Shown: positions 1 through 64,000 of the stretch, in pieces
Layout of the letters: each line of letters starts with the position of its first letter
Position numbering within the stretch: position 1 is the first letter of the stretch
Assembly: GCA_963812015.1 (NCBI GenBank)
Contig: CAWETI010000002.1
Location: forward strand, 992,001-1,056,000
DNA length: 64,000 nt
Direction of reading: 5' to 3'
DNA from: an uncultured delta proteobacterium
GTDB lineage: Bacteria > Desulfobacterota > Desulfobaccia > Desulfobaccales > 0-14-0-80-60-11
Program-made: the position numbers and the translations under genes
Notes under the pieces: model-generated
What the model saw: the letters and a program-made list of their open reading frames with translations, nothing else
Database searches by the model: none
What the model was told of the DNA's origin: nothing

Positions 1-3000
1 TGCCATTGACAAGCTGGACCGCGCTCCCTGTGTGACCACCTGTCCGGCTAATATTACCGTCCAGGGTTATGTCCAGCTCATCAAGATGGGGAAATACCCA
101 GAGGCGGTGAAGCTCATCATGGAGGACCTGCCCTTGCCCGGAGTTTTGGGTCGGGTCTGCCCTCATCCTTGTGAATCCGCCTGCCGTCGTCAGGAGGTGG
201 ACGAACCCATCGCCATTTGCAACCTGAAACGCTTCGCCGCGGATCAGGTTGATCTGGCCACCTTGTCTATCCCGGAAGTGCCCCAAAAAGATGACAAGGT
301 GGCGATCATCGGTTCCGGTCCGGCCGGCCTGTCCTGCGCCTATCAACTGGCCCGCCGGGGCTATCAGGTGACGGTGTTTGAGGCCTTGCCGGTCACCGGC
401 GGCATGATCCGGGTAGGCATTCCGGATTATCGCCTTCCCAAAAAAGTTCTGGATGACGAAGTCAACTACATTACCCGCTGGGGCGTGGAAATCAAGACCA
501 ACACCGCCTTGGGACGGGACTTTTCCCTGGATGATCTGTTTGCCCAAGGATATAAGGCGGTGTTTTTGGGGCTGGGCTGCCACGTGGGCAGCGCCATGGG
601 CATCCCGGGAGAAGACGCCGCCGGAGTGGTCCAGGGGGTCGATCTTTTGCGGAATCTGAATCTTGGCAAAAATCCCCCCATCGGCAAGAAAATGGTGGTC
701 ATCGGCGGTGGCAACGTGGCCTTTGATGTGGCCCGGTCCGCAAAACGTTTGGGTTCCGAGGTGAGCATCCTCTACCGCCGCACCCGGGCCGAGATGCCCG
801 CCAACGCCGAAGAAATCGAAGAAGCTGAATGCGAACATCTCCCCATTGAGTATCTGGTGGCCCCCAAGGAGGTGGTGGTCGCCAAGGGTAAAACGGTGGG
901 CCTGAAATGTACCCGCATGGAGCTGGGTGAACCGGATGCATCCGGCCGCCGGCGGCCCATCGAGGTGCCGGGCTCGGAATTCGTGGTGGACTGCGACATG
1001 ATCGTCCCGGCCATCGGCCAAAAGGCTAATCTGAAGGGCCTGGAACGTACGGGTATCGCCACGACCAAATGGGGCACCCTCGAGGTCAACGAAATCACCT
1101 ATGAAACTTCCCGGCAGGGGGTTTTTGCCGCCGGGGATGTGCACACCGGGCCTTGGATTGCCATTGGCGCCGTGGCCGGCGGTAAAGAGGCGGCGGAATC
1201 CATTGACCGTTATCTGCAAGGGCAGGATTTGGCGGCTGGCCGGGGCTTGAGCGAAGAAACCAAGGCCATGCAGAACTGGGCGGATATCCCTCTCAATGAA
1301 GAGAAGAAGCCACGCCAGGTTATGCCCCAATTACCGCATGAGGTGTGTTGCACCTGCTTTGATGAGGTCAAGAAAGGATATTCCGAGGATCAGGCGAGGG
1401 CTGAGGCCGAGCGGTGCCTTAATTGCGGCATCTGTTCCGAATGTATGCAGTGCGTGGCGGCCTGCCCGGCCCAAGCAGTGACCCACGACCAGGAGCCCAT
1501 CACCCACAACCTCGAAGTGGGCTCGGTGATTCTGGCTACCGGGGCGCAGACGTTTGATCCCACCCAGATGCAGGGGGTTTACCTCTACGGCAAACATCCC
1601 AATGTGATTACCTCCCTGGAATTCGAGCGCATATTGAGCGCCTCCGGCCCCTTTCTGGGCCATATGGTGCGGCCCTCGGACAAAAGAGAGCCCCAGAAAA
1701 TCGCCTGGCTCCAGTGCGTGGGGTCCCGGAATACCAACCAGTGCAAGAACGGCTACTGTTCCGCGGTATGCTGTATGTATGCCATCAAAGAAGCCGTGGT
1801 GGCCAAGGAGCATAGCAAGGAGCCCTTGGAAACCACCATCTTCTATATGGACATGCGAACTTATGGGAAAGACTTTGAAAAATACTATAACCGGGCTGAA
1901 AAAGAGTACGGCGTGCACTTCGTCCGTTGCCGGGTGCACACCATCGATCCGGCTGAAAACGATGGGCTCAGAATCAAATATGTCAATGAGAGTGGGGAGC
2001 CCCAGTCGGAATACTTTGACCTGGTGGTCTTGTCCGTCGGACTGGAAGTTGATCCGGGTACCATAAATCTGGCCAAAAAATTGGGCCTGGACCTCGACAA
2101 ATATAACTTTGCCGTGACGGATGTGTTTGCGCCGGTGACCACTTCCCGGCCCGGGGTTTATACCTGCGGTCTGTTAAAAGAACCCAAAGATATTCCTTCG
2201 GCAGTAACCGAGGCCAGCGCCGCCGCCTGCGCCGCCAGCGTCGACCTGGCTGAGGCCAGGGGCACCCGGGTGCAGGTGCGGGAACTGCCGCCGGAACTGG
2301 ATGTCTCCGGACAACCTTCCCGTATCGGGGTCTTTGTGTGCAACTGCGGCATCAACATCTCCTCGGTGGTGGATGTCAAAGACGTTTCCCGTTATGCCGC
2401 GACCTTGCCCAATGTGGTCTTTACCGGAGAGAACCTCTTTACCTGCTCCCAGGATACCCAGGAGAAGATCCGTAAGGTCATCGAGGAAGAAAAACTCAAC
2501 CGGGTCGTGGTGGCGGCCTGCACCCCCCGCACCCATGAGCCCCTCTTCCAGGCTACCATCCGAAACAGCGGGCTCAACAAATATCTCTTTGAAATGGCCA
2601 ATATACGTGACCAGGACTCCTGGGTCCACCAACAAGAGCCCGTGGCGGCCACGGAAAAAGCTAAAGATCTGGTCCGCATGGCGGTGGGCCGGGCTAACCT
2701 GCTGAGGCCGCTCATTGAGCGTCCCCTGGAGATCAACCCCCGGGGTTTGATAATCGGCGGGGGCGTGGCGGGCCTGAATGCCGCCTTAAACCTGGCTAAC
2801 CAGGGTTTCGAAGCCATTATCGTGGAAAAAAACCCGGAACTGGGGGGACTGGCGCGCCGCGTGCAACATACCATCGAAGGCGTCGATGTGCAGGCCTACC
2901 TGGATAGCCTCATCAGACAGGTGAAGAGCCACGAAAAGATCCAGGTGTTGACCGAGGCTTTGGTGGTGGGATTCAAAGGCTTCAAAGGCAACTTCACCAC

Positions 3001-3988
3001 GGAAGTCCTGGTGGGGCCGGGCATGTACGGACGCAAAATCGAACACGGCGTGACCATCGTCGCCACCGGAGCCCGTGAATATCGGCCCAAGGAATATCTT
3101 TACGGCGATCATAAAAAGGTCATGACCCAACTGGAACTCGGTCAGGTCATGGAAGAACGGTCCAGGGATGTGGCGAAATGGAACCGGGTGGCCATGATCC
3201 AGTGTGTGGGGTCGCGCAATGAGGAAAATCCCAACTGTAGTCGAATCTGCTGCCAAAGTGCCGTAAAACATGCCCTGGGACTCAAAGAACTCAATCCGGA
3301 TATGGATATCATCATCCTCTATCGAGATATGCGGACGTATGGCCTGCTCGAGGATTATTATACCGCGGCCCGGAATGCCGGCATAATCTTCGCTCGTTTT
3401 GATCCGGAAAAAGCTCCTGAGTTAAAGGCCGATGGCGATGCACTCAGCGTTACCTTTATTGATCACGTCCTCCAGAAACCGGTCCGCATGGATCTGGATG
3501 CGTTCATTCTCAGTGCGGCAACCCTGGCGGAGGATACCGAAGAATTGGCCTCCTTCCTTAAAGTGCCGCGTAATGCCGACGGCTTTTTCATCGAGGCTCA
3601 TGCCAAGCTCAGGCCGGTGGATTTTGCTTCAGAGGGGATTTACCTCTGCGGTACGGCCCACAGCCCGAAGCTCATCGGCGAAAGCATCGCTCAGGCCCTG
3701 GCCGCGACGTCCCGGGCCGCGGCTTTCTTGTCAGCGACCAACCAAACCATTGGCGGCGTCGTGGCCCAGGTAATAAGGCCGGAACGATGCGCTGCCTGCC
3801 TGGTTTGCGTCAGGAGATGCCCGTATGGAGTGCCACAGATCAACCGGGAGGATGTCTCTGAAATCAACGAGGCCCTCTGCCAGGGATGCGGTATTTGTGC
3901 CTCGGAATGCCCGGTCAAGGCGATTCAGCTGGCCCATTATGACGATGACCAGATCATGGTCAAATTGGATGCCTTGATGGAGGCCTAA
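1..3988 (+). CDS. HdrL-type heterodisulfide reductase A-like flavoprotein (GltD-like NAD(P)H-binding module fused to HdrA modules); 5'-truncated by window edge
   Basis: Frame open from base 2 (AIDKLDRAPCVTTCPA); GltD motifs GRVCPHPCE, IIGSGPAG, VIGGGNVAFD, YRRT; two HdrA motifs QCVGSR..YCSAVCC and QCVGSR..CSRICC; VFVCNCG, ACTPRTHEPLF, EMANIRDQDSWVH; terminal 2x[4Fe-4S] ferredoxin. Confidence 0.9.
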   Translation, partial: AIDKLDRAPCVTTCPANITVQGYVQLIKMGKYPEAVKLIMEDLPLPGVLGRVCPHPCESACRRQEVDEPIAICNLKRFAADQVDLATLSIPEVPQKDDKVAIIGSGPAGLSCAYQLARRGYQVTVFEALPVTGGMIRVGIPDYRLPKKVLDDEVNYITRWGVEIKTNTALGRDFSLDDLFAQGYKAVFLGLGCHVGSAMGIPGEDAAGVVQGVDLLRNLNLGKNPPIGKKMVVIGGGNVAFDVARSAKRLGSEVSILYRRTRAEMPANAEEIEEAECEHLPIEYLVAPKEVVVAKGKTVGLKCTRMELGEPDASGRRRPIEVPGSEFVVDCDMIVPAIGQKANLKGLERTGIATTKWGTLEVNEITYETSRQGVFAAGDVHTGPWIAIGAVAGGKEAAESIDRYLQGQDLAAGRGLSEETKAMQNWADIPLNEEKKPRQVMPQLPHEVCCTCFDEVKKGYSEDQARAEAERCLNCGICSECMQCVAACPAQAVTHDQEPITHNLEVGSVILATGAQTFDPTQMQGVYLYGKHPNVITSLEFERILSASGPFLGHMVRPSDKREPQKIAWLQCVGSRNTNQCKNGYCSAVCCMYAIKEAVVAKEHSKEPLETTIFYMDMRTYGKDFEKYYNRAEKEYGVHFVRCRVHTIDPAENDGLRIKYVNESGEPQSEYFDLVVLSVGLEVDPGTINLAKKLGLDLDKYNFAVTDVFAPVTTSRPGVYTCGLLKEPKDIPSAVTEASAAACAASVDLAEARGTRVQVRELPPELDVSGQPSRIGVFVCNCGINISSVVDVKDVSRYAATLPNVVFTGENLFTCSQDTQEKIRKVIEEEKLNRVVVAACTPRTHEPLFQATIRNSGLNKYLFEMANIRDQDSWVHQQEPVAATEKAKDLVRMAVGRANLLRPLIERPLEINPRGLIIGGGVAGLNAALNLANQGFEAIIVEKNPELGGLARRVQHTIEGVDVQAYLDSLIRQVKSHEKIQVLTEALVVGFKGFKGNFTTEVLVGPGMYGRKIEHGVTIVATGAREYRPKEYLYGDHKKVMTQLELGQVMEERSRDVAKWNRVAMIQCVGSRNEENPNCSRICCQSAVKHALGLKELNPDMDIIILYRDMRTYGLLEDYYTAARNAGIIFARFDPEKAPELKADGDALSVTFIDHVLQKPVRMDLDAFILSAATLAEDTEELASFLKVPRNADGFFIEAHAKLRPVDFASEGIYLCGTAHSPKLIGESIAQALAATSRAAAFLSATNQTIGGVVAQVIRPERCAACLVCVRRCPYGVPQINREDVSEINEALCQGCGICASECPVKAIQLAHYDDDQIMVKLDALMEA

Positions 3989-4101
3989 CCCAGTAAAGAA
4001 CGTCCGGTGTGAATGATTTTCGGGAACCAGGCTTTGAGATGTGGCATAAAGGCAGGTTATCACCAAGGTCTGATTCAGTGGGCCTGAGAAAGGAGTGTTC
4101 G

Positions 4102-4584
4102 ATGGAACAGTTTGAACCGGTCATTGTATCGTTTTGCTGTACTTACTGAGCGTATTCAGCTGCGGACCTGGCAGGTTCGATGAGATTACGCTACCCGACC
4201 AATATCCGGATCATCAAAGTTCCTTGTACGGGGCGGGTGGCGATTATCCATCTGCTCAAAGCCCTGGAAAAGGGAGCGGATGGAGTTTTCGTCGCCGGCT
4301 GTCTGGAGGGAGATTGTCACTTCCAGTCAGGCAATCTGCGGGCTAAGAAACGCGTGGCCTATGTCAAAAAACTTTTGGAAAGTATCGGCGTTGCAGGAGA
4401 CCGAATCGCCATGTATAACCTCTCGGCGGGTATGGGGCCACAATTCGCTGAAATTGCCCGGGAGATGACCGAAAAGATTCGGGAGTTGGGACCTTTCTTA
4501 AAAAACCAAGCGCCGGGGGCCAAACCTGCAGCGCCTAAGGGTGCACCGCAAGCTTCAGAGTCCGCCAGTCCTGGTGTGGCATAG
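4102..4584 (+). CDS. mvhD: Selenocysteine-containing MvhD/FlpD [2Fe-2S] subunit
   Basis: RBS AAGGAG then ATG 4102 reads MEQFEPVIVSFCCTY-TGA(4147-4149)-AYSAADLAGS, in frame with the tracked ORF MRLRYP..VPCTGRV..GCLEGDCHF; UGA sits at the conserved CxxC position. Confidence 0.92.
4163..4179 (+). promoter_or_regulatory. Bacterial SECIS-like hairpin of mvhD
   Basis: CGGACCT-GGC-AGGTTCG stem-loop; apical G is 21 nt after the UGA. Confidence 0.7.
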
Positions 4585-4596
4585 GAGGTTAGGATC

Positions 4597-5277
4597 ATGA
4601 TAATGGCCAAACCGAAGCCCATTGATGAGATCATAGGCTATATCGGTGACTTCGAAAAAATCCTGGTAGCCGGCTGCAACGGATGTGTGGCCGTATGCGA
4701 AGCCGGTGGCATGAAAGAGGCGGAGGTGCTGGCTTCAGCCCTGCGGATTTACTTCACCCAGCAAGGCAGGCAGATGAAGATCGATGAGCTCAGTCTGACC
4801 CGGCAGTGTGACAAAGAATACCTGGAAGAGCTCAAAGACAAAATTGACAATTACGATGCGGTGCTGACCCTGGCCTGCGGCGCCGGAGTGCAATTTTTAG
4901 CCGAAATGTACGGCGATAAATTCATCTTTCCGGGCGTTGACACGTGTTTTATCGGAGTTACCGAGGAGCAAGGCTATTGGACCGAGCGTTGTCAAGCCTG
5001 CGGCCAATGTGTCCTGGCCACTACCGGCGGCATCTGCCCCATAGTCCGTTGTTCCAAGCGCATGCTGAATGGTCCGTGCGGGGGCTCCGCTAACGGTAAA
5101 TGTGAACTGAGCGTGGTCGTCGGCCGTGACATCCCCTGCGGCTGGCATCTTATCTATGAGCGCCTGAAGAAACTTGGGCAGATCCAACGGTTTGCTCAAC
5201 CGGCAGGAGATAAAGACTGGATCCACAGCCGCGACGGCGGACCCCGAGAAATTATCAGGGAGGATGTGCGCCCATGA
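4597..5277 (+). CDS. metV: Methylene-THF reductase small subunit MetV
   Basis: GCNGCVAVC, LACGAGVQ, ERCQACGQC, GGICPIVRCSKRMLNGPCGG; overlaps metF start. Confidence 0.9.
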   Translation: MIMAKPKPIDEIIGYIGDFEKILVAGCNGCVAVCEAGGMKEAEVLASALRIYFTQQGRQMKIDELSLTRQCDKEYLEELKDKIDNYDAVLTLACGAGVQFLAEMYGDKFIFPGVDTCFIGVTEEQGYWTERCQACGQCVLATTGGICPIVRCSKRMLNGPCGGSANGKCELSVVVGRDIPCGWHLIYERLKKLGQIQRFAQPAGDKDWIHSRDGGPREIIREDVRP

Positions 5278-6209
5278 ACACGAGTACTCCGAGTAAGTTA
5301 GAAAAGATCATCGCGGCGGGTCACTATGCCGTCACCTCGGAATGTGGTCCGCCTCGCCACGGTGGTCCCGAGGGCATTGAGAAAAAGGGCAAGATGATCG
5401 GCAATCATGTTGATGCCATCAATGTCACTGATAATCAAACCGCAGTGGTGCGTCAATGCAGTCTTGCCTGCTGCATCCGCCTCAAACTCATGGGGCTGGA
5501 GCCGGTGCTCCAGATGGTAACCCGGGATCGGAACCGCATCGCCATCCAGAGCGATCTCTTGGGGGCCACATCCTTTGGCATTCATAATATCCTTTGCCTT
5601 ACCGGCGACCACCAGCGGTTCGGCGATCACCCCAATGCCGCCAATGTCTTTGATATGGATTCCACCCGTTTGATTCAAACGGTTAAAATGATGCGTGATG
5701 AGGGCCGCTTGTTGGGAGGCTATGAAATGCCGGAGGGCAAGCCCCAAATGTTTATTGGGGCGGCCGAGAATCCCTTTGCCGACCCTTTTGAGATCCGGGT
5801 GCTGCGATTAGCCAAAAAGGTGGCGGCCGGAGCCCAGTTCATCCAGACCCAATGCATTTACAATATGGATAAGTTCAAGCTGTGGATGCAAATGGTGCGA
5901 GATCACGGACTCCTTGAAAAAGTGGCCATCTTGGCGGGCCTCACCCCCATGAAGAATGTGGGCATGGCCCGGTACATGAAGAACCGGGTGCCGGGGATGG
6001 ATGTTCCCGATACCATCGTCAAGCGTTTAGCCGGGGTCCCCAAGGAAAAACAGGCCGATGAAGGGATTACTATCTTACTGGAGCAAATTGAGGAACTGAA
6101 ACAAGTGGAAGGAATCAGGGGCTTCCATATCATGGCCATCGAATGGGAGGAAAAGGTTCCGGAAATAGTGGAAAGAGCGGGCCTCTACCCAAGACCTTCG
6201 GTGAACTGA
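5274..6209 (+). CDS. metF: Methylenetetrahydrofolate reductase MetF
   Basis: VTSECGPP, AINVTDNQ, RDRNRIAIQSDL, LTGDH, KKVAAGAQFIQTQ. Confidence 0.93.
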   Translation: MNTSTPSKLEKIIAAGHYAVTSECGPPRHGGPEGIEKKGKMIGNHVDAINVTDNQTAVVRQCSLACCIRLKLMGLEPVLQMVTRDRNRIAIQSDLLGATSFGIHNILCLTGDHQRFGDHPNAANVFDMDSTRLIQTVKMMRDEGRLLGGYEMPEGKPQMFIGAAENPFADPFEIRVLRLAKKVAAGAQFIQTQCIYNMDKFKLWMQMVRDHGLLEKVAILAGLTPMKNVGMARYMKNRVPGMDVPDTIVKRLAGVPKEKQADEGITILLEQIEELKQVEGIRGFHIMAIEWEEKVPEIVERAGLYPRPSVN

Positions 6210-6404
6210 TAAGCATAAGGCGTCGGATAATCATCGCATCTCTTGAGCCAGGCACGCTTAAATCTAAGGCTTGCAGGGTTTTACATTTGATAGTATAAAG
6301 TATTGGCCATGGGGAACCTTTGCGCTCGGATACCGGTGAAGGCCGACGGTTAACCGAAGCGCTCATAATGCCTAATTTTTCCATACACCTCGGGAGGTAA
6401 GGAA

Positions 6405-6788
6405 ATGTCGAAAAAATATGTGCTGGTGGTTGATGATGATCCTGATCTGGTAGAAACGGTTGGCCTTATGTTGGAAAGTAACAATTTTGAGGTGGGGAAA
6501 GCCTATGACGGCATCGAGGCGGAAGAGTCGATTAAAACCCGCCGTCCCGACCTCTTGATCCTCGACGTCATGATGCCGCGTAAAGACGGTTATAAGCTGT
6601 GCGCCGAATTGAAAAAAGCCCCCGCCACCAAGGGTATTCCTGTCATTATGCTCACCGCCGTAGGTGAGGCGGTCAGCACGACTTCGTATAGCCACGCTGA
6701 AGGTATGTCCATGGAGGCTGAGGATTATATTGAAAAGCCTGTGGATACCAAAAAACTTCTCGAATCGGTACGCAGCTTTTTCGTCTAA
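6405..6788 (+). CDS. Single-domain response regulator
   Basis: VLVVDDD, LDVMMP, MLTA, EKP; RBS GGAGG. Confidence 0.9.
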   Translation: MSKKYVLVVDDDPDLVETVGLMLESNNFEVGKAYDGIEAEESIKTRRPDLLILDVMMPRKDGYKLCAELKKAPATKGIPVIMLTAVGEAVSTTSYSHAEGMSMEAEDYIEKPVDTKKLLESVRSFFV

Positions 6789-7189
6789 CCGTCAGGGAGC
6801 AATAAGGAATTTTCCTCGCAGACCATCTGAGCTATCGGCTACGGAGAGGCGGGATAAACCTGGCCGGCTAAAAAGCTGACCGGCCTCTTTCCCCCGCTCC
6901 AATACCCACTAGACAATCGGTTCCTGAAAGGTGTGTCCATGCCCAATTTTCAGGACGTGAAGACCCAATCAGAGGCTGGGGGTGGGAGTTTCAGGGAGGG
7001 GGCAGGGGCTTGCGGCCCTTGCCCCCTCTTGTATCTGGGAGGCAGTTCTCAGTGCCCCCGGAAACCCAAGGGCACTCCCCTTTGGGCGGCGTTGTCCCAG
7101 ACCGTCTCCTCACCGGGTCGATGAGACCGCTTCTGAGCCGGGTCGCCACACCGGACTGCTTTCATCCCGAACAGTCGCAAGGGCTTCTC

Positions 7190-7321
7190 AGCAGACTGTT
7201 GAAAAACCGGCTATTTTGTCATCTTGAGCGCCGCCCATAACCTCATCTCTATAAAAATACGAGATTATTCGCTCCGCTCCGAATGGCCACCGGGGAAATT
7301 GAAGTTTTTCAACAACCTGCT
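7190..7321. mobile_element. MITE-like element, about 132 bp, with terminal inverted repeats
   Basis: Left end AGCAGACTGTTGAAAAAC vs reverse complement of right end AGCAGGTTGTTGAAAAAC (16/18); internal TGTCATCTTGAGCG..TTCGCTCCGCTCCGAATGGC REP-like palindrome. Confidence 0.6.
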
Positions 7322-7352
7322 ATGACCAGGCCCATTAAGGGTTGTTGAGGCC

Positions 7353-8366
7353 ATGACAAAAATCAGGCTGGGAGGGATTAAGGTCTTCGACCGGTGCGTT
7401 CCGGTATCCGAGTTACGGCATAACGGCGAAATTTCCCTAGCCGATAGGTGCTCCAAGCTGGCAGCCCAGCGGATCAATATTATCCTTCTTATGCATGTCA
7501 CGGCCAGTGCAGGCGGAAATTCTCACACTTCTCTCTGTACCGAAGCCCCCGGTAAGGTGCTTGCCACTCATTCTCCCAAGCAGGCCGCTCAGGAAGGGGT
7601 GGGCAATTTCGATAAACAGGCGGAATGCGCCATTGTTGCCGTATATCCTTATGACCGGCGCCTCGATATCCTGGGGGCCTTGCTGCAACTTCTGGGGAGA
7701 AAGCGCATCCGCCCATTAGGCTTGGCCAGTTCAACTTCAGCAGTCTGTGCTTTGGTTCCTGCTCCGGATAAGACCAGGCTTATCGACGGCCTGTTTGAAC
7801 CTTTTGAGTTTCCTGCTTATTCAGCCCCCAGCGACTGGCATGCCGCCTATATCGGCAAGCAACAGGTGCTCCGGGAAATAATCTGTTCTTATGAAGAAAA
7901 GATCATAAAAGTTTATAATCTAATCCGCGTTCTTGAACTGGAACTCTGGCGGGTGATGTTGCCGGCCTCGTATCTGGAAAGGTTCGGATCGGCCTTGACC
8001 GCGCTCCATGATCTGGGAGTAACCATACCCTTTTTAACAGCCCAATTCGATGGCCAAAGCATGCTAAACTTTGCCTTCTGTCTCAGTGGCGCCCACTCTC
8101 AGGAGGCCACCCGGATATTTGCTAATTATTTGGCTGAGCTTCCTGCGAGGCGCCAGGTTGATGTCTCCGCCTTTTTCGTGCATGGTCCTCATTTCGGTGA
8201 TCGTTATGGCATCATTCATAAGCTCCTGAACAGCCTGAGGCATGCCGCGGTAACTCCGCTGGCCGTCTCTTGTGCAGTCTCCTCCATCTCCGTCGTGGTT
8301 CCTGCCGGGGATTTGACCACGGCCATCCAATCATTGCACGGCAGCTTTCAGATCCCTGAGGATTGA
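7353..8366 (+). CDS. ACT-domain repeat protein (aspartokinase regulatory-domain-like, no kinase domain), paralog 1
   Basis: KIRLGGIK, YEEKIIKVY, HGPHFGDRYGI, SCAVSSISVVV; paralog at 12349-13395. Confidence 0.7.
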   Translation: MTKIRLGGIKVFDRCVPVSELRHNGEISLADRCSKLAAQRINIILLMHVTASAGGNSHTSLCTEAPGKVLATHSPKQAAQEGVGNFDKQAECAIVAVYPYDRRLDILGALLQLLGRKRIRPLGLASSTSAVCALVPAPDKTRLIDGLFEPFEFPAYSAPSDWHAAYIGKQQVLREIICSYEEKIIKVYNLIRVLELELWRVMLPASYLERFGSALTALHDLGVTIPFLTAQFDGQSMLNFAFCLSGAHSQEATRIFANYLAELPARRQVDVSAFFVHGPHFGDRYGIIHKLLNSLRHAAVTPLAVSCAVSSISVVVPAGDLTTAIQSLHGSFQIPED

Positions 8367-8421
8367 CAGGAAAGGGCAAGCCCTTACCAAAGGAAAGACA
8401 GAAGCCCCTAAGGACTAAAGC

Positions 8422-10734
8422 ATGGCTAGCACAAGGAAAGACAAAACCGCCCCCTCCAGGCGCCTTCTCATGGACACCGCAAATTCCGGCTACGACTGCC
8501 TGGAATTGGCTGCCCTGGGGCTGATGGAATTTCCTGACCCTGTAGTGATAGCCGATAATCAGCACCGAGTTGTCTTTATGAACCATGCCGCCCAGAAGTT
8601 ATTCGGTTTTGGGGTGGTGAAAGATAACCTCCCCCTGGCCGGCGACATCTTCCAGGGGGAATTAGCAGGTCATCCCGGCAACTTTATCGATTCCTGCCTC
8701 AAGGGCCGGGAACTGAATCGGATGCCCTTGCGCCTGCAGACTCAGGCCGGAGAATCTCTGGATATTTCCGTCACTGCCCAGGTTATCAGAGACCACAAAG
8801 GGAAGACGGCGGGTTGCCTGGCAATCCTGCGGGACATCCAAGCCGACCTGATGGCCCAGCCGGCCATCAAGAGCCGGGTTGCCATGCTTGACAGCATATT
8901 GGAAAATTTTCCCACCCCTTTCTTTATGGTGGATGAGAATCTCGTTATCACCTCGATGAACCCGTCCCTGGAAAATCTCACGGGCTATAGCCGCCAGGAG
9001 GTAGAGGGTCGCATGACCTGTGCCGACCTCCTCGGCACGCCCCGCTGTAATACCCAAGGTTGTCTGCTCCGGCAGGTCATGGGAACCAGATCGCCTTTCG
9101 CCGGGATTCGCCAGGTGATGGTGAATCGCCGAGGCGATGAAATTCCGGTGGTGGTCAACGCCTCAGTTATTACTGATGCCGATAATAAAATTATCGGGGG
9201 CTTTGAGTTTATTCGAGATATCAGCGCCAGGGTGGAGGCGGAAGAAAAGATTAATTTAGTCACCGAATTGACCCAGGAAGGCATTTTGCTGGTGGATGAG
9301 GACCGCCGCATCATCTTCGCCAATTCTAAAATGGCGGCGATTAGCGGCTTCCCCAAAGATCAGCTTATTGGCATGAATGCCGACCAGGTCATCCCGGCCC
9401 ATTACTACCAGACGATGTTGGAAATGACGCAGAAAAGTGACCAAGGGGAGCAACTCTGCTTTTGCAGTATGCTAAAACCACCTGAAGATGACTCAGATAG
9501 TTACCGTGATTATGAGACCTGCGTGGCCATATCAACTATCGGCAAACGCCACGTCACCTCCTTCTATTTGCGCGACCTTTCCAGGCGTAATCAGTATGAA
9601 CGGGAGTTGCGCCATGCCAAAAGCTTTTTAGAAAATATCATTCGAAGTTCAGTAGATGGCATAGTCGTGGTGGATACCGCGGGCAATATCCTTTATTTCA
9701 ATGAAGGGGCCGAGAGAATTTTGGGGTATAAGGCCGAAGAGGTCATCGGCCACACCGAAGTTTTTCAACAGTTTTACGAACCCGGTCTGGCGCGGGAGAT
9801 CATGCGCCGGATGCGCAGCAACGAATACGGGCCCCCAGGCAAATTGAATACCACCCGAATCATTTTCAAGTCAAAAGACGGCGAAGAAGTCCCGGTAAAT
9901 TTTTCCGCGGCCATCATCAAGGAAGGAGGCCGGGAAATCGGCAGTGTCGGCATTTTCTCGGACCGGCGGGAAAATTTGCGGATACGCAAAGAATTGGAAC
10001 AGGCCAGGACGCAACTCTGGCAGACGGAAAAGATTGCCTCGTTAGGCCGTCTGGCGGCCGCCGTGGCCCACGAAATCAATAATCCCCTGGCCGGCATCCT
10101 GATCTATGCCGACATCTTGATGCGAGATATCGGCGAGAATCGCCAGTGGCGGGAAGATCTGGAAGAGATCCGTAGTCAAACGTTGCGCTGCAAACAGATC
10201 GTCACCCGTCTGCTGGAATTCAGCCGGATGCCGCTGGCCCAACGGACCGCTCTTGACGCCAATGAGGTCGTTAAAGCCTGCGTGGCATTTTTGCATCATC
10301 AGGCGCTGTTTCATGACATCGAATTTGATTTCCAGTTAACTGATGATCTCCCCCAGGTGATTGGCGATCCTTCCCAGCTCCAACAGGTTTTTACCAATAT
10401 TATCATTAATGCCGCCAACGCCATGGACGGCAAAGGAAAAATCGCCATAAGCAGCGTTTTTCTCCAGGAAAACCAGGAAGTCGTCCTGACCTTCGCAGAT
10501 ACCGGGCCAGGAGTTTCCCCCCAGATTATCGACAAAATTTTCGAACCCTTTTTCACCACGAAAGCCCCCGGTGAAGGAACCGGCCTGGGATTGTCGGTGT
10601 GTTACGGTATTGTCCAGCAGCATGGCGGCAAACTCGAAGTGAAAAACTCTCCCGAGGGCGGAGCGGTTTTTATCCTCACGCTGCCCTTGGAGGCGCCTAA
10701 ACAAGAAGAGTTGTTTGAATTATTAGAGTATTAA
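8422..10734 (+). CDS. Cytoplasmic multi-PAS sensor histidine kinase
   Basis: About 4 PAS repeats; H-box AHEINNPL; N-box [29 protein letters not shown]; no evident TM helix. Confidence 0.92.
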
Positions 10735-10800
10735 CGCGGCGGTTCAGGCTGGGAAAATAAAAATGCCCAGGGTTTTCTCACTTGGCCCGGAGGTCGATGC

Positions 10801-12255
10801 ATGAGTACCATACTGGTTGTGGATGATGAGCAAGTAATTCGGGACGGCCTCAAACGACTTTTGTCAGGATACCAAGTGCTCACTGCCGAAAATGGTCAGA
10901 AGGCCCTGGAAGTTCTCGCCTGCGAAGCAGTGAATATTATCCTTTGTGATCTCAAAATGCCCGTTATGGGAGCTTTGGAAGTCTTGGAGGCGGTCAATAG
11001 CCGATTCCCCTGTTTGCCTTTGGTGGTAATTACGGGACATGGCACCGTGGAAAACGCCGTGGAATGTATGCGGCAGGGCGCTTATGATTTTGTCACCAAG
11101 CCCTTCAGTGCGGACCATTTGATGTTGATCGTTAAAAGAGCCGTTGAAAAAGAGGCCTTGGAGCGGCGCAACCGGTTGCTGCAGGAAGAGCAGGCCCGGA
11201 ATCTCTACGATTTATCAGTGGAGCAGAGTCGCTTGCGAACTATCATTAATTGTATGGCGGAAGGGGTTCTGGTGACGAATCGGGACCTGGAAGTCGTGTT
11301 GCATAATCCGGCCATGATGCGCATGCTGGATCGACTCGAGGCGACGGATCAGCCGGGGACTTTGGCGGAATATTTTTCCGATGATCATCTCATCCAGGGA
11401 TTAAAATCTTTTCTAGAGAAAAGCCCGGAGGAGACAGAACTCATCTCCCAGGAATTGGTCAAAGGCAAAACCTATCTGCGCTCCCTCTCCGCCCCCATAA
11501 CGAATGCCGATAAAGAGTTGTTGGGTACGGTGACGGTTTTCCATGATATTACGCGGTTTAAAGAACTGGACGCCATGAAATCTAATTTCGTCCATATGGT
11601 TTCCCATGAATTGCGGTCTCCCCTGGGGACCATCAAACAGCAGATATCAGTCATCCTGGAAGGTCTGGTCGGGGATGTACCGGAAAAGCAGCGGGAGATG
11701 CTGAGCCGTTCTCAAGCAAGAATTCAGAGTCTCTTGGAATTAATCAACGATCTGCTTGATGTGGCCAAGATCGAAAGCGGCCACACTTTTGAAGAGCACG
11801 TCCCTCTGGACCTCTCCCATCTTTTGGAAGACATGGTCAGCTTCATGCAAAGCAAGGCGCAAGATCAAAAGGTTGACCTCAGGCTGGAAATTGTTGGGGA
11901 GATCCCGCTCATTCAAGCAGACCGGCGTAGCATGGAAGAAGTTTTCAATAATCTCATCAGCAACGCCATAAATTATTCCCCCGACGGTGGCCAGGTCACC
12001 GTCAGGGTTGCGCCCCGCGAAAATTTCCTGGAAATCATGGTAAATGATAACGGGGTCGGCATCGATCCGGAAGAGGTCCCCAAGATCTTTGACAAGTTCT
12101 ACCGGGTTAAACATCCCAAAACTAGACAAGTGATCGGCACCGGTTTGGGGCTGGCCATAGTCAAGGGAGTGATTGATTCTCACCGTGGTTCCATCGATGT
12201 GGAGAGTGCACCGGGAGTGGGGACAACCTTTCGTATCCTTCTCCCGACCATGTAA
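10801..12255 (+). CDS. Hybrid REC-PAS-histidine kinase
   Basis: N-terminal receiver (LVVDDE, CDLKMP), PAS, SHELRSPL, NLISNAINYS, GTGLGL. Confidence 0.92.
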   Translation: MSTILVVDDEQVIRDGLKRLLSGYQVLTAENGQKALEVLACEAVNIILCDLKMPVMGALEVLEAVNSRFPCLPLVVITGHGTVENAVECMRQGAYDFVTKPFSADHLMLIVKRAVEKEALERRNRLLQEEQARNLYDLSVEQSRLRTIINCMAEGVLVTNRDLEVVLHNPAMMRMLDRLEATDQPGTLAEYFSDDHLIQGLKSFLEKSPEETELISQELVKGKTYLRSLSAPITNADKELLGTVTVFHDITRFKELDAMKSNFVHMVSHELRSPLGTIKQQISVILEGLVGDVPEKQREMLSRSQARIQSLLELINDLLDVAKIESGHTFEEHVPLDLSHLLEDMVSFMQSKAQDQKVDLRLEIVGEIPLIQADRRSMEEVFNNLISNAINYSPDGGQVTVRVAPRENFLEIMVNDNGVGIDPEEVPKIFDKFYRVKHPKTRQVIGTGLGLAIVKGVIDSHRGSIDVESAPGVGTTFRILLPTM

Positions 12256-12348
12256 GGCTATTTCTCTGGCCGCGGGTTTTTATTCATTTTGGCGTAATTA
12301 AAAAGCGGTTGGGGTTCTCAATCAGACCTTCACTTAAGCGACAAAACC

Positions 12349-13395
12349 ATGGAACTAAGCAACAAGATTCGATTCGGCGGTATTAAGCTGTTGACTGGGG
12401 GCAGTTGTTTGGTGTCTTCTTCTCCGGGGGGGGAATTCCGTCTTGGTTCCCAAGTGACCAGACCCCTGGCCGAGAGCCGGCTCAACCTGACTTTCCTGAC
12501 TCACGTGGCTGGAGACCGCACCGCTTTGTGCACCGACGGCGCCGTCGGTGAAAGCACCCTGGCGCGCTTACAAAACCTGGCGGGAACCGAGGATGCTTTT
12601 CAATACCAGCCGGATATTGCGCTGCTGGCAGTTTATCCCCACGACAAGCTGCCGAAAAGCATTGGTGGCTTCATCCATAGCCTGGCGGAGTCCAAGTCGA
12701 AAATTTTCGGTCTCGCCAGCTCCCTGTCTTCCATCACCGCCATTCTGGAGAGTCGGCGACAGGAAACGGTGGTGAACCACCTGTTTGAGGATTTTCAATT
12801 TACCTCCTTCGCCACCGCCCAGGAATTCTTCGCCGCACAGGCGTTTCCCGAGGAATATGTGCGTAAAGCAGTGGCCACCTACCAGGAAAAAGTTATCAAA
12901 GTCTACTGGGTGTTGCCCCATCCTGACCTGGATTTATGGGCCCTGAGCATTCCCACGGCCGCGATCCTGGGGGACATCGCCGATACCCTGAATCAGTTTG
13001 GAGACTTGGGATTGACCATTCCCTTTCTCATTGCCATACCCCGGCTGGGTACCGAAGAACTGCTTTTTAGCTTTAGCACCGCCCGGCCGGCCGGCACTAA
13101 GGGTCAGGGACGCGCCATCCGCCGCCTGCTGACTGAGCGCATTCCCGGCATCAGGCCGATGCGCCTCACCCCGGTGGCAGGTATCTTCCTCCACGGACCC
13201 CACTTCGGCGACCGTTACGGCATCGCCAATACCGTCATAGAAGCCCTGGAGGGGGCCCATGTCTCCATCCTCTCCATGAGCTGTACCATTTCCTCCATCT
13301 CGGTGATCATCCGGCAGCAGGATCTGGCGCCGGCCCTGATGGTGTTAAGTCAGAGATTCGAAGGTCCGGTAGCCGAACCGCTTTCCGGGGTTTGA
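12349..13395 (+). CDS. ACT-domain repeat protein, paralog 2
   Basis: KIRFGGIK, YQEKVIKVY, HGPHFGDRYGI, SCTISSISVII. Confidence 0.7.
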   Translation: MELSNKIRFGGIKLLTGGSCLVSSSPGGEFRLGSQVTRPLAESRLNLTFLTHVAGDRTALCTDGAVGESTLARLQNLAGTEDAFQYQPDIALLAVYPHDKLPKSIGGFIHSLAESKSKIFGLASSLSSITAILESRRQETVVNHLFEDFQFTSFATAQEFFAAQAFPEEYVRKAVATYQEKVIKVYWVLPHPDLDLWALSIPTAAILGDIADTLNQFGDLGLTIPFLIAIPRLGTEELLFSFSTARPAGTKGQGRAIRRLLTERIPGIRPMRLTPVAGIFLHGPHFGDRYGIANTVIEALEGAHVSILSMSCTISSISVIIRQQDLAPALMVLSQRFEGPVAEPLSGV

Positions 13396-13492
13396 GGTGA
13401 CGGCGCTGGTGTTTGCCGGAATAATCATGGAAAATGGTAAGTGCCGCCAGAGAAAGGGTTCACCAGTCGTTAGCATCTTTCCGGGTTCGGGG

Positions 13493-15445
13493 TTATCTAT
13501 CCTTGATCTTTTTGGCATCCAGAATCCGGCGGATGGTTTCAGCCAGTTGGGCGGGGATAATGGGTTTTGCCACGAGTTCACTGATCCCCAGGGCTCTGGC
13601 CCTTTCCAAGGCAGTGGATTCACCGTATCCGGTGCAGAGGATAATGGGGATATCCGGGCGAATACTTAAAATAGCCTCAATAAGATCAAGGCCGGTCAAT
13701 TGAGGCATAGTGAGATCGGTGATAATTACATCGAATTTTTCCGGTTCAGCCCGGAAGGCTGCCAAGGCATCCTGGCTATTAGTCAGGGCCACCACCTCAT
13801 ATCCCAGTTGCTCTAAGATAATCCGTGCGGCTGCCACAATATCCGCCTCATCATCAACAAAGAGGATCTTTTCTTTCCCTTCCGGCAGGGGCACAACCGA
13901 CTCATGTTCAATCTGTTCTTCCGACTCCATCACGGGAAAGAAGACATGAAAGGTAGTCCCTCGGTCAGGTTCACTGAAGACCCTGATCCCGCCACCGCAA
14001 TTCTTAACAATCCCGTGTACCAGGGCCAAGCCCAGCCCCGTACCCTCGCCTATCTCCTTGGTCGTGAAGTATGGCTCGAAGATCCGTTCCATTAATTCCG
14101 GGGCTATCCCATGCCCATTATCTTTGATGGTCAATCTCAAGTAATGACCCGGTTTGATAGTTATGCCGTGAAATGTCTCTTCGTGGACCAATTCTAGGTT
14201 ATCCAACCCCACCGTTAAGACGCCGCCATTTTTTCCCATGGCATGGGCGGCATTGGTGCTCAGATTCATCACAATCTGGTAAATTTCGGTAGGATCACCA
14301 ATAATCCAATCCCAATCGGGAACGAGCTCTTGGCGAATTTCAATGGTTGCCGGCAAAGAAGCTCGCAGTAATTTAAGAGATTCTTTGACCATGGGGCTCA
14401 GCTGCATCATTACTCGCTGACGTTCGGTTTGGCGGCTAATGGCGAGAATTTGTTTGACAAGATCTGCTGCTCTTCGGCTGGACTTGATCACCTGCTCCAA
14501 ATGGGGCCGAAGCGGATTGTCCTCACCCATCTCCCGCAGGGCGATCTCGGTGTACATGATGATTGGCGACAGGATGTTGTTAAAATCATGGGCAATGCCC
14601 CCTGCCAGAGTGCCGATGGCTTCCATTTTTTGGGCCTGGCGCAGTTGGGTCTCCAGTTCGGCCTTCTCCGTTTCGGCTTTCTTGTGTTGAGTAATGTCAC
14701 GGTTGCTCACCCGCCGGCCGAGATTAGTCCCATCGGAGCCGTAAACCGGCTGGCAAACATGGGCAATCCAGCGCTCTTCGCCGTTCCGGGTAATGATGCG
14801 AAAAACTAAGGAATGAGCCCCACTGGTATAAAGGTCTTGGCGCAGATGCCTGGCAACCAGGGCACGGTCATCAGGATGGGTAATGGTCTCCAGAAGTCCG
14901 GGATTTTTTAAAAATTCCTCGGCTTTATAACTAGTAATGCGTTCACACGAAGGAGAAATATAATTATAGGTTCCATCAGGAGCAAGCCAAGACTCCCAAT
15001 CGTAAGTAAAGTCAGCTATGGTACGGAACCTTTCCTCCGACTTTCTCAATGATTCTTCCGCCTTTTCGCGTTCCACCAACTCAAGTTGCAAGGTCTGGTA
15101 GGAACTTTTTAACTCTGCTGTCCTTTCCTCCACTCTTTCTTTCAGAATTTCTTCTGAGCGCTTTATATCTAAAAATAATGGGGCAATGAGCGCTACTCCT
15201 AACAGCATAAGTATTGAAGTTGCCAGCCCAACGAATTCAGTATGTATATCAACAGGGAGGAGTTCCATTGCGCGAGCGAACCATTCATATAACGTAAAGC
15301 ACCGTCTTATGGCCATAAGCATGATAGCTATGGCGATAAAAATCCACGCAATTCTTTTTTTAGTGATCCAAACTAGACGCAAAGCCAAAAACGCGGCAGT
15401 TACCTGGATAGGAATTGAGATTATGAGAATAAGGTATGGTTCCAT
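13493..15445 (-). CDS. Membrane-bound PAS hybrid histidine kinase with C-terminal receiver
   Basis: About 3 N-terminal TM helices, PAS, AHDFNNIL, GTGLGL, LFVDDE..TDLTMP; more AT-rich than its neighbours. Confidence 0.92.
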   Translation of the reverse strand: MEPYLILIISIPIQVTAAFLALRLVWITKKRIAWIFIAIAIMLMAIRRCFTLYEWFARAMELLPVDIHTEFVGLATSILMLLGVALIAPLFLDIKRSEEILKERVEERTAELKSSYQTLQLELVEREKAEESLRKSEERFRTIADFTYDWESWLAPDGTYNYISPSCERITSYKAEEFLKNPGLLETITHPDDRALVARHLRQDLYTSGAHSLVFRIITRNGEERWIAHVCQPVYGSDGTNLGRRVSNRDITQHKKAETEKAELETQLRQAQKMEAIGTLAGGIAHDFNNILSPIIMYTEIALREMGEDNPLRPHLEQVIKSSRRAADLVKQILAISRQTERQRVMMQLSPMVKESLKLLRASLPATIEIRQELVPDWDWIIGDPTEIYQIVMNLSTNAAHAMGKNGGVLTVGLDNLELVHEETFHGITIKPGHYLRLTIKDNGHGIAPELMERIFEPYFTTKEIGEGTGLGLALVHGIVKNCGGGIRVFSEPDRGTTFHVFFPVMESEEQIEHESVVPLPEGKEKILFVDDEADIVAAARIILEQLGYEVVALTNSQDALAAFRAEPEKFDVIITDLTMPQLTGLDLIEAILSIRPDIPIILCTGYGESTALERARALGISELVAKPIIPAQLAETIRRILDAKKIKDR

Positions 15446-15560
15446 ATTGAGAGGTTCTCCAACGAACTACAAGTTATCTGAGGCTGAGCCTCGCCGCATC
15501 AACTGCCTAAACATAACGGTAAAATCAAACATCGTTTCCTTACCTCTTCCAAGTGCAATG

Positions 15561-15599
15561 ATTATACCCTGGCAGGGAAATTAAATCATCTATCTGATA
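15561..15599 (-). promoter_or_regulatory. Promoter of the hybrid kinase with ATCA-N6-TGAT palindrome
   Basis: Perfect TATAAT on the minus strand at 15561-15566; palindrome AATCATCTATCTGATA at 15584-15599. Confidence 0.4.
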
Positions 15600-15808
15600 A
15601 TAATTGAAAATCATTTGAGCCCAATGAGATTACTTTTTAAGTTTATGTAAAGAGCCTGTCGGGATTTTTATCAAGATGTAAAAATTTGAGATAAAAAAAC
15701 CCGCACGGAGTCCCCTTTCGCAATATTTTTCGGACCATCTCATGCTGCTGGTGCTGACCGCGACTGGGTTGGCAAGGCAGCACCCCTGACTGGGGTGCCT
15801 GCGAGGAT

Positions 15809-16504
15809 TTAATGCTCCGCTTGGTGCAATAGTTGTAGCGGATTAAGAATCGTAATTTGCCGCTTGGATACGGCAATCAGTCCCTCTTCTTGGAATTTTT
15901 TCAGCATTTCGCTCACGGTCTGCTGGGTGGAGCCGGTCATGGAGGCCAGTTGCTCCTGGGTCAGACTGATGGGGATGTGGGCGGGCTTAGCCCAAGAGTC
16001 CTCGTCCATAAGCTGGTCGTAACTCAGGTAAACCAGGAGCTTTGCCAGGCGGGTGCTCACGTCGCACACCATGAGGTTCTCGACCTGCTCCCCCAGGTAG
16101 CGGAGCCGCCGCCCCAGGACTTCGATGACCCTCCGGGCCAGAGGGTAATGGCTTGCCAGGAGGGCATCAAAGTTCTTTTTGCTGATCTCATAAAGCTTCC
16201 CCGGGGTAAGGGCCTGGGCGTTGGCTTTCCGGGGCCTGGCTTCCATCACTTCTGCCAGCCCGAAGAATTCTCCTTTGCGGCGCAGGAAAAATATCGGCTC
16301 TTTGCCGTCCAGGGTGATCTTGAAGATCTTGATGAGGCCGTTTTCCAGATAGAAGCAGGAATCGCCCGGGTCGCCTTCAAAAAAAACCATATCGTTTTTC
16401 TTCAAGTCCCGGCTCTTGGCCAGGGACATGAAGGCTTTCTTTTCAGCCGCCAGGCCGGCGAAAAAATCGTGCTCGCGCAGGTGCCAGGAGGTAGGCATAC
16501 GCAT
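15809..16504 (-). CDS. Crp/Fnr family transcriptional regulator
   Basis: FFEGDPGD, GEFFG, PRKANAQA, HTH LTQEQLASMTGSTQQTVSEML; lacks the FNR N-terminal Cys cluster. Confidence 0.93.
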   Translation of the reverse strand: MRMPTSWHLREHDFFAGLAAEKKAFMSLAKSRDLKKNDMVFFEGDPGDSCFYLENGLIKIFKITLDGKEPIFFLRRKGEFFGLAEVMEARPRKANAQALTPGKLYEISKKNFDALLASHYPLARRVIEVLGRRLRYLGEQVENLMVCDVSTRLAKLLVYLSYDQLMDEDSWAKPAHIPISLTQEQLASMTGSTQQTVSEMLKKFQEEGLIAVSKRQITILNPLQLLHQAEH

Positions 16505-16618
16505 CCTCTACCCTTATTATACAGTTTATCGCCCGTAGGTGAAAAAAGAACGAGGCGGATTCACGCCTCATTGAACGTGTTTCCGCCTCGCGGAGATGGG
16601 ATGATCACTTACAGGGCT

Positions 16619-16945
16619 TCAGGTGTCCAAGCGGTTTTTATATTTATAGGTGGTCACGTTGCCATAAATGTCGGTGCATTTCCAGGTGATGTCTTTTTTG
16701 CCCATGAAGGGTTTGAGCGTGGCCTTGTGATAGCCCAATTGATAAGGGATGCGGGTTTCCAAGGCATTGCGGGGGCAGGCCTTGATGCAGGACATGCAGT
16801 CCCAACAATCCCGGGTGCTCCGGCAGTAGGCCTTCATGGTCGCCTCATCCACGGCCATCAGGTTGCCGGGACAAATTTCCTCGCAGCATGATTCTTCCCG
16901 TCCCTCGCAGCCATTGCATTTGTCTAAGTCCACTCTGGGCGGCAT
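16619..16945 (-). CDS. AprB-like 2x[4Fe-4S] subunit (short form)
   Basis: CNGC..CEEICP and CWDCMSCIKACP with the AprB-typical Trp; 108 aa, lacks the long C-terminal tail. Confidence 0.85.
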   Translation of the reverse strand: MPPRVDLDKCNGCEGREESCCEEICPGNLMAVDEATMKAYCRSTRDCWDCMSCIKACPRNALETRIPYQLGYHKATLKPFMGKKDITWKCTDIYGNVTTYKYKNRLDT

Positions 16946-16991
16946 CTCTCTACCTCCTCGTCCCGTTTAGATAATCGCCAGCCACGGCAAG

Positions 16992-18770
16992 TCAGGGTTT
17001 ATAGCGGTCTCCCGGGACAATTTGCTCGTATGGCCGGGTGAAAGTCACTACTTCTCGCGTCTGCGGGTCTCTCCGGCTCTCCACGAAGCAGTCGAAGTTC
17101 TCGTTGTCCACCTCCGGATAGTCGGAGCGGGTTTGCCAACCTGCCCAACGGGTTTCCTTGCGAGCTTTTAAATGGTGACAGACGGCCTCGGACACGTCCA
17201 CCCGGTCCATGGTCTCGTGAGCCAGCATGAGATCGTGCAGGTCTTTGGCATAAATTAACTGAAATTGGTTCTGGAGCATCTTGATGTGTTTTAAGGCGTA
17301 GTCCAAGCGCTCCTCATTGGTCCGGTAAAATTGGGAAGTGCCCCCCGCATACTCGTCCATGAGGCGCTGGAGGCGTTCCCGCATTTCCAGGGGGGAGACC
17401 CCGTCAAAGTCGGCCCCGCGCAGGAGCGGGGCAAAAACCCTGGCCTTTTCAGATTCTACCTGGTGAAGGTCTAATTCCGGCAGGTCCAGACCTGCCAGGT
17501 AGTTCATGGCCCCCCGGGCCGCCAGTTTGCCTTCGGCGGCGCATCCCCCCACGAACTTGTTTGGGTTGCCTCCCGCGGTCTCACCCGCGGCAAATAGGCC
17601 TGGGACGGTGGTCATGCGGGTGAGATCCACCCAGAATCCCCCCATGGTGTGACCACCCACGATGTAGGGGTCGGAGCCATAAATCTCGATGGGCTCTTTG
17701 GTTACATCCTGACCCCGGCTGGCCAGGAAGAGCACAAAGGATGGGCGCTCGTTCAGGTAATCGGTCATCATGGCATCAACCAGTTTGGGGTCCATGTTGC
17801 GCGTGTCACAATAGGTCGGCCCCCGGCCAGCCAGCCATTCCTCCATGGGCGCGTTGGCCCGGATGTAGCGGGGCGCACTATCGCCACCCAGGTGGGAGTA
17901 GCGGGCCTGAAGGATTTTTTCGTCTTTGCAATTGATGATGGGGGCCTTATAACCCACCGAAATGGTATCTACCGGGCCGCAGAAGTCCTTGGTGCGAGTG
18001 GCCACCCAGCGCTGCTCCAGGGAACTCAATTCCGCTCCCTGGCGAAAGCCCATGGCGTAGCCGGAACCCACGCAATAGGGGCACATCCAGATCTGGTGAG
18101 CGCTGTCCGTGGCGTCAGCCGTATAGGACTTGTAAAGAGTGCCGGCGCCTCCCGTGGAAACGACTGTGGCTTTGGCCCGGAAGACATAAAACTTGCCGTC
18201 CCGGACTCCTAAGCCCATTGCTCCCACACAGCGTTCGCCCTCCATGAGGAGTCCGGTCCCGACAATCCGGTTGTAAACCACCGCCCCGGATGCGATGGCC
18301 TTTTCGGCCATGATGGGTTTGAGCTGCTCGCCATGGATGGAAATGTCCCATTTGCCCCGGTACTTGGTTTTGCCGTTTTCATCCCGGAGCAGGGGAAGCC
18401 CCCAGCGCTCCAGGTCATCCACGGCCTCATTGAGCTCCCTGGCGTTTGACAGAGCCAGATCTTCACGCAACGGGCCTCCTCCCACCTGGGAACGGGACCA
18501 GCGCACCAGATCCTCGGGAGTTTTGCCTTCGGGAATATAAGTGTTGATGGCGTCCATCCCCGCCGAGCAGGCTCCGGAGCGCACGATGTTGGCCTTTTCC
18601 ATAATGGTCACGTTAAGATTCGGGTTGATCTTTTTGGCTTCCACCGCCACAAAGCAGCCGGCATTACCCCCCCCAATGATGAGCAGATCCGTAGTAATAA
18701 TCTCCACCTGAACTTCCCCAAAGGTCTTCGGTAAAGCCTTACAAGCACGTTTGGCTCCGACGTTAGCCAT
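16992..18770 (-). CDS. AprA-like FAD flavoprotein (adenylylsulfate reductase alpha family, divergent)
   Basis: LIIGGGNAGC, EKANIVRSGA..AINTY, REDL, WMCPY..GSG, RTKD..GP, GGHT, RLQRLMDEYAGG, RKETRW. Confidence 0.88.
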   Translation of the reverse strand: MANVGAKRACKALPKTFGEVQVEIITTDLLIIGGGNAGCFVAVEAKKINPNLNVTIMEKANIVRSGACSAGMDAINTYIPEGKTPEDLVRWSRSQVGGGPLREDLALSNARELNEAVDDLERWGLPLLRDENGKTKYRGKWDISIHGEQLKPIMAEKAIASGAVVYNRIVGTGLLMEGERCVGAMGLGVRDGKFYVFRAKATVVSTGGAGTLYKSYTADATDSAHQIWMCPYCVGSGYAMGFRQGAELSSLEQRWVATRTKDFCGPVDTISVGYKAPIINCKDEKILQARYSHLGGDSAPRYIRANAPMEEWLAGRGPTYCDTRNMDPKLVDAMMTDYLNERPSFVLFLASRGQDVTKEPIEIYGSDPYIVGGHTMGGFWVDLTRMTTVPGLFAAGETAGGNPNKFVGGCAAEGKLAARGAMNYLAGLDLPELDLHQVESEKARVFAPLLRGADFDGVSPLEMRERLQRLMDEYAGGTSQFYRTNEERLDYALKHIKMLQNQFQLIYAKDLHDLMLAHETMDRVDVSEAVCHHLKARKETRWAGWQTRSDYPEVDNENFDCFVESRRDPQTREVVTFTRPYEQIVPGDRYKP

Positions 18771-18830
18771 AAAACCTCCTCGTTTTGATCCTCAGAAAGG
18801 CACTCCTGGCTCTAAAGGACGCACATGCGA

Positions 18831-19862
18831 TTAAGGGATTAACGAAAATGAAGTGATCTTCACCCCGACATATTGAAGCCCGATGATGATCAGAGCTATC
18901 CCGAAAAAAATCCTGAGATACTTGGGATCCACCGCCAAGGAAAGACGTCTTCCCAAACGGGCGCCGCAATATCCGCCGCACATGGCAAAAATCGCCAAGG
19001 GATAAATCACCGTTTCCGCCACACCTCTGACAATGAACTGGGAGCCGATATTGGCGACCTTGACGAAGTTCCCGGTTCCCACCGCCACTACCATGGGCAG
19101 CCCAAAGGCCGTATGGAGCATGGGAGTAAAAAGAAATCCACCGCCAACCCCGACGATCCCGGAGATAATCGCGATGAAAAAGTTGCCGATGCCGGGAGTT
19201 ATGATATCCGTGCGGTAGCGATGGCCCAGCCACTCGCCTTCGGCAATCCAAAACCCTCTCTTTTCGGTTTTAATCCACGCGGCGCCCTCATCCTTTGGGG
19301 GGAAGATGGTGCGGTACAGCATCGAGCCGGCGGCCAAGAAAACCAAAATGGCAAAATAGAGTTGGAGGGTTTTGGCGGAAATCCCCAAGGAGATAAAGGC
19401 TCCCACGGCAGCCCCCAGGAGCCCGGCGATCATCATGGGAATTGCGACTTTCATATTGGGAGTCCTTTTCTGCAAATGAACCCAGGCGGCAAACAAGCCG
19501 ATGATGGCGGCAGCCATGCTGTTGGTTCCCAGGGCTACTTTAACGGGTAGTCCCAACCATAGGGTATACAGGGGCACGGAAAACAGGCTGATAAAAGCGC
19601 CCACCGCCCCGCCCATGAAACCCGCCAGCAAACCGACGCCAATACCCATGATCGGGTCGACGTCCACCGTCCCCCACTTTGGGTGTGACCAATGCACCAC
19701 CCAGGAAGGGGAGACTGATTCCTTGATCAACAGCATAATGAGAAGAACCGTGACTCCCCAAAAGAGGTAATTACTCGTGGATTTCTCCCCCAGAAACGCT
19801 CTAATTCCACCGCCTAGAGAAAATTGCTTTTCCAGGGCTTTTTGAGCAACTCCATTACCCAT
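18831..19862 (-). CDS. TauE/SafE (TSUP) family transporter
   Basis: Multiple TM helices; GIVGVGGGFLFTPML, VAVGT repeat motifs. Confidence 0.88.
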   Translation of the reverse strand: MGNGVAQKALEKQFSLGGGIRAFLGEKSTSNYLFWGVTVLLIMLLIKESVSPSWVVHWSHPKWGTVDVDPIMGIGVGLLAGFMGGAVGAFISLFSVPLYTLWLGLPVKVALGTNSMAAAIIGLFAAWVHLQKRTPNMKVAIPMMIAGLLGAAVGAFISLGISAKTLQLYFAILVFLAAGSMLYRTIFPPKDEGAAWIKTEKRGFWIAEGEWLGHRYRTDIITPGIGNFFIAIISGIVGVGGGFLFTPMLHTAFGLPMVVAVGTGNFVKVANIGSQFIVRGVAETVIYPLAIFAMCGGYCGARLGRRLSLAVDPKYLRIFFGIALIIIGLQYVGVKITSFSLIP

Positions 19863-19909
19863 GGCTATAACTCCTTATCCTTTATTGAGGGAAAAAGGCC
19901 TTGAGAGGA

Positions 19910-19952
19910 TTTATAACCGCCGGGTAAAATCGCTTCTATCGTCTGCCTGATA
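19910..19952 (-). promoter_or_regulatory. Candidate class II Crp/Fnr-activated promoter of the tauE-aprAB-like operon
   Basis: Palindrome TATC-N8-GATA at 19937-19952, centred about 41.5 nt upstream of the start predicted from a TATAAA -10 at 19910-19915. Confidence 0.45.
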
Positions 19953-20379
19953 AAATGAAAAAATAGTAAAATTTAGTGGAAAATCTGCCGGGAAGGGCTA
20001 GTCGGTGGGCTTGAAAGGTAGGAACTGGCAGGAAAGTCGGACTATTTTTACCGTCCCACCCTTATTGAACAAAATTTACAAGATGTTCCATGGGGAGAAT
20101 TTCATGGCTTGAACCACCGGGCTTGCCGGCTCGGCGAAGATTCTTTCCCGGGTGTGTCTCTCCCCCGCCTGGGCTGCGGATGGCGGCTCTGCACTGATCT
20201 TTCCATTTTATATAACTTGCCACTATACGCCCTTTCGCTAATTTTTTTATATGGTTCGTATATTGGAACCCGTGCAACTGGAATTGGTAATGCTCATTTC
20301 CATGGAGATCATAGTGACTTTGGGGGAGAGTCCTGTTCTGAGGTTTCCGGTTCGGGCTTGGAAGAAAGGGACGTGGGGC

Positions 20380-20778
20380 GGGGGCCGGCCAGGGGCGGGA
20401 GGTCCTTACCTTCAAGGTGGGCCCGGCCCTCCCGGGCGAGAGAGGCCAGAAACCAGGCCACCTCCTGGGGGACCGGTCAGAGGGGCGGCATGGAGCATCA
20501 CCCGCTTGAGGTATTCAATCAGACGTTCCCCGTGCTCCAGGGCTGTCCGGCGGGGTGATGGACGGCCTCCCCAAAAGCGGCTTTACTTGCGGCCAGGCCG
20601 TAGATTTCCAGCTCTTTACCGACCTGCCCTCCCAGTCCTGTCCCACCAAAATGAAATCCCGGCAATTGGTCACCAGGACGAGGCGGTAGCGGCCCCAATA
20701 ACGGGTGACCTGCTCTCCTGCCGCGGTGACCCAGGCACCGTTTTTGGTGGGCTTAACTTCCATCACCTCCCTGGCCAT
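20380..20778 (-). pseudogene. Frameshifted fragment of a type ISP-like restriction-modification enzyme
   Basis: Across frames reads EVKPT..AWVTAAGEQVTRYWGRY..VLVTNCRDF, ELEIYGLAASKAAF, HGERLIEYLKRVMLHAAPL, EVAWFLAS; several indels. Confidence 0.6.
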
Positions 20779-20903
20779 GCGCTATGCCCCTCTATCCCAT
20801 CCCCCCTCACCCTGGTATTGGTAAAACATTAGATAGCCCCTCCTCAAACAAAAAGGCTGACAATCCCTCAGATTGCCAACCTACTGTAATTCCTGCCTAA
20901 TTC

Positions 20904-20980
20904 TGGTCGGGACGAGAGGATTTGAACCTCCGACCCCCTGAACCCCATTCAGGTGCGCTACCAGTCTGCGCCACGTCCCG
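20904..20980 (-). tRNA. tRNA-Pro(GGG)
   Basis: CGGGACGTGGCGCAGACTGGTAGCGCACCTGAATGGGGTTCAGGGGGTCGGAGGTTCAAATCCTCTCGTCCCGACCA; 77 nt cloverleaf with encoded CCA. Confidence 0.97.
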
Positions 20981-21219
20981 ACAACGAGGTAATATATCAA
21001 CTGGAATTTTTCCTGTCAATTGCCGGGGCCATTTCTATGCCCGGCCGCCGTTTTTTCCGGTATTCTTCCCTTGGCCAAAAACGGAGGCAGAAAGCGCGCC
21101 GAAAAGCGGTTGAGATTTATGAACAAACCTGTTAATTTTAAAAGGTTGCCCCGGTCCCAAACGAAATCCTCGCAAAAGTCTGGAACCGGGGAGGCCACCT
21201 TGAAGGAAGGGAGAGTTTG

Positions 21220-23301
21220 ATGTCCGGCAAAACCACACAGATCCGCAACCTAGTACTCATCGGCCATGGGGGCTGCGGCAAGACCTCTTTGGCTGAGGCC
21301 CTCCTCTTTGGGGCGGGGGCCACCTCCCGGCTGGGGAAAGTCGACGACGGCAGTTCCGTCCTGGATTACGAGCCCGAGGAAATTAAACGCAAGATCACCA
21401 TATCCACCGCTTTTCACCACTATCAGTGGAAGAAGCACACGGTCTACCTGGCCGACACCCCCGGAGATGACAATTTCCTGGCGGATACCCGGGCCACCCT
21501 CCATGTGGGGGACAGCGCCGTGGTGGTGGTGGACGCGGTGGACGGCGTCAAGGTGGGCACCGAAAAGGTCTGGCACGCGGCCAACCTGCACAATCTGCCC
21601 CGTCTGGTCTTTATCAATAAGATGGACCGTGAACGGGCCGATTTCTACCAGGTGCTCAAGGAAATCCAGGAAGTGCTGGAGGTTCAGGCCGTGCCGCTCC
21701 TGCTCCCCATCGGCCGGGAAGCCGGTTTCAAAGGGGTGGTGGATCTGATCAGCCAGAAGGCCTTCGTGGGACAGGCCGGGGGCGGCAAGCTGGAAGCGGG
21801 TCCCATCCCCGACGACCTTAAGGATGAGGTGGAGGCGCGGCGCAACGATCTGCTCAATTTTGCCGCCGAGAGCGACGACGCCCTGATCGAAAAGTTTTTG
21901 GAGGAAGGGGAACTCACCCCGGAGGAGATCTACCAGGGACTCCGGGTCGGCACCCTGAAGGGCAGCTTCGTGCCGGTTTTGTGCGGCGCGACTCGGGACA
22001 ATCTGGGCTACCCGCTCCTGCTGGACGCCATCAATCTCTATCTCCCCGCCCCGGAGGATCGGGGCCTGGTCAAGGGGCAGCACCCCACCACGGGAGCCGA
22101 AGTGGCTTTTGAGGCGGACCCGGATGGCCCCCTGGCGGCCCAGGTCTTCAAGACCGTGGCCGACCCCTATGCCGGCCGCCTGTCCATCTTTCGCATTTAT
22201 TCAGGCGCCATGGCCGCCGACTCCACCGTCCTCAACGCCACCCGGGCGGTGCCGGAACGTTTCGGCCAACTCTTCCTGCTGGAGGGCAAGGGTCAGAAGG
22301 CCGTGCCCAACCTGGGCCCCGGGGCCTTCGGGGCCGTGGCCAAACTTAAAGAGACGGTCACCGGCGATACCCTGACTTCCGAGGCCAAGCCCCTCATCCT
22401 CCCGGCCATCCCATCCTCCCGGCCCATGGTCACTTTTGCCCTGGAACCCAAGAAACAGGGGGAAGAGGACAAGGTCTTCAGCGCCTTTTCCAAGCTCATC
22501 GAAGAAGACCCTTCCCTGAGCCTGACCCGGAACGCCGACACCAAGGAAATCCTGCTGTCCGGCGTGGGCTCGGTCCATATCGAGGCCACCGCCGAAAAGC
22601 TGAGGCGCAAGTTCGGGGTGGAAGTCAACCTCAAGCCCCCCAGGGTGCCATACCGGGAGACCATCAAGGGCACCGTCAAGGTGCAAGGCAAATATAAACG
22701 CCAGTCCGGCGGCCGGGGTCAATACGGCGATACCTGGCTGGAAATGGAGCCTTTACCCAAGGGCAGCGGCTTTGAGTTCGCCGACAAGATTGTCGGCGGC
22801 TCCATCCCCAAGCAGTATATTCCCTCGGTGGAAAAGGGCATTGCCGAGGCCAAGAATACCGGCATCCTGGCCGGCTTCCCGGTGGTGGATTTCCGGGTCA
22901 CCCTCTACGACGGCTCCTTCCACGACGTGGACTCCTCGGACATGGCCTTCAAAATCGCCGGCTCCATGGGCTTCAAAAAGGGCATGGAACAGGCCAACCC
23001 CGTCCTCCTGGAACCCGTTATGAAGATGGTGGTGACGGTGCCAGAAGATAACATGGGGGACATCATCGGCGACCTCAACGGCCGCCGGGGCCGGGTCCTG
23101 GGCGTGGAAGCCCAGGGACGCCAACAGGTGATCACCGCCCATGTGCCTATGACCGAGGTGCTGCTCTATGCCCCGGATCTGATCTCCAAGACCGGTGGCC
23201 GTGGCACCTACGAGATGGAATTCGACCACTACGAAGAGGTACCGCCCCACCTGGCGGAAAAGATCATCGCCGAAGCCCGGGCCGCCCAGGAGAAGGAGTA
23301 A
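21220..23301 (+). CDS. fusA: Elongation factor G paralog (EF-G2-like)
   Basis: GHGGCGKT, DTPGDDNF (His of DTPGH replaced), NKMD, QSGGRGQYG, DGSFHDVDSS. Confidence 0.92.
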   Translation: MSGKTTQIRNLVLIGHGGCGKTSLAEALLFGAGATSRLGKVDDGSSVLDYEPEEIKRKITISTAFHHYQWKKHTVYLADTPGDDNFLADTRATLHVGDSAVVVVDAVDGVKVGTEKVWHAANLHNLPRLVFINKMDRERADFYQVLKEIQEVLEVQAVPLLLPIGREAGFKGVVDLISQKAFVGQAGGGKLEAGPIPDDLKDEVEARRNDLLNFAAESDDALIEKFLEEGELTPEEIYQGLRVGTLKGSFVPVLCGATRDNLGYPLLLDAINLYLPAPEDRGLVKGQHPTTGAEVAFEADPDGPLAAQVFKTVADPYAGRLSIFRIYSGAMAADSTVLNATRAVPERFGQLFLLEGKGQKAVPNLGPGAFGAVAKLKETVTGDTLTSEAKPLILPAIPSSRPMVTFALEPKKQGEEDKVFSAFSKLIEEDPSLSLTRNADTKEILLSGVGSVHIEATAEKLRRKFGVEVNLKPPRVPYRETIKGTVKVQGKYKRQSGGRGQYGDTWLEMEPLPKGSGFEFADKIVGGSIPKQYIPSVEKGIAEAKNTGILAGFPVVDFRVTLYDGSFHDVDSSDMAFKIAGSMGFKKGMEQANPVLLEPVMKMVVTVPEDNMGDIIGDLNGRRGRVLGVEAQGRQQVITAHVPMTEVLLYAPDLISKTGGRGTYEMEFDHYEEVPPHLAEKIIAEARAAQEKE

Positions 23302-23387
23302 AGCAGAAGATTCAATGAAATGAGAAAGGGGGAAATATGTTTTTTTCTCCTGCCCCCTTTCTCCAATCTTAAGAAAGGAAGACTAAA

Positions 23388-23657
23388 ATGACACTAAATG
23401 AATACCGCCAGAAAATTTTTGAGCGGGTTCTTCATTCCAATAACAAGAATGAAGTCTTACAAATATTAAAAGAAGCAAAAACTGTATTAATAGAATCGGA
23501 AGTTTCCGAAATATCGACCCGTAATTTTTGGATAAATCTATATGAAGATTTAGATAATAAGCAAAAACTTATTTGTGAAAAAGTAGCAGTCGGTGCTCTT
23601 AGCGATATTATTGCGGCTGCTCAGGAGGTAATAGCCAAAAACATCAAGCAATCATAA
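23388..23657 (+). CDS. AT-rich hypothetical helical protein
   Basis: 89 aa ORF with AAGGA RBS; atypically low GC. Confidence 0.65.
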   Translation: MTLNEYRQKIFERVLHSNNKNEVLQILKEAKTVLIESEVSEISTRNFWINLYEDLDNKQKLICEKVAVGALSDIIAAAQEVIAKNIKQS

Positions 23658-23677
23658 AAAGAATGAGGTAACTAAGA

Positions 23678-24169
23678 ATGAATGCGAATGTTTTTTTCTA
23701 TGATTATTACGAATTATTAACCGTAGCGATTTTGTCGATAACTGCAATTGTTGGGCTATATCAGATACGGCAACTTATTAATCAAGTTAAAGCTGCCGTG
23801 GAATCAAACAGTATAAACCGTTTAAATGCATTGCTTTCATTGGAAGATAATATAGCGGAAAGAAGATTGCGGCTCAGTGAGGCCGGAATAAAACTCGTAG
23901 AATTGGGTAAAGCAAAAGCTACAAGGGAGTTACACCCGGGAGAATTTGATACCGCTGAGTTAAGATACAATGAAGCAAAACAGATGTATCTCAACGGTCT
24001 TGATAGATTATGTTATTGCCTTGATAGAGGATTATTGAATGAAGATGAATTGCGATCTGAATATAGAGATGTAATTAATGCAGCAATAAAAGATTTTAAA
24101 ACTGATTTCCAAACGGGGACTCCTTATAGGAATATAAAAAAAATTTATGAAAGATGGGCTGAGACATAA
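23678..24169 (+). CDS. AT-rich membrane-anchored hypothetical protein (DUF4760-like)
   Basis: N-terminal TM helix; YLNGLDRLCYCLDRGLLNEDEL; RBS GAGG. Confidence 0.65.
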   Translation: MNANVFFYDYYELLTVAILSITAIVGLYQIRQLINQVKAAVESNSINRLNALLSLEDNIAERRLRLSEAGIKLVELGKAKATRELHPGEFDTAELRYNEAKQMYLNGLDRLCYCLDRGLLNEDELRSEYRDVINAAIKDFKTDFQTGTPYRNIKKIYERWAET

Positions 24170-24194
24170 GCCAAATTAGCAAGGGGAATTAATA

Positions 24195-24677
24195 TTGAAT
24201 GAAGGTGCTTTTCCTCCCGGCCGCATCCACGCGGTCTCTATCAGCGACCGCAAGGGCGAGGTCAAGCACAATGTGGACCAGGCCCGGCTGGTGGTGGACC
24301 ACGGCCTGGCCGGCGACGCTCATGCCGAAGGCGGCATTCGCCAGGTGAGCCTCCTGGCCACGGACAGCATCGACAAGATGGTGGCCGCGGGGGCGAAGGT
24401 TGCGCCCGGGGATTTCGCCGAAAATCTCACGGTTGAGGGCCTGTCGGTCATGAACCTGCCGGTGGGGACCCGGCTCAAGGTGGGGGAAGAGGTCGAGTTG
24501 GAAATCACCCAGATCGGCAAGACCTGCCACAAGGGCTGCGCCATCCGGGAGTTGGTGGGCGACTGCGTCATGCCCCGGGAAGGGGTCTTTGCCCGGGTGC
24601 TCAAAGAGGGCCTGGTCAAACCGGGGGACGTAATCGAGGTGACGGATGTTCCGGGTGGGCATTCTGACGGTAAGTGA
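24195..24677 (+). CDS. MOSC domain protein
   Basis: GLAGDAHA, RQVSLLA, GDFAENL, QIGKTCHKGC, CVMPREG. Confidence 0.9.
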   Translation: MNEGAFPPGRIHAVSISDRKGEVKHNVDQARLVVDHGLAGDAHAEGGIRQVSLLATDSIDKMVAAGAKVAPGDFAENLTVEGLSVMNLPVGTRLKVGEEVELEITQIGKTCHKGCAIRELVGDCVMPREGVFARVLKEGLVKPGDVIEVTDVPGGHSDGK

Positions 24678-25137
24678 CAAGGGGCACGCGGGCGAACGGG
24701 TCGATACCGCCGGCCCCGAACTGGGCCGCATGCTGGACCCCCGCTGCTTTAAGGTCGCCGCTGTTGAGATCGTCCCCGATGAGGTGCCGGCCATCGCCGC
24801 GATACTTACGGCCTGGAGCGACGCCGACGGCCTGGACCTGATCCTGACCACCGGCGGGACCGGCTTAAGCCCCCGGGACCTCACCCCTGAGGCCACCCTG
24901 TCCGTGGCCCAGCGCCTGGTGCCGGGAATTGGCGAAGCCATGCGGGCCGCGGGTATGGCCCACACCCCCCACGCCATGCTCTCCCGGGGGGTGGCGGTGA
25001 TCCGGGGCCGCACCCTGATCATCAACCTCCCCGGCAGCCCCAAGGGGGCCCAGGAAAACCTGGCGGCGGTGGCGCCGGCCCTGCCCCACGCCCTAGAAAA
25101 ACTTAAGGGCAGCCCGGCGGAGTGCGGGGCGGAATGA
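24646..25137 (+). CDS. mog: Molybdopterin adenylyltransferase Mog/MoaB
   Basis: LTVSDKG, TTGGTGLSPRDLTPEA, LSRG, NLPGSPK. Confidence 0.92.
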   Translation: MFRVGILTVSDKGHAGERVDTAGPELGRMLDPRCFKVAAVEIVPDEVPAIAAILTAWSDADGLDLILTTGGTGLSPRDLTPEATLSVAQRLVPGIGEAMRAAGMAHTPHAMLSRGVAVIRGRTLIINLPGSPKGAQENLAAVAPALPHALEKLKGSPAECGAE

Positions 25138-25351
25138 GGGAAGAAATAGTAAGTTGAGGGGAGGGCCGGGGGACAATGAATCCCCTGTCCCTTCCCCTCA
25201 AACTCCCCTCCCATCCCCCTCTAAAGGTAAGGTTAGAGGATAGGGTGCGCACGGCGCACCCTTTTTTTATAGGGGGTTAAGGGAGGGAGTCTGAGGGAGG
25301 GGGCAGGGGCCACTTACGAAAAAACCCCTGGCCCCCTCCCTCAGAAAAACT

Positions 25352-25768
25352 CTATGAAGCCGTAGGTTCCTGGGGCTTCTCAGTTTTCTCAGCTTCCTCA
25401 GCGGTCTCGGGGGGCGGGGCCGGGGGCGGCGGCAAGGGTTCTTTCGTCCAGGCGGCCCGCATCCGGTCCCGGATGGCGGCTATGGCCTGATAATTCTTAT
25501 CCTTAATTTCCTTCAAATCCTTGGCCTTTTTCACCGCGTCGCTCACTTCGCTTACCACCAACGGGTTGGTTTCGCCCCGCTCCAGGGCCTGGAAGAACTG
25601 GGCCCCCAGGTGGCGCATGGCCTTATTAACCTTCTGCTTTTGCCAGCAGGCCAGGGCATAGCGGCCCAGGATCAGACCCCGGCGCAGGGAATTGATGGCA
25701 AAGTTCCGGGCGTACCACCAAGTGGCTTTGAGTCCTTTTATGGCTGAATCTTGATAATCGGTCCCCAT
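25352..25768 (-). CDS. Hypothetical protein
   Basis: RBS GAGGAGG before ATG 25768 (MGTDYQ); helical, Pro/Glu-rich tail. Confidence 0.7.
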   Translation of the reverse strand: MGTDYQDSAIKGLKATWWYARNFAINSLRRGLILGRYALACWQKQKVNKAMRHLGAQFFQALERGETNPLVVSEVSDAVKKAKDLKEIKDKNYQAIAAIRDRMRAAWTKEPLPPPPAPPPETAEEAEKTEKPQEPTAS

Positions 25769-25966
25769 GTATACCTCCTCTGCCGGGGAGCCAGGCGCGG
25801 GATAGGGCAAACCACGCGTGAGGCGGAGACCGGGGCGATTATCCGGCCTCTGACTTGCCGCCCTGGGCCCGGGCACTTTTTCTCTTTTTCATAAATATAG
25901 GATGGCAGAGGGGGCGGTGCAATCGGAAAAGGGCCGGAAATCGCCGCAAGCGGCTCCCGGTTGCCG

Positions 25967-26437
25967 TCAATCGTCTTCGGCCGACTTCTCCAATTTCTCC
26001 CGGAGGGTGGCGGTGATCCCCTGGATGTGGCTGCCGGGCCAGTAGACCCGATGGCACCGGGGGCACTCGGTGAAGCGGGGATGGCAGAGGAAGATATGCT
26101 CCGGGACCCGGCCCTGGGCCAGGGTCCGGTCAAGGGGCACGAGGGGGTCGTTGCAGTAGCTGCAACGGCTCAAGGGTTTGAGGTCTCGGGCCGAGAGGCC
26201 CAGGCGCTGCATAACTTCCGTCAGTTGGCCCTCGGGTTCGGACGCGGCCAGCACCAGGAGGTCGGGCCGCTTCAGACGTTTGCTGCCCGCCTGCCGGGTC
26301 AGGATGTGGGTCTGAGGCCGGGTCGGCGGCCAGGTTCCGGGCTTATCCGAGGTCAGGCGCACCAGAGTGGCGTCGAAGCCACAGAAGCGCAGCCACCTGG
26401 CCAGGCCGCCCAACGGCCAATCCACCAGAAATTTCAT
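25967..26437 (-). CDS. Mut7-C RNase domain protein
   Basis: MKFLVD..LGGLARWLR..GFD; RCSYCN and CPRCHRVYWPGSH zinc ribbon. Confidence 0.88.
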   Translation of the reverse strand: MKFLVDWPLGGLARWLRFCGFDATLVRLTSDKPGTWPPTRPQTHILTRQAGSKRLKRPDLLVLAASEPEGQLTEVMQRLGLSARDLKPLSRCSYCNDPLVPLDRTLAQGRVPEHIFLCHPRFTECPRCHRVYWPGSHIQGITATLREKLEKSAEDD

Positions 26438-26627
26438 CGAGTGAGAAACCTTGAATTGATGAAAAAGACTACTTCCCCCCACCCTCTTGCCCAGGGGGAA
26501 AAGGGGATAGGGCCGGAACCCCTTGTCTGCCCTCAGCTACCTGGAGCTCCCCGGTTGGCCGCCCCGCCTATTGGTGGCTTCCGCCGCTTCCCGTCTTGGT
26601 TGAAAGCTGAGAGCTGACTGCCGACCG

Positions 26628-27416
26628 CTACTTCCCCAGAGGTGCCTGGGCTACGCCGGGCGGCGGTGTCAGGGTTAAGTCGGCCGGAGTCAGGGGCGGA
26701 TTGAGCTTGAGGTCGCCATATACCAGGCGCAGTTCACTCTTGGGCGTGGTGGTCTTCAGGGTGACCTTCTCCGGGAGGTCAGGCGCCAGGGCGCCGAAGT
26801 TGGCCAGTTCTGCGGTAAAGCGGGGCTCCGGGGCGCCGCCGAACCATTCTTCCTGAACCGGGTTAAGATCCTGGGCTTCCACCCACAGGCGTTCCTGCAG
26901 GGCGTCCCCCTGACGCCACTCCAACAGGTAGCGGCCCGTGGCGGCCTGGTATTCAAAGTGGTCCGGCGGACCCGGACTCAGGGGCAAGGCCCCCAGGAGC
27001 AGGTGCAGCGCCTGGGGCAGGCTGACGCTGGGGGGGATAAAGGCCGCCAGGTTTTTCGGGGTGGCGGGGCCGCGCAACAGCTTGTTTTCCCGGGGAGACA
27101 GCACCAGGACCTCGGTGCCGTCGGTGGCAAAGCTCAGGACGGTGCGCCCCAAAAAATCCAGGACATTGGCCTTGAGGCTCGCAGGCAGTCGTCCCATGAG
27201 CAAGGCCGTACCGGAATAATTCTGTTGGGGAGACAGGAAGGTGATGCGGCCTTTAGCCTGGAAGGTTTTGATTTGCTGTTGCCGGGCTTGAAGCCGGGCG
27301 AGCAGGGCTTCCGGGGAGGCGACCGCTGCCGGCGGCGGGGCCGGGGGGAGGGCCCGGCATCCTCCCGCCAGGAGGAGAGCCGACAACGCCAGCCCGGCAA
27401 CGCCGGAGAAATTCAA
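26628..27416 (-). CDS. LolB-like/DUF4292 lipoprotein
   Basis: Lipobox LAGGC; beta-rich; follows the TPR gene. Confidence 0.65.
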   Translation of the reverse strand: MNFSGVAGLALSALLLAGGCRALPPAPPPAAVASPEALLARLQARQQQIKTFQAKGRITFLSPQQNYSGTALLMGRLPASLKANVLDFLGRTVLSFATDGTEVLVLSPRENKLLRGPATPKNLAAFIPPSVSLPQALHLLLGALPLSPGPPDHFEYQAATGRYLLEWRQGDALQERLWVEAQDLNPVQEEWFGGAPEPRFTAELANFGALAPDLPEKVTLKTTTPKSELRLVYGDLKLNPPLTPADLTLTPPPGVAQAPLGK

Positions 27417-29197
27417 GGGCTTAACCCTTGCAAGAGGTTTTCCACCTGATTGATTTTCTTTCGCAGTTCCGTGAGATTGGCGTTTTCCAGGACCAGGGCC
27501 CGGCGGTAAATCCGCAAGGCATCCCGGTAGCGCTTCTGCTTGAAATAGGCATCCCCCAAATGTTCGGCCACGGTGCCATCCTGAGGCATGAGGCGATGGG
27601 CCCGCTCCAACTCGACCGCGGCCTTGTCGTATTGGCCTTTTTTATAATAGACCCACCCCAGGCTGTCAATGATGTGGCCGCTGTCAGGTTTAGCCCGGAG
27701 GGCCTCCCGAATCAACTTTTCAGCCTCATCTATGTTTATCCCCCCCTCGGCATAGCTGTACCCGAGGAAATTTTGGGCCTCGGGGTTATTCGGGTCCAGT
27801 TCCAGGACCTTCTTGATCTGCTGGATACTTTCGTCGCGCTGATTCTGTTTTTCATACAGCACCGCCAGGCGGTAGTGGATTTCCGCCGGCCGCTCCACTT
27901 TTCCCAACCCGGCCTGGAGGGCCTGGATAGCCCGGTCCCACTGGTTATCTTCTTCATAAAAGTAGGCGCTGGTGAGATAAACCTCTTCCTGCTTGGGGGC
28001 CAGGGTCAGGAGCTCATTGATGATCTGCCGGGCCTTGGCCTTGTCTCCCAGTTGAAAGGTGAGATAGGCCATCCGCAGGCGAGCCTGGACAAAGTTTTGG
28101 GAATCCCGGCCCACCAGCTGATACTCATGCGCCGCCGCCTGCAGATCGCCTTTTGACTCCAGGGCAATGCCGATGAAGTAGCGGGCCCGTTCCTGGTAAC
28201 GGGGCTGGGCCAAGAGGGGGCGCAACAGACGGATGGCGTCGTCCGGCAGTTTCTGCTCCAGGAAGATCAAGGCGATATTGAAATCCGCAGAGGGGTCGTC
28301 CTTTTCCAGTTCCTTGACCTTGCGGAATACTTTAACGGCATCTCCGTAGCGGTTCATCACCAGATAGAGACGGCCGATACTGGCCCAGACCCTGGAATTC
28401 CGGGGTTGGGAGCGCAGGATGCGGCGATACATGGACAAGGCCTGGTTGTAGTGCCGCTCCCGCTCCAGGGTGGTACCCAGGTCGAACATGGCCGGGATGA
28501 AGTCGGGGTCCATGGTGAGGACCAGTGAAAACTCTTTATTGGCGTCCGCCAGGCGGTCGAGTTCCAGGTAAATGCGGCCCAGATAATAGTGAGCCACCAC
28601 CAGTTGCGGATCCAGCCGCAGGAGTTCCTGCACGGTGCGAATGGCTTTGGGATACTGATGCTGTTGGGCGTAAAGGGTGGCCAGGAAGAGACGGGCTTCT
28701 TTGTTTTCCGGGTCTAACCGCAGGATGCGTTCATATTCCCTGATGGCCTCATCCAGTTGGTTCAGCCCCACGTGGAGGCCGGCCAGGACGAAATACGCCT
28801 CTTGCTGCTTGGGATCTAATTTCAGGGATTTCTCGGCGTGGGCCAGAGCCTGCTTCACATCGCCCTGGCGTTGATAGAGGGAGGCCAGTTCAATCTCCAG
28901 GGACGGGGACTCGGGATCATCTTTCAGAGCCGCTTCATATTCATTGATGGCCCCCACCACGTCATCGGCCACCAGCAGTTGTTGGGCTTTGAGAAAGTGG
29001 AAATATGCCAGACTTTTCTCACTTTCCGACGCCTTGGAGGCCTCGCCGGCGGAGGTGCCCATGCGGCCCAGGGAGGCGCAGCCCATGACCGCCAGGGACA
29101 GCAGGAGCCCCAGGACCCCGAAGAGCAGGAGGCGGCCCCGAAAGGCGCTGATGGAGAAAATGTCGTACCGGTTCGTTAAGATTTTGCCTTTAAGCAA
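27413..29197 (-). CDS. TPR-repeat lipoprotein
   Basis: Lipobox VMGC; many TPR repeats; NFLGYSYAE, IIDSLGWVYY. Confidence 0.9.
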   Translation of the reverse strand: MLKGKILTNRYDIFSISAFRGRLLLFGVLGLLLSLAVMGCASLGRMGTSAGEASKASESEKSLAYFHFLKAQQLLVADDVVGAINEYEAALKDDPESPSLEIELASLYQRQGDVKQALAHAEKSLKLDPKQQEAYFVLAGLHVGLNQLDEAIREYERILRLDPENKEARLFLATLYAQQHQYPKAIRTVQELLRLDPQLVVAHYYLGRIYLELDRLADANKEFSLVLTMDPDFIPAMFDLGTTLERERHYNQALSMYRRILRSQPRNSRVWASIGRLYLVMNRYGDAVKVFRKVKELEKDDPSADFNIALIFLEQKLPDDAIRLLRPLLAQPRYQERARYFIGIALESKGDLQAAAHEYQLVGRDSQNFVQARLRMAYLTFQLGDKAKARQIINELLTLAPKQEEVYLTSAYFYEEDNQWDRAIQALQAGLGKVERPAEIHYRLAVLYEKQNQRDESIQQIKKVLELDPNNPEAQNFLGYSYAEGGINIDEAEKLIREALRAKPDSGHIIDSLGWVYYKKGQYDKAAVELERAHRLMPQDGTVAEHLGDAYFKQKRYRDALRIYRRALVLENANLTELRKKINQVENLLQGLSP

Positions 29198-29228
29198 AGC
29201 TGTTCCTCAAGAGGCGATCCAGGAGAGA

Positions 29229-30209
29229 CTATTCCCCCATGGGGGTCTGGTAATCTTCCCAATCAGCAATTTCATTTTTGAGATATTGACGCAATCGTTT
29301 GATGAGGCGGTCTTCGATCTGCCGCACCCGCTCCCGGGAGATATGGTGGCGGGCCCCGATCTCTTGCAAGGTCATAGGCTTTTCCGCCAACAGGCGCAAG
29401 TCTAAAATATCCAGTTCTTTGTCATTAAGTTCGGTGCGAAACTCCGCCAGTTTGCGGCGGAACATGTTTTTTAATTCCGCATCAGCTAATACTTCTTCCA
29501 CCTGGGGTTCGGTGCTGGGCAAGAAATTCTTATGATTTTCATCGGAGCCGTCCTTCAAGGGGGCGTCCAGGGAAAGCTCCCACCCTCCCAGGCGCTGGTC
29601 CATCTCGATGACTTCCTCCTCCCGCACGTTCAGGACTTCAGCCAGGAGTTTGGGGCCGGGCTCGAACCCCTGGGCCCGGAGTTTCTCCTTTTCCCGCTTC
29701 AAGTTGTAAAAGAGTTTGCGTTGGGACTGGGTGGTGCCGATCTTCACCAGCTTCCAGTTGTCCATGATAAATTTGAGAATGTAAGCCTTGATCCAGAAGG
29801 AGGCGTAGTAGGAGAGCTTGATGCCCCGGTAGGGATCAAATTTCTTGATGGCATGCATGAGACCGATATTGCCTTCCTGGATCAGGTCCAAAAGGTTTTT
29901 CATCCAATATTTCTGGAACTCCAAGGCAATCTTGATCACCAGCCGCAGGTTGCTGGTGATGAGGCGGGAGCCGGTTTCCCGGTCCCCGGTTTCATGGTAA
30001 TGGCTGGTGAGGGATTTTTCTTCCTCTGGGGTGAGCAGGGCAAAACGGTTCGCCTCCCGGATGTAGCGCTGCACCAGGTCGAGATCGCTGGGAACCGGAA
30101 GGGCAACTTCAGGCTCTTCTTTCTCCTCTTCGATCTGCGGCTCCAGAATATCCGGCAACTCTTCCGGATAATCGGCCAACTTCCTGTCCAACTGATCGTT
30201 CACTGGCAT
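29229..30209 (-). CDS. rpoH: RpoH-like (sigma32 family) sigma factor
   Basis: SNLRLV, DLIQEGNIGLM, YASFWIKAYI, WKLVKIGTTQSQRKLFYNL (RpoH box), ISRERVRQIE. Confidence 0.88.
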   Translation of the reverse strand: MPVNDQLDRKLADYPEELPDILEPQIEEEKEEPEVALPVPSDLDLVQRYIREANRFALLTPEEEKSLTSHYHETGDRETGSRLITSNLRLVIKIALEFQKYWMKNLLDLIQEGNIGLMHAIKKFDPYRGIKLSYYASFWIKAYILKFIMDNWKLVKIGTTQSQRKLFYNLKREKEKLRAQGFEPGPKLLAEVLNVREEEVIEMDQRLGGWELSLDAPLKDGSDENHKNFLPSTEPQVEEVLADAELKNMFRRKLAEFRTELNDKELDILDLRLLAEKPMTLQEIGARHHISRERVRQIEDRLIKRLRQYLKNEIADWEDYQTPMGE

Positions 30210-30234
30210 CCTTCTTGGATCGGGCTCTCGGTGT

Positions 30235-31014
30235 TTACCAGACCAGACGAACCGGGATATTATGTTGGGCCAGGTAGTCCTTAATGCCTGCAATGGTATA
30301 GGTGCCGTAATGGACCATGGAAGCAATGAGGGCGGCATCCGCCCGGCCCTGGGTGAGCACCTGCTGGAGGTGCTCCGGGATGCCGGCGCCACCTGAGGCA
30401 ATCACGGGAATGGGCACGGCTTCGGAGATCATCCGGGTCAGGGTCAGTTCATAGCCTGCCTGGGTGCCATCGGCATCTATGGAGTTGAGGCAGATCTCCC
30501 CGGCTCCCAACTGCACCGCCTCCTGGGCCCACCAGAGGGCGTCGATCCCCATGGGGGTCCTGCCCCCGTGAATCACCATCTCGTAACCCGAAGGGATGGC
30601 GGCGGAGGGGGTGACCCTTTTGACGTCCATGCCCAGCACGATGCACTGGCTGCCAAAGGCCTGGGCCCCGGCGGTGATCAGCCCGGGCTCCAGGATGGCG
30701 GCGCTGTTGACGCTCACCTTTTCGGCCCCGGCCAGGAGCACATCCCGCATGTCGTTGAGGTTACGGATGCCGCCGCCCACTGAAAAGGGGATGAGAATCT
30801 CGGCGGCCACCCGGCGGACCACGTCGATCATGATGTTCCGGCGGTCACTGGAAGCGGTGATGTCGTAGAAGACCAGTTCATCGGCCCCGGCTTCATAGTA
30901 GAACCGGGCCATGGCCACCGGATCCCCGATATCTACATTATTTTTAAATTTTATGCCCTTGGTGGTTCGGCCATCCCGGACGTCCAGGCAGGGGATAATC
31001 CGTTTACTCAACAT
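30235..31014 (-). CDS. hisF: Imidazole glycerol phosphate synthase cyclase subunit
   Basis: [39 protein letters not shown]. Confidence 0.96.
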
Positions 31015-31624
31015 AGGAGCCGTCCCAGGCCAGGAAATTCTCCAGGATCTGGAGCCCGAAACGGCCGCTTTTTTCCGGGTGGAACTGGGTGGCCACCAAG
31101 TTGCGCCAGCCAATGGCACTGGGGAATTCGAGGCCGTGGTCCGTCACCCCCAGCACCATGGCGGTTTGGGCCGGGGCGGGATAGTAGCTGTGCACAAAAT
31201 AGTATTCGGCGCCCTCCGGCAATCCCTTGAATACCGGATGGTCTTTCAGAAAACGCACCCGGTTCCAGCCCATGTGGGGGATCTTCAGGCCCGCGGCCCG
31301 GGGGAGCGCCCGGGTGCGCCCCGGCAGCAGGCCCAGGCAGGTGGCATCGTTTTCCTCACTGTGCTCCAGGATGATTTGTGCCCCCAGACAGATACCCAGA
31401 ATGGGGATACCGCGGTCGCGACCCTGGCGTAGGGCCTGATCCAGACCTAGGGCCCGGAGTGTGGCCATGGCCTTGCCGGCCGCTCCCACCCCGGGGAAGA
31501 TGACGCGGGTGGCCTGAGCCACCACCGCCGGGTCCTGGGTTATCGTGCCCTCTACCCCTAAAGCCTTGAGGGACCGGACCACGCTGGTGAGGTTGCCGGC
31601 CTGATAATCGATTATGACGATCAC
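31004..31624 (-). CDS. hisH: IGP synthase glutamine amidotransferase subunit
   Basis: [30 protein letters not shown]. Confidence 0.96.
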
Positions 31625-31871
31625 GGATGCCTTGAAATTGACAGGATATTTCTACACTTTAAAATTTATCAATCCGGGGGCTAGGAGTCAACATGATTAT
31701 CCCGGGCCCCGGGATGGTTTTTGCACCACTTAAGGAAAATAAATAAGGAAAATAAGGAAAACTTTCCGGCTTGATTGCCTGCCCCCGCGGCTGGCCCCTG
31801 ATTTCCCTTGACATCAAACAATGATAAACTCTAGAATAAGCAAATTTTATGATGTCGAGGGGGAGGAGACC

Positions 31872-32762
31872 ATGGCTAAGCGGGGGCGCGGCAAGCGCAA
31901 CAAATGGGGTCTGAGGCTTTGCATCATCCTTTTAACCGTCGGTTTCCTGATCCCGGCGCCGACGCCGGCTTTGGCTGTCTACTGGGACCTGGCCATCGGC
32001 TGCACCATCCTGGGGCTCCTGGCCACCCCGGTCATCGGTTATGGCATCTATGAGAATCTTCCCTCCCGGCGGGACCAGCCGCGCCTGATGAATGGTGAAT
32101 TCTACGCCGGGGGCTTTCTGGGGGCGGCCTTTACTCCCAGCCAGACTCTCCAATATCTTAGTGGCGTTACCCTCAACGGCGGGCCCAATGGCAGCGGCCC
32201 CGCTGGCTTTGCGGGGTCGGCCAAGCTGTATAACAATCAATTCGCCAACTCCCTGACCGGGGGCGTGAAGTTCGGGTACTTTACCCATGCCGTCCCCTAT
32301 CTGGGCCTGGAAGTGGAGTCCTGCGTCAACAATAGTTACGTGAACCGGCGCACCTTGTCCATGAGCCCCCCCATCCAGGGGTTCAACCGGGCCGCCGTTC
32401 CCAATGACTTCTGGATCGATTGGACTACGGCCTTGCATATTGTCGGGCGCTACGGCTTTTTGCCGGACCAGGAAGTGCCTTTCGGCCGGCTGCAGCCCTA
32501 TGTGGGCATCGGCCCGGCCTTCATCGTCTTGTATGAAGAGGTGGACTCGGCCAAAAATTTCGGCGTCGATGTGATGGCCGGGGTGCGCTATATGATCGCC
32601 ACACATGTCTCCGCCTTCGTGGAATACAAATTTAACTACCAGTGGGCGGCCGAAATTGAAGACCATCCCTTTTATCTGCCCAACGGCACCGTAGGCCGCA
32701 ATATGGCCACTCTCGATTTTGCCAACCATAAAATCGTGGCGGGGATAGCTTACCATTGGTAA
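31872..32762 (+). CDS. Outer-membrane beta-barrel protein (OmpW/opacity-like)
   Basis: Signal peptide; LQPYVGIG, AGVRY, FVEYK, terminal GIAYHW; RBS GGAGG. Confidence 0.8.
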   Translation: MAKRGRGKRNKWGLRLCIILLTVGFLIPAPTPALAVYWDLAIGCTILGLLATPVIGYGIYENLPSRRDQPRLMNGEFYAGGFLGAAFTPSQTLQYLSGVTLNGGPNGSGPAGFAGSAKLYNNQFANSLTGGVKFGYFTHAVPYLGLEVESCVNNSYVNRRTLSMSPPIQGFNRAAVPNDFWIDWTTALHIVGRYGFLPDQEVPFGRLQPYVGIGPAFIVLYEEVDSAKNFGVDVMAGVRYMIATHVSAFVEYKFNYQWAAEIEDHPFYLPNGTVGRNMATLDFANHKIVAGIAYHW

Positions 32763-32789
32763 GGGCCTAACCCGTCCTGCACATACCTG

Positions 32790-32812
32790 AAGGCGGCCCC
32801 CGGCCGCCTTTT
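32790..32812 (+). terminator. Rho-independent terminator
   Basis: AAGGCGGCC-CCC-GGCCGCCTT followed by T-run. Confidence 0.75.
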
Positions 32813-32949
32813 CTATCGCTTTTGATAACCAGGGGCCGGAAAAGGGGTGATTTCCATCCCCCGGGGCGCCTCCCGAGATTCCCCCAGACCTGGATTTACC
32901 CCGAGGGCTGTGTTATCTTAAACCGAAAATTGCTTGCCCAGGTTGGAAC

Positions 32950-34545
32950 ATGAAACTCGTTACGGCATCTCAGATGCGAGAGTTGGATCGCCGGGCCATC
33001 CAGGACCTCGGCATCCCCTCCCTGGTCCTGATGGAGAACGCCGGGCGGACGACCTACCAGATCCTCAGGCGGGAATTCCCCAACCTCCCGGGTGAAGTGG
33101 CGGTGCTGGCCGGCCGCGGCAACAACGGCGGCGACGGTTTTGTGGTGGCCCGCTACCTGGCCAACGCCGGAGTCCCGGTGGCGGTGTTCCTCTTAGGGCC
33201 GCGGAACCAGGTGGGCGGTGACGCCCGGGTTAACCTGGATATCCTGGCCCACCTGGGGATCGCGGTGGAGGAGGTCCTCACCGAAGCGCACCTGAACCCG
33301 GTCATCCACCGGTTGGCCAAAGCCGGGCTCATCGTGGACGCCCTTTTAGGCACCGGCCTCAATTCCCCGGTCAAAGGCTTGATGGCCGCCTTGATCGAAC
33401 GGCTCAATCATCTGAGGGCGCCGGTGTTGGCGGTGGATATCCCCACCGGACTGTCCGCCGATACCGGGGAAGTGCTGGGGGTGGCCCTGAAGGCCCGGGT
33501 CACCGTGACCTACGGCTGGCCCAAGCTAGGCCAAATCCTCCCTCCGGGCCGGGATTACGTGGGCCGCCTCTGGCAGGTGGATATCAGTATCCCCCCGGAT
33601 TTGGTTCGGGCGGCGCCCCTGGAGTTGGCCGAGGCCCGGGACCTCCGGGCGCTTTTGCCGCCCCGGCCCTTCGGCAGCCATAAGGGGAATTTTGGGCACC
33701 TCCTGGTCCTGGCCGGCTCCGTCGGCAAGACCGGGGCGGCGGCCATGTCGGCCGAGGCAGCCCTCCGGGCCGGGGCCGGGCTGGTGACTTTGGGGATTCC
33801 CGCCAGCCTTAACGATATCCTGGCGGTGAAGCTCACCGAGGCCATGACCCTGCCCCTGCCCGAGGCCGCGGGGGCCCGGGCCCTGGGCGCTGCGGCCCTG
33901 GCGCCCATCATGGAGTTCCTGGACCAAAAGTCCACCCTGGCCCTGGGGCCGGGAATCGGGACCCACCCGGAGACCCGGGAACTGGTGGGCCGGCTGGTCC
34001 ATGACCTTACCGGTCCCATGGTCATCGATGCGGACGGCATCAACAACCTGGCGGCGGATACCGCCTGTTTGACAGGCGCCGCCGGCCCCCGCATCCTGAC
34101 CCCCCACCCGGGTGAGATGGCCCGGCTGCTGGGGCTCACCACCCCGGAAGTCCAGGCCCGGCGCCTGGACCTGGCCCGGGAGACCGCAGCCCGGTTCGGG
34201 GTCACTCTGGTGTTGAAAGGGGCCCAGACGGTGGTGGCCGCCCCCGACGGCCGCGCCAGCCTCAATTCCACGGGAAACCCGGCCCTGGCCAGCGGCGGCA
34301 CCGGGGACGTGCTCACCGGCCTCATCGGCGGCTTTCTGGCCCAGGGTCTGACTCCCTGGGACGCCGCCCGCCTGGGAGTCTACCTCCACGGCCTGGCTGC
34401 GGATTTTTTTGTCAGTCGCCACGGACCCCGGGGGATGATCGCCGGAGACTTGTTGACCGTTTTTCCCACTATGCTGGCAGAATTCAGCCAGGGGATGATC
34501 CCCTCGGCAGAAGGAGATATATGCTTTACGCGCGTGATATCATGA
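32950..34545 (+). CDS. nnr: Bifunctional NAD(P)HX epimerase/dehydratase
   Basis: LMENAG, GRGNNGGDG, DIPTG, HKGNFG, LTPHPGEM, GGTGDVL. Confidence 0.95.
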   Translation: MKLVTASQMRELDRRAIQDLGIPSLVLMENAGRTTYQILRREFPNLPGEVAVLAGRGNNGGDGFVVARYLANAGVPVAVFLLGPRNQVGGDARVNLDILAHLGIAVEEVLTEAHLNPVIHRLAKAGLIVDALLGTGLNSPVKGLMAALIERLNHLRAPVLAVDIPTGLSADTGEVLGVALKARVTVTYGWPKLGQILPPGRDYVGRLWQVDISIPPDLVRAAPLELAEARDLRALLPPRPFGSHKGNFGHLLVLAGSVGKTGAAAMSAEAALRAGAGLVTLGIPASLNDILAVKLTEAMTLPLPEAAGARALGAAALAPIMEFLDQKSTLALGPGIGTHPETRELVGRLVHDLTGPMVIDADGINNLAADTACLTGAAGPRILTPHPGEMARLLGLTTPEVQARRLDLARETAARFGVTLVLKGAQTVVAAPDGRASLNSTGNPALASGGTGDVLTGLIGGFLAQGLTPWDAARLGVYLHGLAADFFVSRHGPRGMIAGDLLTVFPTMLAEFSQGMIPSAEGDICFTRVIS

Positions 34546-34982
34546 CCACGGAGGTCCTCACGGTCAGCCCGGAGACCTCCATTGCGGAAATGTCCAAGAT
34601 CTTGGAAAACCGCCAGATCGGCGGCGTCCCGGTGGTGGATAAAGGCGGCCGCCTGGTGGGGGTCATCACCCAGAGCGACCTGGTGGAGCGGGCCCGGGAC
34701 CTGGAGTTGCCCCCGGCCATCAATATCCTGGACTTCCATGTCTACCTCCAGATTCCCTCGCATCTGCTCCACCGGGTGGAAAAGATGCTGGGTACTACGG
34801 TGGGCGATTGCATGAGTCCCAACCCCGTCACGGTGGCCCCGGACACCCCGGTCCCCCAGATCGCCGGGATCATGACCAAGCAGAAGGTGCACACCCTCCC
34901 GGTGCTGGAAGGGGGCAAACTCGTGGGCGTCATCGGCAAGATGGACCTGGTCCGGGCCATGGCCCGGGAACCCGGCGAGTGA
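34521..34982 (+). CDS. CBS domain protein
   Basis: Two CBS repeats (ARDIMT, GVPVVD, LPVLE..LVGVI). Confidence 0.9.
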   Translation: MLYARDIMTTEVLTVSPETSIAEMSKILENRQIGGVPVVDKGGRLVGVITQSDLVERARDLELPPAINILDFHVYLQIPSHLLHRVEKMLGTTVGDCMSPNPVTVAPDTPVPQIAGIMTKQKVHTLPVLEGGKLVGVIGKMDLVRAMAREPGE

Positions 34983-35065
34983 GGCGGGATTGCTCGCGCA
35001 CCGGCGGCCCCGGCGTCTCGCTTGTCTAGGCGCAGGCTGAAGCGCGGCCATAACCACCGCCCGAT

Positions 35066-35539
35066 ATGAAGCCGTATGCGCTGATCAGCCACAGTCCCGA
35101 AGAAACCCGAGCCCTGGCGGTCCGGCTGGGACTGCTCCTAAAATCCGGGGATGTAGTGGCCTTAAACGGGGAGTTAGGCAGCGGCAAGACCGAGTTCGTC
35201 CACGGTCTGGCCGAGGGGCTAAAAGTGCCCCCCGAGGTGGCTGTGGCCAGTCCCAGCTTCACCCTGGTGCACGAGTATCCCGGGCGCCTGACCCTGGTCC
35301 ACCTGGACCTCTATCGCCTGGAAGACCTGCCGCCGGAACTGCTCCCGGACCTGGAAGAATATCTCGCCGGCCCCCAGGTGGTGGCGGTGGAATGGGCCCG
35401 GCGCCTGGCGCCCTTGCTCCCCGGCGATTACCTGGAAGTCGATCTGGAGATCATCGGAGAGACCCAGCGACAACTCACCTTCACCGGCCACGGGCTGCGG
35501 AGTTGGGAACTGGTGTGCCATTTGACGAAAGATTCTTGA
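35066..35539 (+). CDS. tsaE: t6A biosynthesis ATPase TsaE
   Basis: GELGSGKT, SPSFTLVHEY, HLDLYRL, VEW. Confidence 0.95.
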   Translation: MKPYALISHSPEETRALAVRLGLLLKSGDVVALNGELGSGKTEFVHGLAEGLKVPPEVAVASPSFTLVHEYPGRLTLVHLDLYRLEDLPPELLPDLEEYLAGPQVVAVEWARRLAPLLPGDYLEVDLEIIGETQRQLTFTGHGLRSWELVCHLTKDS

Positions 35540-35705
35540 ATGCTCATTTGAGGGGAGGGGTGGAGGAGAACAACTCCGCCACTCTCCCCTCAAACTCCCC
35601 TCTCATCCCCCTGTAAGGGATTGGGGGTGGGGGTTTTGGGGAGGGGGCAGGGGCGGGCGTCTCTGGCCCCCTCCCCAAATCTCAATCTGGGAAAAGGGGA
35701 TGTAC

Positions 35706-36386
35706 ATGGCCAAAACAACTCCCCGGCGCCGGATGGCGCTGGACAGTCCCGAAGGAATGCGAACCCTGGCGCATCGCTTGCTGGAGCCGGTGAAGCCCTA
35801 TGCCAAATGGCTGGTGGCGGGTGGGGTCGTGATCGCCCTGGCTCTGGGAGCCTGGGCGATCAACGCCGGGATGCAGAAGCGCCGGGACGCTAAAGCCGCC
35901 GCTGCCTTCGCATCGGTGACCCCCAAGGTGGATCTCACGGTTCCCACCGCCGACGCCGCCAAGGTCCTGGGGCAGTTTGTCCAGGAATATAACGGCACCC
36001 GGACGGGCCGGGAAGCCCAACTCATGCTGGCCAACCTCCTCTATGGGTTGGGGCGATACGCTGAGGCCGCCAAGGCTTACGAATCCCTCCTGGACGGCCG
36101 CGACCCGGGCTGGGATCTCCTCGTGACCGAAAGTCTCAGCTACTGCTACGAAGGGCTGGGCAACTTCAAAAAGGCCGCCGAGGTCCTCAAACCCGCGGCG
36201 GAACAAGCCTACGGCCCCCTGAAGACCGAGATTATGAGGCGTCTGGCCATGCTCTACGATAAGGCCCAAGAGCCCAAAGAAGCCGCGGTCTACTGGCGCA
36301 AGCTGCTGGAAAAGCCACCGGACGCCGCCCTGGTCCCTTACCTCCAGGAAAGATTGGCCGCGGCGGAGGCCGCGAGCAAGAAATAG
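35706..36386 (+). CDS. YfgM-like membrane-anchored TPR protein
   Basis: One TM helix followed by TPR helices. Confidence 0.75.
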   Translation: MAKTTPRRRMALDSPEGMRTLAHRLLEPVKPYAKWLVAGGVVIALALGAWAINAGMQKRRDAKAAAAFASVTPKVDLTVPTADAAKVLGQFVQEYNGTRTGREAQLMLANLLYGLGRYAEAAKAYESLLDGRDPGWDLLVTESLSYCYEGLGNFKKAAEVLKPAAEQAYGPLKTEIMRRLAMLYDKAQEPKEAAVYWRKLLEKPPDAALVPYLQERLAAAEAASKK

Positions 36387-36403
36387 ACCGGGGCCGATTT
36401 CAA

Positions 36404-36841
36404 TTACCGGGTGGCAAGCCGGGCCTTGACCATATCGATATTGAATTTGATCAGGGGCTCCATCTCCGTATCCCCGTAAACCTCCTGCAAGGGGCGGAAG
36501 GCCAGACAGATACCGTCCACCGCGCATACCTGATTGACCTTGATCTGATATCCTTTAGCCCGAGTTAGGGCCTGTTCCAGGTATTTCAGGGCCTCTTGAT
36601 ATTTATGCTCTTTGACCCTGATGGCCCCCAGGTTGTTCAAGGCCAGGGGATTGCCGGGGTCCTGCTGTAAAATCCGCTCGTAGATTGTCTGGGCCTGAGC
36701 CAGTTGGCCCGCCTCCAGTAAATCATAGCTCTCCATCAGCATCTTGGTGAGGCCGGCGTCACCCTGGGCCTGGACCGGCCCGGCCAAGGCCAGCCCCAAG
36801 GCCGCCACCATGAGGACTATCTGCCAGAATCTGCGTTGCAT
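36404..36841 (-). CDS. Secreted small TPR protein, paralog B
   Basis: Signal peptide; DPGNPLALNN; VNQVCAVDGICLAFRP. Confidence 0.8.
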   Translation of the reverse strand: MQRRFWQIVLMVAALGLALAGPVQAQGDAGLTKMLMESYDLLEAGQLAQAQTIYERILQQDPGNPLALNNLGAIRVKEHKYQEALKYLEQALTRAKGYQIKVNQVCAVDGICLAFRPLQEVYGDTEMEPLIKFNIDMVKARLATR

Positions 36842-36952
36842 GTGGGCCCCCGATTGATTCGAAGTGATTGCACCATAACGACCTCCGGCGGCGTTGTCAA
36901 TGCCGGGGTGGATGCGTCCCGGTCGCCTTTGGTGCGGGTTGTCGCCGACCAC

Positions 36953-36980
36953 AAAAAAAAAGGCCCCCGGAGGGGGGCCT
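36953..36980 (-). terminator. Rho-independent terminator
   Basis: AGGCCCCC..GGGGGCCT hairpin with a T-run on the minus strand. Confidence 0.75.
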
Positions 36981-37013
36981 AGGAGCTCCTAGTGGGCGGC
37001 AGTTAAGCGTTAA

Positions 37014-37487
37014 TTATCTCAGGCCCTTCCCCGGGACGGGGCCCTCAGTCATATAGCCTTTGACCATTTCGATGTTCATCTTGATCAAGGGCTCCAAATC
37101 CTGATTACCGGTACCCGAAGCCACGGGTTTGAAGGCCAGGCAGATGTTGCCCACGGAGCAAACCCGGTTTACCTGTACCATGTAGCCTTTGGCTTTGCCC
37201 AGGGCCTGGTTCAGGTAGGTGTCGGCCTTATCGAACTTCTTCTCATAGACCATGACCGAGGCCTTGTTGTTCAAGGCCAGGGGATTGCCCGGATCCTTCT
37301 CCAGGATTTTGTCCAGCAACGCATCGGCCTTCTTATACTGTTGCTTTTCGATCAGATCATAAGATTTCAGCAACGCGTCGCCAACATTAAATTCTTTTTC
37401 GGCCTTTTTCGCCGCCAATGCAGCCCCCGCCCCACACAGAGCCAGGGCCAGTACGATGGCTATAACTTTGACCCACGTCCTCTTCAT
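37014..37487 (-). CDS. Secreted small TPR protein, paralog A
   Basis: Signal peptide; DPGNPLALNN; VNRVCSVGNICLAFKP. Confidence 0.8.
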   Translation of the reverse strand: MKRTWVKVIAIVLALALCGAGAALAAKKAEKEFNVGDALLKSYDLIEKQQYKKADALLDKILEKDPGNPLALNNKASVMVYEKKFDKADTYLNQALGKAKGYMVQVNRVCSVGNICLAFKPVASGTGNQDLEPLIKMNIEMVKGYMTEGPVPGKGLR

Positions 37488-37773
37488 ATTCTCCCTCCCT
37501 TGGTATGATGATGCCTTGATGACTAGGTGATGCCGCCCTGCTCACATAAGATAAGAGATTCCCCGCTGATTGTCAAAATATTTTGCGGGGAAACCTGCCA
37601 GATTTCATTAAATATTCCATTTTTTCGGTCTTCCGGGAGTTTTTTGGAAACTATCGGTTGTATTATCGGCGGGTTCGTCTCTTCCGGCCCTCAACCAGTT
37701 ACCCGGCCGGGGAGGCTGCCGCAGCAAGGTCCATATCCGGCAGGCCTGGCGGTTGCCTGACGGCGGCAAAAAT

Positions 37774-38610
37774 TTATTCCTTCAGGCGGGGATCGATGGC
37801 CTCCCGGATGCCTTCCCCCAACAGGTTGTAACTCATCACCGTGACGAGAATGGCCAGCCCGGGAAACACGGACAGCCACCAGGCGATCTCGATATTATCT
37901 TTGCCGGCGGTGAGGATGTTGCCCCAACTGGGGGTGGGGGGCTGGACTCCGAGGCCCAGGAAACTCAGAGCGCTCTCGGTGAGGATGGCCCCTGCCACCC
38001 CCAGGGTGGCCGAGACCATCACCGGCGCCAGGGCGTTGGGCAGCATGTGGCGCATGATCAGACGGGTGTCGCCGGCTCCCAGGGCTCGGGCCGCGGTGAC
38101 GAATTCCCGTTCCCGCAGGGAGAGAAACTCCGCCCGGACCAGACGGGCCACACCCATCCAACTGGTGAGGCCGATGACCACCATGATGTTCCAGATGCTG
38201 GGCTCCAGTATGGCGATGACGGCCAGGATCAGAAAGAAGGCGGGAAAACAGAGCATCAGGTCCACCAGGCGCATGAGGCTTTGGTCCACCCAGCCGCCAT
38301 AATACCCCGCCAGGGCCCCCACCAACAGGCCGATGAGGGTGGCCAGGCCCACCGCCACGAAGCCCACCTTGAGGGACACCCGAGACCCAAAGATGATCCG
38401 GGAGAGGACGTCCCGGCCCAGAGTGTCCGTGCCCAAAAGATGGGCGTGGCTGGGGGGCATGAGCACCTGTTTGAGGTCGATGCTGTTGGGGTCATAGGGC
38501 GCCAGCCAGGGGGCGAAGATGGACAGCACAAACAGGCCCAAGACCAGGGCCAGGCCGGTCATGGCCATGCGATTCCGCTTCAGGCGCGCCCAGAATTCAC
38601 GTTGTCTCAT
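37774..38610 (-). CDS. oppC: Peptide/nickel ABC transporter permease OppC/DppC
   Basis: LGTDTLGRD, EFVTAARALGA, HMLPN, LSFLGLG..PSWG. Confidence 0.92.
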   Translation of the reverse strand: MRQREFWARLKRNRMAMTGLALVLGLFVLSIFAPWLAPYDPNSIDLKQVLMPPSHAHLLGTDTLGRDVLSRIIFGSRVSLKVGFVAVGLATLIGLLVGALAGYYGGWVDQSLMRLVDLMLCFPAFFLILAVIAILEPSIWNIMVVIGLTSWMGVARLVRAEFLSLREREFVTAARALGAGDTRLIMRHMLPNALAPVMVSATLGVAGAILTESALSFLGLGVQPPTPSWGNILTAGKDNIEIAWWLSVFPGLAILVTVMSYNLLGEGIREAIDPRLKE

Positions 38611-38617
38611 AGAGATT

Positions 38618-38794
38618 GGTTTTCGGTTTTTGGTTTTCGGTAAAGAGCAAGCAAAGAGTGCGGTGATTACCTCCTCTGCCCTAACCTCTTTCAATGGTTT
38701 TAATTCACGACAGATACCTTTCCCGATTAATCGGCCTCTCAGGCGGATTCGGTTTCCAGGGCCACAGAAAACTGAAAACCGGAAACCGAAAACC
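38618..38794. repeat. Element bounded by inverted GGTTTTC heptamer arrays between oppB and oppC
   Basis: Left arm GGTTTTCGGTTTTTGGTTTTCGGT; right arm ACTGAAAACCGGAAACCGAAAACC. Confidence 0.7.
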
Positions 38795-38800
38795 CTCTTC

Positions 38801-39775
38801 TCACCCTGTGCGGATGCGCGGGTCCACCAGGGCGTAGCCCACATCCGCCAGCATGTTGCCCACCAGGGTCAGCACCGCGCCGATGACCAGTTCCCCCATG
38901 ACCAGGGGGTAGTCCCGGGCCATCACCGCGCCGTAGAACAACTGGCCCATGCCGGGGATGGCAAAGATGGACTCGAAGATGACGCTGCCGCCGATGAGGC
39001 CCGGCACACTCAACCCCAGGATGGTGATTACCGGCAGCAGGGCGTTGCGCAGCGCGTGTTTGAAGATCACCACCCGCTCCGGCAGCCCCTTGGCCCGGGC
39101 CGTAATGATGTAATCCTGGCGGATAACCTCCAGCATGTTGCCCCGCATGTAGCGGGACATGCCGGCCAGGCCCCCGAACGCGGCCACCAGCACCGGCAGG
39201 GTTACGTGGGCGGCCAGGTCCTCCAGCTTCTGCCAGAGGGTGAATTGCCCGAAATTAAGGGAGGTGAGGCCGGAGATGGGCAGCCAATCCAGGTAGACGC
39301 CGAAAAACATGATGAGGAGCAAGGCCAGCCAGAACGTGGGCATGGCGAACCCAAAAAAGACGAACAGAGTGGTGGTTTTGTCGAACCACGAGTGGGCCCG
39401 GTAGGCGGCGATCACCCCGATGGGAACGGACACCCCCAAGATGATAATCAGGCTCATGAGGTTGAGGCCCAGGGTAATGCCGATGCGTTCCTTGATCTTG
39501 TCCCACACCGGCCGCCGGTCCGGGGAGAAGGAGCGCCCGAAGTCCAGGTGGACCAGTCTCTTCAGCCAGTCCTGGTATTGCACCATGAGGGGTTTGTCCA
39601 GCCCATAGAGCTCCCGCAGACGTTTCTGGGCCTCCAGGGATGCCTTGGGATTGAGGGTGGTCTGCATGTCGGTGGGAGTGCCCGGGGCCAGGTGAATGAC
39701 CATGAAAGAGATCAGGGTGATCCCCAGGAGCATGGGAATCATCATTGCCAGACGTTTTAGGATATAGAGCCACAT
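38801..39775 (-). CDS. oppB: Peptide/nickel ABC transporter permease OppB/DppB
   Basis: [33 protein letters not shown]. Confidence 0.93.
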
Positions 39776-40135
39776 GGGGTTTGTAATTGAGTGAATTCCC
39801 GCTCCCGCACTTGCTAAATTAGCCTAATTGGGCCGGCGATGCAAGGGGGAGGACCATGCCGTGGCAGAGGGAGTCCCCTCTCTGAGTCCCCGCGCCTTAA
39901 GCTGGCCGTTAAGCCAAAGATAGATCAGCCATTCATGCTCGGCGACGACTGGGCTCGCGGCGGTGGGGGAAACCGGATTAAGAGGGAGGTTCTTATTTTT
40001 CCGTAAGGGCTGCGCTAGATAGTTATAGGTACTATTCGGTGGTTTTTTCCTGAGCCGTGGATGTGGACCGGACTCTCCCCCGGTTTTGGGGAGGCCCGAA
40101 TTGAGCCGAGCCATTCCCCGGGGCCGGGCTGGACG

Positions 40136-40609
40136 TCAGGTTAACCAGCCCTGGAGCACCTGCCGGGCCCGGTCCACGTAACCGGGCAGGGCTCCCCGGG
40201 TCGACGGGCTCATCTCGGCATGACTCTCAAAGGGGCTTGCCACTTCCAGGGCCAGGATGCGCAACTCCTGGGGAAATACGATCCCCAAACGCTCCGCCTG
40301 CCGCAAGACTTCGGGGAGACCCACGTAGTGGGCTGAGGGCGCCGCCGCCTTCTGAAAATCATCCCGGGAGAATTCCAAGACCGTGCCCGGGGGGGCGTAC
40401 CCGGTAAAGATGGCGTCCAGGAGCAGGGCCCGGTCATAGCCTTCCAGGAGTTCCAGGAGGGCGAGCCCCGCCCCGGGGGCCTCCACGATGTCCACCGACT
40501 TCTGGAACTCATCCCTCAGGAGGCGGGCCGTGGCGAGCCCCACCCCGTCATCTTTCAGGATGTCATTACCGAGAGCCAGAAGCAGGCAACGTCGCGGCAT
40601 GCGATGCAT
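40136..40609 (-). CDS. Hydrogenase maturation protease (no hydrogenase genes adjacent)
   Basis: LGNDILKDDGVG, LLDA, SAHYVGL. Confidence 0.85.
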   Translation of the reverse strand: MHRMPRRCLLLALGNDILKDDGVGLATARLLRDEFQKSVDIVEAPGAGLALLELLEGYDRALLLDAIFTGYAPPGTVLEFSRDDFQKAAAPSAHYVGLPEVLRQAERLGIVFPQELRILALEVASPFESHAEMSPSTRGALPGYVDRARQVLQGWLT

Positions 40610-41602
40610 CTTTCCAGTCCCTCTCTGCCGGCCAATGGCCTCGGCAGTCCGGTGAACCCTCCGCCTCTGGCGGTGGAGGCCGTGCTCCCCGGGTAAATCG
40701 GCCCATGGTGCATTTTACCCCAGGGATCTGGCCGGGGCGTCCTTAGCCACCCTCAGTCGCGTTGTGGGAGCGGGAGGGCGACAATGAGATTGCCTATGGT
40801 GCCCAATGGCTTACGCCTTTCCCGGGTGGCCGTTCCCAGGCACCCTAATCCCAGGCTTTGTGCACTAGTATGCAATATACGTTCCCGGCGGCCTTGATGG
40901 GGCCGGGAATGACTCCATCCGGGGGCGAGAGGCTCGGTAAGCGATGGGCAGCCGGTGATGGCGCCGCCTCAGATGATGACGCCTCAAAAAATGTTTGGGT
41001 TCAAGGCGCCTGCCTGACGGTCGGGTTGAGGGTGATTTCGCCCTTACCCGGGAGATAATTCCCCAGCCTGATCAGGTCAGGGGTTTGGCGAAGGCAGGTT
41101 GCCATATTTTGGAAAAAATTCTTGCTAAATTATCCTCACGATTTGGCCAGGGCCGGTGCTTAAGACCGGCCCCAAAGTCTTGACTCGGGGCGCCGATGGC
41201 AAAGACGGGTCGCCGGGCCCCGGGCCGGTTCTGCGAAGGAAATAAAATGAATAATTAATGATTTGCCAACCTGCGCGCAACAATCTGGAGGTATCTTATC
41301 CTTCGCAGTCACCTCTGAGGCGCGCTACAGGTTCTCTAAAAGGGGAAAACCGGGGGGAGTCCCGGACGCGATGGTCGAAGGGGCGGGGGCCGGTCGTTCG
41401 GCAAATTTGAACCGGGATTGAGCCCGGACCGGGGGCAGAAAGGGCGGAACCCGGGTCAAGCGAGGATTATAGTCCGGAGCAAGAATGCCGATAAATTGGG
41501 TTGATCGCAGAATCGGTTGGGCGATCGCCGGGAATAACCCCATAGCTTATCGACAATCCTCCTTCTCATAATTTCCCGTGCCGGTGAGGGGCGGAACCAA
41601 GG

Positions 41603-41866
41603 ATGAAAACGCCAATGCGAAAGAAAGAACTGGTGGCCATGTTTATGGAGAGCCCCCTTTATTTCGAATTGCGGGTGCGGGAGAGGCTGGAGCTGTTGAG
41701 AGAACATATAAGCCGGTTCTCGCTCCAGGACCCTCTGGGTGGGATTGCCACGCTGGCCAATGCGGTCCCGGAAGACCCCACCGCGACCTCGACCCGGGGA
41801 GCCGAGACCAACTATGCCAGGCTCATCGTGGGATATTTCCCTCCCAAGCAGCCGGTGAGCCCCTGA
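41603..41866 (+). CDS. Hypothetical protein
   Basis: MRKKELVAMFMESPLYFELRVRERLELL N-terminus; short ORF. Confidence 0.55.
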   Translation: MKTPMRKKELVAMFMESPLYFELRVRERLELLREHISRFSLQDPLGGIATLANAVPEDPTATSTRGAETNYARLIVGYFPPKQPVSP

Positions 41867-41937
41867 ATTAACCGCCCGAGCAGGCAACATGCCGCCAGTC
41901 CGGGTCGGCATCCGGGTTGAGGCAACGTAATATTCTC

Positions 41938-41966
41938 TTGACAGCTGGCGTATCCGAGATTAGTAA
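41938..41966 (+). promoter_or_regulatory. Sigma70-like promoter
   Basis: TTGACA, 17 bp spacer, TAGTAA; flanked by inverted TAATATT/AATATTA. Confidence 0.5.
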
Positions 41967-42111
41967 CAATGATCAAATATTATGGATCCGGCCGAACCCG
42001 GTGGGACCCAGGCGTTTTGCGCCGCCATCTGACCCGCCGGTGCGCCGGGCTTAGTGCAGGTCTGAAGCCTGAAGAGTGGTGCGGTCTTTTAGGGGGTAAA
42101 GGAGTTCTTTC

Positions 42112-42381
42112 ATGGCATTTTGGAATGATATGCTTAAACTGAATCCTACCAATATCCTGGTGGGTATCGGGGTGGCAGTGGCAGTACCGGTGGTGCTGCC
42201 GGTGGTGGCCACGGTCGTCCGCCCCCTGGTCAAGGCCGCCATCAAAGGCGGCTTCACCCTGGCGGATACGGTGACGGAATTCGTGGCGGAGGCCGCCGAG
42301 CAAGTCAGCGACCTGTATGCCGAGGCCAAGGCGGAGCACCTGGCCGGTGGCGCTGCCGCGGCCAAGGATCCTCAGGCGTAA
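42112..42381 (+). CDS. DUF5132-like protein
   Basis: GIGVAVAVPVVLP..RPLVKAAIKGG..EAAEQVSDLYAEAKAE; RBS AAGGAG. Confidence 0.8.
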   Translation: MAFWNDMLKLNPTNILVGIGVAVAVPVVLPVVATVVRPLVKAAIKGGFTLADTVTEFVAEAAEQVSDLYAEAKAEHLAGGAAAAKDPQA

Positions 42382-42394
42382 AGGTTGACCTAGC

Positions 42395-42847
42395 ATGACC
42401 GATAGTGAGATCAGGATTGTTCATGCCATACCGGGGCGGGTCAGGCTCAAGGTCGCTAGGCTGAGGGAGAACCCACCCCTGGCTCGGGTCATTCAAGAGC
42501 GCCTGGGGGCCGTCCGGGGTATCCAGGGGGTGGAAGCCACTCCCCTGACCGGCAGCGTGCTGGTGCTTTTTGACCCTCAGGCCATCACGTCCCCGGAGTC
42601 CCTGGCGACCCTGTCCGAGACGCTCACCGGCCTTTTTCCGGGACCGGATCTGACCCAATTGGCGGATTTTCTGAGCCGGTCCATGGCGGTGGAAGAGGCC
42701 GGGCTCACCTGGTCCGAATTTGTGGTGGACTTTTTGGTGGACCTCAACGCCCGACTGGGGAGTGCCCTGGGAGGGTTGGCGGATTTCCGGCTGCTGGTCC
42801 CCCTGGCATTGGTGGTTTTTGGACTGCCGAGATTGCTGAACAAGTAA
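42395..42847 (+). CDS. HMA2 domain protein (possibly C-terminally truncated)
   Basis: IVHAIPGRVRLK, TGSVLVLFD, DFRLLVPLAL. Confidence 0.8.
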   Translation: MTDSEIRIVHAIPGRVRLKVARLRENPPLARVIQERLGAVRGIQGVEATPLTGSVLVLFDPQAITSPESLATLSETLTGLFPGPDLTQLADFLSRSMAVEEAGLTWSEFVVDFLVDLNARLGSALGGLADFRLLVPLALVVFGLPRLLNK

Positions 42848-42980
42848 GCGGTAACACCTGGCAAGACCGACTCCGGTTTTCTTCTCCTCCTGCCTGAGAC
42901 TGAACCGGCCCCCGGTTTCACCGCAGTAAGGCCTCCCTTCCCGAATGCGCTTCACCGCCCCCTGGCCCGGGCGCCCGCCG

Positions 42981-43787
42981 TTACCCCGCGCTTCCCAAGA
43001 CGTGTTCGTTAAGGTACCAGGTGAAGGCCGCCGCGTCCCGGGCGCTTTTGAGGTAAAGGTCCAGGTGGGCCTCGTCCTGGGGGTAGAAGCCCGGATAGCC
43101 GGTGGGGGCGGCGCCGCCGGGGCAGTGGACCAGAGCGGTGAGCCAGATGGCGGGGATGAGGCGCCATTCCGGCTGGTCTTGCAGGGGGCCGGCCACCCGT
43201 TCTTCCACCGTGGCGATGACCTGACGGGAGGCGGTGACGGCCAGGTGCCAGTCAGAGACCCGGGGAATGAGGATATTGCCCCGGGAGTCGCCCCGGCCGG
43301 CGTGTACCAGGGTGACGTCGGGAATCAGGGCCTGGACCGCCACCAGGTCTTGGCCGGAAAAGGGATCAGGTATGACCCGGAAGCGGGGATTGACCGACAG
43401 ATACGCAGAGCCCAACATGCCCCGGACCGGCAGAAACGGCGCCCCCATGCCCCCCGCCTGGAGGGCGCGCAGCAGCGCCCCTCAGGGGTACTCCAGACAG
43501 TGCAGGCGGCCCGCCTGGACCGCGGCCCGAAAGTGGGGGGCCATGCCGTATTCCTCCAGCCCCACCTGGGCGAAGTGGAGGCGGTCGGCCACCCCGGCGC
43601 CCACGGCCAGGTCGACGTTGAGGCCCCCGGTGGGCACGGTGATCAACCCCAGGTTCCGGCGACCCTGGCGGATGAGTTCCCGGATCAAGGCCATGGGGGC
43701 GGCGCGGCTGTGGCCCCCCAGGGCCACCAGGTCCCCGTCCTTTACCAGCGCCGCCGCGGCGGCCAGGTCAGTCCAGACAGGTGGCAT
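42981..43787 (-). CDS. CoA-transferase alpha-subunit-like protein with in-frame UGA (candidate selenoprotein)
   Basis: ORFs 43482-43787 and 42981-43448 share a frame and join as HCLEYP-TGA(43482-43484)-GALLRALQAGGMGAPFLPVRG; motifs VKDGD..LGG, PMALIRELIRQ, PDVTLVHA..D..GN. Confidence 0.8.
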
Positions 43788-44373
43788 CGCGGTCTCCCGC
43801 TATGGGGTGGGCCCCCAGGTAGGCCAGCAGGTTAAGGAGAATGCGGGCGGTGGCCCCCCAGACCACCTCCTGGCCGTTGTGCCAGTAGCAGACCCGGGTG
43901 GTGCGGCCCTGGAAGGTGTAGGGGCCGGAGCGCCAGCGTTCCGGGGGAAAAAACTCCGCCACCGGCCAGGTCAGCAGGCGCTTGACTTCCCGGGGACTGG
44001 GCCGAAAGTCGTAGGGGTGGGGGATGAGTCCCACAAAGGGAGTGATGTGGTAGCCGGTGATGGTGGCCACCGGGGGGAGCGTTCCCAGCACCTCCACCGC
44101 CTCGGGCGCCAGGCCGATCTCCTCAAAGGTTTCCCTCAGGGCCGTGCCCAGGAGGTGGGGGTCCTCCGGGTCCCGGACCCCGCCCGGAAAGGCGATCTGC
44201 CCCCGGTGATCCTTCACCAAAAGGGTGCGCTGGGTGAACAGCACCTGGACCTCCCCCGCCTTGAGGAACAGGGGCACCAGCACTCCGGCGGCAACCAGGT
44301 CCGACTCCGGCCCCGGCGGGGCCGGCTCCTGGGGCAAATGGTCCTTGAGATGGGCCAGGATTGAGGTGACCAT
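43768..44373 (-). CDS. Nudix CoA pyrophosphatase (NudL/PCD1 family)
   Basis: LFTQR...HRGQIAFPGG, TALRETFEEIGL, VWGATA; overlaps the CoA-transferase start. Confidence 0.9.
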   Translation of the reverse strand: MVTSILAHLKDHLPQEPAPPGPESDLVAAGVLVPLFLKAGEVQVLFTQRTLLVKDHRGQIAFPGGVRDPEDPHLLGTALRETFEEIGLAPEAVEVLGTLPPVATITGYHITPFVGLIPHPYDFRPSPREVKRLLTWPVAEFFPPERWRSGPYTFQGRTTRVCYWHNGQEVVWGATARILLNLLAYLGAHPIAGDRDATCLD

Positions 44374-44621
44374 AATTCTTTTTACCACGGCCCCGGGGTC
44401 CTGGCAACCGCCAGGCCGAAGCCGGTGGTCGCCGGACCGGCTTAGTGATGAGGACCCGCCGGGGAAACCCGCAGCCCCCGCCGATCCCGCCAGGCCGGCC
44501 GGAAGCTGCCGGGGGTGCAATTGACAAGGCGCAGAATGAAGCTTATGTTGATGTAGGGTTCAGCTCATGGGCTCTGCAGCCCATCAACATGCAGGAATCA
44601 GCTGACAGGGAGATCGCCACC

Positions 44622-45146
44622 ATGAAAGTGCAGGAATATATGCTCAAGGCGTTGAAAGACGCCGTGCAAATGGAGGTCGAAGGCCGCCAGTTTTATCTGG
44701 AAGCGGCCAAGAAAGTGAAGAGTGCCGGGGTCCGGGATATCATGGCGTACCTGGCGGAGTCGGAAAAATACCACATCGAAAAATTCAACGAGGTCTACCG
44801 GAGCCTGGAAAAGGACCCGTCCTGGACCGAAACCATAGCGGCCTTTAAGCCCCCCCAGCACGAGCCTTATGTCTGCGTCATGGCCATGACCAAAGATGAA
44901 CAGGGCGCCGGCGGCCAGGATGACCTTCAGGCCCTCAAGACCGGCATCAAGATGGAGGAGTGCTCCATCGACTACTACACCAAACTGGCCAAGGAAGCCA
45001 CCAACCCCCTGGCCCGGCGCTTCTTCATGAGCGTGGCCCATGAAGAAAGGGGCCACTACCTGACCCTGATGGATATGCACAACTACCTGACCATGCCGGA
45101 GGACTGGTTCTACGTCACCCAGATGAGCAATGTGGATGGGGGCTGA
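44622..45146 (+). CDS. Ferritin-like/rubrerythrin family protein
   Basis: E..G..FY, E..H and E..SIDYY, EERGH di-iron motifs. Confidence 0.88.
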   Translation: MKVQEYMLKALKDAVQMEVEGRQFYLEAAKKVKSAGVRDIMAYLAESEKYHIEKFNEVYRSLEKDPSWTETIAAFKPPQHEPYVCVMAMTKDEQGAGGQDDLQALKTGIKMEECSIDYYTKLAKEATNPLARRFFMSVAHEERGHYLTLMDMHNYLTMPEDWFYVTQMSNVDGG

Positions 45147-45208
45147 TTGCTGACCGGCAGGCAAGGGATGGGCTGGGTACTGATTGCCGTTATGGAGGTG
45201 AAACCGCG

Positions 45209-45964
45209 GTGGAGTTGATCGTGGTAGGTTCCGGCACCGGGGTGCCCTCCCTGCGCCGGGGCTCGCCGTCCCTGGCGGTCAAGGCCGCCGGCCGACTCCT
45301 GGTCCTGGACCTGGGGTCCGGAACCCTGCGGGCCCTGTTACGTCTCGGCCTCAATTTTTCGGCCATCGACGTTCTGGCCCTGACCCACCTGCACCCCGAC
45401 CACGTGGGGGATCTCATCCCCTTTTTGTTCGCCACCCGCTACTCCCTGGGCTACACCCGCCGGGAGCCTTTCCGGCTCCTGGCCGCCCGGGGGTTTGCCC
45501 GGTTTCACGCCCGACTCCAGGAGGCCTTTAATGGCTGGGTGGAGCCGCCCCCCGGCCTCATGGACCTTAAGGAACTCGCCCCGGACGGCCCGGATGAAGT
45601 GCGGGACGCGGGCCTGGTAATCCGGAGCGCCCCCACCAATCACACCGAAGGGAGCCTGGCCTTTCGGGTGGAGGCTGAAGGCCGGTCCGTGGTCTATTCC
45701 GGGGATACGGCTGAGAGCGACTCCCTGGTGGACCTGGCCCGGGGAGCGGATATTTTGGTGCTGGAGGCCGCCAACCCCTTCAAGGTCCCGGGACACCTCA
45801 CTCCCCGGGAAGCCGGGGGCTTGGCGGCCCGGGCCGGGGTGGCCCGCCTGCTCCTGACCCACTTTTATCCGCCCTGCGATGCAGTGGACGTGGTGGCCCT
45901 GGCGGCCCAGGAGTTTTCCGGAGAGGTCCTCCGGGCCGAAGACGGCCTGAGCCTCACCGTGTGA
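45209..45964 (+). CDS. MBL-fold hydrolase, RNase Z-like
   Basis: GSGTG, THLHPDH, YSGDT, LTHFYP. Confidence 0.88.
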   Translation: MELIVVGSGTGVPSLRRGSPSLAVKAAGRLLVLDLGSGTLRALLRLGLNFSAIDVLALTHLHPDHVGDLIPFLFATRYSLGYTRREPFRLLAARGFARFHARLQEAFNGWVEPPPGLMDLKELAPDGPDEVRDAGLVIRSAPTNHTEGSLAFRVEAEGRSVVYSGDTAESDSLVDLARGADILVLEAANPFKVPGHLTPREAGGLAARAGVARLLLTHFYPPCDAVDVVALAAQEFSGEVLRAEDGLSLTV

Positions 45965-45999
45965 GGGCGAGATATCTGAAAGAACAACTGGAGGTTTCC

Positions 46000-46296
46000 A
46001 TGGTTTTGCGTCGGTTGCACCACTTGAGGGCAGTAGCTGTATCCATCGTGATCTGTATGAGCTTGGCGTCGTGCAGCGGCCCAAAGATTTCCCAGGAAAA
46101 TTTCTTAAAGATCCAAACCGGCATGAGCCTGGCGCAAGTCCAGGCCATCCTGGGGGAGCCCACGGAAGCCTCCAGTGTTGACCTGGCCGTGTTTTCCGGC
46201 ACCGTATCCAAATGGCGCCAGGGGGACGTCACCATCACCATCCAGTTCGTCAACGGCAAGGTGGTGGCCAAGCAGTTCTCCAAGACTAAGGAGTAG
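46000..46296 (+). CDS. Small lipoprotein (BamE/DUF3862-like)
   Basis: Lipobox LASC; IQTGMSLAQVQAILGEP. Confidence 0.7.
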   Translation: MVLRRLHHLRAVAVSIVICMSLASCSGPKISQENFLKIQTGMSLAQVQAILGEPTEASSVDLAVFSGTVSKWRQGDVTITIQFVNGKVVAKQFSKTKE

Positions 46297-46405
46297 AAAC
46301 ATCGGGGCGCCGGCCCGGGTCAAGGGGCCGGAGGTTCCCCGGGTTTGCCGATTTTAGCGGGTGAGGCAAGCCTTACCCCCAATTCAGCTTCGCGAGGACT
46401 TATCT

Positions 46406-47200
46406 ATGTCGATCATCACGATTTCCCGGGGTTCCTACAGCCGGGGCAAAGAAGTAGCCGAAAAGGTGGCCGCGGTGTTGGGCTACGAATGTATCTCCCG
46501 GGAGATTCTCCTGGAGGCCTCGGAACAATTCAATATCCCGGAGATCAAGCTGGTGCGGGCGATTCACGATGCACCCTCCATCCTGGAGCGTTTCACCTAC
46601 GGCAAGGAAAGGTACGTGGCGTATCTCAAGGCGGCCTTAATGAAACATATCCAGAAAGATAACGTGGTCTATCACGGTCTGGCCGGCCATTTCTTCCTCC
46701 AGGAGATCCCCCATGTCTTCAAGGTGCGGATTGTCGCCGACCTGGAGGACCGGATCGCCGAGGAGATGAAACGGGAAAACATCTCCGCCGCCGAGGCCCG
46801 GCATATCTTGAAAAAAGACGATGACGAGCGCCGCCGCTGGAGTATTCAGGTCTTTGGGGTAGATACCTGGGACCCCATGCTCTATGACATGGTGCTCCAC
46901 ATCAAGTCTTTCAAGGTGGATGATGCGGTGGCGTTGATCCTGCAAGCCGTCAAACTTCCCTGCTTCCGCGCCACCCCGGCATCCCAGAAAATTCTCGATG
47001 ACCAGGCCCTGGCGGCCCGGGTCCAGGCGGCCCTGGTGGAAGAGTTTCCCACCGCCAAGGTGAGCGCCCAAGAGGGGGAACTCTTCGTGAATATCAAGAG
47101 CAACCTGACCGAAGAACAAGAAGTGATCGCCCGGGTGCGGCGCATCGCCAGCAACGTCGCCGGGATCGAGGTCAAGATGCAGTACTTCATCCACCCCTGA
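46406..47200 (+). CDS. Cytidylate kinase-like family protein with BON-like C-terminus
   Basis: IITISRGSYSRGKEVAEKVA, YHGLAGHF, YDMVL. Confidence 0.85.
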   Translation: MSIITISRGSYSRGKEVAEKVAAVLGYECISREILLEASEQFNIPEIKLVRAIHDAPSILERFTYGKERYVAYLKAALMKHIQKDNVVYHGLAGHFFLQEIPHVFKVRIVADLEDRIAEEMKRENISAAEARHILKKDDDERRRWSIQVFGVDTWDPMLYDMVLHIKSFKVDDAVALILQAVKLPCFRATPASQKILDDQALAARVQAALVEEFPTAKVSAQEGELFVNIKSNLTEEQEVIARVRRIASNVAGIEVKMQYFIHP

Positions 47201-47272
47201 GGCCGCCAAAAACGGTGGGGCCGGCGCCCTCGGGGAGCGGTCCCCTTAATCGGAGGAGTGCGGGAGGAACTT

Positions 47273-48079
47273 ATGCCATACAAAACCTGGTTCATGCTCG
47301 GCGGGGCGATGGCCCTGGTCTTTCTCTCCCTGACGAAGGTCGAGGCCAAAGTTGTGACCAAAACGGTGGAGTACCGCCAAGACGGCACGGTGATGCGGGG
47401 TTTTTTGGCCTATGATGATGGCCTTAAGGGGAAACGTCCCGGAGTGCTGGTGGTGCACGAGTGGTGGGGCCTCAACGATTTTGCCCGAGAAAAGGCGCAG
47501 CAACTGGCGGGTCTGGGCTACGTCGCCCTGGCCGCGGATATGTACGGAGGCGGCGTCACCACCAAAGACCGGGAAGAAGCGGCCCATCTGGCGGCCCTGC
47601 GGAACAACCCGGCCCTGCTCCGGGCCCGGGCCCAGGCGGCCCTCAAGGTCCTGGCGGCTGATCCCCGGGTGGACCCCAAACGCCTGGCAGCCATCGGTTT
47701 CTGTTTCGGCGGCACCACGGTCCTGGAACTGGCCTACTCCGGGGCGGACCTCGCCGGAGTAGTGAGTTTTCATGGCGGCCTGCCCCGGCCCCAACCCGGA
47801 GATCTGGAACGCCTTAAGGCCAAAATCCTGGTGCTGCATGGGGCCGATGACCCTCATGTTCCGGCCGCCGACCTCGCCGCCTTTGAGCAGGCCATGCGGC
47901 AAGCCGGGGCGGACTGGCAGATGGTCTTCTTCGGCGGGGCGGTCCACGGGTTCACCAACCCGGCCGCAGGGGACAACAAAGCCTCCGGGGTAGCCTACGA
48001 CGCCCTGGCGGCCCGGCGCTCCTGGCGGTATATGCGGGAATTCTTCCGGGAAATTTTGACCATCAAAGGGACGGACTGA
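47273..48079 (+). CDS. Dienelactone hydrolase family protein (exported)
   Basis: HEWWG, GFCFGG, HGADD, VHGF. Confidence 0.92.
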   Translation: MPYKTWFMLGGAMALVFLSLTKVEAKVVTKTVEYRQDGTVMRGFLAYDDGLKGKRPGVLVVHEWWGLNDFAREKAQQLAGLGYVALAADMYGGGVTTKDREEAAHLAALRNNPALLRARAQAALKVLAADPRVDPKRLAAIGFCFGGTTVLELAYSGADLAGVVSFHGGLPRPQPGDLERLKAKILVLHGADDPHVPAADLAAFEQAMRQAGADWQMVFFGGAVHGFTNPAAGDNKASGVAYDALAARRSWRYMREFFREILTIKGTD

Positions 48080-48139
48080 AGCGAGGGCCGGGGAGGCGCC
48101 GAAGGGACTCGGAAGCGACCGCCGGCGGGATCATTCGTC

Positions 48140-48889
48140 TCAAGGCCACTCTTTTAACTTGATTAACCCCTGATGAATTTCGAGATAGTGGATTTTGTCA
48201 GAGGTCCAGGCCCCGGCATTGGCAAAGATTTTACCGTCCTCCATAATATGCAGCCCATGACGGTGCGTATGGGCCAGAATGACAATATCGAAGCCTCGCC
48301 GAAAAAACCTCAGTGCGGCTGCCAGGTTCCTTGGCGCATCAAAAAGCGTCTTTTCAAGTCCATGCCGTTTTTTATGCAGGTCGTAGAGCCACCATTCGGT
48401 TTTAAAGTAGAGATGAAAAAACTTGGGCGAAATTCTCAGCAATTTCCCCAGCGCCGTGGCGATGTGAGCGTAAAGCCGGGGAAAATGCTGAAAGCGGCGG
48501 TCATAAAGATGCCCATGTTCAATATGAATCCGTTGATCGCCAGAGACTACGTCCAAAAAAGGCCTAGCCGAGCCAATACCGGATTTCGCCAAATAGGTTC
48601 CCGAATGAATGTCATGGTTGCCATTTACATAATAGATCTTGTTACTGTCTCGAGATAGGAAATCCTTTAAACTTTTGATAGCTGATTTGAGATCCATAGC
48701 TAATTTTGAAGTTGAACATTGCAATAAATCAAAGCCGTCGCCATTTATACAAAGGTTAATGCGATTTTTTGCCAGATATTTTACGAACGAAACGAGACGT
48801 TCTCTTTTAGTAAACGCAGGGTTACCCAGATGCAGGTCGGATATTACACAGAGATGATCTTCTTTAACATAAACTTTAGATTTGTCCAT
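48140..48889 (-). CDS. Metallophosphoesterase (LpxH-like), AT-rich
   Basis: ISDLHLG, NGDGFD, GNHD, EHGH, AHTH. Confidence 0.85.
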   Translation of the reverse strand: MDKSKVYVKEDHLCVISDLHLGNPAFTKRERLVSFVKYLAKNRINLCINGDGFDLLQCSTSKLAMDLKSAIKSLKDFLSRDSNKIYYVNGNHDIHSGTYLAKSGIGSARPFLDVVSGDQRIHIEHGHLYDRRFQHFPRLYAHIATALGKLLRISPKFFHLYFKTEWWLYDLHKKRHGLEKTLFDAPRNLAAALRFFRRGFDIVILAHTHRHGLHIMEDGKIFANAGAWTSDKIHYLEIHQGLIKLKEWP

Positions 48890-49166
48890 AAGTCTTCAAC
48901 ATGATCTTAGAAGTAATAGAAGGATAAAATTAAGGTGATTTTGTCCAGAAACGTTAGATATTGGCAGGATAAAATATGGGGAGGATATTATCAAGCAGTT
49001 TTTTGGGAATTATGAAAATTTAAATAAACATCCTTTAGTGCAGCTTAGTTAATCAAAACTCACTTCCATCCTTGTTTCCCTCTAATTTGATTGAATTTCA
49101 TAAACTGAGGGATGAACCTCTCTCGCCCGACCAACCAACCGAGAGGTGAGCCCGGCGATGACGCCA

Positions 49167-49919
49167 TTATGGCTGTGTGAGCCCGCAGAGTTTCCGGGCC
49201 CGTTCCCGGACCGCGGCAATTATTTGAGGCATGGTGGTACACGCCCCCTGCTTGACCAGAGCTCCGGGAATCGCGCCGCCGGGGTCGGTGCACAGCTTAT
49301 AAATGGCCTTGGTTTTCGTGGCGCCGAAGGGTTCCAGAATCCATTCGCCGGAATTTTCATTCAGGTTGCCGGTCACCAGGGACCAGGAGCTATGATACCG
49401 ATGTTGGGCCGCCCGGGTCTCATCATTCTGCCCCTTGATGATGTACCACCTGTTGCTGCAAGGCCAGGGAAAATTCAGATTGGCATAAAGATATACGGTA
49501 TACTTCCCGCCGGGGATGCGAGAGGCGGCTGGGTCCGCCGGGGTGGGGCCAAGCAAGCGCTCCACCTCCTCAGCCCGGCTCGGTCGGCTTTTTACGATCA
49601 GGGGCACCTTCTCGGCCGCCACCGCCATGCTGTTGAGGGTCCGTGGCATGAAATACTTAAAGTTATTCACATCGGTGATCACCTGCCAGACGATCTCGGG
49701 GGAAGCATCGATAATCCCTATCATCTCGCCGTGTTTCAGGCAGGTTCCCGGCTCGGCGGTCGCAGTGACAACGATCTCTCCCGTTTCTAATTTGTGGCGC
49801 AGATCATCCTCAGCCCCGGCGTAAAGATGGGAACCTGGAGCAAGAATTATTCCCAGGCACCAGAGAACCAGCCAGGCTCCCGGGGACGCTTTTCTTAATA
49901 AACTTACCGATAATCTCAT
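49167..49919 (-). CDS. SRPBCC/START-like exported protein
   Basis: IDASPEIVWQVITD..F..FMP, GEW.LEP, DPGG.IP. Confidence 0.75.
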   Translation of the reverse strand: MRLSVSLLRKASPGAWLVLWCLGIILAPGSHLYAGAEDDLRHKLETGEIVVTATAEPGTCLKHGEMIGIIDASPEIVWQVITDVNNFKYFMPRTLNSMAVAAEKVPLIVKSRPSRAEEVERLLGPTPADPAASRIPGGKYTVYLYANLNFPWPCSNRWYIIKGQNDETRAAQHRYHSSWSLVTGNLNENSGEWILEPFGATKTKAIYKLCTDPGGAIPGALVKQGACTTMPQIIAAVRERARKLCGLTQP

Positions 49920-50072
49920 GGTAAATCGCCCCCGCCCTCGGGCAGCCGTTGGCAGAGAATCTCTGGTTTTGACCGTCAAGAGTTAACCCTCAAGGCATCG
50001 CCGACTGAATTTAACTTTAATAGCGGCGGGATTGCGGGTCAAGTCTTGGCCGGGAAAACAGGAAAAATTGTT

Positions 50073-50762
50073 TTAGACGTTGAACCGAATCTCGATGATA
50101 TCACCTTCGTGGATGGTGTAATCCCGGTCCACCAGCTTCACCAGGCCCTTGGTCCGGGCTTCTTGCATATTGTAGACCTGCAAGAAGTCGTCGTAGCTGA
50201 TAATATCGGCCTTGATGAAGCCCCGGGCCAGGTCGGAGTGAATCTTACCGGCGCAGGTGACGATATCCGAATCCCGCTGCACCGGCCAGGCATGGACTTC
50301 TTTTTTGTCGGCGGTGTAGAAAAAGATGATGCCGGATTTATTCAGGATCATGGTAATGGCGTCATTGAGCTCCGGCGCCTCAGGGGTAACCAGGGTGGGC
50401 TTCAAGCTCAAGGGGGCCAGGGTCCTCAAGAGGGTTAATTCCGCCTCGGTGAACTGCCCGTCGCACAGCGGCACTTCCTGCTCCAGATACCCCAGACACT
50501 TGTCCAGGAGGGCTTTCTCGGCCTCATCCCCGGTCCGCTCCCGGCGGGCCTCCAATTTTTCCATATCCAGGATCAACAGGTCCCAGATCCTGGCTTGAGC
50601 TATCAAGAATCCGTCGCAATGGCTGAAGTCGTCCCGGATGAACTCGACGTAAAAGGGGGTGATTTTCTTGGGGGAGAGTTTCTGGTCCAAGGTAATGACG
50701 CGCTCATCCTGATACTTTACTTTGCCCTCGGGCAGGTCAAATCCAATGCTACATATCTTCAA
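50073..50762 (-). CDS. Short YchF-like protein (DUF933/TGS) lacking the P-loop
   Basis: C-terminus AGKIHSDLARGFIKA..DYTIHEGDIIEIRFNV; no GxxxxGKS. Confidence 0.8.
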   Translation of the reverse strand: MKICSIGFDLPEGKVKYQDERVITLDQKLSPKKITPFYVEFIRDDFSHCDGFLIAQARIWDLLILDMEKLEARRERTGDEAEKALLDKCLGYLEQEVPLCDGQFTEAELTLLRTLAPLSLKPTLVTPEAPELNDAITMILNKSGIIFFYTADKKEVHAWPVQRDSDIVTCAGKIHSDLARGFIKADIISYDDFLQVYNMQEARTKGLVKLVDRDYTIHEGDIIEIRFNV

Positions 50763-50946
50763 TGACTTTTACCTCTTGATCGAGCCTGGACCTGAACCAG
50801 GGTGGTTCAGGGGTCAGGCCGCCGCTTATCCTTATGGCCGGGAACCGGGGTTCCGCCCCGCCTGCCACAGAAAAACCGGCAAGATCTCGTGGACCCTGCC
50901 GGCGTGATGCTGCTTTTCCGATCTTCCTTGCAGCGGAGGCCGTTGC

Positions 50947-51288
50947 TTAGCGGTAGCCGCCGCGACCGCCGCGACCGCCACCACCACCGTAGCCGCCGCC
51001 ACCACCGCCCCCGCCGCCGCGACCGCCGCCGGCGCCGCCCCGAGCCTGGGGCCTGGCCTCATTGACCGCCAGGACCCGGCCTTCAACCTGACGGCCGTTC
51101 AGCATGGAGATGGCCTTCTGCCCCTCCAGTTTGGTTTCCATTTCCACAAAACCGAAGCCCCGGGGTTGGCCGGTCTGCCGGTCGGTGATGATTTTGGCCG
51201 AGGCCACATTCCCGGCCTCGGTAAAGAGATCCTTCAGTTCGGCTTCGGTCATCTCCATGGGGAGATTACCCACATATAATTTGATCAT
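50947..51288 (-). CDS. RRM RNA-binding protein with Gly-rich tail
   Basis: LYVGNL (RNP2), RGFGFVEM (RNP1). Confidence 0.95.
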   Translation of the reverse strand: MIKLYVGNLPMEMTEAELKDLFTEAGNVASAKIITDRQTGQPRGFGFVEMETKLEGQKAISMLNGRQVEGRVLAVNEARPQARGGAGGGRGGGGGGGGGYGGGGGRGGRGGYR

Positions 51289-51365
51289 GAAATTCTCCTT
51301 TTAAGCGGCGACACGGTTCCCCTGTCCGGATGGTGCCGCCCAACCCGATCTGGAGGAGAATCTGA

Positions 51366-51521
51366 TTATTCCTCAATAGTTCCTTCTTCCTGCGCCGTAG
51401 GTTCTTCTGGGGTCTCTTCTTCGGTGGCCCGATTCTGGCGCTTTTTTATCTTCTCATCGCTTTTCTGCTTCCGGGCGATTTCTTTGGCTCGTTTTTCCCA
51501 GCCATATCGGTTGCGGGCCAC
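51366..51521 (-). CDS. Small basic/acidic protein, 51 aa, absent from the ORF track
   Basis: RBS GGAGGTG, GTG start, MARNRYGWEKRAKEIARKQKSDEKIKKRQNRATEEETPEEPTAQEEGTIEE*. Confidence 0.75.
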   Translation of the reverse strand: MARNRYGWEKRAKEIARKQKSDEKIKKRQNRATEEETPEEPTAQEEGTIEE

Positions 51522-51602
51522 GGTTCACCTCCTGGGGGTCAATATGGCGGAACTCCGGGGCCGTTGGACCGCCGGAGTTCCCAGCCTCAAGTGGTTACCT
51601 GT

Positions 51603-51806
51603 TTAGATCTTGGTGACGTTTTGTGCCTGGGGTCCTTTTTGACCCTGGACCACCTCGAACTCGACCTCCTGGTCTTCTGCCAGGGTCCGGAAGCCTTCGC
51701 TCTGGATCGCGCTGTGATGCACAAAGACATCGGGGCCATTCTCTCGGGAGATAAAACCGAACCCCTTGGAATCATTGAACCACTTAACTCTGCCCCTTTC
51801 CTTCAT
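51603..51806 (-). CDS. cspA: Cold-shock protein
   Basis: [24 protein letters not shown]. Confidence 0.96.
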
Positions 51807-52172
51807 GAATGAGGAACCTCCTAAATTTTGTAACACTTATCCCGCCCCAGGAGCAGGACCGCGAGAGCAGCCAGGCAAAAAAAAAGGGAAGGTATTTAGC
51901 ATACCCTTCCGATCTATGGCCAGGGCCCGCCGCCCTGCCTTCAGTCTGACATGCTATCTACAGGTAAAAATTTAACGCACGGGTCGGGTAATGTCAAGCA
52001 AAATAAAGGGGAACGTCCCCAGACCTCCCCCTCGGCCGGAGGGGTGCCCGAAGGGCCCAATCCTAACGATAACCGGGTAAATTTAGACAAGATAAACAGG
52101 AGGATGACGTGGTTGAGGCAGGCCAGGACGGCAGGTGTCTCCCGGGAATGACTCGGCGCCTCCCGGCCCGGG

Positions 52173-53146
52173 TCAATGGGTGCGAGCCAGCAGTTCTTCG
52201 GTGATGGCCCAAAAGAACGTCTTTTCCGGGGAGGGTGAGAAGGTCTCCAGGTTTTCCTGGGCCTTCAGGGTATAGCTTCGGGCCACGGTGCGGGCGTAAT
52301 CCAGAGACCGGTGCTGATCCAGGAGGCTGCGGAGTTTCGGGGCCGACTCCGGGGTCAGATCCTGGGCGATGGCTGCCAAGCGCTCCCGGTCCGCGGGCGC
52401 GGCCTGGGCCAGGGCGTGAATCAGGGGCAGGGTAATGCGGCCTTCCCGCAGGTCGGCGCACACCCCTTTGCCCAACTCCCTTTCGTCCCCGGTGTAATCC
52501 AGGATATCGTCCACTACCTGGAAGGTGATGCCCAGGTTCAGCCCCATCTGGGTCAAGGCTTCCTCCTGGGAGGAGGGGACCCCCCCAGGATGGCGCCGAT
52601 CTGACAGGCGGCGGACATCAGGATGGCGGTCTTGCGGGTGATGACTTCGAAGTATTCGGCTTCGGTGATCTTGAGGTTGCCCGCGTGGAGGAGCTGCAGG
52701 ATCTCTCCTTCGGCCATCATGGTGGTGGCCTGGGACAGGACCTGAAGGACCTGCAATTTATTGGTGGTCACCGCCAGGCACAGGGCCTTGGCCAGGAGAA
52801 AGTCCCCCACCAGGATCACCGCCTGGTTGCCCCAGATGGTGTTGGCGGTGGACGCCCCCCGGCGTACGCTGGCGGTGTCGATGACGTCGTCGTGGAGCAG
52901 GGTGGCGGCGTGGAGATATTCAAAAATGCTGGAGAAATCGTTCAGATGATTGCCCTGGCAACCGCACATCCGGGCGCTCAAGATGAACAGCAGCGGCCGG
53001 ATGCGCTTGCCGCCGCTGAGCAGGATATGGCGCCCCACCTCGGCGATCAACGGCACATGGGTCTGGAGATTGGCCGCTATCGCCTGATTGATGGCGGCTA
53101 CCTCGTTTTCCAAGTCCTTGAGGATACTTTTACCCTGGGCAACCAT
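52173..53146 (-). CDS. ispB: Polyprenyl diphosphate synthase, split by a 1-nt frameshift
   Basis: GGKRIRP, LLHDDVID and FQVVDDILD lie in different frames; one extra G in the G7 run (52580-52586) restores LGGVPSSQEEALTQMG. Confidence 0.85.
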
Positions 53147-53375
53147 GTGAATAAATTAACTTACCTCTCACGGGAAGTCAATTGTTTAGGGGAGGGGGCA
53201 GGGCGTCGAAGTTGGCGCCGAACCGAAAAAACTCCCTGCCTCAGAGTATCTGAGCCCCCGCCCCGATCCGGAGTCATTCAGGGTTATTATGTCAGAGATT
53301 TACCGGCCTGCAACCCCCGGGTGCTGACGCCTGGCAGATAATCCCAAGAATCGCCGCGCCGGTGGCGTCCCGTAC

Positions 53376-54797
53376 TTACCCCTTTTCGCCTTTTCGCCCT
53401 TTCGCCTTTTCCCCCGGTTCTAAAATCTCTCCCACCAGGTCATAGGGCAGGGCCCGGGTGAGGCGGATGGGTTGGATTTCCCCGATCTGCCCGGTCCCGG
53501 CGGTGATATAGACCTGGCCGTCGATGTCCGGGGCCTGGCTCGCCAGACGGCCCGTGAGGAGGTAGTCGCTCTCCGGGCTCACGCCCTCCACCAGGACCTC
53601 GGCCACGGTGCCCACCAGGGCCTTGAGCCGGGCTTTGACGATCTTGGCCTGTAAGGCCTTTACCCGGCGGGCCCGCCGGCGAGCCTCCCGCCGGGGCACC
53701 TGGGGGGTCAAACGTTGAGCCGGGATGCCGGTCTCCGGGGAGTATAAAAAAACCCCCAGGTGGTCGAAACCCACCTCCTGGATGAGGTCGCAGAGCGCCT
53801 CAACGTGCGCCTCGGTCTCGCCGGGAAAGCCCACCATGACGGTGGTGCGCAGCGTCGCCCCGGGGAGGCTCTCCCGAATGCGCCGCACGGCCGCCAAAAT
53901 ATCCCGGCGCTTATAGCCCCGCCCCATGCGGCGCAGGATCTCGTCGTGGCCGTGCTGGATGGGCAGGTCCAGGTAGGGGAGCATCCGGGGGACTGCGGCC
54001 ATAGTTTCCAGCAACTCCGTCGTGATGCGGGCCGTATGAGCGTAAAGGAGGCGAATCCACGAAAAGCCGTCAATAGCGGCCAGTTCCCGGAGCAGTGCCA
54101 CGATCCCCGGCTGGCCGGCCCGCTCCAGGCCATAGGCGGTGGTGTCCTGGGCCACGCAGATGAGCTCTTTGACCCCGGCCGCGGCCAGATTTTCGGCCTC
54201 TCGCACCAGGGTGTCCAGGGGGCGGCTCCGCAGCGGGCCGCGGATCTGGGGGATGAGACAATACGTGCAGCGGTGGCTGCACCCTTCGGCAATCTTGAGG
54301 TAGGCCAGATGGGCCGGGGTGGCGGGATAGCGGGGCTCCGGGGCGGCGTAGGCGTAAGGTGGGGCCTTATGGAAAAGGCGGGAGGCCCCCGCAACCTTGG
54401 GGCGGCCTAACAGGTCGGCCAAAGCGGGAAAATCGTTGACCCCGACAAAGTAATCGACCTCCGGAAGGTCTTTCTCCAACTCCGGGCCGTAGCGCTGCAC
54501 CAGGCAGCCGGCCACCACCAGGCGTTTGTCGGGATCGCCCTCCTTGAAGCGGGCCAGGTCCAGAATGGTGTCCACCGCTTCCTGACAGGCCGGTTCGATA
54601 AAGGCGCAGGTATTGACCAGCAGGACGTCTGCGGCCTCGGGCGCGCCGGTAACCTCCCAACCCGCCCGGGTGAGCCGCCCCAACATGATTTCCGTGTCCA
54701 CCAGGTTCTTGGGGCAGCCCAGGGAAACGGCGTAGACTAAAGGGGGGTTTTCGGTTTTCGGTTTTCGGTTATCGGTATTCAGAGATTTAGCGCTCAC
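53376..54797 (-). CDS. rimO: Ribosomal protein S12 methylthiotransferase
   Basis: SLGCPKNLVDTE, NTCAFI, KIAEGCSHRCTYCLIP, APDIDG. Confidence 0.95.
   Translation of the reverse strand: MSAKSLNTDNRKPKTENPPLVYAVSLGCPKNLVDTEIMLGRLTRAGWEVTGAPEAADVLLVNTCAFIEPACQEAVDTILDLARFKEGDPDKRLVVAGCLVQRYGPELEKDLPEVDYFVGVNDFPALADLLGRPKVAGASRLFHKAPPYAYAAPEPRYPATPAHLAYLKIAEGCSHRCTYCLIPQIRGPLRSRPLDTLVREAENLAAAGVKELICVAQDTTAYGLERAGQPGIVALLRELAAIDGFSWIRLLYAHTARITTELLETMAAVPRMLPYLDLPIQHGHDEILRRMGRGYKRRDILAAVRRIRESLPGATLRTTVMVGFPGETEAHVEALCDLIQEVGFDHLGVFLYSPETGIPAQRLTPQVPRREARRRARRVKALQAKIVKARLKALVGTVAEVLVEGVSPESDYLLTGRLASQAPDIDGQVYITAGTGQIGEIQPIRLTRALPYDLVGEILEPGEKAKGRKGEKG
53381..53412. repeat. Tandem octamer CCTTTTCG x4 at the rimO 3' end
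   Basis: ccttttcg ccttttcg ccctttcg ccttttcc. Confidence 0.7.
54746..54780. repeat. Tandem heptamer GGTTTTC x5 at the rimO 5' end
   Basis: ggttttc x3, ggttatc, ggtattc; same unit as 38618-38794. Confidence 0.75.
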
Positions 54798-54910
54798 AGG
54801 TTATTTTGGATTTTGGGATTGAGGGAGAATTATGTTTTTAATGAAGGGTGGCATGGCCCACCATTTACGATGATCGATCACAATATGGCGGGCAGTATCC
54901 GCCCTGTATC

Positions 54911-54992
54911 GGCTAACATGACCACCTGATTCCTCTCTTGTGAGTGATCTATCGCATAGACGGATCGAATCAGGTGAAGCATTTGGTTAGTC
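54911..54992 (-). mobile_element. Integron attC-like site
   Basis: Minus strand GACTAAC-CAAAT-GCTTCACCTGATTC...GAATCAGGTG-GTCAT-GTTAGCC; the ORF stop codon lies inside the R'' box. Confidence 0.7.
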
Positions 54993-55403
54993 GCCGTTTT
55001 CTTCATTTTTCCGTTTGCACTTCGCAGCTCCATGTCCTGTGTGCTGGGAAAGAGGTTCCTTGCATTCATGCACGACCTCACCAGTTTCAGGGTCTATGAC
55101 TACTTTGTGATAAAGATCGTTTTCCCTATCTATGATTCTGCTCAGATTCATCCACTTCCCTGTCTTACGATAAAGGTCATCGCCATGTATTTGCTCGATG
55201 AACAGTTTGCCACCGCCAGCGTGACGACCTTTTATGCCGAGCTTTCCTATTGCTGTAACAGTCCCATGTATAGTCACGTGAATTGCCCGCTTTATCGATC
55301 CGCAAGTTGGGCACGGGAGACGATTCTCAGTAAGCTGACTGGGACCCTCATCCAGTTCCTTGCCGCAATTGCCACATGTAACCGTTTGAATATCTGCAGG
55401 CAT
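54987..55403 (-). CDS. Cassette-borne zinc-ribbon hypothetical protein
   Basis: CGNCG..CPTCGS, C-terminal HECKEPLSQHTGHG; lower GC. Confidence 0.7.
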   Translation of the reverse strand: MPADIQTVTCGNCGKELDEGPSQLTENRLPCPTCGSIKRAIHVTIHGTVTAIGKLGIKGRHAGGGKLFIEQIHGDDLYRKTGKWMNLSRIIDRENDLYHKVVIDPETGEVVHECKEPLSQHTGHGAAKCKRKNEENGD

Positions 55404-55466
55404 TTCTTGTTCCTTTCGGCTAATCGTTGATTATATGCAGATGCGGACTTTTGTCCGACGTAAATC

Positions 55467-56387
55467 TTACTGGTATGAAATCACCGTCCAGGCATCAATG
55501 GCGGCAAACATCACTATCCAGAAGCTTAATTGGAGTACATACGAAAAACGCCGCCGGGGGGTGGTGAGCACCCGTTCATCCAGGGCTTTGAGGAAATTAT
55601 ACATGACCGCGCCTGACAGGGCAAAGGGGGGGAACCCCAGGAACCCCAGGAGCGGCATCTCGAACACCTTCCAGAAGTTGAACACTGGCAGGGTATAGAC
55701 CCACTTGGTGACCGCCCAGTAATTCCAGGCTTCCCACCAGAGGCCGCACATCAGGCCGGCGGTCAAAAGACACCAGGATTCCCGCCGTTCGCCCTGGGCA
55801 AAGCGATTGATGAGGGAATTCCCCCCTAAAAGCCAGCAGAAGGGGTCCAGAAGGAAGAAAAACGCCCCCCAAATCAGGGGGAAGGCGTAGCGGGGCAGGA
55901 CCAGGGGCACGATCAGCAACACCGCGCCCACCAGCAGGGACACGGGCTGCCAGGGACCCAGGTTGGCAGGCCGGGCCTTCCGGCCCTTGAAGGCCCCCAG
56001 GGCTTCGATGACCTGGGCGGTGAGGAGCACCCCGGGGAGCACCGTGGCAAAGCCCAGGGCGTAACCGCCCCAGCGAATCCACCCTACCGGGACCACCCCC
56101 ACATACCCCCAGTTTTTCAGTGCCAAGTTGAGGGCTTCAAAGATGAGCCAGACGGTGGTGGACCAGAAAAACATCTTCAGAAGTTGCCGGGGCTGAGTGA
56201 GGAGCCAGGACGAGCCCCGGAGGCGGAACAGGAGGCCGTCCAGAAAAGCGATATATGGATACCAGGCGAAGAAGTAGAGGTACTGAAGGATAATGTTATC
56301 CCCATGAATAATGCCCCAGAGGCCGACGGCCCAGCCGGCCAGGGCCAGAGCGAGCTCCAGATTGGCCAGGTATCTGAGATTGTTCAT
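55467..56387 (-). CDS. Trp-rich integral membrane hypothetical protein
   Basis: Many TM helices; WEAWNYWA..KWVY, FEMPLLGFLGFPPF. Confidence 0.8.
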   Translation of the reverse strand: MNNLRYLANLELALALAGWAVGLWGIIHGDNIILQYLYFFAWYPYIAFLDGLLFRLRGSSWLLTQPRQLLKMFFWSTTVWLIFEALNLALKNWGYVGVVPVGWIRWGGYALGFATVLPGVLLTAQVIEALGAFKGRKARPANLGPWQPVSLLVGAVLLIVPLVLPRYAFPLIWGAFFFLLDPFCWLLGGNSLINRFAQGERRESWCLLTAGLMCGLWWEAWNYWAVTKWVYTLPVFNFWKVFEMPLLGFLGFPPFALSGAVMYNFLKALDERVLTTPRRRFSYVLQLSFWIVMFAAIDAWTVISYQ

Positions 56388-56611
56388 GGTTTTTATTGCC
56401 TCCGGTATTATGATAACCGGGCCGATAATAACTTAAAAGAGCCCGAGGCCGGGAAAATCAAGTATAGCCTGCTTTTTTTCTTGCCAAGTGGGAAAAATGC
56501 TGCTATACGGAAAAAATCCCAGGTCCATCGGCCCGCCTCGGGGGAGGTAACGATAAACATTTTCGGACCGGTACAACCGCAAACCCGGACCAGCAGGTGA
56601 AAGGAGTCCTT

Positions 56612-58156
56612 ATGATATCCTGGCTCGTGGGGGTAGTAGTCTGCGTCGCGTTGATGGCGGGGTGCGCCGGTGGTCAAAAAGCTAGCCTGGTAAAGGTGGA
56701 GCCGGCCCAGCCGGAAATGACGGCCCCCCTGGCCGATAACGGTCAAGACGATGCTACCTTGACCGAGGAGTTGAGCGCCAACCGCCTGGAAGAACTCTAT
56801 GCCAAGAGCGGCATCCCCGGTTGGGACCCCAGCCTGGAAGAGGAATTAAAGAACTGGGAACATCAAGTCAAATTCGATGTGCCCATCCAGATGAATAAGC
56901 AGGTCAGAGCCTACCTGGTCTATTTCTCCACCGAGCGCAAAGCGGTCATCACGCGCTACCTATCCCGCTCCAGCCGATATCTGCCCATGATCAAGGAAGT
57001 CTTCCAGGAGGCCGGCCTCCCGGAAGATATGGCCTATCTGGCCATGATTGAGAGCGGCTTTGACAATAAGGCCTATTCCCCGGCGGCCGCCAGCGGCATG
57101 TGGCAATTCATTAAAGGCACCGGCCTGCGCTACGGCCTGACTATCGACAGCTACGTGGATGAGCGCCGGGACCCGGAGAAGGCCACCCGGGCGGCGGCCC
57201 AATACCTGCTGGACCTCTATAAACAGTTCGGCTCCTGGTATCTGGCGGCGGCCTCCTACAACTGCGGCGAAGGCCGGGTGCAACGGGAGCTGAACCAGAG
57301 CAACCACAAGAATTTCTGGGAACTCTCCGCCAACCAATGCCTGCCCACTGAGACCAAGAATTACGTGCCCCAGATGATCGCGGCCACCATCATCGCCAAG
57401 AACCCGGAAAAATTCGGCTTCAAGAACGTACCTTATTTGCCGCCGGCCAAATATGAGAAGGTTCCGGTAAATGAGACTACCTCGCTGACCGCGGCGGCGG
57501 TGGCGGTGAACGTGCCCTCCGAGGAAGTGCAGGCGCTCAACCCGGAATTGCTCCGGGGCATCACTCCCCCGGACGCGCCGTCTTACACCCTGAATCTGCC
57601 TCCCAACAGCAAAGACCTGTTCACCAAGAACATTACCATCGCTCGCATCGAGCATCCGGCGGTGGCCTCCCACCCCATTCGGACGGCCGGGAGTTCCGGA
57701 CCTTCTTATGGCAGCGGCAGGAAATCTGTCAGCCACCAGGCCGCCGTGGCCCAAAAGTCCAGCGGCACGAGCCGGACCTCTGCCAAGTCCGCCAAAAAAT
57801 CCGCCAGCCAGATTTATGCCAAAAAAGAGACCTCGGGCCACAGCGCCCCGGTTAAGGCCAGCGCCGCCCCCGTGGTTCAGGCCTCTTTGTTCGGGACGCC
57901 GACCCTGGCCTCCAAGCACGGCGACACTAATAAGACCAAAGTGGCCCTCATAGGCGCCTCCAAGAGCAAGACCAAAACCCCGGGCGTGCAAGGCAAGAAA
58001 GCGGCCGAGACCCGGCTGGCGAAAAAGAGTGACGTCCCCTCCAAGAGCGCCACCAAAGGCAAGAAAAACAGCTCATCCAGCAAGAATTCCAAGGACAAGG
58101 ACAAGTATTCCCGGTCCAAGTCCTCGCGGACCATCATGGTTTCCGAAGCCCGGTAG
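56612..58156 (+). CDS. mltD: MltD-like lytic transglycosylase lipoprotein
   Basis: Lipobox MAGC; MIESG, GMWQF, DERRD, SYNCGEG, ETKNYVP; Lys/Ser-rich tail. Confidence 0.88.
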   Translation: MISWLVGVVVCVALMAGCAGGQKASLVKVEPAQPEMTAPLADNGQDDATLTEELSANRLEELYAKSGIPGWDPSLEEELKNWEHQVKFDVPIQMNKQVRAYLVYFSTERKAVITRYLSRSSRYLPMIKEVFQEAGLPEDMAYLAMIESGFDNKAYSPAAASGMWQFIKGTGLRYGLTIDSYVDERRDPEKATRAAAQYLLDLYKQFGSWYLAAASYNCGEGRVQRELNQSNHKNFWELSANQCLPTETKNYVPQMIAATIIAKNPEKFGFKNVPYLPPAKYEKVPVNETTSLTAAAVAVNVPSEEVQALNPELLRGITPPDAPSYTLNLPPNSKDLFTKNITIARIEHPAVASHPIRTAGSSGPSYGSGRKSVSHQAAVAQKSSGTSRTSAKSAKKSASQIYAKKETSGHSAPVKASAAPVVQASLFGTPTLASKHGDTNKTKVALIGASKSKTKTPGVQGKKAAETRLAKKSDVPSKSATKGKKNSSSSKNSKDKDKYSRSKSSRTIMVSEAR

Positions 58157-58249
58157 GACTACCGGGCTTCGGCCCGTCCTATCTTTTTCAAAAAAAATCT
58201 TATCCCCCCCTTGCTTTTCCCCGGAGAGTGGTTAAAATTACCCTGATAA

Positions 58250-58276
58250 TTAGCACTCACCTTGAATGAGTGCTAA
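58250..58276 (+). promoter_or_regulatory. CIRCE element (HrcA operator)
   Basis: Perfect TTAGCACTC-N9-GAGTGCTAA upstream of groES. Confidence 0.97.
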
Positions 58277-58315
58277 TAGAAGCTGATACCCTTAATTACT
58301 ACGAGGAGGTTGTAT

Positions 58316-58606
58316 ATGAAGGTCAAACCCTTGAATGACCGGGTTTTGGTCAAACGGATGGAAGAAGTGCAGATCACCAAAGGCGGTATCGTTATCCCCG
58401 ACACCGCTAAGGAAAAGCCCATTGAGGGCAAAGTCATCGCCGTCGGCCCTGGCAAAATGAGCGATGCCGGCGCCCGCATGCCCCTCCAACTGAAAGAAGG
58501 CGACCGGGTGCTGTTCGGTAAATATGCCGGCACCGAAATCAAGATGGAAGGCGAAGAATTGCTGATGATGCGGGAAGAAGACATCCTGGCCGTCATCACC
58601 GATTAG
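58316..58606 (+). CDS. groES: Co-chaperonin GroES
   Basis: [22 protein letters not shown]. Confidence 0.98.
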
Positions 58607-58636
58607 CCGCAGGACTTCCCCATCAACGCAATCTGA

Positions 58637-60322
<1,686 letters not shown>

Positions 60323-60427
60323 AACAGGGGTTAGGGGCAGGGGTTAGTGGCACGGGCTTCCAGCCTGTGGCACACCCCGTTCCCACGATTCCCTTCAAAA
60401 GGTAGGGCGGGCACTGCCCGCCAAACC

Positions 60428-60453
60428 GTAGGGGCGGACCCGCGTGTCCGCCC
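60428..60453 (+). repeat. GTAG-family REP palindrome, copy 1
   Basis: GTAGGGGCGGACCCGCGTGTCCGCCC, identical to 61400-61425. Confidence 0.8.
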
Positions 60454-60626
60454 TTCTTTTTTTCCTTCCAGAAAGAGGTCATCTTGGGGTGTCTAATCAG
60501 ATTCTAGCTTGAACTTCCCTTTAATTCCAGGTAGCCTCTCAGATATCACAAATTATTTCCATCCCATTGATAATCCATCCGTTTTTCTTTCAGAGAAACC
60601 GAAAATCGTCCTAAAGGGAGAACTTC

Positions 60627-61325
60627 ATGAACATCCTGGCCTTAAACAGCAGTCCACGGGACCACGACACCAGCAAGACCGAACTGGTGCTGCAAAAATT
60701 TCTGGAAGGGGCCAGGCGCGCCGGGGCCACCGCCGAGACCCTGTATCTGCGGAACTACAAGATCAACCACTGCCTGGGCTGCTACAGTTGCTGGCTCCAG
60801 ACCCCGGGCCGCTGCATTCAGAAGGACGACATGTCGGAAATCCTGTTTGAGCGGTATCTGGCCGCCGACCTGGTGGTGCTGGCCTCCCCCATCTATCATG
60901 CCACCCTGAACGCCCGCATGAAGCTCTTCGTGGAGCGCACCTTGCCCATGATGGACCCTTTGGGAGAGCCGCCCGAGAGCGGCGGCCACCCCCACCGCTT
61001 CGAAAAAACACCCCGGGTGGTGACCCTGAGCGTGTGCGGCTACTGGGACCAGGTTATGTTCCAGGCCCTGTCCCTCACCTGGCGTATGTGCCTGGGCGGG
61101 GACCTCATCGCCGAGATCTACCGGAATTCTGCCGAATTTCTCTCCATGCCCGAGTTTCAGCCCCAGGTGGAGCTGGTGCTGGACGCCGTGGCCCAGGCCG
61201 GGGAAGAAGTGGTGAGCCAGGGACAGGTCAGCCCGGAGACCCAGGCCTCCCTCAGCCAGGACCTGGCCCCCGCCGCCACCCTCATGCGCCTGTCCCGGGA
61301 ATTCTGGTCCCAAGGCGCCGAGTAA
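60627..61325 (+). CDS. Flavodoxin-fold iron-sulfur flavoprotein family protein
   Basis: LNSSPR, CLGCYSCW......C, ASPIY. Confidence 0.88.
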   Translation: MNILALNSSPRDHDTSKTELVLQKFLEGARRAGATAETLYLRNYKINHCLGCYSCWLQTPGRCIQKDDMSEILFERYLAADLVVLASPIYHATLNARMKLFVERTLPMMDPLGEPPESGGHPHRFEKTPRVVTLSVCGYWDQVMFQALSLTWRMCLGGDLIAEIYRNSAEFLSMPEFQPQVELVLDAVAQAGEEVVSQGQVSPETQASLSQDLAPAATLMRLSREFWSQGAE

Positions 61326-61399
61326 TACGAGTGGGGAAGGGGGCCAGGGGCAGAAGCCCTTCCCCACACCCCATCCCCCAACCCCATATGTGAAAAAAT

Positions 61400-61425
61400 G
61401 TAGGGGCGGACCCGCGTGTCCGCCC
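61400..61425 (+). repeat. GTAG-family REP palindrome, copy 2
   Basis: Identical to 60428-60453. Confidence 0.8.
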
Positions 61426-61501
61426 TTTTCTTATTTAAAGGGAGAGTGGGCCCGGCCCACCAAATAGCCAGAGGCGACCCGGCGGGTCGTCATCTCAAAG
61501 G

Positions 61502-62290
61502 TTAATGCTCTTTAAGGCTGTCCCGCAGATCGATCATCCGCTGCTGACTTACCCTGATCAGGCCCCGGCTAGGCCGGTCGAGATCGATAATCACCATAAT
61601 CACCGCGGCGATAAGGATCGACGAGATGATGGTTATGAAGAAATTGCGCAGCCCGGATAGGCCGCAGCCATAGCCTATCAGCCCGGTCGCCATCAACGCC
61701 ACGAAATAGAGAAGCACCAGGGTGATCTCGGGCACGTGGTTTTCCAGGGCGGTAAGTCTCTTGGCGTGCAGGTCAATCGTTTCGTTCAGAGACTGGAGAA
61801 ATAATCCGGTCGTGACCGCCCGCACATCCTTTTCACCCATGGCAACCCCATATGCCCAGAGCTGATTTTGCAACCGTTCCGTCTTGTCCCTCACCGCCCT
61901 CAGCTTCTTCTGGTCATTGCCTGCTGCATAAAAATCCAGTCGCACCTCGACATAGCGGCGCAACAGGTTGGAGACCTCCTGGCGGGTTGGCTCCGGCAGC
62001 AATTGAGCTCGGAGAAAGGTGGTGCCGATGGCATTGGACTCATCCAGGACCATCTGCTTTCTCGTATCATAGCGTGACATCGCCATCGCAAAGGTAAACC
62101 CCAGGAGCAGCGCCAGCAGTCCGAGCGTCGCGCCTTGAATCGTATATATCTGCGATCTCGAGTCGTCGCCGGTGTTTGACTGACTCCGGCGCCCCAGCAG
62201 AAATCCAGCCTCGGTCGCCAGGAGGAAACCTCCGACACTGGCTACCAGAATAAGCCACAGGTCCAGATCATAGAACAATTCTTCCGCCAC
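61502..62290 (-). CDS. DUF4239-like membrane protein
   Basis: LGLLALLLGFTF, ESNAIGT, IIDLDRP..G; GTG start with RBS (start uncertain). Confidence 0.8.
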   Translation of the reverse strand: MAEELFYDLDLWLILVASVGGFLLATEAGFLLGRRSQSNTGDDSRSQIYTIQGATLGLLALLLGFTFAMAMSRYDTRKQMVLDESNAIGTTFLRAQLLPEPTRQEVSNLLRRYVEVRLDFYAAGNDQKKLRAVRDKTERLQNQLWAYGVAMGEKDVRAVTTGLFLQSLNETIDLHAKRLTALENHVPEITLVLLYFVALMATGLIGYGCGLSGLRNFFITIISSILIAAVIMVIIDLDRPSRGLIRVSQQRMIDLRDSLKEH

Positions 62291-62873
62291 CGCGCCCCTC
62301 TCAAATGCCAAAGGTTGAAGGTCAAAGGGGGCAGTGATCCGGCCGTCATCGCCTCCCTGCTCCCGGCCCTCTACTCACCATCCCCGACTCCTAAAGAGAG
62401 TCAACCATCATGTCGTTTCTGGAAATTTCCCCTCCCTACCATAAAGTTAGCCAGAAGTCTGCATCGAGATGTCAGGGAACTGACCCAAGCAGATTATAAG
62501 ACAATGAATGTCTTAAGGGAAAGAACTTTGCCTATTCCCGAAAGCCGGGAGCAAAAGGCCACCTTCGATGTCAATATGCCGTTATGCCAAATTCTCCGAT
62601 ACGCACCGCCACCACGCCGACCCATGGCGGGACGTGGTCCTCTGTCGGTGGCACACCGGCGGCTGCACACCGGAATCAAGCGTCCCACCAGCGGCGCAAA
62701 CATGGGTTGAGGCGGTTGGCCAACGGATAGAAGCGTAGCAAAGTCGATATGTTGTGGATTATGAACCGCATTTTTTTCAAATTTCGATAAAAATGACAAT
62801 TCACAAGGGTGCTAGTTGCCCTTAAAAGGCAGAAAAAGATGCGAAAAGGGGGGGATAACGCCCCGTATTTTGC

Positions 62874-63266
62874 TCAAATGAGGGAGTTTACGCGGGTCGC
62901 CACTTCAATCAAGTTCAAATCAGGGTCCCGGAAATACACGGATTCCAGCTCCCCCGCGGCCCCCGTCCGCCGCACCGGGCCCAGGATGATCTTGACCCCA
63001 AAACGCTGCAAATGGGCCAGGAGGTTTGCCATAGAGGTGTTAACCAGGAAGCATAAATCAGCAGAGCCCGGGGTGGGTCGATGGGCCTTGGGTTCGATTT
63101 CCCGGCCGGCTTGGTGCAGGTTGATCCTTTGGGAGCCCCAGGCCAGGGCCTGGCGGTTTCCCCCGAAGGTCACCGGTTCCATTCCCAGGACCGTGGCATA
63201 GAACCGGCGGGTGGCGTCAAGGTCTTTGACGGTCAGCACCAAATGATCGAGACAGACAACTTTCAT
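62874..63266 (-). CDS. VOC/glyoxalase family protein
   Basis: LDHLVLTV, PTPGSADLCF, YFRDPDLNLIE. Confidence 0.92.
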   Translation of the reverse strand: MKVVCLDHLVLTVKDLDATRRFYATVLGMEPVTFGGNRQALAWGSQRINLHQAGREIEPKAHRPTPGSADLCFLVNTSMANLLAHLQRFGVKIILGPVRRTGAAGELESVYFRDPDLNLIEVATRVNSLI

Positions 63267-63425
63267 GGAATGCCGTTCTGCCTATATGCTCAAGCGGAAG
63301 CCGGGAGGAAGTGATTTCCCTGAAAGGGCGACCCGGCGGGTCACCCCTACTTATGCGGGTTGGGAGGGGGACGTGGGGGGAGGGCAGGGCCGTTGGCCCT
63401 GGCCTTCACCCCACAATCATTTCCC

Positions 63426-64000
63426 TCACCCCTCCAGCACGATCCCGGCGTAGCCCACGAAGCTGTCGCCGGGCATGATATCGTAGCTGGTGTAGTAGTC
63501 CGCAAGCACAGCCTTGTGGGCCCCTTCGGCGGTGGCGGCGGCCACCGCGGCCGCCGCCCCCCCGGCGCTGCAGGCGCTCTGGTCTTGGGCGGCGGTCTTG
63601 AGCATGCCGGGGCCGTCCAGTTTCAGGGCCTGGTCGATGAATTTCTTATCGTTGACTTCTTTCACCCACTTCAGCGCCTCGGGGCCGTAGCCTTTGGGGG
63701 CGAAGCCGTAGTTGGGGCCATAGTGGGAAAGGTCGGTGGACCCGAAGACCAGGATACTGACCTTCAACTCCTTAGCCACGGCGGCCACGGCCTTCCCCAA
63801 CTCCAGCGCCGCGTCCGAGTGGGGGGAGCGCAGGGCCAGGACTTTGGCCTGGGGGAAGAAATATTTGACGAAGGGGATTTGCACTTCGATGGTGTTGTCG
63901 CCGGGGTATTCTTCCCGGAGGCTGATGCGTTTAGCCAGGGGCGCATAAAATTCCGTGGCCAGGGGCAGGTCGCCCAGGGGGGTTTCCCAGGCGTCGTCGG
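63426..64000 (-). CDS. amrB: MEMO1 family protein (AmmeMemoRadiSam protein B), 5'-truncated by window edge
   Basis: WETPLG, DNTIEVQIPF, STDLSHYG, SACSAG, SFVGYA. Confidence 0.88.
   Translation of the reverse strand, partial: DDAWETPLGDLPLATEFYAPLAKRISLREEYPGDNTIEVQIPFVKYFFPQAKVLALRSPHSDAALELGKAVAAVAKELKVSILVFGSTDLSHYGPNYGFAPKGYGPEALKWVKEVNDKKFIDQALKLDGPGMLKTAAQDQSACSAGGAAAAVAAATAEGAHKAVLADYYTSYDIMPGDSFVGYAGIVLEG

Follow-up and report, generated by a model that had tools for sequence, protein, structure and literature searches.

An accessory AprAB-like operon linked to an anion transporter and a Crp-family regulator in an uncultured delta proteobacterium

Why should a genome with a complete sulfate-reduction pathway carry a second pair of APS reductase-like subunits, encoded next to a permease and a transcription regulator? 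A sequence-only reading of the 64 000-nucleotide stretch analysed here (the window) had interpreted this four-gene unit as an inducible accessory reductase for an imported non-APS sulfur compound, or as an undescribed third class of APS reductase. The accessory and importer-linked parts of that interpretation held up in our analysis, while the class turned out to be already described and a non-APS substrate is one possibility on mixed evidence. The question extends beyond this genome, as the operon also occurs in gut bacteria such as Bilophila, which cannot use sulfate.

Organization of the operon and its control region

ORF calls and domain scans confirmed four co-directional minus-strand ORFs for TauE, AprA-like, AprB-like and Crp/Fnr proteins (Table 1). 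For aprM we know of no Pfam model, and its absence was judged only by the lack of an unexplained membrane ORF beside the module. Pfam scans of 56 further ORFs in the window (30 and 26) detected no sat, cysDN, cysC or qmoABC, as had been noted before. The same genome encodes, at another location, a full canonical sat–aprBA–qmoABC cluster (Sat, APS kinase and QmoC are all present), and the AprAB-like operon is thus accessory in its genome, as originally proposed. The EF-G and tRNA region is common to genomes of the same genus, and nothing beyond the tRNA is shared.

Table 1. Features of the AprAB-like operon and its surroundings
Feature	Position	Strand	Description
Crp-family transcription regulator	15809..16504	−	231 aa; cNMP_binding and HTH_Crp_2; putative local operon regulator
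Sigma-70-like promoter match before crp	16516..16545	−	Consensus match only
Terminator-like hairpin, AprB-like/crp gap	16549..16572	−	Consensus match only
AprB-like di-[4Fe-4S] ferredoxin subunit	16619..16945	−	108 aa; C-terminal tail missing
AprA-like FAD subunit	16992..18770	−	592 aa flavoprotein; third AprA lineage
TauE (TSUP/TauE-family permease)	18831..19862	−	343 aa; first operon gene; presumed importer
Candidate operator, palindrome TATCAGGCAGACGATA	19934..19955 (core 19937–19952)	−	82 bp upstream of the TauE start codon
tRNA-Pro(GGG)	20904..20980	−	ARAGORN and Rfam, 60.1 bits; edge of the module-bearing variable region

TauE matched PF01925 at 137.8 bits (cut-off 32.6) and was 67 % identical to the TauE at the same position in five Nitratidesulfovibrio-type loci; in other relatives, this position is taken by DASS or TTT importers. 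The AprB-like protein scored 82 against TIGR02060 (cut-off 135.65) and aligned only to residues 1–104 of the 150-residue Archaeoglobus fulgidus AprB (1JNR_B), in agreement with its earlier description as a short form, here tail-less; both Cys clusters and the electron-path Cys-Trp (W48) of 1JNR_B were aligned. The sequence of the Crp-family regulator has no N-terminal Cys cluster, and conservation across 53 family members extends to part of a phosphate-binding cassette (FGLxE-x6-R-K).

The candidate operator contains the element TATCG-N6-CGATA, an exact copy of which lies upstream of the operon in 31 of 57 cases, or in 41 when one mismatch is allowed, compared with a maximum of 3 across 20 shuffles, and which is the same whatever the transporter type of the locus. 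It was the top PWM match in the whole 3.96-Mb genome (score 26.6), the next-best matches scoring 18.5 or less and lying inside ORFs; this single strong match suggests local regulation of the operon. A TATAAA found by eye at 19910–19915 would place the palindrome centre at about −41.5. Judging by its regulator and operator, the operon would be inducible. By consensus scan, the gap before crp contains a hairpin with a 9-bp stem of five GC pairs, followed by CTTTTTTCAC, and a promoter candidate, TTTTCA-18-TATAAT, matching at 10 of 12 positions.

Lineage and nucleotide pocket of the AprA-like protein

The AprA-like protein scored 377.7 against TIGR02061 (cut-off 641.75) and 554.1 against NF005331 (cut-off 557). 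Its best solved match was 8A8O_A, the alpha subunit of the M. thermolithotrophicus PAPS reductase (MtPAPSR), at 478.9 bits, followed at 335.3 by A. fulgidus AprA (1JNR_A). In the tree, its clade was monophyletic (support 96/99) and lay outside both canonical AprA (100/100) and the MtPAPSR group (90/97), whose representatives reach 707–716 bits to 8A8O. Separation from the dissimilatory clade had been anticipated, and by these sequence comparisons the protein belongs to a third AprA lineage. The paralogue class itself is not new: AprAB-like proteins were named by DiSCo in 2021 (PMC8477390), one was demonstrated to be a PAPS reductase (PMC10322725) and a Bilophila copy was discussed in 2024 (PMC11610557). 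The clade described here differs from the DiSCo grouping in forming a separate, Desulfobacterota-centred branch that has a distinct pocket, a distinct range of importers, and a regulator and operator not shared with the other paralogues.

All motifs reported earlier were present, namely ACSAGMDAIN (residues 67–76), AINTY (74–78), WDISIHGEQ (141–149), RTKD (259–262) and GGHT (372–375). In the HMMER alignment, ACSAGMDAIN and WDISIHGEQ correspond to GAVAQGLSAINTY and WQIMIHGES of 1JNR_A; the latter had been given earlier with one wrong letter, as WQIMINGES. N74, W234, R265, H398, D361 and R317 of A. fulgidus AprA, whose roles, including the adenine clamp of R317, are taken from PMC2211403, correspond to N76, W228, R259, H374, D337 and R304, all invariant in 20/20 clade rows. 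Among 38 outgroup flavoprotein rows, the Asn position held N in 8, the His position held H in 7 and the clamp position held R in 2, while at the catalytic-Arg position R was outside the six commonest residues. These results suggest that the six residues are not shared across the flavoprotein superfamily, which argues for AprA-type chemistry, and that the clamp Arg is specific to the AprA family; its invariance favours a substrate of the nucleotide type.

The surrounding pocket is remodelled. Eight nucleotide-channel positions, including the ribose/phosphate contacts Y95, G274 and H446, differ from canonical AprA, whose channel residues are reported to be strictly conserved across both sulfate reducers and sulfur oxidisers (PMC2211403). 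All 20 clade members carry W91, D142, W255, D268, I270, S271, V272 and N404, whichever transporter their locus has, and retain V/I267 and F406 (V273- and F448-like, respectively). Together with the monophyly of the clade, this invariant set points to a separate function. The idea of a non-APS substrate thus meets mixed evidence, as the clamp Arg speaks against a non-nucleotide compound, while the remodelled ribose/phosphate contacts suggest that the true substrate may be other than APS. As for PAPS, Q145 of A. fulgidus AprA is reported to clash with the 3′-phosphate (PMC10322725); the clade has an invariant Asp at this position, and K120-R121-S122 of MtPAPSR are replaced by K140-W141-D142 (K140 not being conserved in the clade); both observations argue for a preference for APS over PAPS.

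Distribution of the module and the proposed reaction

In a survey of 57 informative loci (at least 2.5 kb of upstream and 1.5 kb of downstream DNA), an anion transporter adjoined the AprA-like gene in every case (DASS 29, TTT 22, TauE 5, both 1), the AprB-like gene followed in all 57 and a Crp gene was present in 56; this arrangement is therefore not due to chance, and it supports the proposed association with an importer and with local regulation. For the DASS of the module, the nearest match was VcINDY, a dicarboxylate carrier (73.9 bits). Behind the AprB-like gene, 19 of the 57 loci carry an HdrA/QmoB-like gene whose product includes an MvhD domain. No sulfur-metabolism genes flank the module in Bilophila, D. 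piger or Nitratidesulfovibrio, which suggests that no activation step is encoded.

Among 50 module-bearing genomes, most of them MAGs of uncertain completeness and mutually related, so that the counts are not independent, Sat was present in 42 (this genome included) and not found in 8, and 14 yielded no APS kinase, among them the isolates D. piger ATCC 29098 and B. wadsworthia ATCC 49260; DsrA was present in 48, including six of the eight without Sat. Three of these eight are Bilophila genomes, in which Sat, CysD, APS kinase, canonical AprA and QmoC were not found, and which keep an intact module (78 % identity, all pocket invariants) although they can produce neither APS nor PAPS. That the module persists where Sat, APS kinase and Qmo are missing argues for its independence from sulfate activation, and agrees with the earlier suggestion that the enzyme acts on an imported compound.

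The reading that we favour, which has about an even chance of being correct, is a self-regulated import-and-reduce operon that releases sulfite from an imported, pre-activated sulfuryl compound. The TauE/TSUP permease would import an anionic sulfur compound already bearing an activated sulfuryl group, and the AprA-like/AprB-like iron–sulfur flavoenzyme would take two electrons from its presumed donor via two [4Fe-4S] clusters. N5 of the reduced FAD would then attack the sulfuryl sulfur, the carrier moiety would leave, and the FAD–sulfite adduct would free sulfite for reduction by DsrAB. The adjacent Crp-family protein would sense the compound or a derivative and activate the operon from its operator. 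Import is suggested by the adjoining importer in all loci, drawn from three unrelated families; TTT systems are binding-protein-dependent and function as uptake systems.

Most likely, the substrate would be externally acquired APS or a close nucleoside 5′-phosphosulfate, not PAPS; within the import-and-reduce reading, we consider an APS-like nucleotide fairly probable and a non-nucleotide sulfuryl donor a sizeable possibility. Counting against APS import, we know of no nucleotide transport by DASS, TTT or TSUP carriers, and little free APS would be expected outside cells. In the 42 Sat-bearing hosts, moreover, APS made inside the cell could serve as the substrate. The use of exogenous APS is supported by the reported growth of B. 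wadsworthia, which was better with 10 mM APS than in basal broth, in a rich-medium test that did not tie growth to these genes (PMC11610557). Also counting against the favoured reading, the AprAB homologues of Taurinivorans muris, which may be of another clade, are reported as transcribed but undetected as protein on taurine, sulfolactate and thiosulfate (PMC10507020).

An imported non-nucleotide compound, such as an organosulfate ester, an S-sulfonate (S-sulfocysteine), thiosulfate, a polythionate or a carboxylated sulfonate, was the main idea of the sequence-only reading; it shares the import-and-reduce frame and is possible, if rather improbable. The carriers come from families associated with small di-anions and sulfonated carboxylates, sulfoacetate being reported as bound by the TTT system SauXYZ (PMC10413351) and SlcHFG being described as a putative sulfolactate importer (PMC10507020). 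D142, D268 and N404 with the extra W91 and W255 replace the ribose/phosphate contacts of AprA, and no activation gene is linked. However, the clamp Arg, V/I267 and F406 are kept, and on chemical grounds an attack by flavin N5 would require a good leaving group, something that alkyl sulfates and C-sulfonates do not offer. The T. muris non-detection weighs against this substrate type as well, and other enzymes are described as serving the known Bilophila sulfonate pathways.

A second APS reductase isoenzyme, acting on endogenous APS made by Sat with a Qmo-independent electron donor under Crp-sensed conditions, while the carrier imports sulfate, thiosulfate or sulfite, is in our view unlikely. 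In its favour are the presence of Sat in 42 of 50 hosts and the retained catalytic residues and adenine clamp. DASS corresponds to the Na_sulph_symp family and, like TSUP, is listed among candidate sulfate carriers of sulfate reducers (PMC5840216), and the HdrA/QmoB-like genes with MvhD resemble QmoAB-HdrBC arrangements. Yet the module is kept in the three Bilophila genomes and five further ones in which Sat was not found, TTT systems, which are not known sulfate carriers, hold 22 of the 57 loci, and the pocket differs from canonical AprA where this is otherwise strictly conserved; an operator shared by hosts that have Sat and hosts that do not points to a single effector for all.

A PAPS reductase of the MtPAPSR type for assimilatory sulfate reduction is very improbable, even though MtPAPSR is the best solved match and has the same short AprB form, R138 and, in this protein, K140 match its R118 and K120 (PMC10322725), an assimilatory role was proposed by DiSCo for AprAB-like paralogues (PMC8477390) and this genome has APS kinase. 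The protein lies outside the MtPAPSR group, the invariant Asp in place of S122 (with W141 for R121) would repel the 3′-phosphate, the variable K140 and the hosts without detected APS kinase do not fit, and sulfide-producing hosts have no need of assimilatory reduction. Equally remote is the oxidative direction, in which imported or internal sulfite and AMP would give APS for detoxification, disproportionation or as an activated sulfate donor: canonical AprAB is described as reversible (PMC2211403), TauE is named a sulfite exporter family and sulfotransferase genes lie within 3.7–6.1 kb at three loci (L030, L039 and L075), but Sat-less hosts could not process the APS further, oxidation would be counter-productive in the 48 hosts with DsrA, which respire sulfite via Dsr, MtPAPSR is described as lacking the reverse reaction (PMC10322725) and TTT systems import.

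Comparison with known systems

Dissimilatory AprBA (A. fulgidus 1JNR/2FJA; Megalodesulfovibrio gigas 3GYX; TIGR02061/TIGR02060) shares the fold and cofactor-binding motifs, and its W144, V273, D361 and F448 and the Arg317 clamp are kept, as are the AprB Cys clusters and Trp48. In contrast, Y95, E141, Q145, F261, G274, W276, F277, L278 and H446 are replaced, the AprA-like protein is about 60 residues shorter, its gaps falling in the capping and helical parts, the AprB tail is found only in the canonical form, and linkage to sat or qmo is missing, with scores far under the family cut-offs.

MtPAPSR (PDB 8A8O; Jespersen and Wagner 2023, PMC10322725) has, as here, an alpha subunit of about 570–590 residues and a tail-less beta subunit of 104–108 residues (59.7 bits for the beta match), and shares the catalytic Asn/Trp/Arg/His, the proposed FAD-N5 mechanism and the Arg at R118. 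It belongs to a different lineage, however, and its R121, S122, T, G, Q, A and K correspond to W141, D142, V267, D268, V272, D337 and N404. Its genes go together with those for ATP sulfurylase, APS kinase and PAP phosphatase rather than with importer and Crp regulator genes, whereas APS kinase is often missing from hosts of the AprA-like clade.

The AprAB-like paralogues of DiSCo (63 organisms; Neukirchen and Sousa 2021, PMC8477390) resemble our clade by their description, with a tail-less AprB-like protein and capping and helical gaps in the AprA-like protein; they are reported also from Deltaproteobacteria and Nitrospira, sometimes near sodium:sulfate symporters, but are treated as one group, whose proposed assimilatory role was drawn mostly from Clostridia with sat/cysC/asr neighbours. 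Orphan AprAB is also described in the Sat-less Desulfovibrionaceae member T. muris (PMC10507020), though it may be of another clade. Another close parallel is the copy of B. wadsworthia ATCC 49260, from a host lacking the Sat, APS kinase and QmoC found in this genome; a Sat-less Bilophila copy has been discussed as a reductase for exogenous APS on the basis of growth rather than of the enzyme (Sayavedra et al. 2024, PMC11610557). The ATCC 49260 copy is 78 % identical, groups within our clade, shares its pocket residues, and lies in the same arrangement, TctCBA-AprA-AprB-Crp, with a TTT importer in place of TauE.

Gene content and lineage of the AprA-like enzyme

The four genes of the module lie on one strand, with intergenic gaps of 60, 46 and 114 bp from tauE to crp. 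In the Pfam search, the permease matched PF01925 with 137.8 bits (gathering threshold 32.6) over residues 74–330 and profile positions 2–236 of 237; FAD_binding_2 and Succ_DH_flav_C were found in the AprA-like protein, Fer4 in the AprB-like protein, and cNMP_binding (PF00027, 76.2 bits) and HTH_Crp_2 (PF13545, 66.1 bits) in the Crp-family regulator. Since a consensus scan placed a hairpin resembling a terminator and a match resembling a promoter between the AprB-like gene and crp, tauE-aprA-aprB and crp are likely separate transcription units. No RNA sequencing run was listed as holding the module; the matches were DNA contigs from metagenomes of sediment, soil and other sources.

Positions of the module, its candidate operator and the neighbouring features in the window
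Feature	Position	Strand	Size or relation
Region with fused flavoprotein gene	32-6209	plus	flavoprotein of 1318 aa
Signalling block	6405-15445		
ACT-domain protein, first paralogue	7353-8366		about 340 aa
ACT-domain protein, second paralogue	12349-13395		about 340 aa
Hybrid kinase	13493-15445	minus	directly after crp
Crp-family regulator	15809-16504	minus	231 aa
AprB-like ferredoxin	16619-16945	minus	108 aa
AprA-like flavoprotein	16992-18770	minus	592 aa
TauE/TSUP permease	18831-19862	minus	343 aa
Stretch between TauE and tRNA-Pro	19863-20903		about 1 kb
TATAAA (by eye)	19910-19915		
Candidate operator palindrome, TATCAGGCAGACGATA	19937-19952		82 bp upstream of TauE start
Short ORF	20515-20778	minus	87 aa
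EF-G-family GTPase	21217-23301	plus	694 aa, TTG start as listed
Six-ORF run	23388-27416		89-341 aa

Every motif that the sequence-only reading had quoted was found in the AprA-like protein, and its WDISIHGEQ aligned with WQIMIHGES of A. fulgidus AprA. Against TIGR02061 (canonical aprA) the protein scored 377.7 bits, below the cut-off of 641.75, the other AprA copy of this genome reaching 927; against NF005331 (short-form adenylyl-sulfate reductase alpha) it scored 554.1 bits, 3 bits under the cut-off of 557, in an alignment spanning its full length (protein 19–583, profile positions 2–556 of 563). The AprB-like protein gave 82 bits with TIGR02060, below the cut-off of 135.65; both [4Fe-4S] Cys motifs and Trp48 align and residues 1–104 of the 150-aa AprB chain are covered, the C-terminal tail that wraps AprA being missing from a chain that stops at residue 108. 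Among solved structures, the AprA-like protein best matched the alpha subunit of the Methanothermococcus-type enzyme MtPAPSR, the PAPS reductase of M. thermolithotrophicus (8A8O, 478.9 bits), followed by AprA of A. fulgidus (1JNR, 335) and of M. gigas (222). The matches to 8A8O and 1JNR are decisive for the predicted fold.

A maximum-likelihood tree was built from 52 rows, namely the window protein, 20 proteins chosen out of the 79 related loci, 22 full-length representatives at 50% identity out of 150 listed, the genome's own canonical AprA and an outgroup of eight flavoproteins. The clade containing the window protein (20 rows) was monophyletic with a support of 96/99, as were canonical AprA (100/100) and the MtPAPSR group (90/97), whose representatives scored 707–716 bits against 8A8O; the window protein grouped with a Desulfurivibrio MAG and Desulfovibrionales. 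Because these three form separate supported branches, the enzyme does not nest in a characterized APS reductase clade, a placement that the sequence-only reading had named as contrary to its proposal. The branching order among the three was weakly supported (82 SH-aLRT in a separate tree). Loci L082 and L083, from Desulforudis MAGs, show a pair of AprA-like and AprB-like genes twice, head to tail with the gene order reversed (A-B ... B-A), and an HdrA-like gene after them; their proteins, 42% identical to the window protein, were placed in another branch adjoining canonical AprA.

The suggestion of an undescribed class was overstated, as AprAB-like paralogues are already in print: the available text of the DiSCo paper (Neukirchen and Sousa 2021, PMC8477390) reports them in 63 organisms and proposes an assimilatory role. 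A separate lineage, the pocket signature, the obligatory importer linkage and the operator are not described in the available text of PMC8477390, PMC10322725, PMC11610557 or PMC10507020. No published assay of an enzyme of the window clade was found in the literature, of which subscription journals and supplements (DiSCo Table S9, Sayavedra Tables S2–S5) may hold more.

Conservation and genomic setting of the module

The genome scan identified 79 related loci, mostly in Desulfovibrionales, Desulfobulbales and other Desulfobacterota, the remainder in Nitrospirota, Acidobacteriota and Bacillota MAGs. Five were excluded (two loci from Desulforudis with 42% identity, one with 46%, and two in which too little of the gene was present), leaving 75 rows including the window, and the 57 with at least 2.5 kb upstream and at least 1.5 kb downstream were used for the neighbourhood survey that the sequence-only reading had proposed. 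An importer gene adjoins the AprA-like gene and an AprB-like gene lies 3' of it at all 57 loci, and a Crp-family gene is present within 56. The importer belongs to the DASS family (Na_sulph_symp) at 29 loci, to the TTT family (TctCBA) at 22 and to TauE at five, one locus carrying both DASS and TTT. An HdrA/QmoB-like gene with an MvhD domain follows the AprB-like gene at 19 of the 57, in some cases with HdrBC-like or AsrAB-like electron-input genes behind it. The genes that flank the module in Bilophila, D. piger and Nitratidesulfovibrio have no link to sulfur metabolism. The four-gene unit noted in the window is real and the module strongly conserved and, because the conserved gene counts go together with unrelated flanks, the working unit is an importer, an enzyme and a regulator, without an activating enzyme.

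Comparison of the importers with solved structures was not informative on specificity: the DASS carrier was weakly nearest to VcINDY, and TctC matched only uncharacterized or aromatic/dicarboxylate binders. No solved relative of the TauE protein was found.

Additional genes accompany the module in particular lineages. At six Desulfocapsaceae-type loci (L043, L048, L050, L054, L058 and L059), the AprB-like and HdrA-like genes are followed by genes for two Fer4 proteins and for an AsrA/AsrB-type, NAD-binding 2Fe-2S flavoprotein, which points to NAD(P)H as a source of electrons for the enzyme there; at the first four, a rubrerythrin gene lies beyond them on the opposite strand. At three loci with HdrA-like and HdrB-like genes (L030, L039 and L075), a Sulfotransfer_3 gene lies 3.7–6.1 kb from the AprA-like gene, L030 and L039 having in addition a Fer4 HdrC-like gene. 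This proximity may reflect a link to sulfated metabolites, or chance. A sulfotransferase/PAP cycle, in which a sulfate ester and PAP would give PAPS for reduction, was set aside, with a sulfotransferase near only these three loci and residue D142 speaking against PAPS.

The source genome (3.96 Mb, six contigs) has its own sulfate-reduction genes. A Pfam search of 56 other ORFs of the window bore out the earlier statement that sat, cysDN, cysC and qmo are missing from it, and the separate canonical cluster whose presence had been left to be checked is complete on another contig: sat, aprB (147 aa, long form), aprA (654 aa, the 927-bit copy), qmoA, qmoB and qmoC. A stand-alone APS kinase is also encoded elsewhere in the genome. 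On this evidence the source is a sulfate reducer of the ordinary kind, to which the module is an extra. Among relatives the distribution of the module is patchy, the AprA-like protein being found in three of 36 family genomes, in none of 14 sister-family genomes and in none of 17 other genomes of the genus. The module adjoins tRNA-Pro(GGG), where synteny with three same-genus genomes stops, only the EF-G and tRNA region being common. No clean empty site was found, as the same-genus DNA beyond EF-G/tRNA-Pro maps to scattered places of the source genome. This pattern fits horizontal spread of the module, and is not proof of it.

The stretch between TauE and tRNA-Pro holds short ORFs only; Pfam matched none of its three ORFs, and tblastn with all neighbourhood proteins detected no remnant there of a replaced transporter (DASS, TTT) or of other neighbourhood genes. 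Directly beside tRNA-Pro, the EF-G gene has 84–91% DNA identity in four of the five same-genus genomes searched, where weaker second matches point to two EF-G paralogues, of which it would be one. It is followed by the six-ORF run, which is without Pfam matches and whose first ORFs are AT-richer than their surroundings. On the other side of the module, the dense signalling block comprises a response regulator, two PAS histidine kinases, the hybrid kinase and the two paralogous ACT-domain proteins, none of which was found next to EF-G and tRNA-Pro in three genomes of the genus. At the start of the window, the fused flavoprotein (NfnB/GltD-like Fer4_20 and Pyr_redox_2, a second FAD domain and a C-terminal Fer4) is followed on its 3' side by an MvhD/FlpD protein, a MetV-like protein (DUF5981) and MetF (MTHFR); this region looks like an Hdr/Mvh-linked methylene-tetrahydrofolate reductase cluster.

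Regulator and candidate operator

The palindrome TATCG-N6-CGATA was found exactly in 31 of the 57 operon-upstream regions and with at most one mismatch in 41 (maximum of three in 20 shuffles), and it occurs with each of the three importer types. A position weight matrix was made from 31 distinct sites and scanned over the whole genome. The palindrome of the window scored 26.6, the top match genome-wide; the following matches scored 18.5 or less. The regulator appears to act locally, since the next three matches lie inside ORFs. The whole-genome scan gave no further site above the training range, and hence no co-regulated gene as a clue. Relative to the start set by the TATAAA element, the centre of the palindrome would lie at about −41.5, the usual position of a class II Crp/Fnr activator site.

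The nearest solved relatives of the regulator were cAMP receptors of the M. tuberculosis type (about 77 bits). The partial phosphate-binding cassette FGLxE-x6-R-K is kept across 53 family members, which suggests an anionic effector. Oxygen sensing of the Fnr type was rejected, as the N-terminal Cys cluster that carries the [4Fe-4S] centre of Fnr-type sensors, such as E. coli Fnr, is missing: Cys occurs only at positions 50 and 147 and not in the first 49 residues.

Active site, hosts and candidate substrates

Residues were mapped by hand from alignments of the AprA-like protein to solved structures, with roles taken from PMC2211403 and PMC10322725. The catalytic Asn74, Trp234, Arg265 and His398 of A. 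fulgidus AprA correspond to N76, W228, R259 and H374, and D337 (A. fulgidus D361), the adenine-clamp R304 (R317), W141 (W144), V267 (V273) and F406 (F448) are also retained. The following residues are replaced in the window clade: Y95 by W91, E141 by R138, Q145 by D142, F261 by W255, G274 by D268, W276 by I270, F277 by S271, L278 by V272 and H446 by N404. All of these positions are invariant in the 20 clade rows, with the exception of V267 (V or I). According to the available text of Meyer and Kuever (2008, PMC2211403), the substrate channel of AprA is lined by the strictly conserved Y95/M, W144, F261, V273, G274, F277, L278 and F448, of which only W144, V273 and F448 are retained in the window protein, and H446 and Q145 contact the ribose and phosphate. 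The canonical AprA and Mt-type groups carry distinct pocket residue sets of their own. In 38 outgroup flavoproteins, N was found at the Asn position in eight, H at the His position in seven and the clamp R in two; given this rarity, the conservation within the clade is meaningful. In our reading, the enzyme would have retained the flavin-N5/sulfite chemistry and an adenine-like handle, with the ribose/phosphate surroundings rebuilt.

In the proposed mechanism, the permease would import an anionic compound bearing an activated sulfuryl group, and the AprB-like protein would hand electrons to FAD. Their source may be the HdrA-like modules in other lineages, and could not be Qmo in Bilophila. Reduced FAD would then attack the sulfur, releasing sulfite to Dsr, and the Crp-family protein would turn the operon on. 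The earlier claim that the enzyme acts on an imported sulfur compound stands as the best-supported frame, the importer lying beside the enzyme at every locus surveyed and the module persisting in the Sat-less Bilophila; we regard import and reduction, taken as a whole, as an evenly balanced proposition. Within this frame, an APS-like nucleotide is somewhat favoured over a non-nucleotide donor, given the retained adenine clamp and the evidence against PAPS; the non-nucleotide donor is still viable in view of the families of the importers and the rebuilding of the ribose site.

Overlapping with import and reduction is the possibility that the enzyme serves respiration by reducing an imported sulfuryl compound that is not a nucleotide, for instance an organosulfate ester or an S-sulfonate; the two invariant Asp residues and the extra Trp would then form the site of the new leaving group. 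We consider it unlikely in this specific form. If true, it would represent a new class of electron acceptor, from which both sulfate reducers and gut sulfidogens lacking Sat, Bilophila among them, could supply Dsr with sulfite at no expense of ATP.

Among 50 module-bearing genomes out of the 75, Sat was found in 42, APS kinase (E of 1e-10 or better) in 36 and DsrA in 48, including six of the eight without Sat; these counts describe the sample and do not amount to a statistical test, because the genomes are mostly MAGs of unknown completeness and are related to one another. The hosts thus nearly always have a sulfite reductase able to use the presumed product of the enzyme. In three Bilophila genomes, which are among the eight, CysD, APS kinase, canonical AprA and QmoC were likewise not found, and in D. 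piger ATCC 29098 both Sat and canonical AprA are present, with APS kinase not found; the two isolates (B. wadsworthia ATCC 49260 and D. piger ATCC 29098) give the firm cases. Because Sat and APS kinase were not found in part of the hosts, including Bilophila, endogenous PAPS cannot be what the enzyme generally relies on, and in Bilophila the same holds for endogenous APS. That it is an isoenzyme which reduces endogenous APS without Qmo, a role open to the Sat-bearing hosts, is accordingly rather improbable for the clade.

These observations bear on a question raised in recent papers, whose available text flags orphan AprAB in bacteria unable to activate sulfate (Bilophila, Taurinivorans) as unexplained and links the H2S of such gut bacteria to inflammation. 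B. wadsworthia has putative AprAB genes and no Sat, and was proposed to use APS released by Bacteroides, its growth being better with 10 mM APS (Sayavedra et al. 2024, PMC11610557). Taurinivorans muris has AprAB homologues without Sat or QmoAB, which were transcribed and were not detected in the proteome on taurine, sulfolactate or thiosulfate (Ye et al. 2023, PMC10507020). Our analysis shows that the orphan AprAB genes of the Bilophila type and the copy in a sediment-type sulfate reducer are one conserved module of importer, distinct AprAB lineage, Crp-family regulator and operator; Taurinivorans is named alongside Bilophila from the literature only. An annotation puzzle thereby becomes a testable system, through which the orphan AprAB genes of sulfidogens can be approached in a defined way. 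With external APS as its substrate, the module would allow cross-feeding of activated sulfate and spare the ATP that activation costs; with a different one, it would give sulfidogens a new respiratory substrate. 'Adenylyl-sulfate reductase' labels on the window clade should not count as evidence of sulfate reduction in metagenomes.

Operation in the oxidative direction is very doubtful. A role as PAPS reductase is equally hard to credit, the invariant Asp at the Q145 position speaking against a 3'-phosphate. MtPAPSR prefers PAPS (0.114 versus 0.007 units with APS; Jespersen and Wagner, PMC10322725); there, Lys120, Arg121 and Ser122 are proposed to hold the 3'-phosphate and the clashing Gln is absent. 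In contrast, the window protein has K140-W141-D142 in this loop, in which clade members have K, A, G or Q at position 140, the equivalent of Lys120, and always Asp at position 142. MtPAPSR is further marked by an APS kinase in the host and by linked sulfate-activation genes, whereas the module stands apart from such genes, and 14 of its 50 hosts are without a detected APS kinase.

What the first reader, a model, noticed from the sequence alone, without database searches (positions are those of the whole stretch)
42981..43787. Candidate unusual selenoprotein: CoA-transferase alpha-like subunit with EYP-U-G
Seen: two tracked ORFs are one frame broken only by TGA at 43482-43484, giving a 268 aa protein. 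Downstream mRNA forms GCCCTCC-AGGC-GGGGGGC with the loop 22 nt after UGA (mvhD: GGC loop after 20 nt) plus a lower GGCGC/GCGCC stem. Recalled from homologs: a subfamily reads DATCPAIHAGLQAAEKGVPFMPLRG, placing Cys exactly at this UGA. Known: family I CoA-transferases use a beta-subunit Glu, not Cys/Sec. Inference: Sec here implies different chemistry, such as an acyl-selenoester or redox handling of CoA thiols. I cannot confirm whether this family is already listed among selenoproteins.
Basis: partly seen in the sequence, partly recalled or inferred. Interest (0 to 1): 0.82.

Follow-up and report, generated by a model that had tools for sequence, protein, structure and literature searches.

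The report
Selenocysteine in a CoA-transferase-like enzyme
This gene most likely encodes a CoA-transferase-like enzyme subunit with the rare amino acid selenocysteine at the heart of its active site, a kind of selenoprotein missing from the published lists I could check.

Summary
On the minus strand, 42981-43787 is one 268-codon frame broken only by TGA at 43482-43484 (codon 102). It matches Pfam CoA_trans as a GctA-like alpha subunit.

The TGA looks like a real Sec codon:
- It sits in the same alignment column in 22 of 22 alpha matches above 70% identity in the order sample (61 genomes searched). It was also found in at least 23 of 401 sampled genomes of the phylum.
- 34 of the 150 best cluster representatives carry Cys there.
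- A 6-bp hairpin with an invariant GGC loop follows the TGA, shows compensatory changes, and is weak in homologues without TGA.
- The genome has selA, selB, selD and tRNA-Sec.

Sec102 aligns with the active-site Gln of classical family I CoA-transferases (pig SCOT Gln99). It also aligns with the IpdA residue that is Glu in one PDB entry and Ala in another.

The only beta subunit in the genome lies 540 kb away. It co-occurs with alpha across relatives and has Val where the catalytic Glu should be. This is therefore probably not a classical CoA-transferase but an AibAB/IpdAB-like enzyme with Sec as the catalytic residue. The reaction is unknown.

In Desulfobaccales the gene overlaps a CoA pyrophosphatase gene. 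No selenoprotein list I checked contains this family.

The parts
42981..43787 (-). Gene for the GctA-like alpha subunit: 268 codons plus a stop, with ATG at 43785-43787 and stop at 42981-42983
   Evidence: PF01144, E 1.1e-21. Best PDB relatives by profile are AibA 8.7e-57, GctA 4e-56 and IpdA 3e-50.
43482..43484 (-). In-frame TGA, codon 102, read as selenocysteine
   Evidence: TGA is present in 23 of 23 Desulfobaccales sequences and in 22 of 22 alpha matches above 70% identity in the order sample. It is present in 22 of 30 phylum loci, where two others have Cys (one search's printed rows give the same 22 X, 2 C, 4 E, 1 H, 1 N). It aligns with SCOT Gln99, with a Gln in GctA and with a Glu in IpdA.
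43438..43479 (-). SECIS-like stem-loop in the coding sequence. The apical hairpin is 43449-43466, the loop AGGC lies 22 nt after the UGA, and a lower stem is formed by 43474-43479 with 43438-43443
   Evidence: Folds. The consensus 6-bp helix with invariant GGC loop and compensatory changes is shown. 18 of 22 TGA genes pair 6 of 6 and four pair 5 of 6, while eight non-TGA homologues pair 1-5 of 6. Codons 109-113 are invariant at the nucleotide level in 23 sequences.
43768..44520 (-). Upstream NUDIX CoA pyrophosphatase gene whose end overlaps the alpha start by 20 nt. Its true start is uncertain, because the family match begins at residue 71 of the ORF
   Evidence: NF007980 scores 135.2 bits against a cut-off of 134, and Pfam NUDIX also matches. 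A homologue was found upstream in all 23 related loci examined. It ends 17 nt inside the alpha gene in 22 of them (L088 included) and does not overlap in L097.

Best explanation
The gene encodes a genuine selenoprotein. It is the alpha subunit of a heterodimeric enzyme with the family I CoA-transferase fold. UGA codon 102 is decoded as selenocysteine with the help of a hairpin that starts about 15 nt downstream, inside the coding sequence.

Sec102 occupies the active-site position that holds the substrate-binding Gln in classical CoA-transferases and a Glu in the hydrolase IpdAB. That IpdA Glu is Ala in PDB entry 6coj, and I recall it, unverified here, as the catalytic Glu105. The partner beta subunit is encoded 540 kb away. 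It has Val where classical enzymes have the catalytic Glu, so the classical glutamyl-anhydride/thioester ping-pong cannot run.

My reading is that the enzyme binds an acyl-CoA (or a related pantetheine thioester) and uses the selenolate as its catalytic group. The most likely role is as a nucleophile that attacks the thioester or a nearby carbonyl and forms an acyl-selenoester. That would make the enzyme a hydrolase, transacylase or C-C hydrolase rather than a CoA-transferase.

In Desulfobaccales the alpha gene probably shares an operon with a CoA pyrophosphatase, since the two reading frames overlap. This suggests a role in turnover or salvage of CoA esters.

Shown here: the conserved TGA/Cys column, the hairpin, the Sec machinery, the active-site alignment, the absence of the beta Glu, and alpha/beta co-occurrence.

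Inferred: Sec insertion itself, alpha-beta binding, the nucleophile role, the substrate and the pathway.

Rough odds:
- Real selenoprotein: 0.9.
- Works with the unlinked beta: 0.75.
- Sec is the catalytic residue of a non-classical enzyme: 0.65.
- Nucleophile with a selenoester intermediate: 0.35.
For: Frame and codon
- There is a single TGA in a 268-codon frame.

Conservation of the TGA
- TGA is in the same column in 22 of 30 loci from the phylum. The other eight have Cys (2), Glu (4), His (1) and Asn (1) (one search's printed rows agree).
- 23 of the 150 listed matches in 401 sampled genomes carry '1 TGA', spread over 11 family codes.
- All 22 alpha matches above 70% identity in 61 genomes of the order carry it.
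- 22 of 23 MAG loci labelled Desulfobaccales or Desulfobacca carry it.

Translation continues past the TGA
- In codons 103-113, before any restart codon, there are 10 variable nucleotide sites but only 1 codon that varies in amino acid, across 23 sequences. One sequence has AAG instead of the ATG at codon 114.

Cys forms
- 34 of the 150 best representatives have Cys in the column.
- A clade of 37 rows (support 99) holds only Cys (19) and Sec (18) forms, and Sec needs at least 3-5 changes on the tree.

SECIS-like hairpin.

Sec machinery
- selA 608 bits, selB 368 bits, tRNA-Sec 74.7 bits and selD 373 bits. The selD gene itself contains a TGA.

Active-site position
- The profile alignment puts the column on Gln of GctA. 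In IpdA it falls on Glu in 6co6 and Ala in 6coj. In AibA it falls on Gly106.
- hhalign against a canonical alpha subunit places it on the Gln of the P-Q-G motif, which is pig SCOT Gln99.
- In T. melanesiensis CtfA, Q98 is 2.5 A from the bound acetate, next to Glu46 of the beta subunit (PMC12400318, section 9 read).

Beta subunit
- The genome has exactly two PF01144 matches, alpha and one beta at C2:495566-496294.
- Beta Val53 aligns with AibB Cys56. That residue replaces the catalytic Glu of glutaconate CoA-transferases (PMC7756340, whole text read).
- The 20 betas (including the window genome's own) that pair with TGA-type alphas, out of 23 betas aligned, have a hydrophobic residue there, mostly I, V or L.
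- IpdAB also lacks that Glu and showed no CoA-transferase activity (PMC5380842, passages).

Partnership of alpha and beta
- Of 61 genomes in the order, 19 have both genes, 38 have neither, 3 have alpha only and 1 has beta only. All four discordant genomes are fragmented MAGs. The two genes are never adjacent.
- In 18 of 21 loci, a beta gene lies next to the alpha gene.
Against: - No experiment shows Sec insertion. I have no 75Se labelling, peptide or ribosome data.
- I could not make a three-dimensional model, so the claim that Sec lies in the active site rests on sequence alignment to solved structures.
- The fold energy of the hairpin in this single sequence is no better than shuffled sequence. 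The stem lies on conserved codons (L-Q-A-G), so part of its conservation is due to coding.
- AibA, the best PDB match by sequence, has Gly in this column and still works. The position is therefore not catalytic in every relative.
- Known Sec enzymes are nearly all redox enzymes, and a purely acyl-transfer role would be unusual.
- Gene neighbourhoods outside Desulfobaccales are uninformative, so no substrate can be named.
- The NUDIX score is only just over its cut-off (135.2 against 134).
Confidence: 0.65

Rival explanations
1. AibAB-like acyl-CoA decarboxylase. The enzyme decarboxylates a glutaconyl-type CoA ester, and Sec/Cys102 of alpha donates the proton to the enolate. It would take over the role proposed for Cys56 of AibB, which sits at the neighbouring active-site position.
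For: AibA and AibB are the best PDB matches for both subunits by single-sequence search (alpha E 1.5e-33; beta about 1e-20). The thiol appears to have 'moved': AibAB has alpha Gly106 with beta Cys56, whereas here alpha has Sec/Cys102 and beta has Val/Ile. Calculations support Cys56B as a general acid (PMC7756340).
Against: On the tree the Sec/Cys clade is separate from the Gly-type (AibA-like) rows. By profile, GctA and IpdA are about as close as AibA. No aib-type neighbours (HMG-CoA synthase, reductase) were seen. From general chemistry, not from a call, a selenol is mostly deprotonated at neutral pH and makes a poor general acid. AibB Cys56 variants keep activity, so that role is dispensable there.
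Confidence: 0.18
2. Redox or thiol-handling role. The selenolate reacts with the sulfur of CoA (CoA disulfides, persulfides or other CoA adducts) and forms a Se-S intermediate. The neighbouring CoA pyrophosphatase then disposes of damaged CoA.
For: Nearly all families in the 2026 selenoprotein table are redox proteins. The overlapping CoA pyrophosphatase gene is conserved in 22 of 23 loci. Sec lies where the CoA thioester chemistry happens.
Against: There is no redox cofactor domain and no conserved partner Cys. The 'PTxC' cysteine found in 16 of 19 Sec forms is Tyr or Phe in the window's clade. It is present in only 13 of the 34 Cys-type representatives. It also occurs in GctA and AibA. Cys97 is not invariant. 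The NUDIX link is confined to Desulfobaccales.
Confidence: 0.1
3. The TGA is a true stop. The gene is split or dead, giving a 101-residue fragment and perhaps a 155-residue fragment restarted at Met114.
For: Public gene calls list the 155-residue piece as a separate protein. An ATG exists at codon 114 in 22 of 23 close relatives.
Against: The same column holds TGA in lineages only 34-50% identical. Many of these have no Met at codon 114, with sequences such as GASGLPF or GVHNLPF. Codons 103-113 evolve almost only by synonymous change. Cys forms are full length. The hairpin is specific to TGA genes. The Sec machinery is present.
Confidence: 0.04
4. A classical CoA-transferase in which Sec merely tunes substrate binding in place of Gln.
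For: The fold and most CoA-binding motifs are kept. The column is the substrate-binding Gln in classical enzymes.
Against: None of the betas paired with a Sec- or Cys-type alpha that I examined has the catalytic Glu. The genome has no other beta homologue.
Confidence: 0.03

Closest known systems
AibA/AibB 3-methylglutaconyl-CoA decarboxylase of Myxococcus xanthus (PDB 5MZW-5N03)
   Same: It is the best PDB match for both subunits by single-sequence search. It is a two-subunit enzyme with the GctAB fold, its beta subunit lacks the catalytic Glu, and it acts on a CoA ester without transferring CoA (PMC7756340).
   Different: AibA has Gly where this protein has Sec. AibB has Cys56 where this beta has Val. 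The betas here lack a segment of about 15 residues that is present in AibB. There is no aib operon context. The two fall in separate clades on the tree.
IpdAB (COCHEA-CoA ring-cleaving hydrolase of the steroid pathway; PDB 6CO6, 6CO9, 6COJ, 6CON)
   Same: It is a GctAB-fold heterodimer whose beta lacks the catalytic Glu and which showed no CoA-transferase activity (PMC5380842). The alpha residue in the Sec column is Glu in 6CO6 and Ala in 6COJ. That this Glu105 is the catalytic residue is my recollection of Crowe et al. 2018, a paper that is not held here.
   Different: It has Glu, not Sec or Cys. The Glu-type proteins form other clades. No steroid-catabolic neighbours were seen here. The host is an anaerobic Desulfobaccales bacterium.
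Classical family I CoA-transferases (GctAB 1POI, SCOT, AtoDA/CtfAB)
   Same: Same Pfam family and fold. The profile E-value to GctA is 4e-56.
   Different: Classical enzymes pair an alpha Gln (SCOT Gln99, CtfA Q98) with a beta Glu. Here the pair is alpha Sec with beta Val.
Published prokaryotic selenoprotein families (119 in the 2026 review)
   Same: It has the usual signature of a selenoprotein family: a Sec/Cys pair in homologues, a SECIS-like hairpin just after the UGA, and a host rich in Sec machinery.
   Different: No CoA-transferase or PF01144 family is listed in Table 1 of PMC13188914. Most listed families are thioredoxin-like redox proteins.

Membership tests
Bacterial selenoprotein gene | In-frame UGA conserved in orthologues at one alignment column | tested here: met
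   22 of 30 phylum loci (one search's printed rows agree), all 22 alpha matches above 70% identity in the order sample, and 23 of 23 Desulfobaccales sequences.
Bacterial selenoprotein gene | Homologues with Cys in the same column | tested here: met
   34 of 150 representatives, plus L029 and L041. A mixed Cys/Sec clade has support 99.
Bacterial selenoprotein gene | SECIS stem-loop just downstream of the UGA with G in the apical loop | tested here: met
   A 6-bp helix with an invariant GGC loop 23 nt after the UGA. 90.3% of cells are paired against 76.8% in shuffles, with compensatory changes. It is specific to TGA genes. bSECISearch itself was not available.
Bacterial selenoprotein gene | selA, selB, selC and selD in the genome | tested here: met
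   All are over their curated cut-offs.
Bacterial selenoprotein gene | Selenium shown in the protein (75Se labelling or mass spectrometry) | not testable with these tools
   Contigs from RNA libraries cover the gene, but that says nothing about translation.
Classical family I CoA-transferase | CoA_trans fold in alpha and beta subunits | tested here: met
   PF01144 matches alpha at 1.1e-21 and the genome's own beta at 5.6e-13.
Classical family I CoA-transferase | Catalytic Glu in the beta subunit (Glu54 of GctB) | tested here: not met
   The genome's beta has Val53 at the column of AibB Cys56, which corresponds to Gct Glu (PMC7756340). The 20 betas (including the window genome's own) paired with TGA-type alphas, out of 23 betas aligned, have a hydrophobic residue there, mostly I, V or L.
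Classical family I CoA-transferase | Active-site Gln in the alpha subunit (P-Q-G motif) | tested here: not met
   It is replaced by Sec.
AibA/AibB decarboxylase | Beta Cys56 and Glu72, alpha Gly106, aib operon | tested here: not met
   Beta has Val and a deletion over the Glu72 region. Alpha has Sec. No aib neighbours were seen.
IpdAB hydrolase | Alpha Glu105 and a steroid-catabolic gene cluster | tested here: not met
   Sec replaces the Glu. The neighbours are NUDIX, an HMA_2 protein, rubrerythrin and an MBL-fold protein.

The most novel reading that the evidence does not exclude
The Sec/Cys clade is a third catalytic solution within the family I CoA-transferase fold. The first is beta-Glu (transferases) and the second is alpha-Glu (IpdAB hydrolase). 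Here an alpha selenolate or thiolate would carry out covalent catalysis through an acyl-selenoester on CoA thioesters. In Desulfobaccales this enzyme has been split from its beta gene and its reading frame overlaps that of a CoA pyrophosphatase, forming a previously undescribed selenium-dependent route for clearing or salvaging CoA esters.
Probability: 0.3. Interest if true: 0.8.

Novelty: new variant of a known kind. Interest (0 to 1): 0.66.

Why it matters
Known bacterial selenoproteins are overwhelmingly redox proteins. A selenocysteine at the catalytic position of a CoA-thioester enzyme would extend Sec chemistry to acyl-CoA metabolism.

It also flags a large, uncharacterised Cys-type subfamily that is annotated only as 'CoA transferase subunit A' in Bacillota, Chloroflexota and other phyla. 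Those proteins probably are not CoA-transferases.

There is a practical side too. Gene callers currently split this gene into 101- and 155-residue fragments. All 120 best hits listed in the protein search were pieces of 153-172 residues, and the jgi-named ones are labelled 'glutaconate CoA-transferase subunit A'. Selenoproteome counts for Desulfobacterota therefore miss it.

The hypothesis is directly testable. Express alpha(U102C) with beta and screen acyl-CoAs.

Tried and rejected
I ran no complex or structure prediction afterwards, so no model exists and the active-site placement rests on alignments.
- The search for related loci with alignment A1 failed for lack of a conserved stretch. I used the single protein instead.
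- The single-sequence fold including upstream bases gave an unrelated MFE structure and z = +1.15, so I dropped it in favour of comparative analysis.
- The search of earlier findings returned nothing.
- The IpdAB structure paper (Crowe et al. 2018) is not held. Its claim about Glu105 is recalled only.
- A search for papers citing both IpdAB and AibA found none.
- Neighbour genes of the alpha-beta pairs outside Desulfobaccales showed no pathway logic. They include a CMD-family protein, poly(A) polymerase, an MFS transporter, ferredoxin, PGI, FBPase and an epimerase.
- I considered an obligatory Sec-Cys redox pair with the 'PTxC' cysteine and rejected it for this clade, which has Tyr or Phe there.
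- An MBL-fold gene precedes beta in G000 and G397 but not in the G373 locus. I did not pursue it.
- The BSepDB supplement is held only in part (the file was cut; the two of 11 'CoA' hits displayed were species names in Table S1). Its family list, Table S2, could not be checked.
- The read laying variant table was truncated (73 rows not shown). The absence of a variant at the TGA is therefore 'none listed', not proven.
Full report
**1. What is in the sequence**

The feature lies on the minus strand. The ORF list shows 43482..43787(-), 101 aa, and 42981..43448(-), 155 aa, in one frame. Translating 42981-43787(-) with TGA read as U gives 268 residues with one TGA at codon 102 (43482-43484). The local sequence is L-H-C-L-E-Y-P-U-G-A-L-L-R-A-L-Q-A-G-G-M-G-A-P-F-L-P-V-R-G.

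Pfam CoA_trans (PF01144) matches residues 8-198 at E 1.1e-21. The NCBIfam models for 3-oxoacid and acetate CoA-transferase alpha subunits match only far below their cut-offs (37 bits against 128.5, and 22 against 315). No selenoprotein-specific NCBIfam model matches.

**2. Is the TGA a selenocysteine codon?**

Five lines of evidence agree.

(a) Conservation of the codon.
- In a search of about 5.8 billion proteins, all 120 best hits listed are pieces of 153-172 residues, most of them 155. The gene is therefore truncated at about the same place in many public assemblies.
- In 401 sampled genomes of the phylum, 192 have a homologue at E <= 1e-10. Of the 150 matches listed, 23 carry '1 TGA', and these come from 11 family codes.
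- Thirty loci were aligned. TGA is in the same column in 22, Cys in 2, Glu in 4, His in 1 and Asn in 1 (one search's printed rows show the same counts).
- In 61 genomes of the order, 22 have the alpha gene at more than 70% identity, and all 22 have the TGA.
- A scan of one genome per species returned 24 loci from MAGs labelled Desulfobaccales, Desulfobacca or 'delta proteobacterium'. Of the 23 that cover the gene, 22 have TGA at codon 102 within an invariant EYPUGALL motif. The remaining locus, L088, falls out of frame in my naive translation.

(b) The frame stays under protein-level selection right after the TGA.
- Among 23 Desulfobaccales sequences, codons 103-113 have 10 variable nucleotide sites but only one codon that changes the amino acid.
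- One sequence has AAG rather than ATG at codon 114.
- More distant TGA-type genes have no Met there at all.

(c) Cys forms exist and are interleaved with Sec forms.
- Among the 150 best representatives of 50%-identity clusters, the column holds Glu in 57, Cys in 34, Gly in 13, Asn in 9, Ala in 6, His in 5 and Ser in 4. Eleven are fragments.
- A FastTree phylogeny of 141 rows has a clade of 37 rows (support 99) containing only Cys (19) and Sec (18) forms. A second Cys/Sec clade has 10 rows (support 98).
- The Sec label needs at least 5 changes on the tree, of which 3 are forced by well-supported branches.
- The Cys forms that carry a source name are called 'CoA transferase subunit A' or 'glutaconate CoA-transferase subunit A'. 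They come from Paenibacillus, Christensenellales and Chloroflexota.

(d) A SECIS-like hairpin.
- Alone this means little in such G+C-rich RNA (z = +1.15).
- The 63 nt after the TGA from 22 TGA-type genes align without gaps. RNAalifold finds a 6-bp helix (columns 21-26 with 30-35) closed by an invariant GGC loop. Three pairs show compensatory changes.
- For the 7-pair version, 90.3% of cells pair, against 76.8% in shuffles (0 of 500 reach it) and 25-53% when the partner is slid.
- 18 of 22 TGA genes pair at 6 of 6 positions and four pair at 5 of 6. The eight homologues without TGA pair at 1-5 of 6, mean 2.75.
- Codons 109-113, the core of the hairpin, are invariant even at third positions in 23 sequences, whereas codons 103-108 vary synonymously.

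(e) Machinery. The genome (3.96 Mb, 6 contigs) has selA (608 bits), selB (368 bits), tRNA-Sec (74.7 bits) and selD (373 bits, itself with an in-frame TGA). All are over their curated cut-offs.

Independent reads: contigs from three wetland RNA libraries of three studies, and from one peat DNA run, cover both halves of the gene. One RNA-library contig spans the TGA by more than 60 nt on each side. No variant is listed at 43482-43484, while nearby synonymous variants are listed. The variant table was truncated, and contigs from RNA libraries do not prove transcription.

**3. What kind of protein**

With a profile of 22 family members (A1), the nearest solved structures are about equally close:
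- AibA, PDB 5MZW: E 8.7e-57.
- GctA, PDB 1POI: E 4e-56.
- IpdA, PDB 6CO6: E 3e-50.

In those alignments the Sec column falls on three different residues:
- Gly106 of AibA.
- A Gln of GctA.
- A Glu of IpdA. That residue is Ala in the variant entry 6COJ, so the depositors mutated exactly this residue.

To tie the column to classical enzymes, I fetched a canonical alpha subunit from a related genome (L101). hhalign of A1 against it (probability 98.8) puts Cys/Sec102 on the Gln of its M-P-Q-G-T motif. That motif aligns with E-L-T-P-Q-G-T-L of pig SCOT, which ends at residue 102, so the Gln is Gln99.

In T. melanesiensis CtfAB, the side chain of CtfA Q98 is 2.5 A from an oxygen of bound acetate. 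The other acetate oxygen is 3.0 A from the catalytic Glu46 of CtfB (PMC12400318, section 9). That CtfA Q98 is the same column I infer from numbering only.

Sec102 therefore sits, by homology, at the centre of the active site.

**4. The partner subunit and why the classical mechanism is excluded**

In 18 of 21 loci examined, a gene of about 248 codons for a PF01144 beta subunit lies next to the alpha gene. It does not do so in the window or in its two relatives G397 and G373.

The window's genome has exactly one other PF01144 match, at C2:495566-496294, about 540 kb from alpha. It is 243 residues long and matches PF01144 at 5.6e-13.

Across 61 genomes of the order:
- 19 have both alpha and beta.
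- 38 have neither.
- 3 have alpha only and 1 has beta only. All four are MAGs of 190-460 contigs.
- Presence and absence co-vary within at least three genera (g1, g5, g259).
- Where both genes lie on one contig they are 80-540 kb apart.

Related genomes are not independent samples, so I give no statistic. The pattern nonetheless supports a continuing partnership.

The beta subunit's best PDB match is AibB. Its Val53 aligns with AibB Cys56, the very column that differs among the AibB variant entries. According to PMC7756340 (whole text read), Cys56B replaces the conserved catalytic Glu of glutaconate CoA-transferases.

In an alignment of 23 beta sequences, the 20 that pair with TGA-type alphas (including the window genome's own) have a hydrophobic residue there, mostly Ile, Val or Leu. 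They also share a deletion of about 15 residues just after it.

IpdAB likewise has Gly57 in place of GctB Glu54 and showed no CoA-transferase activity (PMC5380842, passages).

The pattern is:
- Classical enzymes: alpha-Gln with beta-Glu.
- IpdAB: alpha-Glu with beta-Gly.
- AibAB: alpha-Gly with beta-Cys.
- This clade: alpha-Sec or Cys with a hydrophobic beta residue, mostly Val, Ile or Leu.

**5. Mechanism: committed reading and rivals**

The enzyme most likely binds a CoA thioester in the usual site and uses the selenolate (or the thiolate in Cys forms) as its catalytic group.

I favour a nucleophilic role giving an acyl-selenoester or a hemiselenoketal, for three reasons:
- Sec/Cys exchange is typical of nucleophilic or redox cysteines.
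- The residue replaces the group that touches the substrate carbonyl or carboxylate.
- No other conserved acid or nucleophile is evident.

This would make the enzyme a thioester hydrolase or transacylase, or a thiolase-like or IpdAB-like C-C hydrolase.

The rivals are:
- An AibAB-type decarboxylase with Sec as proton donor.
- A reaction with the CoA sulfur itself.
- A classical transferase.
- A split or dead gene.

A fixed Sec-Cys redox pair is unlikely in this clade. The 'PTxC' cysteine present in 16 of 19 Sec forms is Tyr or Phe in the window and in all 22 close relatives. It is present in only 13 of the 34 Cys-type representatives. It also occurs in GctA and AibA.

**6. Local context**

The alpha start overlaps by 20 nt the end of a NUDIX gene that matches the CoA pyrophosphatase equivalog NF007980, just over its cut-off at 135.2 bits against 134.

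A homologue lies upstream in all 23 related loci. It ends 17 nt inside the alpha gene in 22 of them, including L088. In L097 it does not overlap. The pairing was not seen in the other clades.

This arrangement suggests that the two genes are expressed together and that the enzyme has a role in CoA-ester turnover. That is inference only.

**7. Novelty**

Table 1 of the 2026 review of the prokaryotic selenoproteome lists 119 families and subfamilies, including those known only from GenBank annotation. I read section 7, parts 1-2. It contains no CoA-transferase or PF01144 entry.

Term searches for 'CoA', 'transferase' or 'glutaconate' found nothing relevant in any of the following:
- deep-Sep (PMC12013277).
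- BSepDB main text (PMC13326102).
- The 2016 ISME J survey.
- The 2007 Olavius symbiont paper.
- The 2022 review.
- Haft's 2022 preprint.

Library-wide searches also found no such report:
- selenoprotein + CoA-transferase + selenocysteine: 6 papers, none relevant by title and abstract start.
- selenoprotein + glutaconate: 1 paper, apparently unrelated by its title and abstract start; its text was not opened.
- selenocysteine with COG1788, AtoD or CoA-transferase subunit terms.

I could not see BSepDB Table S2 or the deep-Sep supplement, and subscription papers are not searched.

I therefore rate this as a selenoprotein family not in the lists I could check, and as a new catalytic variant of a known fold.

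**8. Verdict**

Interest is 0.66. The finding is solid comparatively and mechanistically suggestive, but it has no experimental or structural confirmation and no substrate.

Noticed in passing
G000:C2:1058596-1059513 (about 2.6 kb beyond the right end of the window): The selD gene of this genome itself has one in-frame TGA. The organism therefore makes a Sec-containing selenophosphate synthetase close to the gene studied.
   Followed up: no
L062 (G158:C132:1-4564): A single 4.5-kb contig carries two alpha-beta pairs arranged tail to tail. One has a Cys-type alpha (593-1435, +) and the other a TGA-type alpha (2941-3732, -). On the tree they fall in different clades.
   Followed up: partly
L088, and G423:C5:25155-25948: Two relatives seem to have a frame disruption in the alpha gene. 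L088 falls out of frame in a naive translation. In G423 the match is split into two abutting pieces. These could be assembly errors or decaying copies.
   Followed up: no
window 43452-43466 (codons 109-113): Fifteen nucleotides (CTC CAG GCG GGG GGC) are identical in all 23 Desulfobaccales sequences, including third codon positions. The six codons before them vary synonymously.
   Followed up: yes
window 42395-42847 (+), 44445-45146 (+), 45209-45964 (+), 46361-47200 (+): The neighbours are an HMA_2 (heavy-metal-associated 2) protein convergent with the alpha gene, a rubrerythrin-like protein, an MBL-fold hydrolase and a cytidylate-kinase-like protein. The last three are syntenic in the two closest relatives.
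   Followed up: partly
L076:385-1314 (G000:C2, just upstream of the beta gene): An MBL-fold hydrolase gene precedes the unlinked beta gene in G000 and G397. It was not found in the G373 locus.
   Followed up: partly
Order-level sample: The alpha and beta genes are patchy even within genera. For example, genus g1 has alpha in 5 and beta in 4 of its 8 sampled genomes other than G000, and 3 of those (G009, G051, G424) have neither. Family f2 has neither gene in 14 genomes. This suggests repeated loss or transfer of an accessory function.
   Followed up: partly
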